DNA of 36,512 nt, taken from IMG/VR virus record IMGVR_UViG_3300037195_000603, positions 1-36,512 of that record. The stretch is one strand, 5' to 3'. This document shows, in pieces, positions 1-36,512 of this stretch. This stretch comes from a virus (taxonomy: Duplodnaviria > Caudoviricetes). The notes under the pieces were generated by a model that had not been told where the DNA came from, ran no database searches, and saw only the letters and a program-made list of their open reading frames with translations. The position numbers and the translations under genes were made by a program. Each line of letters starts with the position of its first letter. Within the stretch, counting starts at the first letter, position 1.

Positions 1-439
1 TATCAAAGGAATTCAGACTTTCACCACTCGTGACAAGGAAACGGGTGAGATTTTGCGTCAACAAGTTCGTGAAAACATTGTCACCACACTAGGGCGTGAG
101 ATGCTTGCCAGGCGTATGGCAGGCAACACCACGTACACAGGTGCGGTTGATTATGGTGCATTGGGTACAGATACTACAGTGCCAGCAAATACAGATACAA
201 CACTGGGGTCTGAGTCAACACGAGTGACTGTTACTTCCCAGGACTTTGCTGAGAACATTGCCTACATCAGTTTCTTCTTTCCTGCACCTGCTGCTGACAT
301 TGGCTACGAAGAGTTTGGCAACTTTGTAGATGGTGGAGCTGGTGCTGATACGGGCCAAATGTTTTCCCATGTACTTATCTCCGGAACACTAGCTACTACT
401 GAAACACTAACGGTTGACTGCCAATACACAATAACCTAG
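1..439 (+). CDS. Tail/baseplate-associated structural protein, paralog of 35147-35713. The true start is GTG at 36499 across the circular junction.
   Basis: Frame is open from nt 2 (IKGIQTFTTRDKETGEILRQQVRENIVTTLGREMLARR...YGALGTDTT). It aligns with ORF 35147 (LKGIHTVT...ENVTPTEGRTEIARAL...YVALGDDNT...GGAGADSG...ETLTID). Confidence 0.7.
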   Translation, partial: IKGIQTFTTRDKETGEILRQQVRENIVTTLGREMLARRMAGNTTYTGAVDYGALGTDTTVPANTDTTLGSESTRVTVTSQDFAENIAYISFFFPAPAADIGYEEFGNFVDGGAGADTGQMFSHVLISGTLATTETLTVDCQYTIT

Positions 440-443
440 ACAT

Positions 444-650
444 ATGTCTTCCCAAGAAGTGATTAACTTAAAAAACCAAGTAAATGATCTGGAGGATACA
501 ATTGACGATATGAAAAACAATCACCTTCGCCATATTGATATCAAGATTACTGAGATTAAAACTGACCTGAAATGGCTTAAGAAATTCTTTTGGCTAGTTG
601 CTTCAGCTTCCACGGGATCACTAGTTGCATCAGTAATATCACTTATATGA
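444..650 (+). CDS. Small coiled-coil protein with C-terminal TM helix (XhlA/holin-like lysis accessory)
   Basis: Coiled-coil N-terminus, hydrophobic C-terminus FFWLVASASTGSLVASVISLI, directly upstream of the endolysin. Confidence 0.55.
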   Translation: MSSQEVINLKNQVNDLEDTIDDMKNNHLRHIDIKITEIKTDLKWLKKFFWLVASASTGSLVASVISLI

Positions 651-1315
651 GGTGGCCAATAGATAAGGTTCACATCACCCAAGAGTTTGGTGAGAATCCC
701 TCTATCTATAAACGATTTGGTTTAGCAGGACACAATGGAATAGATTTCCGTACTAGGTTTATTGACACACCAAGAGCTAGGCGATATGTCACAGCAGCAC
801 TGGCAGGTAAAGTTATCAATGTGGGTGATCAGGGACGAAAAGGGTATGGCAAGTTCATACGTTTGCAGCACAAGGGCCTCTCACAGACTGTGTACGCCCA
901 TCTAACGCGTTTTTATGTAGAAAAGGGCGACCAGGTGCGTGAGGGGGATAGAATTGGCTTAAGCGGTAATACAGGTTTTTCCACTGGCCCACACCTACAC
1001 TTTGGCTACAGGCCAGAGGAATGGAAGGGCCTTTATGAAAATGGGTTCAAGGGTTACGTAGATCCACTTCCGTACTTGAGAGGAGAGAAGACTAAGAAGA
1101 AGGAGATACCTAATCCTGGATTTGCTAAGAAGTGGGCTGGATGGCTGCTTATAGTTCCAGAACTTGGAGGGGAGGTGTGGTATGTCAATCCACTAACTTT
1201 AAAAAGATACCGTTTGTCGGGCGGTGTTAGTTCAAAAGATGCTGCTCTACTTGCGCGTGATAAAGCGTGGGTAGGCATGAGCTTTAGGGACATATCTAAG
1301 ATCCCTGAAGCATAA
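647..1315 (+). CDS. Endolysin, M23 family metallopeptidase with a C-terminal putative binding module
   Basis: M23 motifs HNGIDF, YAHL and GNTGFSTGPHLHF. ATG at 647 overlaps the upstream stop (ATGA). Confidence 0.9.
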   Translation: MRWPIDKVHITQEFGENPSIYKRFGLAGHNGIDFRTRFIDTPRARRYVTAALAGKVINVGDQGRKGYGKFIRLQHKGLSQTVYAHLTRFYVEKGDQVREGDRIGLSGNTGFSTGPHLHFGYRPEEWKGLYENGFKGYVDPLPYLRGEKTKKKEIPNPGFAKKWAGWLLIVPELGGEVWYVNPLTLKRYRLSGGVSSKDAALLARDKAWVGMSFRDISKIPEA

Positions 1316-1324
1316 GAAAACCAT

Positions 1325-1513
1325 ATGAAAATCTGGTATAAATCAAAGGGAGTGTGGCTTGGTGTACTCGGAGCATTGATTCCAGTGGTAGACCTGGCTA
1401 TGGGAACCTTCACACTTACAGCAGGACAATTACAAACTCTGTTGTTCGTAGGTGGTGTCCTCGCAATCATTGTGCGAATTCTAACTTCAGACTCAATCGC
1501 ATTTAAGAAATAA
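1325..1513 (+). CDS. Putative holin (2 TM helices)
   Basis: 62 aa, KIWYKSKGVW N-terminus, two hydrophobic segments, basic C-terminus, adjacent to the endolysin. Confidence 0.65.
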   Translation: MKIWYKSKGVWLGVLGALIPVVDLAMGTFTLTAGQLQTLLFVGGVLAIIVRILTSDSIAFKK

Positions 1514-1515
1514 TT

Positions 1516-1806
1516 ATGTTGTATTTCAAGAAACTAAAAAAGACCAAACAGAAGGATCTTTGGCATTACATCAAAGTAGATGATGAAGCTAAGACCGCTG
1601 CTGAATGGGTCACAGATATCTACGTTGCTGACAACTGGGCACTCGTAGAGAAGGATGAATTCTTTGGCCATGACGAGCCAGAGGAAGAGGTTGAGGAATC
1701 AGCCGAAGTAGGGGATGAAGATGTTGCGGAGGTCGAGACAAGCGAGGCTACCGAAGACGGTAATGAGGAGACCAAGGATGAGGAGACCGCAGAGGGAGCA
1801 GAGTAA
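1516..1806 (+). CDS. Hypothetical protein with a very acidic C-terminal half
   Basis: Tightly packed after the holin, E/D-rich tail. Confidence 0.6.
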   Translation: MLYFKKLKKTKQKDLWHYIKVDDEAKTAAEWVTDIYVADNWALVEKDEFFGHDEPEEEVEESAEVGDEDVAEVETSEATEDGNEETKDEETAEGAE

Positions 1807-1840
1807 GAGGCGGCGGATGATGAGTAGAAACCTAGTCATA

Positions 1841-1993
1841 CTACTTAAAGATTGTTTTGTTTAAGAATCTTTGAACAAAACTTGTTGGAGATCCGTGAAG
1901 ATACACCTGCTTTTTACACTTGTTGCAGAAGTAGGTGTGTTTTTGTTCCCCAGGAATCGTATTAACTTTGCAGCACGTTGTTTTTATTTCCAT
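1841..1993 (-). CDS. Small Cys-rich (zinc-ribbon-like) protein
   Basis: MEIKTTCCK...YFCNKCKK, 50 aa, ATG just after the upstream gene's stop. Confidence 0.5.
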   Translation of the reverse strand: MEIKTTCCKVNTIPGEQKHTYFCNKCKKQVYLHGSPTSFVQRFLNKTIFK

Positions 1994-1997
1994 ATAT

Positions 1998-2258
1998 TTA
2001 GTACCAGATCCAGAACCATTCAAAGGAGAATGCACAGAACCAGGCAAAGGCTGTTGCGCCTATAGTGAATAATAGAATCCAAAGAAGTTTTATTTCACTC
2101 TCCACAACAAGGAAAAGAACACGGAAAAGGAGCATGGCTAGGATAACTGCGAGGATTGCTGTTGTATATTTCATGAGCATCCACATCTCAGGATGGTCAA
2201 GGATGTATCTGTCAATTGGCACAGTTTCTACTAGAGGAATGACAAGCACACTCATCAT
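1998..2258 (-). CDS. Hypothetical membrane protein (2 TM)
   Basis: Two long hydrophobic stretches. The start overlaps the 3' end of the APS kinase gene. Confidence 0.5.
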   Translation of the reverse strand: MMSVLVIPLVETVPIDRYILDHPEMWMLMKYTTAILAVILAMLLFRVLFLVVESEIKLLWILLFTIGATAFAWFCAFSFEWFWIWY

Positions 2259-2586
2259 ACTCAAATGGGTAATCAGGGTGCTCCATTCCTCCCTGTAGAA
2301 TAATAAAGTTACAGTCAATTGTACGCTTTATATCCCAGCGTAGTTCCCTGTATGGAGCTATAACGGAAACGATCACATCTTTCCCCTGACTTTCCAGCTC
2401 ACTAGCTAGACGTGCTATACGCCAGCAATTTTCTTCCCTATCACTTTGAGAGAGTCCTAGGTCTTTGTTTATTGTATCTCGCATCCTGTCACCGTCTAGG
2501 TGTACAGCATCAGGTATGCGCTTTATAAATTCTTTGGCTAGAGTTGTCTTTCCACTCTTACTTTGCCCCGCGATCCATAGGATCAT
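2212..2586 (-). CDS. cysC: Adenylyl-sulfate (APS) kinase, compact form
   Basis: P-loop GQSKSGKTT, LDGD motif, DLGLSQSDREENCWRIA and VSVIAPY, all characteristic of APS kinases. Confidence 0.85.
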   Translation of the reverse strand: MILWIAGQSKSGKTTLAKEFIKRIPDAVHLDGDRMRDTINKDLGLSQSDREENCWRIARLASELESQGKDVIVSVIAPYRELRWDIKRTIDCNFIILQGGMEHPDYPFEYDECACHSSSRNCAN

Positions 2587-3173
2587 ACTTTAGAAATTTT
2601 AAAGCCTATAAAAGCTGGATGAGTAATTGGTATCTTCTTAACTCTGAAGCCTGAGAACAAATACTTAATGTCATCAGGTGTAAAAACTTGTTCATGATGG
2701 TGACTGTTGTTACCTAGTCTTCCATCATCTGTGACAATGATTCCAAATTGATTTACGTTCTTCATTAACTCAACAAATACATTAGGATCTTGTACGTGCT
2801 CTATTGTGTTTAGAGAAAAGAGGAAATCAAAGTTGATCTCTTGATTCTCATAAACAAATGTTTCAACTGGCCCTTCCCACACACTGAAGCGATGGTCATC
2901 TACAAATTCATATGCGTACTTGTTCCCTGTCTCCTCTGGGTCTATACCTAATATCTTCAACTTCTTGTTATGAGACTTTTCAAGCATTAGGTGGTCAACT
3001 AGGCCATCTCCTGACCCTACGTCCACCAGAGAGCATTCTGAGGCCCGTGAGAGCCTGTGAATAAGAGGACGTAGTGCGTCATCAACTAGCTTTTTATAGT
3101 TTGCGTTACCGCCGTAGTACCAGTCCCAGTGGATAGCACCCCGCCGTTCGTACTTGTGATAGTGGTGAGCCAT
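2583..3173 (-). CDS. Class I SAM-dependent methyltransferase
   Basis: Motif I LVDVGSGDG, GID, and FDFLFSLNTIEHV. Confidence 0.85.
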   Translation of the reverse strand: MAHHYHKYERRGAIHWDWYYGGNANYKKLVDDALRPLIHRLSRASECSLVDVGSGDGLVDHLMLEKSHNKKLKILGIDPEETGNKYAYEFVDDHRFSVWEGPVETFVYENQEINFDFLFSLNTIEHVQDPNVFVELMKNVNQFGIIVTDDGRLGNNSHHHEQVFTPDDIKYLFSGFRVKKIPITHPAFIGFKISKV

Positions 3174-3174
3174 A

Positions 3175-3801
3175 TCAATATCTCATAAAGAGTTTCTCTT
3201 TTCGGATGTAAGAACCTGTCTGCTTTAGTGGTACATCCTGTCCATTCAACTCTAGAAATGATAGCACAGAGTTCTGAAAGTCAAGTGGTAGCTTCTCTAT
3301 CTCTTTTCCACGCGTCATGTCCTCGTAAGTTACTTCCAAGTAACGCAGATTGTTTTTACCGAACATGTCTTTTATTTTCCACTCAAACCCCTCAACAAAA
3401 CCCAAGTGTTCCTGAAACTGTGTGAACGAAAGTGTGGCACGGTTTTGTTCATTCATGTTGCGTAGGAATGTTCTGCCCTTACAACGCTTCAAGTGGATGA
3501 TGTATGCGTCATGACTCTCCAGCCATTGCAGTATCTCTGGATGTGATTGGATGTTGTTGTACTTAAGATCAAAGCCAAGGATGGCTGGTGGTTTCTTATC
3601 TTCGTCATACTTTCCCTTATGACACTTATCAAAGTATCTGCCTTCTTTCTTAAACGTCTGCATGAATGTCTTGAAGCTCTTTAGTCGTGTTGCCTTGGTA
3701 AGGATCTCGTCATGCAGAACAATGTCAGGATGTGAATTAAAAAAAGACCTGAATAAATTCGTACCAGACCCCTGTTGTGAGATAAGACAAGCTATCCTCA
3801 T
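3175..3801 (-). CDS. Sulfotransferase (Stf0/Sulfotransfer_3-like)
   Basis: 5'-PSB-like loop SQQGSGTNLFRSFFNSHPDI, GFDLKY, IIHLKR, LEVTYEDM and VLSFLEL. Confidence 0.75.
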   Translation of the reverse strand: MRIACLISQQGSGTNLFRSFFNSHPDIVLHDEILTKATRLKSFKTFMQTFKKEGRYFDKCHKGKYDEDKKPPAILGFDLKYNNIQSHPEILQWLESHDAYIIHLKRCKGRTFLRNMNEQNRATLSFTQFQEHLGFVEGFEWKIKDMFGKNNLRYLEVTYEDMTRGKEIEKLPLDFQNSVLSFLELNGQDVPLKQTGSYIRKEKLFMRY

Positions 3802-4156
3802 ATGGTTTTGTGTAAGTGTTTCAATTGTAAGTTTATAGGATTGAGTCCAATAAAACGCTGAATGTCTAGTATTGGGTCATCTTCAAATAAGTCTACTATG
3901 AGGATATCATTATATAAACTGTACCAACGCTTAAGCAACTTATTCACTTGATTGATTTTGTTGTACTGGTGGTAGGTGTAGTGAAAAGGGTCATTCATAT
4001 CCCTAATGTTTTCAGCCTCAAGTCAATGCCTCATATCTCTAGTCCACAGTTCACAAACTGTTTGTAAACGTTTGCAAACACCATAGTCATTAAAGTGATT
4101 GCGTTAGTTCGTAATCACTTTTTTGTATGACCATGAAACAGCTACGAGAAGATTCC
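3798..4156 (-). pseudogene. Possible degraded second sulfotransferase. The 66-aa ORF 3798-3998 is its intact 3' part.
   Basis: One frame reads LRNLLVAVSWSYKKVITN*RNHF...DMRH*LEAENIRDMNDPF...DILIVDLFEDDPILDIQRFIGL, resembling the 3'-PB and C-terminal sulfotransferase motifs, with two in-frame stops. Confidence 0.35.
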
Positions 4157-4528
4157 TTAGGGTGTTCTCCTAACGTAATAATAGCCCAGCTTCCTATATT
4201 GTTTTCCCCTTATTTTAGTCCCTGAAATGGACTCTGTTTCATCATCTAAATCAATTTGACGTATGCCATATCCTACTTTTCTCCCATAACACACTGATTC
4301 TATGTCAGGTAAGGCAATGAAAATCATCTGTCCATCAGCTACTTCATCAGTAAATTCCTTACGAAACATCCCCATTCTCTCGTTTATTGAGTAGGGATTA
4401 GACTTGTCCACACCCGTGTTCCTGAACCCTATAAGCACACTCTTACCCTCATCCAAAACTGTGCGGATGAGTTTAATGTGCCCCTCGTGTAATGGTTGAT
4501 AACGACCAATAAAAAAAGAGTATTTCAT
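4157..4528 (-). CDS. Cytidylyltransferase-like (HIGH-motif) nucleotidyltransferase
   Basis: FIGRYQPLHEGH (HxGH), NPYSINER, and C-terminal ISGTKIR (SxxxxR motif). Confidence 0.85.
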   Translation of the reverse strand: MKYSFFIGRYQPLHEGHIKLIRTVLDEGKSVLIGFRNTGVDKSNPYSINERMGMFRKEFTDEVADGQMIFIALPDIESVCYGRKVGYGIRQIDLDDETESISGTKIRGKQYRKLGYYYVRRTP

Positions 4529-4567
4529 AAAGTTGGCGTACCGATATTAGAAGCCTCGGTACAACGG

Positions 4568-4672
4568 CTATTCATTGGGATTCTTGCCGAAAACGACCAC
4601 GATGATTACCAGGACAGCTATGCCACCCACTACTTGCTTCAGAATCTCTATCGTGTCAGGTGATAGTTCCAT
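4568..4672 (-). CDS. 34-aa single-TM micro-protein (not in the ORF track)
   Basis: MELSPDTIEILKQVVGGIAVLVIIVVVFGKNPNE*, starting 3 nt after the stop of 4676-4897. Confidence 0.5.
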   Translation of the reverse strand: MELSPDTIEILKQVVGGIAVLVIIVVVFGKNPNE

Positions 4673-4675
4673 AGT

Positions 4676-4897
4676 TCACGTCGTGAAGAATCTGATGGGA
4701 GCCTTGAAAACTGCTGACCCATTCCGATCCCTGTACTGGATGACCAGTGTTGCGTCACACTTCTCGCAGTGACTCACTTGGAACAAGCCCTTCGCACTAG
4801 CGTGAATGTGTGACTTGTGGGTGCTTTTCGTTGACTGTAGGCACCTTGGACATGTGACAATCGCTGGAATAACGGATTTTGCTTTGGGTCGTTTCAT
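4676..4897 (-). CDS. Small zinc-finger protein
   Basis: CPRC...CEKC pairs, preceded by an SD-like GGGAGG. Confidence 0.6.
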   Translation of the reverse strand: MKRPKAKSVIPAIVTCPRCLQSTKSTHKSHIHASAKGLFQVSHCEKCDATLVIQYRDRNGSAVFKAPIRFFTT

Positions 4898-5270
4898 GAT
4901 CCCTCCCTAATTATTCTAAAAAAAAACTGCTAATAAAGCAATTACTTGTGTCGTATAAATTACGTTTTACGACACTACTATTCTCCCTTTATATATAGAT
5001 ATAGATAGGACGAGCAACACCTACTGCCCTCCCTCTGAGCATCATCAACCTTTTAGCCCCATTCCTAGAAGAAAAGGAGAAGAGAAACCCTTAAGTTTGT
5101 TAATTCTTAAGGTAAAGAGAAGAAAAAAAGAAGATGCTCGTCGGTCGGTTGTAGTTTGTTATGCAGTCCACAAGTGTAAAAAAATACACTTGTTGCAATC
5201 AACACGTGCTTTTGATAAACTACTCACGTTGTTAACTGCAACATTACTTTACAGCTTAATTGCTGGCGTG

Positions 5271-5302
5271 GCAAGCGACCCCTTTACGGGGTCTTTTGCT
5301 TT
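5271..5302 (+). terminator. Rho-independent terminator-like hairpin
   Basis: GACCCC-TTTAC-GGGGTC (5277-5293) followed by TTTTGCTTT. Confidence 0.6.
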
Positions 5303-5305
5303 ATG

Positions 5306-5314
5306 TGTGGATAA
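5306..5314 (-). promoter_or_regulatory. Perfect DnaA box (TTATCCACA on the minus strand)
   Basis: TGTGGATAA at 5306-5314, in the only large non-coding region, just upstream of a promoter. Confidence 0.55.
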
Positions 5315-5330
5315 CCCACGGACAGAACAC

Positions 5331-5359
5331 TTGCCAGTATATTTAATATAACATATGAT
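5331..5359 (+). promoter_or_regulatory. Sigma70-type promoter for the rightward early operon
   Basis: -35 TTGCCA (5331-5336), 17-bp spacer, -10 TATGAT (5354-5359), ATG at 5368. Confidence 0.65.
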
Positions 5360-5367
5360 ATAGACAT

Positions 5368-5508
5368 ATGGCACAAGAATATGACAAATGGGTTGTCTAT
5401 TTAGATAAAGACCTGAAGCACAAAACCAAACTAAAGGCATTGATGTTTAGAACAACAGTATCAGCCTGGGTAAGTAATCTAATAAGACAAGAATTAAAAA
5501 AGAAATAA
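5368..5508 (+). CDS. Ribbon-helix-helix (CopG/Arc-like) regulator, 46 aa (not in the ORF track)
   Basis: MAQEYDKWVVYLDKDLKHKTKLKALMFRTTVSAWVSNLIRQELKKK: alternating beta-strand, helix, TVS turn, helix. Confidence 0.65.
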   Translation: MAQEYDKWVVYLDKDLKHKTKLKALMFRTTVSAWVSNLIRQELKKK

Positions 5509-5509
5509 T

Positions 5510-5710
5510 ATGCGTTACACGCCAGCTACGCAGAGCGACTTTGCTCGCAACAAGATTTCCACTGTGCAAGAGATGCACGAGAAACAATTAAACAGAGTCC
5601 TTGAAGGTATTGGATTAGATTACTGCAAGGAAAAACAAATCTGTTCAGACTGTGGAGATGATTTAACAATACATCCAGATGATCCAGATTGTTTTAGAGA
5701 GGAGTTATGA
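5510..5710 (+). CDS. Hypothetical small Cys-containing protein
   Basis: Operon-like packing, CSDC motif. Confidence 0.55.
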   Translation: MRYTPATQSDFARNKISTVQEMHEKQLNRVLEGIGLDYCKEKQICSDCGDDLTIHPDDPDCFREEL

Positions 5711-5919
5711 AAAAGATCTCACCTAAACAAAAGAAAGCCATTTACTGGCATTTGTGGAAAGCTCAGGAGATGGGGATGGATATACCAGATCATCACTTAA
5801 CAGAAGTAGCACTGTCTGAACTTGATGTCAGGGAAGCAGGAAGGATCGTAGGGCCTCTTATGCGTGGTGACTACGAAGAAGGTATTCAAAAGATTAACGA
5901 ACATATTTATGCCAATTAA
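5707..5919 (+). CDS. Hypothetical protein
   Basis: ATGA overlap. The ISPKQKKAI...LDVREAGRIV pattern is typical of small phage helical proteins. Confidence 0.6.
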   Translation: MKKISPKQKKAIYWHLWKAQEMGMDIPDHHLTEVALSELDVREAGRIVGPLMRGDYEEGIQKINEHIYAN

Positions 5920-6292
5920 ACTGCCAATCAATCGCAAATATCTAAAAGCAAGCAACTTTGTACGTCCAGGTCTTATACTGAAGATCACAAAAGACCCCAT
6001 TCATTTTCTTAGTGATCGTTTCAAAGATAAAGATGGAAATCCTCTTGAAATGTATGCGTATTATTTTATAGATCAGAATGGAGATGAGAAAGAAGTAAAT
6101 TCAGGATCAGTTGGACTGGCAGAAGCATTCAATGGAGCAGATCTAGAGGTAGGAGATACTGTTTGTATCTACAAAGAAGGAGATGGATTCAATACAAAAT
6201 ACTTTGTAAGTAAAACAGATGCTATTACTACTCCACCACAACAGGATGCACCAGAGAAAAAGGAAGAAGACTTGTCCGATATCCCTTTCTAG
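5909..6292 (+). CDS. Putative single-stranded DNA-binding protein
   Basis: Beta-rich core, KEGDGFNTKY, flexible linker and acidic C-terminal tail EEDLSDIPF typical of SSBs. Confidence 0.65.
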   Translation: MPIKLPINRKYLKASNFVRPGLILKITKDPIHFLSDRFKDKDGNPLEMYAYYFIDQNGDEKEVNSGSVGLAEAFNGADLEVGDTVCIYKEGDGFNTKYFVSKTDAITTPPQQDAPEKKEEDLSDIPF

Positions 6293-6293
6293 T

Positions 6294-6479
6294 ATGAGAA
6301 TTGATCCAACACAAAAATTTATAACTAGGACAGCTATTGCCAAGTCACTTATTGAGGCTGGTACACCAGATTTGGATATGGCAGATATTTGGTATAACTG
6401 GATTATCTATGGACAAAGACCAACTACAGAAACTGAGGCAGATGACAAAGCCTCAGATAATGAAGAAGTATTGGCCTGA
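6294..6479 (+). CDS. Hypothetical protein
   Basis: ATG 1 nt after the SSB stop, MRIDPTQKFITRTAIAKSLIEAG... Confidence 0.5.
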   Translation: MRIDPTQKFITRTAIAKSLIEAGTPDLDMADIWYNWIIYGQRPTTETEADDKASDNEEVLA

Positions 6480-6627
6480 AGTTTTAGCAGGTAGGCTTAC
6501 TCCTGAACAATACGGAAAGTTAATCAGACAAGGTTTGGCACATAGTGACAAGTACGATGCTGAAGGAAATGAGACAGTGAGATACTTAATAAATAACTTT
6601 GGGGGAAAAGAAACATCAGATGTATGA
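6409..6627 (+). CDS. Hypothetical protein (start uncertain)
   Basis: Fills the gap to the ATGA overlap with 6624. Confidence 0.45.
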   Translation: MDKDQLQKLRQMTKPQIMKKYWPEVLAGRLTPEQYGKLIRQGLAHSDKYDAEGNETVRYLINNFGGKETSDV

Positions 6628-7061
6628 AGTATCAACAAGTGTGTCATGAGTGTGGACATAAAATAGCTGCAAGCACTCACAACATCAATACTGGAATGAT
6701 CAGTGCATTGGAAATGTTTATTCAGAGATATAATGAGGTTGGACGTGCTGTGAATATAAACACTGAAATTCAATTGAGTCACAATCAGTTAGCAGGATTT
6801 CGTAAATTGAAACATTTTGGACTTGTGAAGAAAGCAGATGGGAATGGTAAATGGTTGCCAACGAATAAGGGTTTAAAATTTGATCAGGAGCTGGTAGGTA
6901 TATGGAACCCATCAGCATCATTTAACGACGAAACATTAGAATCAGATCACGATGCTTGGGAAACTCATTCAAAAGCACGTGAGTATTTGATGAAATCAGA
7001 AGTAAAGGAAACTAGATATAAGCAAAGACTTGAATATCAGCAGGAAAAAAGAGGATGGTAA
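6624..7061 (+). CDS. Hypothetical protein with CxxC and a possible winged-helix domain
   Basis: CHEC, and KLKHFGLVKK...GKWLPTNKG resembling a wHTH wing. Confidence 0.55.
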   Translation: MKYQQVCHECGHKIAASTHNINTGMISALEMFIQRYNEVGRAVNINTEIQLSHNQLAGFRKLKHFGLVKKADGNGKWLPTNKGLKFDQELVGIWNPSASFNDETLESDHDAWETHSKAREYLMKSEVKETRYKQRLEYQQEKRGW

Positions 7062-7071
7062 TTTGCAACTC

Positions 7072-7230
7072 AGCTATACGGGAGTGTGGAAAGTTTTACC
7101 GCCCGCGAGGGTCATAGGCTTCCACCTCTCGGTAGCTTGGTGCCTCTGCCCCCTTCTGGGGAAATATCCTAATCCTTCTTGGGAGCTATAGGATAGTCCC
7201 ACCTCCCTCCTCCAGGGTGGGGCAGAGGCA
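7072..7230 (+). ncRNA. Candidate structured RNA / cis-regulatory leader (two long hairpins)
   Basis: GC-rich island with nested stems capped by CCC-GCGA-GGG, and a 12-bp perfect stem 7141-7152/7219-7230. Confidence 0.5.
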
Positions 7231-7248
7231 ATAATTAAGAAAAACACT

Positions 7249-8124
7249 ATGCAAAAACCCCTTATCGGTTTTATCGGACAAGGGTTCATTGGCGGATCTT
7301 ACGCTGATGACTATGAAAACCGAGGCTATGAAATTGTCAGATACTCTCACAATCGCTTTAAACAAAACAAGGAGAAGATTAAGGACTGTGACATCGTATT
7401 CATTGCTGTTCCTACTCCTACTACTCCCGACGGGTTTGACGATTCTATTCTTCAGGGGGTTCTTCCGCTCGTTGGTGATGGAAAGACTGCGGTCATCAAG
7501 TCAACGATGCAGGTCGGAACAACAGAGAAGTTCCAAAAGATGTTCCCAGACAAGTTCATCTTCCACTCACCAGAGTTCTTAACAGAGAAGACAGCAGCAC
7601 ATGATGCAGCTCATCCTGATAGGAACATCATAGGTATCACTGACAAGGAAGGAGCTAACGAAAAAGCTAATCAAGTTATTGCCTCTCTACCGTTTGCTCC
7701 CATACAGATGATATGTGACAGCAAGGAAGCAGAGCTGATCAAGTACGGTGGAAATTGCTGGTTCGTATTCAAAGTCCTCTATATCAATATGCTTTACGAT
7801 CTATGCAAAGTTAACGGATGTGACTACGACATAGTGAGCTACGGCATGAGTGGAGATCCTCGCATAGGGCACACTCACCTAACGGCTGTTCACTCAGGGA
7901 GAGTGGATGAGAATAGAGTTGAGGGTAGAGGAGCAGGGGGACATTGCTTTATCAAAGACTTTGCGGCATTTCGTGAGATGTATGAGAAGCACCTTCCTGT
8001 GGATGATTGTCCACGGGATGGTCTAGCCATGCAGCTCCTAGACGCTGCGGAGACTTACAACAAACACTTACTCACAGAGACAGGTAAAGACCTGGATCTA
8101 CTAAGAGACGTATATGGAGAATAA
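7249..8124 (+). CDS. ugd: UDP-glucose/GDP-mannose dehydrogenase family protein (short, no C-terminal UDP-binding domain)
   Basis: GQGFIG Rossmann motif, FIAVPTP, VIKST, SPEFL, AELIKY, DPRIG and catalytic GAGGHCFIKD. Confidence 0.9.
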   Translation: MQKPLIGFIGQGFIGGSYADDYENRGYEIVRYSHNRFKQNKEKIKDCDIVFIAVPTPTTPDGFDDSILQGVLPLVGDGKTAVIKSTMQVGTTEKFQKMFPDKFIFHSPEFLTEKTAAHDAAHPDRNIIGITDKEGANEKANQVIASLPFAPIQMICDSKEAELIKYGGNCWFVFKVLYINMLYDLCKVNGCDYDIVSYGMSGDPRIGHTHLTAVHSGRVDENRVEGRGAGGHCFIKDFAAFREMYEKHLPVDDCPRDGLAMQLLDAAETYNKHLLTETGKDLDLLRDVYGE

Positions 8125-8323
8125 GAAAAACAGAACAGTCGCTATTCTACTCGCGTTCTTTCTTGGGGGATTAGGTATTCAATGGTTCTACCTAAACAAG
8201 CCACTCAATGGAATTATCTCATTCCTATTCTGTTGGACATTCATCCCAGCACTTGTGGCACTATTTCAAATTGTTATGTGGCTCATGATGAATGATGCTA
8301 AATTCGCAGAGACCTATGGCTAA
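8114..8323 (+). CDS. TM2 domain membrane protein
   Basis: KNRTVAILLAFFLGGLGIQWFYL...LFCWTFIP is the TM2 signature. Confidence 0.85.
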   Translation: MENKKNRTVAILLAFFLGGLGIQWFYLNKPLNGIISFLFCWTFIPALVALFQIVMWLMMNDAKFAETYG

Positions 8324-9182
8324 ATGTCTTGTTACAGGAGCAGCAGGATTTATTGGTCATAACCTTGTTGGCCGTCTTCTTAAGGACGGTAATTTGGTTA
8401 TAGGCATGGATAACTTCCTGACTGGTTCTAAAGAAAATGTTCAAGAGCACGAAAACTACACCTTCATGGAGTATGATCTGACATGGGAAACACCTCACAT
8501 TGATGATGTGGACTACGTGTTCCACCTAGCAGCACTTCCACGTGTGCCAGTTTCTTTTGATGAACCATATAAAAGTCTGACAAACAACATAATTCCAACG
8601 ATTAACGCGCTTGAGATCTGTAGAAAGTCATGTGCCAAGATGATTTATTCATCCTCTAGCTCTATCTACGGGAACCAGATTAGTTATCCAACAAATGAGG
8701 AAGCCTCCAAACACATGATGAGTCCGTATGCTCGTGCTAAGTGGATAGGTGAGGAGCTATGCCTTGAATACGAACAAGCCTTTGATGTTCCGTTTGTAGC
8801 ATTGCGTTACTTCAATGTTTATGGGCCTGGTATGACATCAGGTGGTTATGCCACTGCGATTAAGATATTCTTAGAACAAAGGGCAGAGGACAAACCCCTG
8901 ACTGTGACAGGAGATGGGGAGCAAATGCGAGATTTCACCCATGTGGATGACGTTGTTAATGCGAACATCAAGTGCATGAAGAAGGGATCAGGAGCCTTTA
9001 ACATAGGCGCAGGTTCACCACGTAAGATCATAGATATAGCCCGAATGATCTCAGATGACATTCAGTTTATTGATAAGCGAAATGAACCACACCTGAATCA
9101 CGCTGACTATACAAAAGCAAAGAGAGAGCTTGACTGGCTACCTCTTGCACATTTTGATGACAAACTAAACGAACTTTTATGA
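8316..9182 (+). CDS. NAD-dependent nucleotide-sugar epimerase/dehydratase (extended SDR)
   Basis: TGAAGFIG, HLAA, SSSSIYG, YARAK (YxxxK), LRYFNVYGP, GDGEQMRDF. Confidence 0.93.
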   Translation: MAKCLVTGAAGFIGHNLVGRLLKDGNLVIGMDNFLTGSKENVQEHENYTFMEYDLTWETPHIDDVDYVFHLAALPRVPVSFDEPYKSLTNNIIPTINALEICRKSCAKMIYSSSSSIYGNQISYPTNEEASKHMMSPYARAKWIGEELCLEYEQAFDVPFVALRYFNVYGPGMTSGGYATAIKIFLEQRAEDKPLTVTGDGEQMRDFTHVDDVVNANIKCMKKGSGAFNIGAGSPRKIIDIARMISDDIQFIDKRNEPHLNHADYTKAKRELDWLPLAHFDDKLNELL

Positions 9183-9478
9183 CACAAGACGAGTATTTAC
9201 TAGATTTTATTCAGCAAAAAGAGAAACTCCTTTGGGGAGTTCAGTGGGAACTTGAGTTTGCTAAGACACATCATGGTGACCTTCTCAAGGAAGGAGCACT
9301 TGAGGCAGCACGGGACGAATTATTTAAGTCAAAGAATCAGGACGATGAAGACTTACACGCCGAGTATGAGCAGAAGGTTAATGATGTGCGTGACACAATT
9401 AAAGTTGTTCAGCGTCTTGAGCAAACAGCAGATGATTTAACAGCACAAATAGATTACTTTAAGTCTCTATGCATCTAG
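9179..9478 (+). CDS. Hypothetical coiled-coil protein
   Basis: ATGA overlap, helical composition. Confidence 0.6.
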   Translation: MTQDEYLLDFIQQKEKLLWGVQWELEFAKTHHGDLLKEGALEAARDELFKSKNQDDEDLHAEYEQKVNDVRDTIKVVQRLEQTADDLTAQIDYFKSLCI

Positions 9479-10077
9479 AATTTTCTTTTGATGATGGACA
9501 CAAGATGGATCTCTATATTGGAAGGCTATTGAAGAAACATGGATTTAGGGGGATGTTTTATATTCCAACACTTAGACATCCAATAGATGGATTGGATGAA
9601 GATGAAATCAAAACACTTGCAAAGGATCACGACATAGGCTTTCACAGTTATTCACATCCGTCGGATCTAAAAGACAGCAAGGATATTGAGATGGAAGTGA
9701 CAAAGGGTAAGGACAAGTTGGAGAAGTTGATAGGCAGAAAGATAACGTCATTTTGTTATCCTAAAGGCAGGTATAATGAGGAAGTTATAGAAGCATTAAA
9801 GAGGCATGGGTATACGGAAGGGCGAACTGTTGATGTTGGAAAGATTGAGAATTGTTTTGAACCATTTCGTAAGCCAACAACCATGCACTTTAGGCCAGAC
9901 AAGAAGGAGTGGAATGGTTTTGAGTGGTTGCCAATGGCTAAGAATCTCTTTCTTGAGGCACAGATGCTTGAGGAAAGGGGATACTTTCACGCATGGGGAC
10001 ACGCATCTGAGTTAAATAAATTTAGAATCTGGAGGGAATTTGATGAATTGTTAGCTTTTATGGAAGAAAACCTATGA
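9469..10077 (+). CDS. Polysaccharide deacetylase (CE4/NodB)
   Basis: SFDDG, HSYSH, FCYPKG and FHAWGH motifs. Confidence 0.88.
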   Translation: MHLEFSFDDGHKMDLYIGRLLKKHGFRGMFYIPTLRHPIDGLDEDEIKTLAKDHDIGFHSYSHPSDLKDSKDIEMEVTKGKDKLEKLIGRKITSFCYPKGRYNEEVIEALKRHGYTEGRTVDVGKIENCFEPFRKPTTMHFRPDKKEWNGFEWLPMAKNLFLEAQMLEERGYFHAWGHASELNKFRIWREFDELLAFMEENL

Positions 10078-11012
10078 AAATATTCATGCCTCACGCTTCC
10101 AGTAAGAATACTGGGGGTGGATCTACGTTCGTACGCAACCTAAAAGACGGGGTTTCAGATGATATTCAGTTTGTTAACTCACTGGATGAGGCACAGATTT
10201 TGTTTATTCCAGGTGTAACACTATGCAGTAGACCAACATTCCGTGAGGCTATTGCAAAGGAGAAACTGATTGTCACTCGCGTAGATAACATTCCAGAGGA
10301 TCACAGGAACAGAGGTACAGGTATTCCACGGCTAAGGGATTTTGCAGAGCAGTCCCATTTCGTTATCTTCCAGAGTGAGTGGTCAAAGCACGTAGTGGGT
10401 CAGATTACAGGGGAAAAGGGTGTGGTAATCTATAACGGCGTAGATACTAAGATATTCTATCCAGACGAAAGCCAGAGAGAAGATAAGCCCACATTCATCT
10501 ATGTTAAGCACTCAAGGAATGAATGCAAACGATTTCAAGAAGCTCAAGTTCTTTTTCGTGAATATGCAAGGTCACATGAAGCAAAGCTCATCGTGGTTGG
10601 AAAATTCAGTGACGACATCGTACGTTATAACCTCGGATTCTATGATGGTGAAGACGTGGAATTCTTGGGGATACTCAATCACCTGCAACTGGCAGAGCAA
10701 TACAGACGAGCACACGCACTGATCTTCCCTTCTTTTGGTGACTCCTGCCCAAATGTAGTTCTTGAGGCAATGGCAAGTGGATGTAGAGTTCTTCACCATC
10801 CATGGGGAGGTACAGCAGAGTTGGTTGGAAGTACTGGTCCACAACTTCGTTATGGAAAAGTAAATACTCCATCTACTCTTATGTATGATGCTGTTGAATA
10901 TGTAAAAGAGGAAATGGGAACAGGTAATCCTAGAGAACGAGTCATGGAGAATTTCACACTTGAAAAAATGGTAGAGCAATACGAAGGAATATTTAAACTT
11001 TGCGTAAGATAA
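10074..11012 (+). CDS. Glycosyltransferase family 4 (GT-B)
   Basis: GGGST, IYNGVD, FPSFGDSCPNVVLEAMASG. Confidence 0.9.
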   Translation: MKIFMPHASSKNTGGGSTFVRNLKDGVSDDIQFVNSLDEAQILFIPGVTLCSRPTFREAIAKEKLIVTRVDNIPEDHRNRGTGIPRLRDFAEQSHFVIFQSEWSKHVVGQITGEKGVVIYNGVDTKIFYPDESQREDKPTFIYVKHSRNECKRFQEAQVLFREYARSHEAKLIVVGKFSDDIVRYNLGFYDGEDVEFLGILNHLQLAEQYRRAHALIFPSFGDSCPNVVLEAMASGCRVLHHPWGGTAELVGSTGPQLRYGKVNTPSTLMYDAVEYVKEEMGTGNPRERVMENFTLEKMVEQYEGIFKLCVR

Positions 11013-11029
11013 CTATGAAGCCAAGTCAG

Positions 11030-11055
11030 TCACCTTCGTGACGTCACGAAGGTGA
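11030..11055. repeat. Perfect 26-bp palindrome without a spacer
   Basis: TCACCTTCGTGAC|GTCACGAAGGTGA. Confidence 0.95.
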
Positions 11056-11089
11056 TCCTCTACGTTTTCAAAGCCTATTTAGTAAAACT

Positions 11090-11680
11090 ATGAGTTCAAA
11101 CTTCAGAATACAATTAGAGCATTTCCTTAAAACAATAGACGTAAAGGCAGAGAAAGTTTTAGATGTTGGCGGTCTTCAGTATCCAATTACAAGAAGGGTG
11201 AAGTCCTGGGATGTTAAGGAATATAAGATCTTTGACATTGAGGAAACAATGAAGGAACGTAATGCAGATTATGTTGGTGATGTCTCACGTTCGCTGGCTT
11301 ATCACGAAAGTATTGATGAGCTGGAGGATGAATGGGATGTCGTTTTTTGTTTGGAAGTTATGGAGTACGTCTTTGATCCTATCCAGACACTCAAGAATAT
11401 TCACAATTTCCTAAAGGTTGGTGGTACAGCCTACATTAGCTTCCCGTTCATCTATCCTTCACATCCACCACTGGGTACTGACTATCTGCGCTATACAGAA
11501 GATGGTGTGAACAAGGTATTACGTGAGTCGGGTTTCAAAGAAAAGGAGATCGTGGTAAGGCGCGCTGGCCCAGGACGTAGGTTACTAAAACAATTCTTTG
11601 ATGAGGAAGGTATGAAGTACCGCAAAGACGACTTCTCCTTGTTGGATCACATTGGTTACATGGCCATAGTTAAAAAATAA
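11090..11680 (+). CDS. Class I SAM-dependent methyltransferase
   Basis: VLDVGG, DVVFCLEVMEY, LKVGG, PFIYPSH...DYLRYT, a type common in glycan clusters. Confidence 0.88.
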   Translation: MSSNFRIQLEHFLKTIDVKAEKVLDVGGLQYPITRRVKSWDVKEYKIFDIEETMKERNADYVGDVSRSLAYHESIDELEDEWDVVFCLEVMEYVFDPIQTLKNIHNFLKVGGTAYISFPFIYPSHPPLGTDYLRYTEDGVNKVLRESGFKEKEIVVRRAGPGRRLLKQFFDEEGMKYRKDDFSLLDHIGYMAIVKK

Positions 11681-11681
11681 T

Positions 11682-11864
11682 ATGCAAGACAAATACACAT
11701 CAACAAGTTATCCTGAAATTCAATGTTGGACATGCAAGGAATGTGAGAATGATATGAATCTTGAGATGTATGCCAGAGAACCAGAACAAGGATTAGAATT
11801 GATTTGTAATGGATGCGACAGAGAAGTGTTTGTTGAAGGTGAGTACGAAGAAATTTTAGTTTAA
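11682..11864 (+). CDS. Small zinc-ribbon protein
   Basis: CKEC...CNGC. Confidence 0.55.
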   Translation: MQDKYTSTSYPEIQCWTCKECENDMNLEMYAREPEQGLELICNGCDREVFVEGEYEEILV

Positions 11865-12001
11865 TCCTTTTTTTGATAAGAAAATACAAACAGAAATAGA
11901 AATATTTAAACATCCAAAAATCATTCAATCTAAATTGTTGGGGTTAACATCAGAACATCAAGGCTATAACTTCTGGGGACAAATGCCAACAGCAAAATAC
12001 T

Positions 12002-13588
12002 ATGAAGATTTTAGCCATAACTGATGGGGGCAACTGGTGCCTCGACAAACTTACTAAGGTGGTTGTTGATGGAAACCCTCAGCATTCGTGGAAGGTCATG
12101 ACTGTACATCCTAAAAAGGTGGTACATCAACTTGATGAAGTTGAAAAAGCAATGGATGAGGCTGATCTTGTGTGGCATCAATACTTTCGCACAGCTACCC
12201 AACTATATGATCTTATTCCTGATTCCTTTCGTAAGTCCCCACAAGTCCTTACACACCATAATCAAAGCGATAAGGTTCTTAGGGAAGACTTTAGGTGGGC
12301 AGACTACATGGTGTGCCACACCCAAAAAATGAGAGAGAAACTAATAGAAAAAGGATATGACAAAGTTTGCGTTATACCTCATGGAATTGATCTTGATTTT
12401 TTTGATTACGATAGTAATCCTTACGAGCACGACGTATTCACTGTGGGGTATGTGGGTAGAACGAAACCATGGAAGCGCTTGGCTAAAGTGGCTGAAATAT
12501 GCAATGAGCTTTCTATTCCTATGGTTGGTATGGGTAGGCGTGATGATGGTTATGCTAATGAGGTGAACTGGGAAAACATTGATTGGCATGAGGGTGTAGA
12601 GGATGACGAGCGGTTTGAAATCTATAAGAAGATGAGTTGTTTTGTTCAATTCTCTTATGATTGTTCCAAGCATGAGGAAGCTGGCCCTATGCCACTACAT
12701 GAGGCTATGGCATCTGGTATCCCTGTGATCACAACAAACGTGGGCTTTGCACGTGACTGGATACAGGACGGTAAGAACGGACTTGTTGTTGATAACGAAC
12801 AGGATCTTAAGTACCAGCTCATTCGCCTCAAGGAAGATCCAAAGCTCTGTAAGTTACTACGCGAAAAGGCATGGGATACAGTAAAGCAGTTTTCTGAACC
12901 TAAGATGGCTATTCAGTATGAGAGATTGTTTAACCAAATAAAGTGGTCAGAGGAAGATACCGTGTCTGTTGTTATCCCCACATATCAAAGGCCAGAGCAG
13001 CTAGAGGAGATCATTGATTCCATAGAGGAACAGGAGATTAAGTCCATTGAGGTTGTGGTAGCAGATGATGATCCTGTTGGGTCTGCATTTGTAGTGGTTA
13101 AGAAGATGCGCGAAAAATATAAGCACTTGGCCATTAAGTACGTTCGGACTGGTTACTCAGGCTATGGACTCGCTCGTGCGCGCAACCTAGGGGCTATAGA
13201 AGCTCAGGGACATTACCTAGTTTTCCTTGATGACCGGTACTGCCCTGAGAAGGATGCGCTAACAAAGCTCGTCATGGGGCTTAAGGTGCGCAAGAAGAAG
13301 GCATGGGTCTTTGGTGACAAGGGAGCTGGGAAGAAAACATTTATAGAGAACTTCTCTGCTATTAGGCGTAAGGACTTCATTGACATGGGAATGTTCTGCG
13401 AAAGGATCACTGCATACGGTGGTATGAGCCAAGAATGTCGTACGCGCGCATTGCACCAGGGGTTTGACCTGGGCTATGTGCCAGAAGCAAAAGCTAAAAC
13501 AATAATTAACACTAGACGTATGCGTGGTAGGCGTAAGGATATCTGGAGAATGAAACAACTCCTTCACCGCATGGGTTTATCGCGATGA
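12002..13588 (+). CDS. Fused GT4 + GT2 glycosyltransferase
   Basis: N-terminal GT-B (IPHGID, YVGR, EEAGPMPLHEAMASGIPV). C-terminal GT-A (VSVVIPTY, VADD, ARARNLG, FLDD). Confidence 0.92.
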   Translation: MKILAITDGGNWCLDKLTKVVVDGNPQHSWKVMTVHPKKVVHQLDEVEKAMDEADLVWHQYFRTATQLYDLIPDSFRKSPQVLTHHNQSDKVLREDFRWADYMVCHTQKMREKLIEKGYDKVCVIPHGIDLDFFDYDSNPYEHDVFTVGYVGRTKPWKRLAKVAEICNELSIPMVGMGRRDDGYANEVNWENIDWHEGVEDDERFEIYKKMSCFVQFSYDCSKHEEAGPMPLHEAMASGIPVITTNVGFARDWIQDGKNGLVVDNEQDLKYQLIRLKEDPKLCKLLREKAWDTVKQFSEPKMAIQYERLFNQIKWSEEDTVSVVIPTYQRPEQLEEIIDSIEEQEIKSIEVVVADDDPVGSAFVVVKKMREKYKHLAIKYVRTGYSGYGLARARNLGAIEAQGHYLVFLDDRYCPEKDALTKLVMGLKVRKKKAWVFGDKGAGKKTFIENFSAIRRKDFIDMGMFCERITAYGGMSQECRTRALHQGFDLGYVPEAKAKTIINTRRMRGRRKDIWRMKQLLHRMGLSR

Positions 13589-13606
13589 CACCCGACCGTT
13601 CTTAAT

Positions 13607-13858
13607 ATGTCAAAAATGATAAGGAAATTGAAAGACAATTACGATTCACATGATCAGTGTCCTAAATGTCTTAGACACAATTTGAATTGGAAGAAACGTA
13701 TTCTTACTAATGAGCGTAAAAATAAAGAATTTCATTTTTGTAAATGGATCAGTTGTGGAACTACAAGATGTGGTTTTGTCTGGTTTACAAATAAGTTCAA
13801 AGTGATGAAAGGAGAAAAATGTAATTGTAAAAAACAAATTTCAATTGTTTCAATATGA
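13607..13858 (+). CDS. Basic Cys-rich hypothetical protein
   Basis: CPKC...CGTTRC, AT-rich relative to its neighbours. Confidence 0.5.
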   Translation: MSKMIRKLKDNYDSHDQCPKCLRHNLNWKKRILTNERKNKEFHFCKWISCGTTRCGFVWFTNKFKVMKGEKCNCKKQISIVSI

Positions 13859-14850
13859 GTGATTTTAAAACACCATGGGGGAAGAAATATGGTCGTAAGC
13901 TGAAGATCTTTGGAGTGCCATGGCATGTGGCTCACCAATACGAGTTAATGAAGATCCCAGAGACAGAGTGGTTCTTTCTAAAGAATCATACGAGGAAGTG
14001 GTCTGATGTTGCACGTCCTGAACCAGATAACCTGACATGGGTATCTCACTATGAGCCAGGTACATATGATTTTGCTTTAGTTCACGTAGACCAACAGTGT
14101 GTTTACCAGCCTATTGGTAAAGGCAAACTTTTCCGTGAACTTAATGAAGTGATAACGGACATTCCTAAGATCCTTATTTGTCACGGCACACCATTTTGGC
14201 CTGAGATGTATGGGTCAGAGGAGATTATTAAGATGATGTCAAAGATGATAGGGCCTCTCGCGGAGAATTGTGTAATGAATTCGGAGAGATCAGTTGAAAT
14301 GTGGGGCTTTGGACACTTCATCCGTCACGGTATTTCCCCAGAGGAATGGCCAGCACTACCAAAGGAACCAAGGATCGTTACCAGCATATCCCCAGGCGGG
14401 TTGGATGAGTATTACAACAGGAAGCTGCTAAAGGCTGTACAGGAAGACCTACGCTCGGATCACAATATTAGGCATTGCCATGTAAGTGTAGACGTAAAGC
14501 CTCAAAATCAAGAGGAATATTCAAGGTTTATTGGATCATCCCTCATTTACTTCAATCCAACACTTGAGAGCTGTATGCCACGCTCTAGGACTGAGGCATT
14601 GATGACAGGTGCATGTGTAGTAACACTTAATAACCATGACATTGGTAAGTACCTGGTGGATGGAGAGAGCGGATTCTTTGTGAAAAACAACCCAAAGGCG
14701 TGTGTAGATAAGCTTGTTGAGCTATTCTATGACTATGAGACATGTATTAAAGTGGGTATGAAGGGACGGGAAGTAGCACTAAAACACTTCACAACAGAAC
14801 AATTTATAGAGCAGTGGATAAGTCATATTAGTAATGTCTTGAACATATGA
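13855..14850 (+). CDS. Glycosyltransferase (GT-B, GT4-like)
   Basis: IRHGI, YFNPTLESCMPRSRTEALMTG, DGESGF, GREVALKHF. Confidence 0.85.
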   Translation: MSDFKTPWGKKYGRKLKIFGVPWHVAHQYELMKIPETEWFFLKNHTRKWSDVARPEPDNLTWVSHYEPGTYDFALVHVDQQCVYQPIGKGKLFRELNEVITDIPKILICHGTPFWPEMYGSEEIIKMMSKMIGPLAENCVMNSERSVEMWGFGHFIRHGISPEEWPALPKEPRIVTSISPGGLDEYYNRKLLKAVQEDLRSDHNIRHCHVSVDVKPQNQEEYSRFIGSSLIYFNPTLESCMPRSRTEALMTGACVVTLNNHDIGKYLVDGESGFFVKNNPKACVDKLVELFYDYETCIKVGMKGREVALKHFTTEQFIEQWISHISNVLNI

Positions 14851-15035
14851 AACTCTACGAAATTCCAAAAGAATCAAAGATTTATGTTGAGTCCTCAGAT
14901 GGCTCTAAGTTCATTATCTTTTATCACATAGACGGTATGTATTCGTATTGTGAAACCGAGAAAGGTGCAGTTGTTCACCTATCTGCTAGTGCCGAGCTTG
15001 CCCGGCATGAAGATGGATATAAAATTAAAGTATAA
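14847..15035 (+). CDS. Small hypothetical phage protein
   Basis: ATGA overlap, MKLYEIP...HIDGMYSYC. Confidence 0.6.
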   Translation: MKLYEIPKESKIYVESSDGSKFIIFYHIDGMYSYCETEKGAVVHLSASAELARHEDGYKIKV

Positions 15036-15040
15036 ATAAT

Positions 15041-15928
15041 ATGAATGGAGCCTTTCTATCCTTTGCCAAATACCATGGTAAAGACCGCAGTTCTATAGGA
15101 TCTACTCGCATTCGTGTTGATTGGGTAATGAAACATTGGCCTGAAGAATTCGGAACTGTAGAAGAATATAAGCAGGGGGGTAAGTATGACTTTTTGATCT
15201 ATCAGAAAGCATACTGGCCAGTACACGCAAAAATGTATCCAGGTATTAAGATTCTAGATATGTGTGACGCGGATTGGTATGACTGGGAATACTCAATTGT
15301 TGAGCATATCTGTTACATGGATGCAATCACAACGTCCACACAGAAGCTACAGAAAGCCCTACAAGCCATTGTTAGGGGTATGGTTGAGCGGGGAGACCTA
15401 GAGAATGAGATTCCTGTTGTATGGATTGATGATCGTATGGATACAGATTTTCATGAGGACAAGAAAAAAGAACATAACGACATCCTGGAATGGGTATGTT
15501 GGATGGGTTATTCACATAACCTCAAAGCACTAGACCCAGTAGTTCCATTCCTTCAAGCAAATAACTACAAACTGTGTGTTATCTCAGACAGGGCCTACAA
15601 CAAGGCGGATAAGAACTATCCATGGAAACTAGATACAGTGAATAGGGATATGATTGAGAATGACATTATGCTTAACCCAAGGCTAGATTGGGGTAAGTGG
15701 CAGTATAAGAGTGATAACAAGACAGCTACAGGCTGGGCATTAGGTCTTCCAGTAGCAAGGGACGTAGACGAATTTAAGGCTCTACTTAGCAGAGAATCAA
15801 GGGAAGAGGAAGCAAAGAAAAGACTAAAGCAGATAGAGAAGGACTATCATCCAAGAAAGTCTGCAATGGAATATGTAAAACTAATATTAGATTGTGCGGA
15901 AACTAAAATACGGGAACAGAAAGACTGA
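15041..15928 (+). CDS. Divergent GT-B-fold glycosyltransferase-like protein
   Basis: STRIR, IYQK, LDMCD, WMGYSHN and KSDNKTATGWALGLPV (resembles KSxNK...ALGLPV). Confidence 0.6.
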   Translation: MNGAFLSFAKYHGKDRSSIGSTRIRVDWVMKHWPEEFGTVEEYKQGGKYDFLIYQKAYWPVHAKMYPGIKILDMCDADWYDWEYSIVEHICYMDAITTSTQKLQKALQAIVRGMVERGDLENEIPVVWIDDRMDTDFHEDKKKEHNDILEWVCWMGYSHNLKALDPVVPFLQANNYKLCVISDRAYNKADKNYPWKLDTVNRDMIENDIMLNPRLDWGKWQYKSDNKTATGWALGLPVARDVDEFKALLSRESREEEAKKRLKQIEKDYHPRKSAMEYVKLILDCAETKIREQKD

Positions 15929-16235
15929 AGTAGACGGAATTCTCTTTGATTCAAAGAAGGAGGCTGCTTATTATTGTGAGCTTAAACTAAGGAAAAAGGC
16001 AGGAGATATATTCAATTTTGATCTACAACCTGTATATGAACTACAGACTGCATTCCGTGACAATAGCGGTAAACACATAAGAGCAATTACATACAAGGCG
16101 GACTTTGTTGTGTATGAAGATGGGAAAACTACTATTGTAGATGTCAAAGGAATGAAGACAGAAGTGTTCAAGATCAAGTGGAAAATGCTAAAGTATAAGT
16201 ATAGAGAACGCGGATATGAATTTTTACTTGTATGA
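15894..16235 (+). CDS. DUF1064 family PD-(D/E)xK nuclease-like protein
   Basis: KYGNRKTEVDGILFDSKKEA, LQPVYEL, YKADF, DVKG. Confidence 0.88.
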   Translation: MRKLKYGNRKTEVDGILFDSKKEAAYYCELKLRKKAGDIFNFDLQPVYELQTAFRDNSGKHIRAITYKADFVVYEDGKTTIVDVKGMKTEVFKIKWKMLKYKYRERGYEFLLV

Positions 16236-17494
16236 AAATTCAATATAAAAGTATAGATGAGTTGAAACCTGCTGATTATAACCCACGTCAAATGACCAAG
16301 GATCAGGCAGAAGGTTTGGAAGAGTCTTTAACTGAATTTGGTTTTGTTGATCCTATAATCGTGAATTCAAATGAGGAAAGGAAGAATGTGGTTATAGGGG
16401 GACATCAGAGATTGAAAATAGCTAAGAAAATAGGATTGAAAGAAGTGCCTTGTGTATTTATTGATTTAGATGCTGAGAAAGAGAAGGAGTTAAATCTGCG
16501 ACTTAATCGCAATGTTGGTGAATGGGATTGGGATAAGTTGGCAAACGATTTTGATGTGGACTTATTACTTGATGTGGGTTTTAATCCAGAGGAGCTAGAT
16601 ATAAAAATTGATAAAGATATTGAAGAGGATGAAGTACCCGACATACCAGAGGAGCCAATATCACAGCCAGGTGACTTGTATCAACTTGGCGAACATAGAC
16701 TACTTTGTGGTGACGCTACCAAGGCTGAGGATGTGGAGCGGTTGATGGACGGAGAGAAGGCAGAGCTATTGTTCACAAGCCCACCCTATGCTGATCAACG
16801 TGATTATTCTGGCGGATTGAATTTAGACACAAAACACTTGGCACAGTTTTTCCAAATGCCAGCCAGCCTATATGTTGTGAATTTAGGTATGAAGTTTAGT
16901 AAAGGCGAGGTAGTGAATTACTGGGACCATTATATTGAAGTGGCAAAGGAAAATGGTTTGCCGTTTATCAGCTGGAATGTATGGGACAGAACTGGAGATT
17001 TTTTCAGTGTTGGTCAGATTACACAGATGTTTGCCATAGCACACGAATGGTTATTTGTTTTCGGAGAGAAAAAGGATTTGAATTTGACAATAAAAAACAA
17101 GACTAAAGCTGGTAAAGTTGCAAAGGGGACAAACAGACAAAAGGATGGCTCGTTGAAATATAATGAAGTAAAGGTGCGAAGTCATAGACAGCTTGGAACA
17201 GTATTAAATACAACTAAAGAAAAGTCTGGAATCCACCCCGCAATGTTTCCTGTTGTCTTGCCTACCGAGTATATTCAAGCATGTACTCAAAGCGGTGATA
17301 TTGTATCTGATCCATTCGGTGGCTCTGGTTCTACCCTCATGGCTTGCGAACAAACCAACCGCAAGTGCTATATGATGGAGCTTTCAGAAAAATATTGTGA
17401 CGTAATTATTAAGCGATTCATTGACTATACTGGACAAGATGTTGTAAAATTAGAAAATGGAAAAGCAATATCTGTCAAAGAATCTTATATGTAA
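16232..17494 (+). CDS. ParB-like N-terminal domain fused to a beta-class N4/N6 DNA methyltransferase
   Basis: YNPR, GFVDPII, GGHQR (ParB), then HRLLCGD, TSPPY, HPAMFP and DPFGGSGST. Confidence 0.92.
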   Translation: MKIQYKSIDELKPADYNPRQMTKDQAEGLEESLTEFGFVDPIIVNSNEERKNVVIGGHQRLKIAKKIGLKEVPCVFIDLDAEKEKELNLRLNRNVGEWDWDKLANDFDVDLLLDVGFNPEELDIKIDKDIEEDEVPDIPEEPISQPGDLYQLGEHRLLCGDATKAEDVERLMDGEKAELLFTSPPYADQRDYSGGLNLDTKHLAQFFQMPASLYVVNLGMKFSKGEVVNYWDHYIEVAKENGLPFISWNVWDRTGDFFSVGQITQMFAIAHEWLFVFGEKKDLNLTIKNKTKAGKVAKGTNRQKDGSLKYNEVKVRSHRQLGTVLNTTKEKSGIHPAMFPVVLPTEYIQACTQSGDIVSDPFGGSGSTLMACEQTNRKCYMMELSEKYCDVIIKRFIDYTGQDVVKLENGKAISVKESYM

Positions 17495-17912
17495 ATTTTG
17501 TTTATGTATTTTTGATTCTAAAACTCGTAATTCAAAACAAAGATTTTGTTCGAAAGTTTGTGCAGGGAAAGGAAATAAAAATAATGGTAGATTCAAAAAA
17601 GGTCAGGAGGCATGGAATAAAGGACTAATCGGATACAGAAAAGGTTATAAAATGAGCGATGAGACTAAAAAGAAAATAGGTAAAGCAAATTTTAAGGAAA
17701 AAAATGCACATTGGAAAGGAGAAGATGCATCGTATAGTTCAAAGCATAAATGGATGTTGAGACATAGAGGAAAAGCAAAAAAATGTGAGTTTTGTGGAAA
17801 GGAAGGAGAATGGATTGATTGGGCAAATAAATCTGGAGAATATAAAAGAGAAGATGATGATTGGATGCAACTATGTCGAAGTTGTCATAAAAAATATGAT
17901 CAGGAGAAATAG
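17457..17912 (+). CDS. NUMOD3 + HNH-like (homing-type) endonuclease
   Basis: MSDETKKKIG (NUMOD3-like), WKG, CEFC...WAN...LCRSCH, AT-rich DNA. Confidence 0.65.
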   Translation: MEKQYLSKNLICKFCLCIFDSKTRNSKQRFCSKVCAGKGNKNNGRFKKGQEAWNKGLIGYRKGYKMSDETKKKIGKANFKEKNAHWKGEDASYSSKHKWMLRHRGKAKKCEFCGKEGEWIDWANKSGEYKREDDDWMQLCRSCHKKYDQEK

Positions 17913-17927
17913 CAGTAAAATTATGAT

Positions 17928-18320
17928 ATGTCTGAAAAGACGAATACAAACGTAAAGAAAACGTATACAGATCCAGTGACTGGTAAGTTTATTCCAGGTA
18001 ATCCAGGAGGAGGTAGACCCAAAGGATCAATTAGTTTTGCTACTAAATGGAAGAAATTCATTGAGAAAATAGCTGATAATAATGAAGTTGAGTTTGATGA
18101 TGTAGAGAGAGAGCTTTTGTCAGTTGCATATAAGCAAGCAAAGGCAGGTAATTTTTCCTTTTATAAGGACATTTTTGATAGAGTTTATGGTAAGGCAAAG
18201 GATGAGGTTAAACATTCAGGAGCTATTGGAATGTTCAGTATTAAAGATTTTATAGAATTAACCCATGGATCAACTAGAGATACAGAGGGGTTTACAGACG
18301 TTAGAGAAATGGCGGAATGA
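17928..18320 (+). CDS. terS: Terminase small subunit (DUF5681-like)
   Basis: GKFIPGNPGGGRPKGS, DRVYGK, directly upstream of TerL. Confidence 0.75.
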   Translation: MSEKTNTNVKKTYTDPVTGKFIPGNPGGGRPKGSISFATKWKKFIEKIADNNEVEFDDVERELLSVAYKQAKAGNFSFYKDIFDRVYGKAKDEVKHSGAIGMFSIKDFIELTHGSTRDTEGFTDVREMAE

Positions 18321-19644
18321 TCCAACTGCCTTCATTTATGACTGCTGGGGTGTAAAACTATGGGACAAGTTAGAAACTATAGCCCAATCAGTCTGGACAA
18401 ATCAGAGGACAATCGTGCCTTCTGGTCATGGTATTGGCAAAACGTGGCTCAGCGCTCGTCTAGCCCTTGCCTTCCTGTACAGCTTCTATCCATCAAAGAT
18501 CATCACGACTGCGCCAACATGGCCGCAAGTGGAGACCTTGCTGTGGGGTGAGATCAGAAAAGCACATTCTGAGTCCAAGATACCTCTGGGCGGATTGCCA
18601 CAGAAAACAAAGCTTGAACTGTCTCCTGACTGGTTCCTACGTGGGTTGTCCACAACGGGAAGTGTAGCAGAGAGAGAGTTCGGAGCCACTAGATTCCAAG
18701 GATTTCACTCGGAAAACCTTTTGGTCATCTTAGACGAGGCACCTGGAGTTGAACCTTCAATCTGGATAGCCACAGAATCCCTTATCGTTGGGGATAACAA
18801 CAGGATACTTGCAATTGGAAACCCTACCTCTCCAACAGGAATGTTCTATGATGCTTGTAGATCACCCCTGTGGAATAAGATACAGGTATCATGCTATGAC
18901 CATCCCAATGTTAAAGAGAACAGAACTGTAATACCTGGTGCTGTAACACCCAATTGGATTGATGAGCGTAAGCAGGAATGGGGTGAAGACTCCCCACTTT
19001 ATAAGGCTAAAATATTAGGTGACTTCCCAGATGAGGGAGAGGATACACTGATACCATTATCATGGGCTGAGGATGCCATGCACAAACAATTGAAGGCAGA
19101 AGGTAAGAGAAGATTAGGGTGTGACGTAGCTAGATTTGGATCTGATAAGACAGTTATCTTTGAAATGAATGGCCCAGTAGCAAATTTATTAGACGTGACT
19201 GGGAAAGTTGATACAATGGTTACAGTAGGTAAAATTCGTTCCTATGCTAAAGATGATACTCTTATTGCTGTTGATGACAGTGGTGTCGGAGGCGGTGTTA
19301 CTGATCGCTTACGTGAGCTTGAGGACAGCGTTGATGCCGTCAACTTCGGAGAAAGAGCAATTGAACCAGAAAGATTTGCCAACTTAAAGGCAGAGGCATT
19401 TTGGTTATTAAGGGAGAGATTCAAACCAAATAGTCCAGATCCTATACAGATTCCAGATAGCCAAGAGTTGTTATTCCAATTAACAAGTATTAAGTACACC
19501 TACACGTCCAAAGGACAAATCAAGATAGAGAGCAAAGAGGATATGAAAAAGAGGGGGATGAAGTCACCTGACTTAGCTGATGCACTAGCCATTTGCAATT
19601 ACGCTGGAAGACGTAACAAGGAACCAACGATTACAATTCTATGA
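18265..19644 (+). CDS. terL: Terminase large subunit
   Basis: Walker A SGHGIGKT, Walker B VILDEA, GNP, nuclease GCDVARFGSD and SPDLADAL. Confidence 0.95.
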   Translation: MDQLEIQRGLQTLEKWRNDPTAFIYDCWGVKLWDKLETIAQSVWTNQRTIVPSGHGIGKTWLSARLALAFLYSFYPSKIITTAPTWPQVETLLWGEIRKAHSESKIPLGGLPQKTKLELSPDWFLRGLSTTGSVAEREFGATRFQGFHSENLLVILDEAPGVEPSIWIATESLIVGDNNRILAIGNPTSPTGMFYDACRSPLWNKIQVSCYDHPNVKENRTVIPGAVTPNWIDERKQEWGEDSPLYKAKILGDFPDEGEDTLIPLSWAEDAMHKQLKAEGKRRLGCDVARFGSDKTVIFEMNGPVANLLDVTGKVDTMVTVGKIRSYAKDDTLIAVDDSGVGGGVTDRLRELEDSVDAVNFGERAIEPERFANLKAEAFWLLRERFKPNSPDPIQIPDSQELLFQLTSIKYTYTSKGQIKIESKEDMKKRGMKSPDLADALAICNYAGRRNKEPTITIL

Positions 19645-22385
19645 TGGCTGACAAACTTAAAAACATATCTCACCAGATGAAGAAGAAGGGGATGAAGTGG
19701 TGGGAAATTGAAGACACATATGTTAAAGACTTCATGCTTCAAGAGGAGCTTTCAAACCTTAAAGGAGAGAAGGGAGATAAAGGCTCTAAAGGCTCAATTG
19801 GAAAAACTGGTAAGCAAGGTAAACAAGGTAGTAGAGGAGATAGGGGAACGACAGGAAAACATGGAAAGGTGGGATCAAGAGGGCTAACAGGAAAGACTGG
19901 AAAGACAGGCCTTGTAGGTAAGCAGGGTAAAGTAGGAGCACAGGGGCCTAAGGGGCCTAAAGGAGACAAAGGAGAATCTGGCAAACCAGGGCCACAGGGT
20001 AAGACTGGGCCAAAGGGAGATAAGGGTGATGCTGGTGAAACAGGAGATGTAGGAATGACTTTTAGGGGTCAGTACCAATCTGATACCCGATACAACAAAA
20101 ATGATGTTGTTTTCTATGCAGGCAGTTCTTTTATTGCACTAGAAGACAACAGAAATACTGCACCAAGTTTTACTATTGACCCTAGGTATAGAGATAACAC
20201 CTGGGGTATTTTGGCTATTAAGGGTGCTCAAGGTGGATCTGGTGCGTCATCCGAACAGTATGTCTTGGTAGATGGGACACGTGCCATGACAGGGGGCCTT
20301 GAGATAGTAGGTAGTGCTGATGAGTCCCAGTTAACTGTTTCTGCTCATTCAACACAGACAAATCCTATTTCAATCTGGGAAGATGATTCAGGTAATGCTC
20401 AGATAACATTTAGTGGAATAGGTGGTGCAGTATTCAATGAACAAGGCAATGACGCAGATTTCCGTATTGAGGGTGATGCAGATACTCACTTATTCTTCCT
20501 TGATGCCAGTGAAGACACCATTTCAATGGGAACATCTGATTCTTCCTATGTAAATGATGGTGCAACGATCTACCCTAAATTTCTTATTCAACGTGAGGCA
20601 GGGCCTGCAAAAACATCATTAGTAAACAGGCACTTCTCTGATACGTTTAATGAGCCTCCGTTCTTAACATTGGCTAAAGCTAGAGCTGCTGAAACAGCAC
20701 TTGTAGACGGTGATTGGGTAGGTATATTCCAATTCCTAGGACATGATGGTACTGATTACCAAGGGTCTACTATCATCAGAGGACAGGTAGATGACACTGT
20801 TTCAACAGGTGTGATGCCAATTGGATTGCTGTTCCTTACTGGTGATGCACAATCACAACAGACAAGTATTGTTTGTCATTCAGGTGGAAATGTAGGAATT
20901 AGAACCACATTTGCTAGTGCAAACTTTGAAGTAGAGGGAAATACTGTATTTAACCAATCTGGTGCAGATGTAGACTTCAGGGTTGAGGGTAGTGGAGTAG
21001 CAAACTTATTTGGCATTGATGGTGGTCTGCCTGCTGTACGCATTGGTGATGCCGTAGCTGGATCTGTAGCAGATTTTAGATCAACTGTAATTACCTTTAA
21101 TGAGAGCGGGGAAGATCAGAACTTTAGGGTAGAGACACTGAACAACACATTCATGTTCCACGTAGATGGTGGACTAGACACTGTTTACATCGGAACAACC
21201 GTTCTTGGTGCTATAGCAATATTTGGTGCAACCAGTATTGTTTTCAATGAAAATGGTGCAGATCAGGACTTTAGAATAGAGGGTGACACAGCAACCAATC
21301 TGTTTAACTGTAATGCAGGATTGGATTCTGTTCAGATTGGTACAACATCAGCAGGTGCCATAGCACAATTTGGACCTTCACTGATCACGTTCAATGAGAC
21401 AGCACAGGATCAGAACTTCAGGGTTGAAACGGTTAATAATCCTTTCATGTTCTTTGTTGATGCTGGAATAGACGCGGTACATATAGGAGATGCAGCAGCA
21501 GGTACATTAGCTAAGATCTCTACAGCAGAGATTAACTTCAATGATGCTGGTGCTGACATTGACTTCCGTGTTGAGGGTGATGTTGACCCTAATTTGCTTT
21601 TTGTTAATGCTGGAACTAATAGAGTTGGAATAGGAATTGCTGTTCCAAATGATAGATTGCACGTGAGTAATGGTTCAATCCTTAAAACTGGTACAACAAC
21701 AGTAGGAAGTAGAATTGAGAATGCTAGATTTAGTGCAAACAACCTTGGATCTATCAACATAATGAGTAAGAGCCGTAACGCGACAATTGGTAGTCATACA
21801 GTTGTACAAAATGGTGATATTTTGGGGCTTCATACATTCCAAGGATCAGATGGTTCTTCATTTGTAGAAAGTGCTCAAATAGCTGCTGAAGTAGATGGAA
21901 CACCAGGGGCAGGTGATGTACCTGGATTGATAAGTTTTCTAACACAGCCAGCAGGTGGAAGTTTGACAAAGAGACTTTCTGTCTATTCAAGTGGTAATAT
22001 TGAATTTAATGCAGGTACAAAGACAGAAGGATTGGTGTTTAGAAAGACTGCTGAAATTCAAACAACAGACGCAACTCAAACAACAGTAGATGGATTCGTA
22101 TTACTTGATGAGAATACTTATCATCTTAAAGCACGAGTAGTTGGAGTAAAGAGTGATGGGTCTGAAAGAGCTTCTTATGAAATTGATGCAACAGCTTATA
22201 GAACAGGTGCAGGAGTTGCGACATTACAGGGAAGTGTTACAAGTCTTCATACTCAAGAGAGTGATGCTACCTGGGATGCAACATTTACTGTAAATAGTAA
22301 TAGTGTCAGGGTTTCGGTTACTGGTGTAGCGGCAACAACCATTGAATGGGTTTGTGTTTTAGAAGTAATAAATATGAGTAATTAA
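19641..22385 (+). CDS. Collagen-like fibre / adhesin with 49-aa beta repeats
   Basis: 32 G-X-Y triplets, a CBM5/12-like segment (YNKNDVVFYAGSSFIAL), six FNxxGxDxDFRxE repeats, RVGIG fibre motif. Confidence 0.8.
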   Translation: MMADKLKNISHQMKKKGMKWWEIEDTYVKDFMLQEELSNLKGEKGDKGSKGSIGKTGKQGKQGSRGDRGTTGKHGKVGSRGLTGKTGKTGLVGKQGKVGAQGPKGPKGDKGESGKPGPQGKTGPKGDKGDAGETGDVGMTFRGQYQSDTRYNKNDVVFYAGSSFIALEDNRNTAPSFTIDPRYRDNTWGILAIKGAQGGSGASSEQYVLVDGTRAMTGGLEIVGSADESQLTVSAHSTQTNPISIWEDDSGNAQITFSGIGGAVFNEQGNDADFRIEGDADTHLFFLDASEDTISMGTSDSSYVNDGATIYPKFLIQREAGPAKTSLVNRHFSDTFNEPPFLTLAKARAAETALVDGDWVGIFQFLGHDGTDYQGSTIIRGQVDDTVSTGVMPIGLLFLTGDAQSQQTSIVCHSGGNVGIRTTFASANFEVEGNTVFNQSGADVDFRVEGSGVANLFGIDGGLPAVRIGDAVAGSVADFRSTVITFNESGEDQNFRVETLNNTFMFHVDGGLDTVYIGTTVLGAIAIFGATSIVFNENGADQDFRIEGDTATNLFNCNAGLDSVQIGTTSAGAIAQFGPSLITFNETAQDQNFRVETVNNPFMFFVDAGIDAVHIGDAAAGTLAKISTAEINFNDAGADIDFRVEGDVDPNLLFVNAGTNRVGIGIAVPNDRLHVSNGSILKTGTTTVGSRIENARFSANNLGSINIMSKSRNATIGSHTVVQNGDILGLHTFQGSDGSSFVESAQIAAEVDGTPGAGDVPGLISFLTQPAGGSLTKRLSVYSSGNIEFNAGTKTEGLVFRKTAEIQTTDATQTTVDGFVLLDENTYHLKARVVGVKSDGSERASYEIDATAYRTGAGVATLQGSVTSLHTQESDATWDATFTVNSNSVRVSVTGVAATTIEWVCVLEVINMSN
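19764..20051 (+). repeat. Collagen (Gly-X-Y)32 repeat, Lys-rich
   Basis: Uninterrupted triplets from GEK to GDV. Confidence 0.95.
20949..21640 (+). repeat. Five tandem 147-nt (49-aa) repeats
   Basis: FNQSG/FNESG/FNENG/FNETA/FNDAG each start 49 aa apart (20949 to 21537). Confidence 0.9.
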
Positions 22386-22392
22386 AAAATTT

Positions 22393-22617
22393 ATGACAGA
22401 CATAAAAGAACAAACAATAGAACAAATTGTAACCAATGATGATGGTGTGATTGAGAAGAAAATCTGGACTCTCACATCTACAGAGGAGTTAACTGTGCAA
22501 ACTAAGATAGCCGCAAAGTTTAAGTCTTTACTTACAACATACATTGAGGATGAGGAATCAATTGATTATGTCGTTGAGACAATGCAGACGATTCTAAAAG
22601 ACAATGAGGTGCTATGA
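22393..22617 (+). CDS. Hypothetical protein
   Basis: Operon-like packing. Confidence 0.55.
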   Translation: MTDIKEQTIEQIVTNDDGVIEKKIWTLTSTEELTVQTKIAAKFKSLLTTYIEDEESIDYVVETMQTILKDNEVL

Positions 22618-23183
22618 CGAAATATTGGCGCAGACAGATGGATCATGCACCTACTTTTTCTTTCTACACAGAGCTAATGAAGCTTTGTATTGAGTTTAAA
22701 CCTAAGAATGTACTGGAGATAGGAACTGGCTGGGCTATTAGTGGTTCAGCCTTTCTTGAATCTGGTTGTGAGACACTGGATACAATAGACCCTAATCATG
22801 CAGCAGCTTATGGTAGACAGGCAATTGCGGAGCTAGATGACCACATAAGCAAGGGCCAAATTGTCACACCACTCACTGCAAGGGCAGAGAATATCTGTCC
22901 AGATCTTATTAGTGAAGGAAAAGAATATGATCTGATCTTTATAGACGGATCACACAATTATGAGCATGTAGTCGTTGACCTTCGCTATGCCCTTCAACTG
23001 GTAAAAGAGGGTGGAAAGATTATTCTTGACGACTACTTTCATATCAATAACTATGCTCCCCCAAAAGGGCCAGAGCATTTCTACGGAGTTGCTCGTGCAG
23101 CAGCGGAGGTGTTAATTGGGACAAAACACAAGATTGAGGTGATTCCAACTGAAACTAATGGTTTCCTAGTTATACATCTATGA
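22614..23183 (+). CDS. Class I SAM methyltransferase (Methyltransf_24-like)
   Basis: VLEIGTG, YDLIFIDGSHNYE, GGKIILDDY. Confidence 0.9.
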   Translation: MTKYWRRQMDHAPTFSFYTELMKLCIEFKPKNVLEIGTGWAISGSAFLESGCETLDTIDPNHAAAYGRQAIAELDDHISKGQIVTPLTARAENICPDLISEGKEYDLIFIDGSHNYEHVVVDLRYALQLVKEGGKIILDDYFHINNYAPPKGPEHFYGVARAAAEVLIGTKHKIEVIPTETNGFLVIHL

Positions 23184-23347
23184 GTGACAAACAACTTTCT
23201 CAAAACGAAAAACATCTTCTAAAAGAGGTGCGGAGCATTGATCATGGATCAGTTACTGTTTACATAAAGAACGGGACACCATGGAGATTAGAGGAAGTTA
23301 AACATAGTGTTGTATTAGGGAGCTTTACAGGTGAGTTAATACCGTAG
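23180..23347 (+). CDS. DUF2292/YezD-like micro-protein, 55 aa (not in the ORF track)
   Basis: MSDKQLSQNEKHLLKEVRSIDHGSVTVYIKNGTPWRLEEVKHSVVL..., matching the IxxGSVxIxxxxG pattern, with ATGA overlap. Confidence 0.65.
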   Translation: MSDKQLSQNEKHLLKEVRSIDHGSVTVYIKNGTPWRLEEVKHSVVLGSFTGELIP

Positions 23348-23373
23348 TAAGCTATAAGTAATCAATTTAATTA

Positions 23374-23424
23374 GCCTACCGAAGAACGGATGGCGCACGT
23401 TTTATTTCGTGGGCCTATTTTTTT
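23374..23424 (+). promoter_or_regulatory. Overlapping hairpin plus terminator-like hairpin (candidate attenuator) before the portal gene
   Basis: GCC-TA-CCG-AAGAA-CGG-AT-GGC shares its GGC with GGCGCACG...CGTGGGCC-TATTTTTTT. Confidence 0.55.
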
Positions 23425-25629
23425 ATGGGAATACTAGACATTTTTCGACAACCTGTACCACCTCTACCTGAGAAGAAGGCACCAAAGATCAAGAATGCTC
23501 CTGCTGGAGAGTTCATTGCTCCTGCATTTAAGAACTCAATCCCTTCTGATAAGGACGCAACTGAACTTATTGACGCTTCAGCACTTGGGTGGGTATACGC
23601 ATGTTCGTCGGTCATTGCCGATGCTGTTGCTCGGACACCAATCAAACTGTTTAAGAGAACTCCAGATGGCCCAATTGAGATAGAACAACATCCAATTCTG
23701 GAGCTTTTATTTCAGGTTAATAACTTCACCACTTACTACGATCACGTCGTAAAAACACAGATGTATCTTGAGGGTGTGGGTGAAGCACCCTGGTATATCG
23801 AGAGATCAGGGACAAAACCTAAGAACATCCTGCTTTTACGCCCTGATAGGATAGAGATCATCTTTGATGAAAAGGACATTATTGGTGGATATAAGTACAA
23901 GAATTCTGATGGATCGTTTGTAAAGATTGAAGCAGATGACATTATTTTCCTTAGAAACCCATCACTTACGAGTGAATTTAGAGGCTACGGCACACTACAA
24001 GCTGCTGCCGTGACAGTAGACACAGAGGACTTTGCTGAGAAGTACAACAGGAACTTCTTCTTTAATGGTGCAAAGCCTGACTTTGTTCTTGAAACAGACT
24101 CAACACTCACTGAAAGAACGATTAGAAGGCTTAAAAAGGCATGGGAAGCTCTCTACAGGGGTGTGGATAACGCACATAAGATGGCAATCCTAGACAGTGG
24201 TTTGAAGCTAAATACCCTAGGAATGACACAAAAGGACATGGATTTCTTCAACCAACTCCAGTGGAGTAGGGATAAAATCCTAGCTATTTTCCGTGTTCCT
24301 AAGCCTGTACTGGGAATAACCGAGGATGTGAACCTAGCAAATGCTGAGGTTGCAGAGCTAACCTTTGCTAAATACACAATTGTTCCACGTCTTGAGCGTT
24401 TGATTCAGCAGCTAAATGAGTTTCTTGTCCCTATGTTTGGGGATAACCTGTTCCTAGAATTTGAAGATCCAACACCTGAAAACAGGCAGGAACTTGCTGA
24501 TTTCTACAACAAAGCCATTGAGGGCGGTTGGATGACGGTTAATGAGGTACGTGAGGCAGAGGGATTCCCTGGTCTTATCGGGGGTGACGCTGTTCTAAAG
24601 CCAGTGAACCTAGTCCCACAGATGAGCGTAGATCCAACTTCACAAGTGGAAGAAGAAAAATCATTTACACTCCAGATGATGAACAACAAGATCACAAATT
24701 CACGTAAGCGAGAGAAGATTGCAGAAGCACTACAGCCATTACTAAAGAAGAAAATCAGGAAAGATGTTGAGAAGAAGAGGGTAAAAAAAAAAGCAAAAAA
24801 AAAGATAAAGAAGAAGTCCTACCAAAGCTTGCTGTCAACACAAGAGTCCAAGACCCTGTTCCACGAGTCACTGATCCTAAAGAGCGCACAGAAGTTTGAG
24901 GATGATATTGAGACGATGTTCCAGAATGTGTTTAAGCAGCAAGAGAGAATCATCTTGGATGCGTTTGATCAACAGGAAGTCATCAAGGCTCCTAGTGAGG
25001 AAGATACAAACAAACTCATAGATGATCTATGGGATAAAGATACAATGAATCAACTAATCGTACTTGCCTATGCACCACTCTTCCTAGAACTGTTTCGTGA
25101 GCAGTCTAGCGCAACTCAAGATTTTCTTAATCTACGGGTAGGAGATGTTACCCGAAATGCAGATGTGGTCTCTGAGATAACAGAAACAAATCTACAGTTA
25201 TCTGGCACTGTCAATGACGCAACGATTAAGAACATTAAAAAGACATTAGCACTGGGGGTTGTGGAGGGTGAAGGAGCTAACATGCTTAAGGAGCGAATCC
25301 AACAGGTGTTCACAGATGCAAGTGATAAGAGGGCTGAGATGATTGCACGTACTGAGACTATCCGAGGATCTAATCTAGCTGCCAATACTGTATATGAGAA
25401 AGCTGGAGTTAAGACCAAGGAGTGGATCACAGCTATAGACGAGCGAACTTGTCAGTGGTGTGGGCCTATGGATGGAACTCAATTGAAAGTTAGCGACAAT
25501 TTCTTTGATAAAGGTTCAACTTTTGAGGGGAGAGAAGGAGGAATACTAAATCTAAATTATTCCGACACTAAAGGGCCACCTCTACATCCAAATTGCCGAT
25601 GTACGTTGGGGCCTGTAATCGAGATATAA
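23425..25629 (+). CDS. HK97-family portal protein fused to a Mu gpF/SPP1 gp7-like minor head domain
   Basis: WVYAC, LRPDRI, FFFNGAKP, IFRVP, MTVNEVR (portal), then RAEMIARTE, KEW, DERTCQWC and PPLHPNCRC (gpF). Confidence 0.92.
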   Translation: MGILDIFRQPVPPLPEKKAPKIKNAPAGEFIAPAFKNSIPSDKDATELIDASALGWVYACSSVIADAVARTPIKLFKRTPDGPIEIEQHPILELLFQVNNFTTYYDHVVKTQMYLEGVGEAPWYIERSGTKPKNILLLRPDRIEIIFDEKDIIGGYKYKNSDGSFVKIEADDIIFLRNPSLTSEFRGYGTLQAAAVTVDTEDFAEKYNRNFFFNGAKPDFVLETDSTLTERTIRRLKKAWEALYRGVDNAHKMAILDSGLKLNTLGMTQKDMDFFNQLQWSRDKILAIFRVPKPVLGITEDVNLANAEVAELTFAKYTIVPRLERLIQQLNEFLVPMFGDNLFLEFEDPTPENRQELADFYNKAIEGGWMTVNEVREAEGFPGLIGGDAVLKPVNLVPQMSVDPTSQVEEEKSFTLQMMNNKITNSRKREKIAEALQPLLKKKIRKDVEKKRVKKKAKKKIKKKSYQSLLSTQESKTLFHESLILKSAQKFEDDIETMFQNVFKQQERIILDAFDQQEVIKAPSEEDTNKLIDDLWDKDTMNQLIVLAYAPLFLELFREQSSATQDFLNLRVGDVTRNADVVSEITETNLQLSGTVNDATIKNIKKTLALGVVEGEGANMLKERIQQVFTDASDKRAEMIARTETIRGSNLAANTVYEKAGVKTKEWITAIDERTCQWCGPMDGTQLKVSDNFFDKGSTFEGREGGILNLNYSDTKGPPLHPNCRCTLGPVIEI

Positions 25630-25631
25630 AT

Positions 25632-25967
25632 ATGGCAGATGAAAAGAAAACCGTGGAAAAGAAAGTAGAACCAACTGTATTTACACAACGTGAAGTAGCT
25701 CTTATAGGAAATTCAATAAACATCTCTAAGATTAAGGACGGACAGCCACAGGCACGTGTATTCCCAACAGCAAAACTGCATACAGCATCAGAGATCTATC
25801 AAGAGTTTGACGGAATCGTACATGAGGACGGATCAATTCCAGAAGGAGAGCATGCACTAACATTAGGAACAAAAGCTAAAAAGTTAATTATTGACTGCAT
25901 TGAAGATAGGGAGTGGATGGCCATAGATGCCACACGCGTTCTGTCTCTAAAAGATAAATTAAGTTAA
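25632..25967 (+). CDS. Hypothetical protein
   Basis: ATG 2 nt after the portal stop. Confidence 0.6.
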   Translation: MADEKKTVEKKVEPTVFTQREVALIGNSINISKIKDGQPQARVFPTAKLHTASEIYQEFDGIVHEDGSIPEGEHALTLGTKAKKLIIDCIEDREWMAIDATRVLSLKDKLS

Positions 25968-25975
25968 GAAGCTCT

Positions 25976-27043
25976 ATGAAGTCTAAACAATTTCTGACTG
26001 GAGCAATTAAGAGTTCAGGTGAGGATTTTTTCTCAGGTATTGCCTCTACAAAGGCTGAAGACCGAGATGGGGAGACGATTGACCAAAAAGGGTGGGATCT
26101 CAACCATTACAAGAAAAGCCCAGTTCTCTTATTTGGCCACAATCAGTTTGCTCCCCCTGTGGGAAAAACATTTAACCATCGGATTTCAAATTCGGGTCTT
26201 GAGTTTGATTTCCAATTCGCCTCAACTCCATTCGCTCAGGAATTGAAGACTCTTGTTGAGGAGGATTTCCTAACGGCTTTCTCTGTTGGGTTCATTCCAA
26301 AGGAATTCGGAGACACCAAGTCTGGTGAATCTACGTTTACTAAATCAGAACTCTTAGAGATCTCTTTAGTATCTGTACCATCTAATCCTGATGCCTTAGT
26401 TACATCTCGTGCGTTTAAAAGCCTCTCAGATGAGACAAAGGAATACATTATGGGTGAGATTATTAAAAAAGGTGTAGTGAATCACGGTAAGCAGAAGTTC
26501 CCTACACGCAGAGAAGATTTTGAACTAGATGTAGAAGGTGAAGTAGAAAAAGCAAAACTAGACGACTTAAAAGTCATGGCTACATGGATTGATGAGACAG
26601 CACCATCTGATAAGAATAGCTACAAACTGATCCATCATGCCTCAAGTAAGGAATGGCCTCTTATCAAGGAAGCAATTGAGGAGAACTTGAAGAATCTAGA
26701 TGAAGTACCTGAAGTAGAACGTGAAGCTGCTAAGGAGCATTTGGAAGCACATCTGAAAGACTTTGAAGAAACTGTAGAGGCTGTGGAAGAGGAGATTGAG
26801 GAAGAAGAGGTTGCTGAGGATGAGGAAAAGAGTGCTCCACTGGAACTGGCTGACGAGGATCGTAAACTATTACAACGAGTGGCAAATGGACTTGAGCTGG
26901 TTGGCTCAGATTCATTACTAGATGCCAGTGCTAAAGGTCGGCCGTTGGGGGAGAATATAGATCAAAAACAGATCATGATTCGTGCCCTTCAAAGAGTTGC
27001 GAAGTCCGTTCAAGAGAGACTTCGTGACTTAAAACGAAAATGA
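25976..27043 (+). CDS. HK97-family prohead protease with a C-terminal extension
   Basis: DRDGETI, PVLLFGH, FSVGF, LLEISLVSVPSNPDA. Confidence 0.92.
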   Translation: MKSKQFLTGAIKSSGEDFFSGIASTKAEDRDGETIDQKGWDLNHYKKSPVLLFGHNQFAPPVGKTFNHRISNSGLEFDFQFASTPFAQELKTLVEEDFLTAFSVGFIPKEFGDTKSGESTFTKSELLEISLVSVPSNPDALVTSRAFKSLSDETKEYIMGEIIKKGVVNHGKQKFPTRREDFELDVEGEVEKAKLDDLKVMATWIDETAPSDKNSYKLIHHASSKEWPLIKEAIEENLKNLDEVPEVEREAAKEHLEAHLKDFEETVEAVEEEIEEEEVAEDEEKSAPLELADEDRKLLQRVANGLELVGSDSLLDASAKGRPLGENIDQKQIMIRALQRVAKSVQERLRDLKRK

Positions 27044-27044
27044 T

Positions 27045-28265
27045 ATGGGAAAAGAAGCAATTGAAAAGATGCGAGCATTGCTCAAGTCTATGGAAGAAGA
27101 CGAGAAAGAGACTGATGTTGTTGAGGAGACAACTGAAGAAGTTGTAGAAGAGGCTGAGGAAGCCGCTGAAGATGAAGAGACCTCTGAAAAGGATCTCGAA
27201 GAAGCAGCAAAGAATGCTGCAAGCATCATCTCAAAGGAACTCAACCTTGAAAAACTCGACAAACTCTTTGACCTTCTTGAAGAGATTGACGACCCTGCTA
27301 AGAACATCAACAAGATGCTTGGTAAGAAGTCAGTAGAGAAGACCGTCAATTCCATGACAAAGGAAGAGATCATCGTTGGATTTACAAAGGCACTCATTGA
27401 GGACAATAAGTCTGTTATCAAGGCATTGTCTGAAGGAACTGCTGCTGACGGTGGAAACCTCTTCCCTGACGAGTTCCGTTTCGAGATTGTTAAGAGGCTC
27501 ATTCAACAGCCTCGTATGCGTTCCCTCGTGCGCGTTATTCCAATGCGACGTGACGTAATGAACATTCCATCGGAAGGTTCTAAAGTCGCTGTCTCATGGG
27601 GTACTGAGAATACAGCTATTTCAACCACCACGGCTGACTTTGGCTTGCTCACCCTCACGGCATACCGCATGAACTCTATTCTTTACACGTCACGCGAATT
27701 GGTCGCAGACGCAACAGAGCTTGGAGTTGTAGACTTGATCATTGATCAGTTTGCAGACGCAGTAGGAGAAGAAGAAGATAAAGTTATTATTCAAGGAACA
27801 GGTTCAGGTCAGCCAACAGGTTTGACCTCAGCTACTGGACATCACACTGTGACAACCAGTGGAAACCTAGACTTTGATGACATGATTGATGTCTTCTATC
27901 AACTTCCACAACAGTACCGAAACACCTCTACTTGGTTGGTTAATACCGCCAACGTACGGGAGCTTCGCAAAATCACAGATAAGAACTCACGATACATTTG
28001 GATTGACTCACCAGTACCTGGTACACCTGCAACAATCCTGGGCCGCCCAGTGATTGAGAATACATGGGTACCAGAAGCATCTATCTTCTTTGGAGATTAT
28101 AAGCGTGCTTATTACTTAGGTGATCGAGAACAGATGTCTGTTGAAACAACAACAGAAGGTGCAGATACTTGGGAACGACACCAAGTAGGTATCAAAGTCA
28201 CAGAACGTATCGCTGGAATTACTGTTCTAGCTGATGCTCTTGCAGAACTAGAGGCCATTCCTTAA
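27045..28265 (+). CDS. Major capsid protein (HK97 fold)
   Basis: Acidic delta/scaffold N-terminus, DGGNLFP, GTGSGQPTG, LRKITDKNSRYIW, ILGRPV, FGDY. Confidence 0.93.
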   Translation: MGKEAIEKMRALLKSMEEDEKETDVVEETTEEVVEEAEEAAEDEETSEKDLEEAAKNAASIISKELNLEKLDKLFDLLEEIDDPAKNINKMLGKKSVEKTVNSMTKEEIIVGFTKALIEDNKSVIKALSEGTAADGGNLFPDEFRFEIVKRLIQQPRMRSLVRVIPMRRDVMNIPSEGSKVAVSWGTENTAISTTTADFGLLTLTAYRMNSILYTSRELVADATELGVVDLIIDQFADAVGEEEDKVIIQGTGSGQPTGLTSATGHHTVTTSGNLDFDDMIDVFYQLPQQYRNTSTWLVNTANVRELRKITDKNSRYIWIDSPVPGTPATILGRPVIENTWVPEASIFFGDYKRAYYLGDREQMSVETTTEGADTWERHQVGIKVTERIAGITVLADALAELEAIP

Positions 28266-28287
28266 ACCGAAGATACTTAATCTTTGT

Positions 28288-28332
28288 AGGTTTATTCTCT
28301 CCCTCATCCCCACGGGGGAGAGAGGTGAGCTT
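28288..28332 (+). terminator. Long hairpin after the capsid gene (terminator or mRNA stabiliser)
   Basis: TCTCTCCCTC...GGGGGAGAGA core with extended imperfect pairing, no clear U-tract. Confidence 0.45.
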
Positions 28333-28342
28333 ATAAAAACAT

Positions 28343-28954
28343 ATGGCATTAGACGACAATTCCTTGACAACTCTGGCTAGAACAAAAGACTACTTAGGTG
28401 TTACTAACGATAGTAATGACACACTTCTTGAGAGGCTTATTGATGCTGCCTCATCGTTCATTGAAACCTATTGCGATAGAACATTTAAGTTAACTTCTTA
28501 CATTCTTCAGCAAGAAGGTTCAGGGACAGATACATTGATTCTTAGAAACTATCCAGTTATTGGTGGAGTAGTTCTTGATGAGAACCAGTCAGGTGACTCA
28601 ACACAGGACTACAACACCATTGAATCAAAGAATTACTGGGTATTTAATACAGATGGATACTTACAATTTCTCAATTCGGAGACAGTCTTTATTGCAACTC
28701 CTGAGCAGTATCAAGTTACTTATGAGGGAGGTTACAGAGTGCAAGGAGCAACGGTTACAGGACAACACATTGCACTACCACTTGACCTAGAACTTGCCAC
28801 ATGGAAATTAGTCTCATCTATCTTCAACACTAGAAACACAGATGGAATTTCAAGTCAGACACTTGGTAATTACTCAGTAACATTTATTCAGGCAATGGAA
28901 ATGGATAATGAATTAAGAATGACTCTGGATAATTATAAACATCCGAATGTATGA
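28343..28954 (+). CDS. Head-tail connector (gp6/gp15-like)
   Basis: LARTKDYLG, LIDAASSFIETYCDR, YEGGY, LPLDL, SQTLGNYSVTF. Confidence 0.82.
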   Translation: MALDDNSLTTLARTKDYLGVTNDSNDTLLERLIDAASSFIETYCDRTFKLTSYILQQEGSGTDTLILRNYPVIGGVVLDENQSGDSTQDYNTIESKNYWVFNTDGYLQFLNSETVFIATPEQYQVTYEGGYRVQGATVTGQHIALPLDLELATWKLVSSIFNTRNTDGISSQTLGNYSVTFIQAMEMDNELRMTLDNYKHPNV

Positions 28955-29268
28955 GGTTTTTCTTCCGCAATCAGATTATTGTATCGCGACTGAAGACCAC
29001 AAATGGAAATTTCAAGGAATATCAATCAACTGGTACGGCTGAAGCTCACATTCAGAGGAATCAGGAATCACGGGATGAACAACAGTCGGGTGTGTTCGCA
29101 AAGCAATTCCACATATGGGCACCTATAGGCACTGATATTAAACCTGGAGATAGAATACGAGATGAAAATGGTGTGGAATACGATGTCACGAATACTTATG
29201 AAAGTTACTTTGGTTGTACTCAATTCATTGAGATCTTAGTAGAGTTAACTGAAGGCTATAGCGACTAA
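28951..29268 (+). CDS. Head closure/adaptor protein
   Basis: Position and DIKPGDRI motif. Confidence 0.65.
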   Translation: MRFFFRNQIIVSRLKTTNGNFKEYQSTGTAEAHIQRNQESRDEQQSGVFAKQFHIWAPIGTDIKPGDRIRDENGVEYDVTNTYESYFGCTQFIEILVELTEGYSD

Positions 29269-29269
29269 T

Positions 29270-29728
29270 ATGTCAGTCACCATCACAGTGTCACAAAGTG
29301 AATTATCTGCATTCAATAAGAAGTTTGACACAATGGCATCTGGTACTAAAGCAACTTTGCAACAGGCAGTGAATACGTCAGCCTTGCTGATGGAGAGCAA
29401 TATAAAGAAAGAGATTCAATCAACTGTTACGGACACTGGAATCCTAGCTTCCTCTGTAATAACAACCACAGGAACACTCAGGGCAGAGGTAGGGCCGACA
29501 GTAGACTATGGAATCTATGTAGAAAAAGGTACTGATCCTCACTTTCCACCCATCTCAGCGATATCGCCTTGGGCAAAGAGACACGGAATTGATCCATTTG
29601 CCTTGCAACAGTCCATTGGAAAGAAGGGAACAGAAGCAAATCCATTCTTTGAAAGGGCAGTTAAGGACTCAATATCTGGTGTGAAAACGATATTTGAAAA
29701 GGCGATAGGGTCAATAATAGACTTATAG
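29270..29728 (+). CDS. HK97 gp10-like tail completion protein
   Basis: DTGILASS, YGIYVEKGT, GTEANPFFERA. Confidence 0.8.
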   Translation: MSVTITVSQSELSAFNKKFDTMASGTKATLQQAVNTSALLMESNIKKEIQSTVTDTGILASSVITTTGTLRAEVGPTVDYGIYVEKGTDPHFPPISAISPWAKRHGIDPFALQQSIGKKGTEANPFFERAVKDSISGVKTIFEKAIGSIIDL

Positions 29729-29729
29729 T

Positions 29730-30146
29730 ATGGCATTATTCTCAACAATTAAGACGAAAGTAACAACGATTTGTTCTGATAATTCTCTCATAAACGAGGC
29801 GTTTAACTATGACAAGCCCAGGTTTGACAAGACACCAGCTTGCACAGTTGTCCCTAGTGGAAACGAAGCTCTCTTTGAGGACACAGCTAATAATAGAAGA
29901 ATATATGCTTTTACAATAACCATCTTCGTTCCCTGGGATGCCCATGGAGCAACAGATGCTGAAGATACAATGGTAGATGTTCTCGATAGTCTCTTAGACG
30001 ATTTTGATAAAGACTTCACACTTACTGGCTCTGCCATCATGGTTGACGCAGCACCTAGTGCATGGGGATATCAGGAGAGAGAGAAATTATATAGAACAGC
30101 TCAAATTAACCTAAAAGTCAAAACACTATTTGACGTAACACAATAA
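29730..30146 (+). CDS. Tail terminator-like protein
   Basis: Position between gp10-like and tail tube genes, ~138 aa. Confidence 0.6.
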   Translation: MALFSTIKTKVTTICSDNSLINEAFNYDKPRFDKTPACTVVPSGNEALFEDTANNRRIYAFTITIFVPWDAHGATDAEDTMVDVLDSLLDDFDKDFTLTGSAIMVDAAPSAWGYQEREKLYRTAQINLKVKTLFDVTQ

Positions 30147-30155
30147 TCTAAAAGT

Positions 30156-31136
30156 ATGTCTACACCATACATCGGAAGACTCGTTCACATTGGTTCTGCA
30201 CTTGAAGCAGTCAGAGGTGAAGAAGTCGCTCCAACAACTTGGATTCCTAAGACGTTACTCACGGTGGAAGATGTTGCTGAAAAAGTGACATCAGTAGAAT
30301 CACGTGGGAACATTTGGGGATTCTCTAATGAAGAGCTTGTCGTCGGACGACACGCAGAAGGTGATCTTGAAATGGAACTTGGTAACGAGACCATTGCAAC
30401 TTTCCTTCAAGCAACCATGGGTACTGCATCATCAGGAGCCTTTAATGGAGTGTACCAACACACATTTACCCTACAGGATGATAATGCACATGACTCACTT
30501 ACACTTACTGTTGTAGATGAGGTTGATGAGGTTCAGTTCGGACGTGCCATGATTAACTCATTCGGTATCTCAGTTGCAACAGGTGAACTTGTTAAAGCAA
30601 CTGTGAATTTCATGTCTAATCCGCATACAGATTCAGATGGACATTCAATGACTTATAATACTAACGAGTTCAAATTTGGACATCAGCACGTCACATTGAA
30701 GATCGCTAGTGATGCATCTAGTTTAGATGCTGCATCAGCATTGTCTATTAAGGATTTCAATATCACAATTAACAAGAACTTGGTACTTGATAATGCGCTT
30801 GGAACTGTCCAGCCAACTGATATCTTGAATCAGTCATTCACCATTGAAGGTTCATTCACACTGAATTCAAACAATAGAACATTTCGTGATCTCATGAATG
30901 ATGCAACATATCAGGCTTTACGCATGGACATTGTGAATACTGATCAAACAATTGGATCAACCAACCCTGCACTTCGTATTGATCTATCACGATGTTCGTT
31001 CTTTGACTGGAGTAAAGATCAACCAAATGATGAACTGGTGACGGAAACAATCAATTTCCGTGCTCTGTATGATGTAGTTAATAAAAATGTAGTGGACGAT
31101 TTCTATCTAGTGAATCAAGCTGCATCAGTATCTTAA
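30156..31136 (+). CDS. Major tail tube protein
   Basis: Position, beta-rich, YQHTFT and FNITINKNL patterns of tube proteins. Confidence 0.75.
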   Translation: MSTPYIGRLVHIGSALEAVRGEEVAPTTWIPKTLLTVEDVAEKVTSVESRGNIWGFSNEELVVGRHAEGDLEMELGNETIATFLQATMGTASSGAFNGVYQHTFTLQDDNAHDSLTLTVVDEVDEVQFGRAMINSFGISVATGELVKATVNFMSNPHTDSDGHSMTYNTNEFKFGHQHVTLKIASDASSLDAASALSIKDFNITINKNLVLDNALGTVQPTDILNQSFTIEGSFTLNSNNRTFRDLMNDATYQALRMDIVNTDQTIGSTNPALRIDLSRCSFFDWSKDQPNDELVTETINFRALYDVVNKNVVDDFYLVNQAASVS

Positions 31137-31153
31137 TAACTAATTGATTTCTT

Positions 31154-31456
31154 ATGGCAAATCGTTTCGTTGAGGAGAATGATCTAAAACAAATTGATTT
31201 GGGGGATGGAGATTGGGTAAAGATTCCAGAAGCAATTTCTTATGGAATCATTGAGTCTTTGGGAACTTTAGATACTAAAGATCCAAAGCAATTAACAGCA
31301 TTCTTATCTACTTTGCTAAAGGAGTGGAACTTAAAGGATGCTTCTGATGCGGTAGTCCCTATTACCGAAGAAGCAATTAAGAAATTGGAATTCAAAACAA
31401 TTTCTCAGATAATGGAAGAAGTGAATAAACAATTGGTAGTCCCAAAAGCAAGATAG
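31154..31456 (+). CDS. Tail assembly chaperone (gpG-like)
   Basis: Between tube and tape measure, LKEWNL motif, ends at a slippery site. Confidence 0.75.
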   Translation: MANRFVEENDLKQIDLGDGDWVKIPEAISYGIIESLGTLDTKDPKQLTAFLSTLLKEWNLKDASDAVVPITEEAIKKLEFKTISQIMEEVNKQLVVPKAR

Positions 31457-31665
31457 ACTCTCTACATAGGGCGGTAAGAGGCGTAGAGGGTGACAAGGAT
31501 TATATTGACTACATCATGAGCGAGAAGTTCGGTCTTGATTGGATGCAATATGATTACGCACGGATGAAGAAATTTATTCACATCCTAATAGAACAGGATA
31601 AATATCAAGGTCAATTACAGAAAATGCAAGAGAGAAAGATGAATAGAGCTAAGTATAAACGATAA
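31441..31665 (+). CDS. -1 frameshift extension of the tail chaperone (gpGT-like)
   Basis: C CCA AAA at 31441-31447. The -1 frame is open for 74 codons to TAA at 31663-31665, 2 nt before the tape measure ATG. Confidence 0.75.
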   Translation, partial: PKSKIDSLHRAVRGVEGDKDYIDYIMSEKFGLDWMQYDYARMKKFIHILIEQDKYQGQLQKMQERKMNRAKYKR

Positions 31666-31667
31666 TT

Positions 31668-33623
31668 ATGGCAACAGAATCCCTAAGCGTTATAATCTCG
31701 GTTGTAGATAAGGCATCCGCTGAACTCAAAACGATTGGGTCTTCTCTTGAGAGTGTCTCAGATCAATTTTCAGCAGTAGGAGATACATTGACCAAAACAG
31801 GTACAACTCTATCTTTAGCTTTGACGGCCCCGATTGTTGCTTTCGGGGCTGTTGCTGTTAGTGAAGCAGCTACAGCAGAGGGGGCTATGAGCAAATTCAC
31901 CACAGTGTTTGCTGAACAGTCAGATGAAATGCTCGACTTCGTTAATGAACTACGTCAAGAAATGCCACAGGCTACTAGTGAAATAGTTGCAATGGCATCT
32001 GGTGTACAGGATCTTCTTGTCCCTATGGGTGTAGCTAGGGAAGAAGCTACTGACATGACTCAGAATTTTCTTGAACTTTCCAACCAGATTGCTGCATTTA
32101 ACGATGTATCACCTGAAGATGTTTTGGACGCAATCAAATCAGGTCTTGTTGGTTCAAGTGAACCTTTGAGGCAGTACGGTGTTGATGCACGTGTAGCCGC
32201 ATTGGAATCAGTAGCCTTATCTGAGGGACTTCTTGAAGCAGGACAATCCATTAGCGATCTGACACCTGAAGTAGCAGCTCAAGTTCAAGCTCAGGCACTT
32301 CTAGCTCAAATTACCAAACAATCAACTGATGCCATTGAAGGCTTTGCAGCCAACCAGGATACTAATATCCGTACTTTCCAGGAGCTTACCGCTTCCTTCA
32401 CAGACATGGCTGCTGTTGTGGGAGCAATCCTGCTACCAGTCATAGCTCCTATTGTTGAGAAACTAATTGATTGGCTCAATGCATTCTCTAACTTAGACAA
32501 GAGCACGCAGACAATCATTCTTGTTGTCGCAGCATTAGCAGCCGCACTAGGCCCAGTTCTCATAGTCTTAGGATTCATGGCCTCTGCCATAGGATCTATT
32601 CTTGCGATATTACCTGCCCTTGGAGTAGCTCTGGGGGTTGCTTCAACAGCAATGACAATCATGTTAGGCCCTGTGGGACTTGTAGTAGCAGCAATTGTGG
32701 CACTTATTGCAGTAATTGCACTCATAGTTACTCATTGGGAAGAGATAGTAGCTGTCACTGACTCAGCTTGGGATGCGATCAGTAGCACTGTTTCCTCTGC
32801 AATAACAGCGGTTAGCGATGCAATTGCCTCAGTATTTGGCACCATTTCAGACTTTTTCTCAGCATGGTTTGAGTTCACAAAGGCAGCCTTCCTCTTTGAG
32901 ATAGGGTTAATTGCTGGAATTGTGATCACTCTATTTGATGCTCTAGGCATTGATATTGTTCAGATCTTCACAGACATATTCACCTTCTTTGGTGAGATTT
33001 GGGAGAGTATTTCCAGTCTGTTCTCCTCATCGTTAGACTTCATAAGTGCTGTGTGGAGCACTGCATGGACAGCAATTTCTGATACTGCATCAACGGTGTG
33101 GTCGGCAATTGTTCTAGCCACGTCAACACAATTTGAAAAACTAAAAACAATCTTTTCTTCAGGTCTGGAGATTCTATCAATTGGTTGGGATTCGTTCTGG
33201 GAAGGATTGGCAAACACAGTTGAGAGCGTATGGTCTTCAATCAAGAGTATTGTTATTGACAGCATCAACTTTGTTATTGAAAAAATTAACTCATTCATTC
33301 AGGCAGTGAATTCAATTGCAGCAGCAGCCAATGTTATCCCTGGAGTCTCGGTTCCTGTCATACCTGAAATCCCAGCACTTTCTTTTGCAGAGGGTGGGAT
33401 TGTTCCTGGCCCTGTAGGTCAAGCAGTACCTGCCATTGTCCACGGCGGTGAGCAAATCATTCCTGTGGGTGGAAGTGCAAGTGCATCAACAGGAGCAAAC
33501 ATAACAGTTAATGTGACAGGTAATACTATTTCTAATCAGCTTGATCTATCAGATATAGCAATGCAGATAGGTGAAGAAATAATGGGAGTATTTAAGCTAC
33601 AGACTAAGACTGGATCGTCATAA
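31668..33623 (+). CDS. Tape measure protein
   Basis: 651 aa, Ala/Ser-rich helical, EPLRQYG, hydrophobic middle, periodic Trp/Phe repeats, FAEGGIV...VHGGE. Confidence 0.9.
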   Translation: MATESLSVIISVVDKASAELKTIGSSLESVSDQFSAVGDTLTKTGTTLSLALTAPIVAFGAVAVSEAATAEGAMSKFTTVFAEQSDEMLDFVNELRQEMPQATSEIVAMASGVQDLLVPMGVAREEATDMTQNFLELSNQIAAFNDVSPEDVLDAIKSGLVGSSEPLRQYGVDARVAALESVALSEGLLEAGQSISDLTPEVAAQVQAQALLAQITKQSTDAIEGFAANQDTNIRTFQELTASFTDMAAVVGAILLPVIAPIVEKLIDWLNAFSNLDKSTQTIILVVAALAAALGPVLIVLGFMASAIGSILAILPALGVALGVASTAMTIMLGPVGLVVAAIVALIAVIALIVTHWEEIVAVTDSAWDAISSTVSSAITAVSDAIASVFGTISDFFSAWFEFTKAAFLFEIGLIAGIVITLFDALGIDIVQIFTDIFTFFGEIWESISSLFSSSLDFISAVWSTAWTAISDTASTVWSAIVLATSTQFEKLKTIFSSGLEILSIGWDSFWEGLANTVESVWSSIKSIVIDSINFVIEKINSFIQAVNSIAAAANVIPGVSVPVIPEIPALSFAEGGIVPGPVGQAVPAIVHGGEQIIPVGGSASASTGANITVNVTGNTISNQLDLSDIAMQIGEEIMGVFKLQTKTGSS

Positions 33624-33624
33624 T

Positions 33625-35145
33625 ATGGCTGTAACACTGACAATCAATAGTGTAGATAGAACAAGAAATGTCAGGTGGCGGACATTGAAAGTAGATAACA
33701 TCCTTACGAATCAAGTTGATACCGCATCATTTGAAGTGTTTTATGAGACTGTTGATAACACATTCCAACCGACAATAGGACATATTGTACAAATTCAAGA
33801 TGGCGGAGTTGTGGTATTTGAAGGGCCTGTTGTGCGTATTGATGAGAACCCCACAAATTTTAGTAGTATTCTTTATAAGATTCAGTGTACGGATTACACG
33901 AGATTCCTGGACAGAAGACTTGTCACGAACTCTTATACGAATGAAAAGGTTGAGGATATTATCCAGGATATCGTAGATAACTTCACAACAGATGGGTTTA
34001 CAACCACCAATGTTAGTGCGATTTTCACAGCAGACAGCATCAACTTCAACTATGAGTATCCATCAGATTGTTTTAAGCAGCTTGCTGATCTAACAGGGTA
34101 TGATTGGTATGTGGATGAGAACAAAGATATCCACTTCTTTTCACAGGAGATTAACGTAGCACCGTTTGAACTTACGGATACATCAGCGAACTGGGACACC
34201 ACATCACTCATTATCAGAAACGATAATAGCCAGATTAAGAACCAGTTCATAGTGCGTGGTGGTGAGTTTGAAGGAACTAAATTCACCTCTGTCATTGATT
34301 CAACAGGTGTAGATACGATTTACGGACTTGGTTATAAGTACAATGAATTTGCAGTAACTCTTACAGGACAATCACTAACAATTGGAATTGACCAGATAGA
34401 TGATGAAGACCTATTTGACGTAATGCATAACAACGAGGAAAAGATCATTCGTTTCCGTGACGCTCGTAAGCCGACTACTGGAGCTGATATCCGTGTCTCT
34501 GGTCTACCGCTTCTACCTGTACTTGTGAAAATCTCAGACGCTCCTGCTCAGGCTGCTATTGCTACAGCAGAAGGTGGTACAGGGGTTTACGAAGATATCA
34601 TCATTGATAACACCATCACTTCAAAGCAAGCGGCACGTGATAGAGCTGAAGCAGAGATTGAGAAATACAAGACTACTGTCATTGAGGGATCATTCACGTC
34701 CAAGACATCAGGTCTAAAAGCAGGTCAAATCCTCACAGTAGACATTGCCTCAAGGGGTATAAATACGACGTACATCATCAGCAAGGTACAGTATAAGATG
34801 TGGACACCCACACAGATGCAATACAATGTATCCTTAATCTCGACAAAGACATACGGTATTATTGAATGGATGTTGTCTCAGATTCGTGAAGGAAAGAAAG
34901 CAATTGAGATTAACCCAGATGAGGTTCTAGATACCATTGAGGCATTTGCTGAGGGTATAGCTATTGCAGAATCAATCACTACTGGAGACAGGACACTTAA
35001 CACAGAAGAAATGACAGCAGCAGATACCTTTACCGCTTACATTGACAGTCAACCCACCTGGGTCGCAGGTGAATATAAGCCTTCAGCTCTTAATGACCGT
35101 AACCGCCCTGGTTTCTCTGACCTAGATAATCTCCTTGGTTCCTAA
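33625..35145 (+). CDS. Tail tip / baseplate hub-like protein
   Basis: Follows the tape measure, LADLTGYDWYVDENKDIHFF, GLKAGQIL. Confidence 0.65.
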   Translation: MAVTLTINSVDRTRNVRWRTLKVDNILTNQVDTASFEVFYETVDNTFQPTIGHIVQIQDGGVVVFEGPVVRIDENPTNFSSILYKIQCTDYTRFLDRRLVTNSYTNEKVEDIIQDIVDNFTTDGFTTTNVSAIFTADSINFNYEYPSDCFKQLADLTGYDWYVDENKDIHFFSQEINVAPFELTDTSANWDTTSLIIRNDNSQIKNQFIVRGGEFEGTKFTSVIDSTGVDTIYGLGYKYNEFAVTLTGQSLTIGIDQIDDEDLFDVMHNNEEKIIRFRDARKPTTGADIRVSGLPLLPVLVKISDAPAQAAIATAEGGTGVYEDIIIDNTITSKQAARDRAEAEIEKYKTTVIEGSFTSKTSGLKAGQILTVDIASRGINTTYIISKVQYKMWTPTQMQYNVSLISTKTYGIIEWMLSQIREGKKAIEINPDEVLDTIEAFAEGIAIAESITTGDRTLNTEEMTAADTFTAYIDSQPTWVAGEYKPSALNDRNRPGFSDLDNLLGS

Positions 35146-35146
35146 T

Positions 35147-35713
35147 ATGAAAAAAGAATATTTATCACTTAAGGGAATACACACCGTAACGAAATCACGA
35201 TTAACAGATGATGCTGCTTGGGATATCCAAGCTGAATTAGTTCGTTTGGAATCAGAAGGAAGATATGAGGAGTTCAAGGAGTTGCTGACAGAATTTAATA
35301 AAGAATACGGTGTTGAAAGTTTTGTTGTAGAGAATGTGACACCAACTGAGGGACGCACTGAAATTGCTAGGGCATTGACTGGGGATCTCTCAGCAATAGC
35401 AGAGATAGAGATTAACTATGTTGCCTTGGGAGACGACAATACTGCTGAGAACATTGCTGATACAGCCCTAGGTAATGAGGTGTTTAGGAAGCAGTTTTCC
35501 TCACGTACACATACTGACAACATTGCATATGTAACAGCTTTTTATACAACGGGAGATACTGATGGAACGTATGAAGAGCATGGACTTTTTATCAACGGTG
35601 GAGCTGGGGCAGACAGTGGAAGCATTATCTCTCGTCTGCTTCTTGGTGGATTAGTAAAATCGGCCATTGAGACTTTGACGATTGATACGGCCATAACAAT
35701 TAACGACGCATAG
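35147..35713 (+). CDS. Tail/baseplate-associated structural protein, paralog of the junction-spanning gene
   Basis: INYVALGDD...DTALGNEVFRK...KSAIETLTID. Confidence 0.65.
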   Translation: MKKEYLSLKGIHTVTKSRLTDDAAWDIQAELVRLESEGRYEEFKELLTEFNKEYGVESFVVENVTPTEGRTEIARALTGDLSAIAEIEINYVALGDDNTAENIADTALGNEVFRKQFSSRTHTDNIAYVTAFYTTGDTDGTYEEHGLFINGGAGADSGSIISRLLLGGLVKSAIETLTIDTAITINDA

Positions 35714-35714
35714 T

Positions 35715-36494
35715 ATGTCATATCAATGGGCTGCGGCTGATGAAATTACGGCTGCACGATTATTAAGAACAGGAAAAAGTATTCACTCCTGTACATCAGG
35801 TGAGGCTATTGATGCTTCATCTACTCCTATTGCTGTCTTCTTTGATTCAGCAGATAACTCAGAAGCTAAGATTGCTGACTCTGGAGCGGATGCAACAGCC
35901 ATCTTCCATGGTTTTGTAGATGGCGCACAAAATGTAGGAGACAACGTGGCAGTATTTGTAAACACAGGGCAGTTTGTAGATGGTTTCTCAGGACTTACTG
36001 CTGGTGATGATATTTATCTTTCAACATCAGGAGCCATAGCAAATACAGCAGGTACAGTGGAACTTCCTATTGGTCAGGCTATTTCAACTACAGAAATTTG
36101 GGTGCCACCAACCAGGAAGATTGCTCAGGGACAAGGAACACGAACTTCTGGAGAGGGTGCTGGAAACGAAACGATCACACATAATCTGGGTGTTCTTCCA
36201 AGATTGATTAAAATAGTATTTACAGCATATCGCTCGTCTAGTCAGGCTGCCATGACAACTGGTGTAGGAACAGCTAATGGCCCAGCAAGTGAAAGCTGTA
36301 TATGGAATAAAGAAGATAAATTTCAAATAAATCCTTTGGGACAAACAGCAGGCCAAATTATTCACACTGAATTTTCAAATGGAACTGCTGCATGGGAGGC
36401 GACAGTATCATCAATCACACCAACGACTGTTGTAATAAACTTCGGCACGGCTAGTGATCATACTCTATATTATCAATATGAAATCCACGGATAA
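35715..36494 (+). CDS. Putative tail fibre / receptor-binding protein
   Basis: FSGLTAGDDIYLSTSGAI (cement-like module) and ITHNLGVLPRLI fibre motif. Confidence 0.6.
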   Translation: MSYQWAAADEITAARLLRTGKSIHSCTSGEAIDASSTPIAVFFDSADNSEAKIADSGADATAIFHGFVDGAQNVGDNVAVFVNTGQFVDGFSGLTAGDDIYLSTSGAIANTAGTVELPIGQAISTTEIWVPPTRKIAQGQGTRTSGEGAGNETITHNLGVLPRLIKIVFTAYRSSSQAAMTTGVGTANGPASESCIWNKEDKFQINPLGQTAGQIIHTEFSNGTAAWEATVSSITPTTVVINFGTASDHTLYYQYEIHG

Positions 36495-36503
36495 AAAAGT
36501 GAA

Positions 36504-36512
36504 TATCAAAGG
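36504..36512 (+). repeat. 9-nt terminal direct repeat of 1-9 (circular overlap)
   Basis: TATCAAAGG at both ends. Confidence 0.75.

Follow-up and report, generated by a model that had tools for sequence, protein, structure and literature searches.

Genome annotation uses only two families of ATP sulfurylase, Sat and CysDN. The forward ATP sulfurylase reaction is thermodynamically unfavourable. In the accessible part of a study of Sat (PMC3779200), the reaction is described as reversible, and the sat gene of Allochromatium is placed immediately upstream of aprMBA. According to the same text, the two straddled strands of Sat lead into its RNP and GRD loops, and sulfate is bound by the Ala NH of GRDHA. 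The QXRN phosphosulfate motif and related motifs are given there and in the accessible part of PMC6607087. Pelagibacter ubique reportedly has neither sat nor cysDN, and its AprBA is regarded as a sulfite detoxifier (PMC5069961, accessible text), while sat was recorded in only one of seven SAR11 strains (PMC3448164, accessible text).

A probable phage cassette for sulfate activation and transfer

The window analysed in this study is an entire virus record of 36,512 bases (IMGVR_UViG_3300037195_000603). Its translations include terminase, portal, prohead protease, capsid, tail, and endolysin-like genes. The record is graded linear and 54% complete. Since its two ends share 9 bases and the frame joined across them extends the ORF at 53-439, the record is probably a closed genome. 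This ORF is a paralogue of that at 35135-35713. A Shine-Dalgarno-like motif precedes only 1 of the 33 phage genes, and a prophage-like block (L084) on a 386-kb Patescibacteria MAG contig has the terminase (53%), portal, protease, capsid, and tail tube in common with the phage. Thus, a CPR host is plausible. The same block also has a nucleotidyltransferase (NT) gene and a sulfotransferase gene. The features considered here are as follows.

4157-4528, minus strand: NT, an HxGH nucleotidyltransferase of an APS-kinase-linked family, 123 aa, candidate minimal ATP sulfurylase; GRYQPLHEGH; PF01467 E 4.7e-9; predicted strand-swapped homodimer
4092-4121, no strand assigned: hairpin of 12 pairs in the 158-nt gap after NT, terminator-like on the plus strand
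3798-3998, minus strand: orphan ORF, 66 aa, no family, GC 0.33, 4-nt overlap with the sulfotransferase start
3175-3801, minus strand: sulfotransferase-fold protein, 208 aa, assigned by fold and homologues; an SQQGSGTN loop replaces the usual basic 5′-PSB loop
2583-3173, minus strand: class I SAM methyltransferase, 196 aa, PF08241 above cut-off
2212-2586, minus strand: APS kinase, CysC-like, lidless, 124 aa, PF01583 E 3.3e-21
7249-15928, plus strand: glycan gene block with UDP-glucose dehydrogenase, epimerase, polysaccharide deacetylase, three glycosyltransferase genes, and a methyltransferase

The original prediction described the NT, sulfotransferase, methyltransferase, and APS kinase genes as one self-contained sulfation operon that lacks sat and cysDN. 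All four genes are present, and neither PF01747 (Sat) nor PF01507 (CysD/CysH) has a match in the whole virus record. That the four form one operon is an inference. From 3798-3998 through 3175-3801 and 2583-3173 to 2212-2586, the ORFs are joined by a 4-nt overlap, a 1-nt gap, and a 4-nt overlap. NT is set apart from them by the 158-nt gap with its hairpin and by the orphan ORF, which is missing from the genes of the original prediction. The gap folds at a z of -2.35, and 5 of 200 shuffles were equally stable. The orphan ORF may not be a gene. The idea, formed by eye, of a decayed second sulfotransferase in 3798-4160 found no support (best E 0.017-0.019, about 2 bits, no blastx relative), and stop-codon recoding in the same stretch was rejected because its stops are a mixture of TAA and TGA. 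A promoter scan was uninformative (7 sites versus 9.5 expected).

Judged from sequence and context, NT is probably a minimal ATP sulfurylase of a hitherto unnamed family. It would make APS for the APS kinase, and the resulting PAPS would probably be used by the sulfotransferase-fold protein on a phage-made glycan.

Linkage to APS kinase

The APS kinase of the window lacks the C-terminal lid (KGLY...FTG) and scores 73.8 bits against the TIGR00455 cut-off of 138.7 bits (NCBIfam). The P-loop, DGD, two APS arginines, Asn, and IxP are present, and the Phe of LGFS is Leu; the residue roles, including those of the two arginines, are taken here to be as in known APS kinases. These N-terminal motifs are conserved across 74 kinases encoded at NT loci, and the lid pattern is kept by only 8 of 82.

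The linkage of the NT family to APS kinases is strong. An APS kinase domain (PF01583) is fused to NT in 40 of the 42 longer homologues, with the kinase first in 19 and last in 21. A separate profile search found a kinase in 53 of 68 long NT representatives; the other 15 have HAD-like, methyltransferase, HNH, DHHA1, DUF2061, or unassigned parts. Two proteins (P0198 and P0228) are fusions of NT with a methyltransferase. All five long fusions chosen by eye score above the TIGR00455 cut-off. Among 80 viral loci, which are the best 80 of 558 confirmed, an APS kinase is found in 68, always on the same strand and fused to NT in 18; where 2.5 kb is available on both sides, the kinase is present in 46 of 49. 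Cellular NT loci have an APS kinase in 13 of 17 and a sulfotransferase in 5 of 17. A sulfotransferase was found in 29 of the 80 viral loci, and the other 51 have none within the DNA covered; these are raw counts with no background-frequency control, and the profile was built from the same neighbours, so its seeds count by construction; Pfam confirmed several members. The original prediction had proposed, as a test, to ask how often this family occurs with, or is fused to, cysC and sulfotransferases across phages, and the lack of any linkage to cysC would have spoken against it. The linkage clearly exists.

Fold and motifs of the small nucleotidyltransferase

NT has 112 homologues of near length. 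A profile search of 1.84 billion representatives gave 963 matches at E 1e-10, which will include some NMN adenylyltransferases (NMNATs), and 80 at 1e-30. The GRFQPxHxGH motif and the NMNAT fold are present in NT. The model (pLDDT 90) matches archaeal NMNAT best (Z 10.5, rmsd 2.9, 110 aligned), followed by PPAT (Z 10.2) and NadM (Z 10.1). Thermus Sat (1v47) gives Z 7.7 with rmsd 3.2 and 112 aligned. Thus, the suggested kinship with Sat stands as far as the common HIGH nucleotidyltransferase fold is concerned, but the structure is nearer to NMNAT. Sat was rejected as the nearest relative: no Sat is among the matches listed in the sequence and profile searches of solved structures or in Foldseek. 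An hhalign comparison of the NT profile with three Sat sequences gave a probability of 9.7, confined to the SGTKIR stretch, and MAFFT left the GRKVG of NT unpaired with the GRDHAG of Sat. Since both fold and sequence are nearer to archaeal NMNAT than to Sat, NT is not a trimmed Sat. NT may well work like Sat, yet it falls outside the Sat family, having no PF01747 match and 123 aa in place of a three-domain protein of about 350-390 aa.

Is NT then simply an NMNAT, or another cofactor nucleotidyltransferase whose link to sulfur genes is incidental? Archaeal NMNAT and NadM head its matches in both sequence and fold, and residues 1-77 align well to NMNAT. On the other hand, NT is far below the archaeal NMNAT cut-offs (39.7 of 181.2 bits for TIGR01527 and 48.3 of 127 bits for PRK01153). 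Compared with 12 archaeal NMNATs, it lacks the C-terminal helices and a stretch of about 25 residues that follows PDI and contains the Trp helix; this helix is kept in 12/12 NMNATs and deleted in the three small members aligned. The conserved Trp helix of NMNAT serves in nicotinamide stacking. The Gly of the NMNAT GIGS motif is replaced by R36, which is R or K in 99% of 247 distinct NT domains. A tree of 103 NT domains from the loci and the window with 8 NMNATs places all of the small proteins in one clade, with uncertain support for the split from NMNAT. A separate NadD was found above cut-off in 4 of 5 genomes tested, and the archaeal genome G157 has its own NMNAT. NT is found fused to APS kinases and not to Nudix or NadR domains. 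An NMN adenylyltransferase, which would have undermined the original prediction, is therefore a very unlikely identity for NT as far as its sequence can tell. Of 151 genomes in the archaeal class to which G157 belongs, only 1 has an NT match over the full length; the other 20 matches cover residues 3-78, and all 11 of these that were read out are NMNATs.

The residues that are invariant or nearly so in the 247 domains are G8, R9, H14, H17, P45, G82, R83, G86, S102, and R107, and the conserved motifs are HxGH, G82-R83-x-V85-G86, and S-[AG]-T-x-I-R. The HXXH motif of Sat is thus present, with H14 and H17 invariant. The QXRN motif of Sat is absent, and the family has G-R-[YWF]-Q-P. The SGTxxR motif is found as ISGTKIR in the window NT and in three SAR11 Sat proteins; it is common to NMNAT too and hence is not diagnostic. 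As for the GRD loop of Sat (VGRDHAG), the invariant G82-R83-x-V85-G86 of NT follows a strand predicted to pair with strand 1, but DHA differs and aligners leave the two motifs unpaired. R9, R36, and R83 would be the phosphosulfate ligands.

The deletion of the Trp helix leaves NT with no crossover between strands 3 and 4, and a dimer prediction resolves this. NT is predicted to form a strand-swapped homodimer in which residues 3-7 (strand 1) of one chain pair with 76-81 of the other. The score is 0.84, versus 0.01 for the best of three controls; 20 of the 30 known homodimers attain the mark, as does 1 of 23 single chains, and these rates are approximate (own alignment and ATP used). The runs agreed in 100% of contacts with pLDDT of at least 90. 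In such a dimer, the G82-R83-x-V85-G86 loop of one chain would lie against the GRxQP/HxGH of the other, at the place of the Sat GRD loop. The residue register of GRxVG on the GRD loop is tentative in this model, since G86 could just as well correspond to the Gly in the KGF turn of NMNAT. A tandem NT-NT protein (P0206) exists in nature.

NT in cys operons and SAR11 genomes

Two contexts that the original prediction did not foresee link the family to APS itself: an operon of cys genes for assimilation and, in SAR11, the place that sat would occupy ahead of aprMBA. Sequence identity of the window NT is 32-41% with the SAR11 and cys-operon members and 32% with an NMNAT. Transfer of function between the window NT and the marine members would thus depend on common motifs and on the tree rather than on a high degree of identity.

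In four loci of marine alphaproteobacteria (L092, L094, L150, and L151), the gene order is chelatase-cysG-cysI-cysH-small membrane protein-cysC-like-NT, with NT last. The CysH has a CC...CxxC pattern, the mark of APS reductases; therefore, the pathway needs APS. In 11 genomes of the family that has this operon, CysH was found in 11, NT in 10, Sat in 1, and CysD in 0, and in 9 NT follows the CysH match at a distance of 0.86-0.90 kb; these genomes, like the SAR11 genomes below, are related and incomplete or of unstated completeness, so that the counts are not independent and an absence means 'not found'. Four weak CysD matches are the cysH genes themselves. One genome (G165) has both Sat and NT.

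In a SAR11 locus (L097), the order is NT-aprM-aprB-aprA. Among 151 genomes drawn from the family of L097 (Pelagibacteraceae), NT was found in 95, aprA in 81, and both in 79. NT is upstream of aprA within 4 kb in 31 genomes, 26 of which have it within 1.5 kb. NT does not adjoin aprA in 48 of the 79 genomes; in those other SAR11 genomes that were read out, it lies among unrelated metabolic or glycan genes, with or without a kinase. Of the 81 aprA genomes, 4 have Sat, and 75 have NT and no Sat match. Mutual exclusion of NT and Sat was not found (P 0.41): Sat is present in 6 of the 151 genomes and NT in 5 of these 6. CysD is present in 7 genomes, none of which has NT (P 0.0008 before kinship is considered).

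The co-occurrence of NT with Sat in 5 of 6 genomes could be explained if NT only binds or consumes APS, as an accessory protein, a one-way enzyme (APS + PPi to ATP), or in APS turnover, so that the phage cassette depends on APS of the host. The missing QXRN motif, the unfavourable forward reaction, and the fact that no pyrophosphatase was identified in the window agree with this. However, NT is the only candidate source of APS in the cys operons, where Sat (10/11) and CysD (11/11) were not found. The catalytic motifs HxGH and SxTxxR are invariant, and the Sat reaction itself is reversible according to the accessible text of PMC3779200. Thus, I regard an APS consumer as improbable. If NT is instead an ATP sulfurylase, a single reversible reaction, ATP + sulfate to APS + PPi, would cover all three contexts. 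With CysH, it would serve assimilation. With AprBA in SAR11, it would run backwards. In the phage, coupling to the APS kinase would pull the unfavourable reaction.

The sulfotransferase-fold protein and its proposed acceptor

PAPS sulfotransferases are marked by a basic residue in the 5′-PSB loop and Arg...Ser in the 3′-PB region. The window protein is weak in Pfam (E 0.0077), and 15 of 24 homologues carry PF13469. Its model (pLDDT 84) has sulfotransferases as the top 14 VIA fold matches, with Z up to 13.2 (rmsd 3.4, 177 aligned). The subfamily conserves SQQGSGTN with no basic residue of the 5′-PSB loop, and in the 3′-PB region R106 is invariant and is followed by R110-T111 without the usual Ser.

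These features raise the question of the donor. Campylobacter makes O-methyl phosphoramidate by a route in which cytidine diphosphoramidate is phosphorylated by a CysC homologue. By analogy, a non-sulfate acid (phosphoramidate, phosphonate, or methylphosphate) might be activated to a 3′-phospho-NDP-X, transferred by the sulfotransferase-fold protein, and methylated by the methyltransferase. The lidless kinase and the non-canonical PSB loop agree with such a donor, as does the methyltransferase gene, which is coupled between the sulfotransferase and kinase genes and has counterparts fused to NT in the two proteins mentioned above. The kinases beside the marine NT members are divergent, and their best NCBIfam match, though weak (about 32 bits), is PRK05541, which presumably covers the Campylobacter CysC-like enzyme. 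In contrast, the window kinase scores higher for TIGR00455 (73.8 bits) than for PRK05541 (54.7 bits) and aligns best with the Penicillium APS kinase (1d6j/3cr7, E 2e-13), while the fused kinases pass the CysC cut-off. The NT family sits with AprBA and CysH/CysI, which handle APS. No glutamine kinase or phosphonate genes were found among the 150 of 729 NT neighbours scanned with Pfam. A non-sulfate donor is thus unlikely, although somewhat likelier than the other alternatives.

Under the preferred assignment of NT as an ATP sulfurylase, the APS kinase would convert APS to PAPS, and the sulfotransferase-fold protein would use PAPS to sulfate a glycan at the surface of the virion or the host. The methyltransferase may add a further decoration to the glycan. 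The glycan gene block at 7249-15928 would be the source of the acceptor. In two related phages (L018 and L023), homologues of the genes at 12002, 13855, and 15041 directly flank the NT and kinase genes, just before the portal gene. Since NT and the kinase lie among homologues of the window glycosyltransferases there, a glycan acceptor is plausible.

Comparison with known systems

It is likely, with slightly less assurance than for the role of NT in the phage, that evolution has here produced a third ATP sulfurylase family, independently of the other two, by reducing an NMNAT to a strand-swapped dimer of 110 residues. This enzyme would be the 'missing' sat of SAR11 and the sulfate activator of the cys operons, and it would underlie PAPS supply in hundreds of phages, CPR phages among them. 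If so, the claims that SAR11 and other marine bacteria lack ATP sulfurylase need revision, and the SAR11 AprBA would work with an enzyme that converts APS to sulfate and ATP, as opposed to the sulfite detoxification alone that the accessible text of PMC5069961 proposes. The viral cysC gene, often counted as a sulfur-assimilation gene, would belong in these phages to a self-sufficient sulfation route, and CPR phages would bring the whole route to hosts that have no such route of their own. At 12 kDa, the enzyme would also offer a simple means of supplying PAPS.

In the open-access main texts covered, no description of the NT family as an ATP sulfurylase was found, and the accessible parts of PMC2211403 and PMC9614988 contain nothing on the family. 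In PHROG, phrog_10255 ('kinase') is a fusion of a kinase with PF01467; both window proteins match this one profile but are encoded by separate genes. In the ESM Atlas, two mostly archaeal fusion clusters of 73 and 206 members are auto-named 'Sulfate adenylyltransferase/adenylylsulfate kinase (Met3)', an automatic database label as opposed to a characterisation.

Sat (PF01747; Thermus 1v47, yeast Met3, and Allochromatium Sat) and the Sat-CysC/PAPSS fusions (1x6v and 2gks) have the HIGH fold, HxxH, and SGTxxR in common with NT. As in the NT family, the APS kinase is fused in either order and the gene can lie upstream of aprMBA. In Sat, a GR loop comes after the strand next to strand 1, and a comparable place is tentatively predicted for the GR loop of NT. 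NT differs from Sat in its length (110-125 aa versus about 350-390), in lacking QXRN, GxxKxxD, the DHA of GRDHAG, and PF01747, in its predicted composite site across a strand-swapped dimer, and in its presumed NMNAT-like ancestor. Archaeal NMNAT/NadM (1f9a, 1ej2, and 2qjo; TIGR01527) resembles NT in GRxQPxHxGH, NP..ER, PDI, and S.t.iR and is its best fold match, but NT has lost the Trp helix with the following helix and the C-terminal helices, has its own R36 and GRxVG, and forms a separate clade in a sulfur-gene context. CysDN (TIGR02039) catalyses the reaction proposed for NT with an unrelated fold, GTP coupling, and two large subunits. In a SAR11 glycan island (L149), a sulfotransferase gene is accompanied by cysD and cysN, which is a conventional version of the phage cassette.

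Genome ends and glycan genes

The two ends of the window share 9 bases (36504-36512 = 1-9), and ORF 53-439 is lengthened when its frame is read across the joined ends. Because of this overlap and the joined frame, the genome is probably closed, despite the record's database listing as linear and 54% complete. The extended ORF 53-439 and ORF 35135-35713 are paralogues (38%). A Shine-Dalgarno-like motif was found in only 1 of the 33 window genes. The glycan block is large for a 36-kb phage, and other genes lie near the terminase and portal genes:

7249-15928, glycan block: UDP-glucose dehydrogenase, epimerase, polysaccharide deacetylase, GT4, GT4-GT2 fusion, third GT and methyltransferase
15041-15928, unassigned 295-aa protein of the glycan block
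16232-17494, ParB-N and DNA methylase fusion, adjoining the terminase genes
19641-22385, 914-aa collagen-repeat protein, between terminase and portal
22614-23183, Methyltransf_24 gene, between terminase and portal

Homologues of the 295-aa protein come after the APS kinase in four other loci (L011, L018, L023 and L024). The collagen-repeat protein and the Methyltransf_24 gene may possibly represent a glycosylated virion fibre.

Partners and cellular relatives of the mini nucleotidyltransferase

A DFDG (HAD-like) phosphatase is fused or adjacent to the mini nucleotidyltransferase, the candidate ATP sulfurylase, in proteins P0117, P0119 and P0193 and loci L007 and L081; it could remove PPi or PAP. 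Other fusion partners are a DHHA1-bearing domain (P0212) and a conserved helical tail, MazG-like by eye (P0239, P0290 and P0313), both of which could also serve by-product clearance.

In SAR11, a CADD-family gene (TIGR04305) recurs beside the nucleotidyltransferase and aprMBA (L097:2095-2766, L116, L117, L119 and L125). The G001 family of small-genome marine alphaproteobacteria has a complete-looking assimilatory sulfate reduction operon (e.g. L151:1354-6539), even though neither Sat nor CysD was detected in most of its genomes. A SAR11 glycan island (L149:4630-8262, genome G093) carries a sulfotransferase gene followed by cysD and cysN, an arrangement that is the conventional counterpart of the proposed sulfation cassette in the window.

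What the first reader, a model, noticed from the sequence alone, without database searches (positions are those of the whole stretch)
23180..23424. DUF2292-like micro-protein plus mutually exclusive hairpins: candidate antitermination switch for the structural operon
Seen: an unannotated 55-aa ORF (23180-23347) followed by hairpin A, GCC-UA-CCG-AAGAA-CGG-AU-GGC (23374-23394). Its 3' GGC is also the 5' base of hairpin B, GGCGCACG-loop-CGUGGGCC (23392-23415, one G-G mismatch). Hairpin B is followed by UAUUUUUUU and then directly by the portal ATG. B looks like an intrinsic terminator, and forming A would remove its basal stem. Inference: the small protein, from a family with no established function that I know of, binds A and permits read-through into the head and tail genes. 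That would be a compact protein-RNA late-gene switch and would assign a role to DUF2292-like proteins.
Basis: partly seen in the sequence, partly recalled or inferred. Interest (0 to 1): 0.8.

Follow-up and report, generated by a model that had tools for sequence, protein, structure and literature searches.

The report
Small-protein RNA gate before phage portal
Just before its virus-shell genes this uncultured phage carries a tiny gene of an uncharacterised family followed by a small RNA hairpin that is predicted to compete with a likely transcription stop signal, and the same gene-hairpin pairing recurs in other phages and several bacterial phyla, so this protein family likely works as an RNA-binding switch that lets transcription read through.

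Summary
A 55-aa DUF2292-like ORF (just under Pfam's cut-off; its three closest relatives pass) is followed by hairpin A (23374-23394), which shares three bases with a terminator-like hairpin B and a U-tract that abuts the portal ATG. Hairpin A alone is not significant, but it belongs to a conserved motif with no Rfam match. The bacterial form follows 39 of 78 DUF2292 genes, against 0 of 78 reverse strands and 1 of 209 other genes. The phage form follows 8 of 9 independently found phage homologs, with covarying stems and an overlapping terminator. A model trained without this window ranks the site first in the window, though weakly (E 0.43). Motif sites occur in 15 of 27 DUF2292-positive versus 2 of 124 negative genomes, also far from the gene; some phages hold 2-4 sites. 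Best reading: the protein binds A and antiterminates head/tail transcription (about 0.6). Binding is untested, and Gram-negative copies mostly lack terminators. It works like BglG/RAT but is not a member. The scan noted this system earlier on other DNA.

The parts
23180..23347 (+). 55-aa DUF2292/YezD-like small protein, predicted helix plus beta-hairpin; proposed RNA-binding antiterminator
   Evidence: Pfam PF10055 18.3 bits, cut-off 22. Closest small relatives P0009, P0013, P0035 pass the cut-off at 26.5, 22.1, 29.0 bits. 26.9 bits with an HMM built only from bacterial DUF2292 hits. AlphaFold2: helix 8-19, strands 24-30 and 33-40, mean pLDDT 73.5.
23374..23394 (+). Hairpin A, the conserved motif and proposed antiterminator/protein site: outer 3 bp, internal loop with the conserved A before the inner stem, inner 3 bp, 5-nt A-rich loop
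   Evidence: -7.8 kcal/mol, and it dominates folds of transcripts ending before 23415. Top match in the window for model R2, built without the window: 14.1 bits, E 0.43. Third in the window for bacterial-type model R1, 9.3 bits.
23392..23415 (+). Hairpin B, predicted intrinsic terminator stem; its three basal pairs use the 3' strand of A's outer stem
   Evidence: -12.9 kcal/mol; pair probabilities 0.93-0.97 in the fold of 23366-23430; terminator state favoured over the A state by 1.9-3.1 kcal/mol depending on the end point.
23416..23424 (+). U-tract of the predicted terminator, directly before the portal start codon
   Evidence: The phage rarely uses Shine-Dalgarno pairing (3 of 46 starts examined), so a U/A-rich stretch before an ATG is not unusual here.
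23425..25629 (+). Portal protein fused to a MuF-like head morphogenesis domain; first gene behind the gate
   Evidence: PF04860 E 1e-73 and PF04233 E 1.5e-18; phrog_2662.
25976..36494 (+). Co-oriented head and tail genes that would be gated: prohead protease, major capsid, connector, tail tube, baseplate hub-like protein
   Evidence: Pfam matches. The simple scan lists no + strand terminator-like site between 23425 and 36512. That these genes form one transcript is inferred.
18265..23183 (+). Upstream co-oriented genes: terminase large subunit, 914-aa collagen-repeat protein, 74-aa ORF, methyltransferase; likely the transcript that runs into the gate
   Evidence: No sigma-70-type promoter match on the + strand between 22000 and 23424.

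Best explanation
A 55-residue DUF2292-like gene is followed by a small conserved hairpin whose outer stem shares three bases with a predicted intrinsic terminator in front of the portal gene, and the protein likely binds that hairpin in the nascent RNA, holding it so the terminator cannot form and RNA polymerase would read on into the head and tail genes. Shown by sequence and comparison: the anatomy, the family-wide conservation and covariation of the hairpin, its overlap with terminators in phages and Bacillota, and its co-occurrence with the gene. Predicted by folding: hairpin A forms first and is displaced by the terminator, which is 2-3 kcal/mol more stable, so the default is OFF. Inferred and untested: that the DUF2292 protein is the binder, that it recognises the internal loop and loop adenines rather than the stem sequence, that it acts in trans on several sites, and that in this phage the gate delays virion-gene transcription until the protein, made from the upstream part of the same operon, has built up.
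For: (1) A sequence-only pattern for the bacterial 4-bp form lies within 200 nt after 39 of 78 DUF2292 genes from four phylum samples, versus 0 of 78 reverse strands and 1 of 209 other ORFs. Its two free stem positions are both Watson-Crick paired in 44 of 48 matches, versus 13.9 +/- 2.8 when partners are shuffled. (2) Phage homologs found by protein alone carry the 3-bp form plus terminator in 8 of 9 distinct loci (L128, L293-L295, L297, L299-L301; not L296). Covariation score 0.767 versus 0.241 shuffled and at most 0.098 for slid partners; 7 of 8 pairs show two-sided changes. (3) An overlapping terminator is found at 10 of 10 phage sites and 10 of 10 Bacillota sites, versus 5 of 70 chance look-alike hairpins. 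The terminator state is the lowest-energy fold in the window and in 9 of 10 phage sites. (4) Downstream genes in phages are packaging and head genes: portal (L128), prohead protease (L291, L295), genes before the major capsid (L293) or small terminase (L292, L294). (5) In the same 151 genomes a strict motif pattern occurs in 15 of 27 DUF2292-positive and 2 of 124 negative genomes; the reversed control pattern gives 0. Sites more than 1 kb from, or on another contig than, a detected gene occur in 6 of 26 versus 2 of 124 genomes; 23 of 26 sites have a terminator. (6) Four phage records hold 2-4 sites, many just behind TTGACA-type promoters. In 5 of 6 larger records the best DUF2292-scoring small ORF lies within about 300 nt upstream of one site, which is the pattern of one trans-acting factor. 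(7) Model R2, trained without the window, ranks this site first in the 36.5-kb window.
Against: No binding, termination or expression data. The window's site is a weak member: E 0.43 with R2, with the next window hit at 13.3 bits; E 2.4 and third place with R1. It has a 2x2 loop instead of the usual 2x1, and the exact variant was not found beside a DUF2292 gene in 29 viral pattern hits. B has a G-G mismatch and the energy gap is small, so termination may be leaky. The window protein is neutral (pI 6.8, 7 K/R versus 7 D/E) and lacks four lysines that are 84-95% K/R in 113 relatives, although R18 and R36 are kept. Half of the bacterial DUF2292 loci (39 of 78) show no motif within 200 nt. Intrinsic terminators overlap the motif in 0 of 6 Pseudomonadota, 5 of 19 Omnitrophota and 1 of 4 Desulfobacterota loci. 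L299 folds to the A state and L294 is nearly balanced. The patterns and phage sites were chosen after looking at these loci, and the co-occurrence counts are not corrected for kinship. Only one site and no promoter match were found in this window (record about 54% complete).
Confidence: 0.6

Rival explanations
1. The hairpin is the DUF2292 protein's RNA site, but the main output is not antitermination at an intrinsic terminator: binding controls translation initiation, Rho access or RNA stability. Here B and the U-tract cover positions -33 to -1 of the portal start, so the switch would free or block the ribosome landing zone.
For: In Pseudomonadota, Omnitrophota and Desulfobacterota the motif mostly lacks a terminator and often comes as two copies close to the next start codon. 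One phage site in L322 ends directly at an ATG with no terminator. This phage uses little Shine-Dalgarno pairing. ANTAR targets can overlap ribosome-binding sites (PMC12591593, passages read).
Against: All 20 phage and Bacillota sites tested, and 23 of 26 (a partly overlapping set), overlap a hairpin plus U-tract, usually tens of bases upstream of the next start. The window site has a 9-nt U-tract.
Confidence: 0.17
2. The hairpin-terminator switch is real but is flipped by another factor (a host RNA-binding protein, a Nus-type factor or another phage protein); the DUF2292 gene is only a co-inherited passenger or a co-factor.
For: No binding evidence; neutral pI and lost lysines in this protein. 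One phage group has a different small ORF before the motif that aligns only weakly to DUF2292 (HHalign probability 7%). Two DUF2292-negative genomes have a pattern match, one of them with a terminator.
Against: Tight positional link to DUF2292 genes across four phylum samples and phages, and near absence from genomes without the gene. A CsrA-like reading (GGA recognition, recalled) fails because 8 of 10 phage sites lack GGA in the 3' arm.
Confidence: 0.12
3. This window's copy is a decayed or leaky member: the family switch exists elsewhere, but here B is only a weak constitutive terminator or structured leader that sets the ratio of upstream to virion-gene mRNA.
For: Weak model scores, atypical 2x2 loop, G-G mismatch in B, region z-score -1.15, protein below the Pfam cut-off.
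Against: All six pairs of A, the conserved A before the inner stem, the overlap and the U-tract are intact. The ORF is intact and keeps the residues that are invariant or nearly so in the family (G23, E38, S43, R18, R36). The flank variants seen here occur in bacterial members (L247, L252, L253, L264).
Confidence: 0.08
4. Leader-peptide attenuation: the ribosome translating the small ORF, not its product, controls the choice between A and B.
For: The hairpin often lies 0-30 nt after the stop codon.
Against: Spacing ranges from 0 to about 300 nt, and many sites stand alone behind promoters or far from the gene. The protein sequence is conserved as a folded domain. Here A starts 26 nt after the stop.
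Confidence: 0.03

Closest known systems
BglG/SacY/LicT (CAT-domain) antiterminators with RAT hairpins
   Same: A small RNA stem-loop partly overlaps an intrinsic terminator, and a bound protein prevents terminator formation (PMC12591593, section 7 read). The CAT domain is also about 55 aa.
   Different: No CAT or PRD Pfam match. CAT is a four-stranded all-beta domain (PMC12591593, passage), whereas this protein is predicted as one helix plus two strands. It is a stand-alone protein with no sensor domain; the hairpin is about 21-24 nt rather than 30; targets are phage virion genes and varied bacterial operons rather than sugar catabolism.
ANTAR antiterminators (AmiR, NasR, EutV)
   Same: An RNA-binding protein acts in trans on several leaders, and sites may overlap terminators or ribosome-binding sites (PMC12591593, passages). 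Tandem copies of the present motif occur in Gram-negative loci.
   Different: ANTAR is a three-helix bundle that binds twin hexaloop hairpins; there is no ANTAR match here, and the motif is a single hairpin with an internal loop.
DUF2292 / YezD / OscA (PF10055)
   Same: Weak Pfam match, close relatives above the cut-off, shared invariant residues. Published notes call the family uncharacterised: B. subtilis yezD is repressed by Spx and CymR (PMC3479203, passage); Pseudomonas oscA is co-transcribed with sbp and linked to sulfur starvation (as cited in PMC2996968, passage; original paper not held).
   Different: This is a phage member with a 9-residue C-terminal extension shared with its four closest relatives; no mechanism has been described for the family in the papers found.
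Phage lambda N/nut and Q late antitermination (recalled, no paper read)
   Same: A phage protein licenses transcription through terminators into later genes; N uses a small RNA hairpin.
   Different: N and Q modify RNA polymerase processively. Here each site physically overlaps its own terminator and multi-site phages repeat the hairpin at each gate, which points to local, site-by-site action. No sequence match to N or Q families in Pfam or PHROGs.

Membership tests
DUF2292 (PF10055) | Score at or above Pfam's gathering cut-off (22 bits) | tested here: not met
   18.3 bits, E 0.0018; 17.7 bits in the genome search.
DUF2292 (PF10055) | Homology to members that pass the cut-off | tested here: met
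   Closest small relatives (45-53% identity) score 22.1-29.0 bits; 26.9 bits with an independent HMM of bacterial members. Filed as DUF2292-like, a diverged homolog, not as a formal Pfam member.
DUF2292-linked hairpin motif (defined here) | Inner stem opened after a conserved A, asymmetric internal loop, paired outer stem, downstream of a DUF2292 gene | tested here: met
   Top window hit of held-out model R2, 26 nt after the gene; the loop is 2x2 rather than 2x1 and the score is modest (E 0.43).
DUF2292-linked hairpin motif (defined here) | 3' strand of the outer stem doubles as the 5' arm of an intrinsic terminator | tested here: met
   (prediction only).
BglG/SacY/LicT CAT antiterminators | CAT RNA-binding domain (PF03123) with PRD domains | tested here: not met
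   No such Pfam match at E up to 1; predicted helix plus two strands.
BglG/SacY/LicT CAT antiterminators | Protein-bound hairpin that excludes an overlapping terminator (mode of action) | not testable with these tools
   The overlap is present and conserved; binding and read-through need experiments.
ANTAR antiterminators | ANTAR domain (PF03861) and twin-hairpin target | tested here: not met
   No Pfam match; a single hairpin in the window.
Catalogued Rfam RNA families | Match to an Rfam 15 model over the motif | tested here: not met
   Window 22900-23700: only a partial L10_leader match at E 7, far below its cut-off. No family covers the motif in 20 loci searched by E-value or in 20 loci searched at gathering score (one locus was in both sets).
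Any solved protein fold | Structural match of the predicted model | tested here: inconclusive
   The model is small (pTM 0.44); best VIA Z 3.3 (rmsd 7.4, 45 aligned), no Foldseek match at E up to 0.001.

The most novel reading that the evidence does not exclude
DUF2292/YezD/OscA proteins are an undescribed, sensor-less class of about 50-residue RNA-binding antiterminators that recognise one small internal-loop hairpin. Phages use the pair as a late-gene master switch, placing the hairpin-terminator behind ordinary host promoters at up to four operons, and bacteria use the same pair to run regulons of their own, in Gram-negatives without intrinsic terminators.
Probability: 0.5. Interest if true: 0.82.

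Novelty: new variant of a known kind. Interest (0 to 1): 0.66.

Why it matters
DUF2292 occurs in 5-20% of the genomes sampled from four phyla (27, 9, 30 and 7 of 151 each) and includes B. subtilis YezD and Pseudomonas OscA, yet no mechanism was found in print. A defined RNA target of about 24 nt makes its function testable with one binding assay and one transcription assay. For phage biology it would be a third way to time virion genes, besides late sigma or activator proteins and processive N/Q-type antitermination. A 55-aa protein with a short RNA site would also be a compact part for synthetic gene switches.

Tried and rejected
Exact-hairpin scans of viral contigs gave only chance hits (70 distinct in the first; 29 loci in the second), none beside a DUF2292 gene: the hairpin alone is not evidence. 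Single-sequence searches found almost no relatives; most hits were FG-GAP-type repeat proteins (one checked) and were dropped, keeping three small proteins. Six portal-related loci (four inspected) have the terminase directly before the portal, with no small gene or hairpin. PF10055 was found in 0 of 49 other viral records. The homodimer prediction gave no verdict (score 0.34, mark 0.42). Fold and solved-structure searches gave no usable match. No RNA holder was listed for this region. No second significant motif site was found in the window. No sigma-70 promoter match lies before the gate. The two-state energies for loci other than the window were cut too early and were discarded; one search replaces them. 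Two loci mis-oriented were redone. CsrA-type GGA recognition was rejected. A DNA-operator reading was rejected because the motif is strand-specific, tolerates G-U pairs (U-G in 16 of 42 rows at one pair) and overlaps terminators. A metabolite riboswitch was rejected because the motif is only about 24 nt and its downstream genes are unrelated. A recalled link to PBSX XtrA was searched in papers only (listing) and not tested. Literature searches found no description of this protein-RNA pair. Searches were swamped by plant OSCA channels (25 of 153 and 30 of 97 listed), subscription journals are mostly not held, and the supplement of PMC5737381 (224 RNA motifs) could not be read and may bear on novelty.

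Full report
Setting. The window is a whole IMG/VR virus record of 36,512 bases, linear, about 54% complete; a metagenome copy, L129, differs at 2 positions over 6.2 kb and at none in the switch. The gene order on the + strand is terminase large subunit (18265-19644), a 914-aa collagen-repeat protein, a 74-aa ORF, a methyltransferase, the 55-aa ORF, a 77-nt gap, then portal-MuF, prohead protease, capsid and tail genes. The host is unknown; only 3 of 46 start codons examined have Shine-Dalgarno-like pairing.

Observation. Folding shows that A (-7.8 kcal/mol) dominates transcripts that end before 23415 and that B (-12.9) takes over once its 3' arm is made. The state with A's inner stem plus full B beats the state with full A plus B's top four pairs by 1.9-3.1 kcal/mol. 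Only A's outer stem competes with B. The region as a whole is not unusually stable (z -1.15), and exact copies of hairpin A arise by chance: 70 distinct ones in viral contigs had no DUF2292 gene and 5 had a terminator-like hairpin.

The protein. It scores 18.3 bits against DUF2292, below the 22-bit cut-off. Its three closest small relatives pass, an HMM made only from bacterial members gives 26.9 bits, and a profile search returned 524 relatives, most of the 120 listed carrying PF10055. AlphaFold2 predicts a helix and a two-strand hairpin. It keeps G23, E38, S43, R18 and R36 but is neutral (pI 6.8; family median 8.1) and lacks four family lysines, which is a caution for an RNA-binding role.

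Bacterial test. I sampled 151 genomes from each of four phyla, named from the record titles of their centre genomes: Bacillota, Pseudomonadota, Omnitrophota and Desulfobacterota. PF10055 was found in 27, 9, 30 and 7 genomes. Up to 30 loci per call, plus three, gave 78 gene loci. A pattern that does not demand pairing at the two variable stem positions matched within 200 nt after 39 of 78 genes, 0 of 78 reverse strands and 1 of 209 other ORFs (shuffles: mean 0.2 loci); both free positions were Watson-Crick paired in 44 of 48 matches, against 13.9 +/- 2.8 for shuffled partners. The pattern was written after viewing these loci and describes the 4-bp form, which the window's 3-bp form does not match. 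On 42 aligned instances, chosen with a pairing filter, covariation was 0.425 versus 0.224 shuffled.

Phage test. L128 was found by protein alone: a DUF2292 gene (36 bits), a hairpin with the inner stem reversed relative to the window's, an overlapping terminator, then a portal of the same PHROG family. A second protein search gave 11 viral loci. Two of them (L291, L292) had first been found by a motif pattern and seeded the query, and L298 duplicates L297; of the remaining 8, 7 have the hairpin and terminator and L296 shows none in the 260 nt viewed. With L128 that is 8 of 9. Sites were picked by eye. Their alignment (10 phage and 2 bacterial rows) has covariation 0.767 versus 0.241 shuffled, 0 of 500 shuffles as high, and at most 0.098 for slid partners. 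L301 has the order terminase, DUF2292-like gene, gate, 665-aa ORF; that ORF had no PHROG match at 1e-5, so calling it a portal rests on position only. Model R2, built from this alignment without the window, ranks 23373-23395 first in the window (14.1 bits, E 0.43; next 13.3 bits, inside a gene). The bacterial model R1 ranks it third (9.3 bits). The site is thus a modest variant whose weight comes from lying 26 nt after the gene and overlapping a terminator.

Terminators. An overlapping hairpin plus U-tract was found for 10 of 10 phage and 10 of 10 Bacillota sites, but for 0 of 6 Pseudomonadota, 5 of 19 Omnitrophota and 1 of 4 Desulfobacterota loci, where 9 loci have two copies. The terminator state is the minimum in 9 of 10 phage sites; L299 favours A and L294 is within 0.2 kcal/mol.

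Evidence for a trans-acting factor. A recalled short pattern gave 36 viral loci, many intergenic and followed by terminators, some after small genes and some alone before structural or lysis-like genes. Nine of these records were fetched whole. R2 found 4 sites in G689, 3 in G686, 3 in G691 and 2 in G682 at E below 0.05; in G689 each sits just behind a TTGACA-type promoter read by eye. A strict profile found a homolog in only 4 of 34 records, but among 1,492 small ORFs the best-scoring one per record lay within about 300 nt upstream of a site in 5 of 6 larger records, at weak scores of 6-14 bits. In the 151 Bacillota genomes a strict pattern hit 15 of 27 DUF2292-positive and 2 of 124 negative genomes (reversed control 0). 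Counting only distant sites, by hand from coordinates and without the centre genome, gives 6 of 26 versus 2 of 124 (Fisher p 3.5e-4, not corrected for kinship). Undetected diverged genes near those sites cannot be excluded.

Mechanism. The most likely reading is local antitermination. The default is termination before the portal; the small protein, made from the upstream part of the same transcript, accumulates, binds hairpin A as it emerges, and keeps its outer stem from joining the terminator base, so head and tail genes come on late. The stems vary but stay paired while the loop adenines are conserved, which fits recognition of shape and loop bases (inference). No promoter match was found before this gate, so it is read as a mid-operon gate. 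Rivals are control of translation or Rho by the same pair, another binder, a decayed local copy, and ribosome-coupled attenuation.

Known systems and print. Rfam has no family over the motif. The logic matches BglG/RAT (PMC12591593: abstract, section 7 and passages read), but the protein has no CAT, PRD or ANTAR domain. For the family I saw only passages: yezD listed as unknown, with no survival phenotype on deletion (PMC6385201); yezD repressed by Spx and CymR (PMC3479203); oscA of unknown function beside sulfate transport genes (PMC2996968); a DUF2292 gene among regulated genes (PMC7921472). The supplements of PMC2864571 hold no DUF2292, COG5583 or yezD; the main text of PMC5737381 has no DUF2292 and its supplement could not be read. 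Ten paper searches (listings only unless noted) found no description of the pair. Earlier notes of this scan describe the same system on other DNA; they were read after my reading was formed and are not counted as support.

Verdict. A real, conserved, uncatalogued RNA element tied to DUF2292 genes, present here as a variant in front of the portal gene. The protein-dependent antitermination mechanism is likely but untested. It is a new variant of a known kind of control; interest 0.66.

Noticed in passing
window 2212-14850: A large block of surface- or DNA-modification genes for a phage: APS kinase-like, sulfotransferase-like, cytidylyltransferase, UDP-glucose dehydrogenase, epimerase, polysaccharide deacetylase, three glycosyltransferases and several methyltransferases.
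   Followed up: no
window 19641-22385: A 914-aa protein with N-terminal collagen repeats and a long repetitive beta-rich region sits between the terminase large subunit and the portal, an unusual place for a fibre-like gene; L128 has a similar-looking gene after the portal.
   Followed up: no
window, 46 start codons: Only 3 of 46 starts have Shine-Dalgarno-like pairing and the leaders are A/U-rich, which suggests a host that uses little SD initiation.
   Followed up: partly
L134, L136, L139, L143, L147, L152, L154 (motif at locus position 1501): A group of phages has a 53-57-aa ORF ending 1-3 nt before the motif and terminator, followed in most by a 75-150-aa gene that resembles a late-transcription activator (resemblance recalled; the PHROG match is of unknown function). 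The small ORF aligns only weakly to DUF2292. It may be a two-step cascade.
   Followed up: partly
L230-L234, P0121, L146, L309:16145-16426: Tandem two-domain DUF2292 proteins occur in several genomes and phages, which hints that single-domain members act as dimers.
   Followed up: partly
L215:1290-1641 and L239:1170-1641: A SAM riboswitch (L215) or a cobalamin riboswitch (L239) lies shortly upstream of the DUF2292 gene and its hairpin-terminator, suggesting stacked regulation.
   Followed up: no
L258-L282 (Omnitrophota), L284, L289: Many DUF2292 proteins end in a conserved short acidic-glycine tail, and some of these loci lack the motif pattern.
   Followed up: no
L322:5687-5710: A motif-like hairpin behind a TTGACA-type promoter ends directly at a start codon with no terminator.
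   Followed up: no
window 4092-4121 and 5277-5293 (+): Two well-formed terminator-like hairpins in intergenic DNA of the left arm, without the conserved motif.
   Followed up: no
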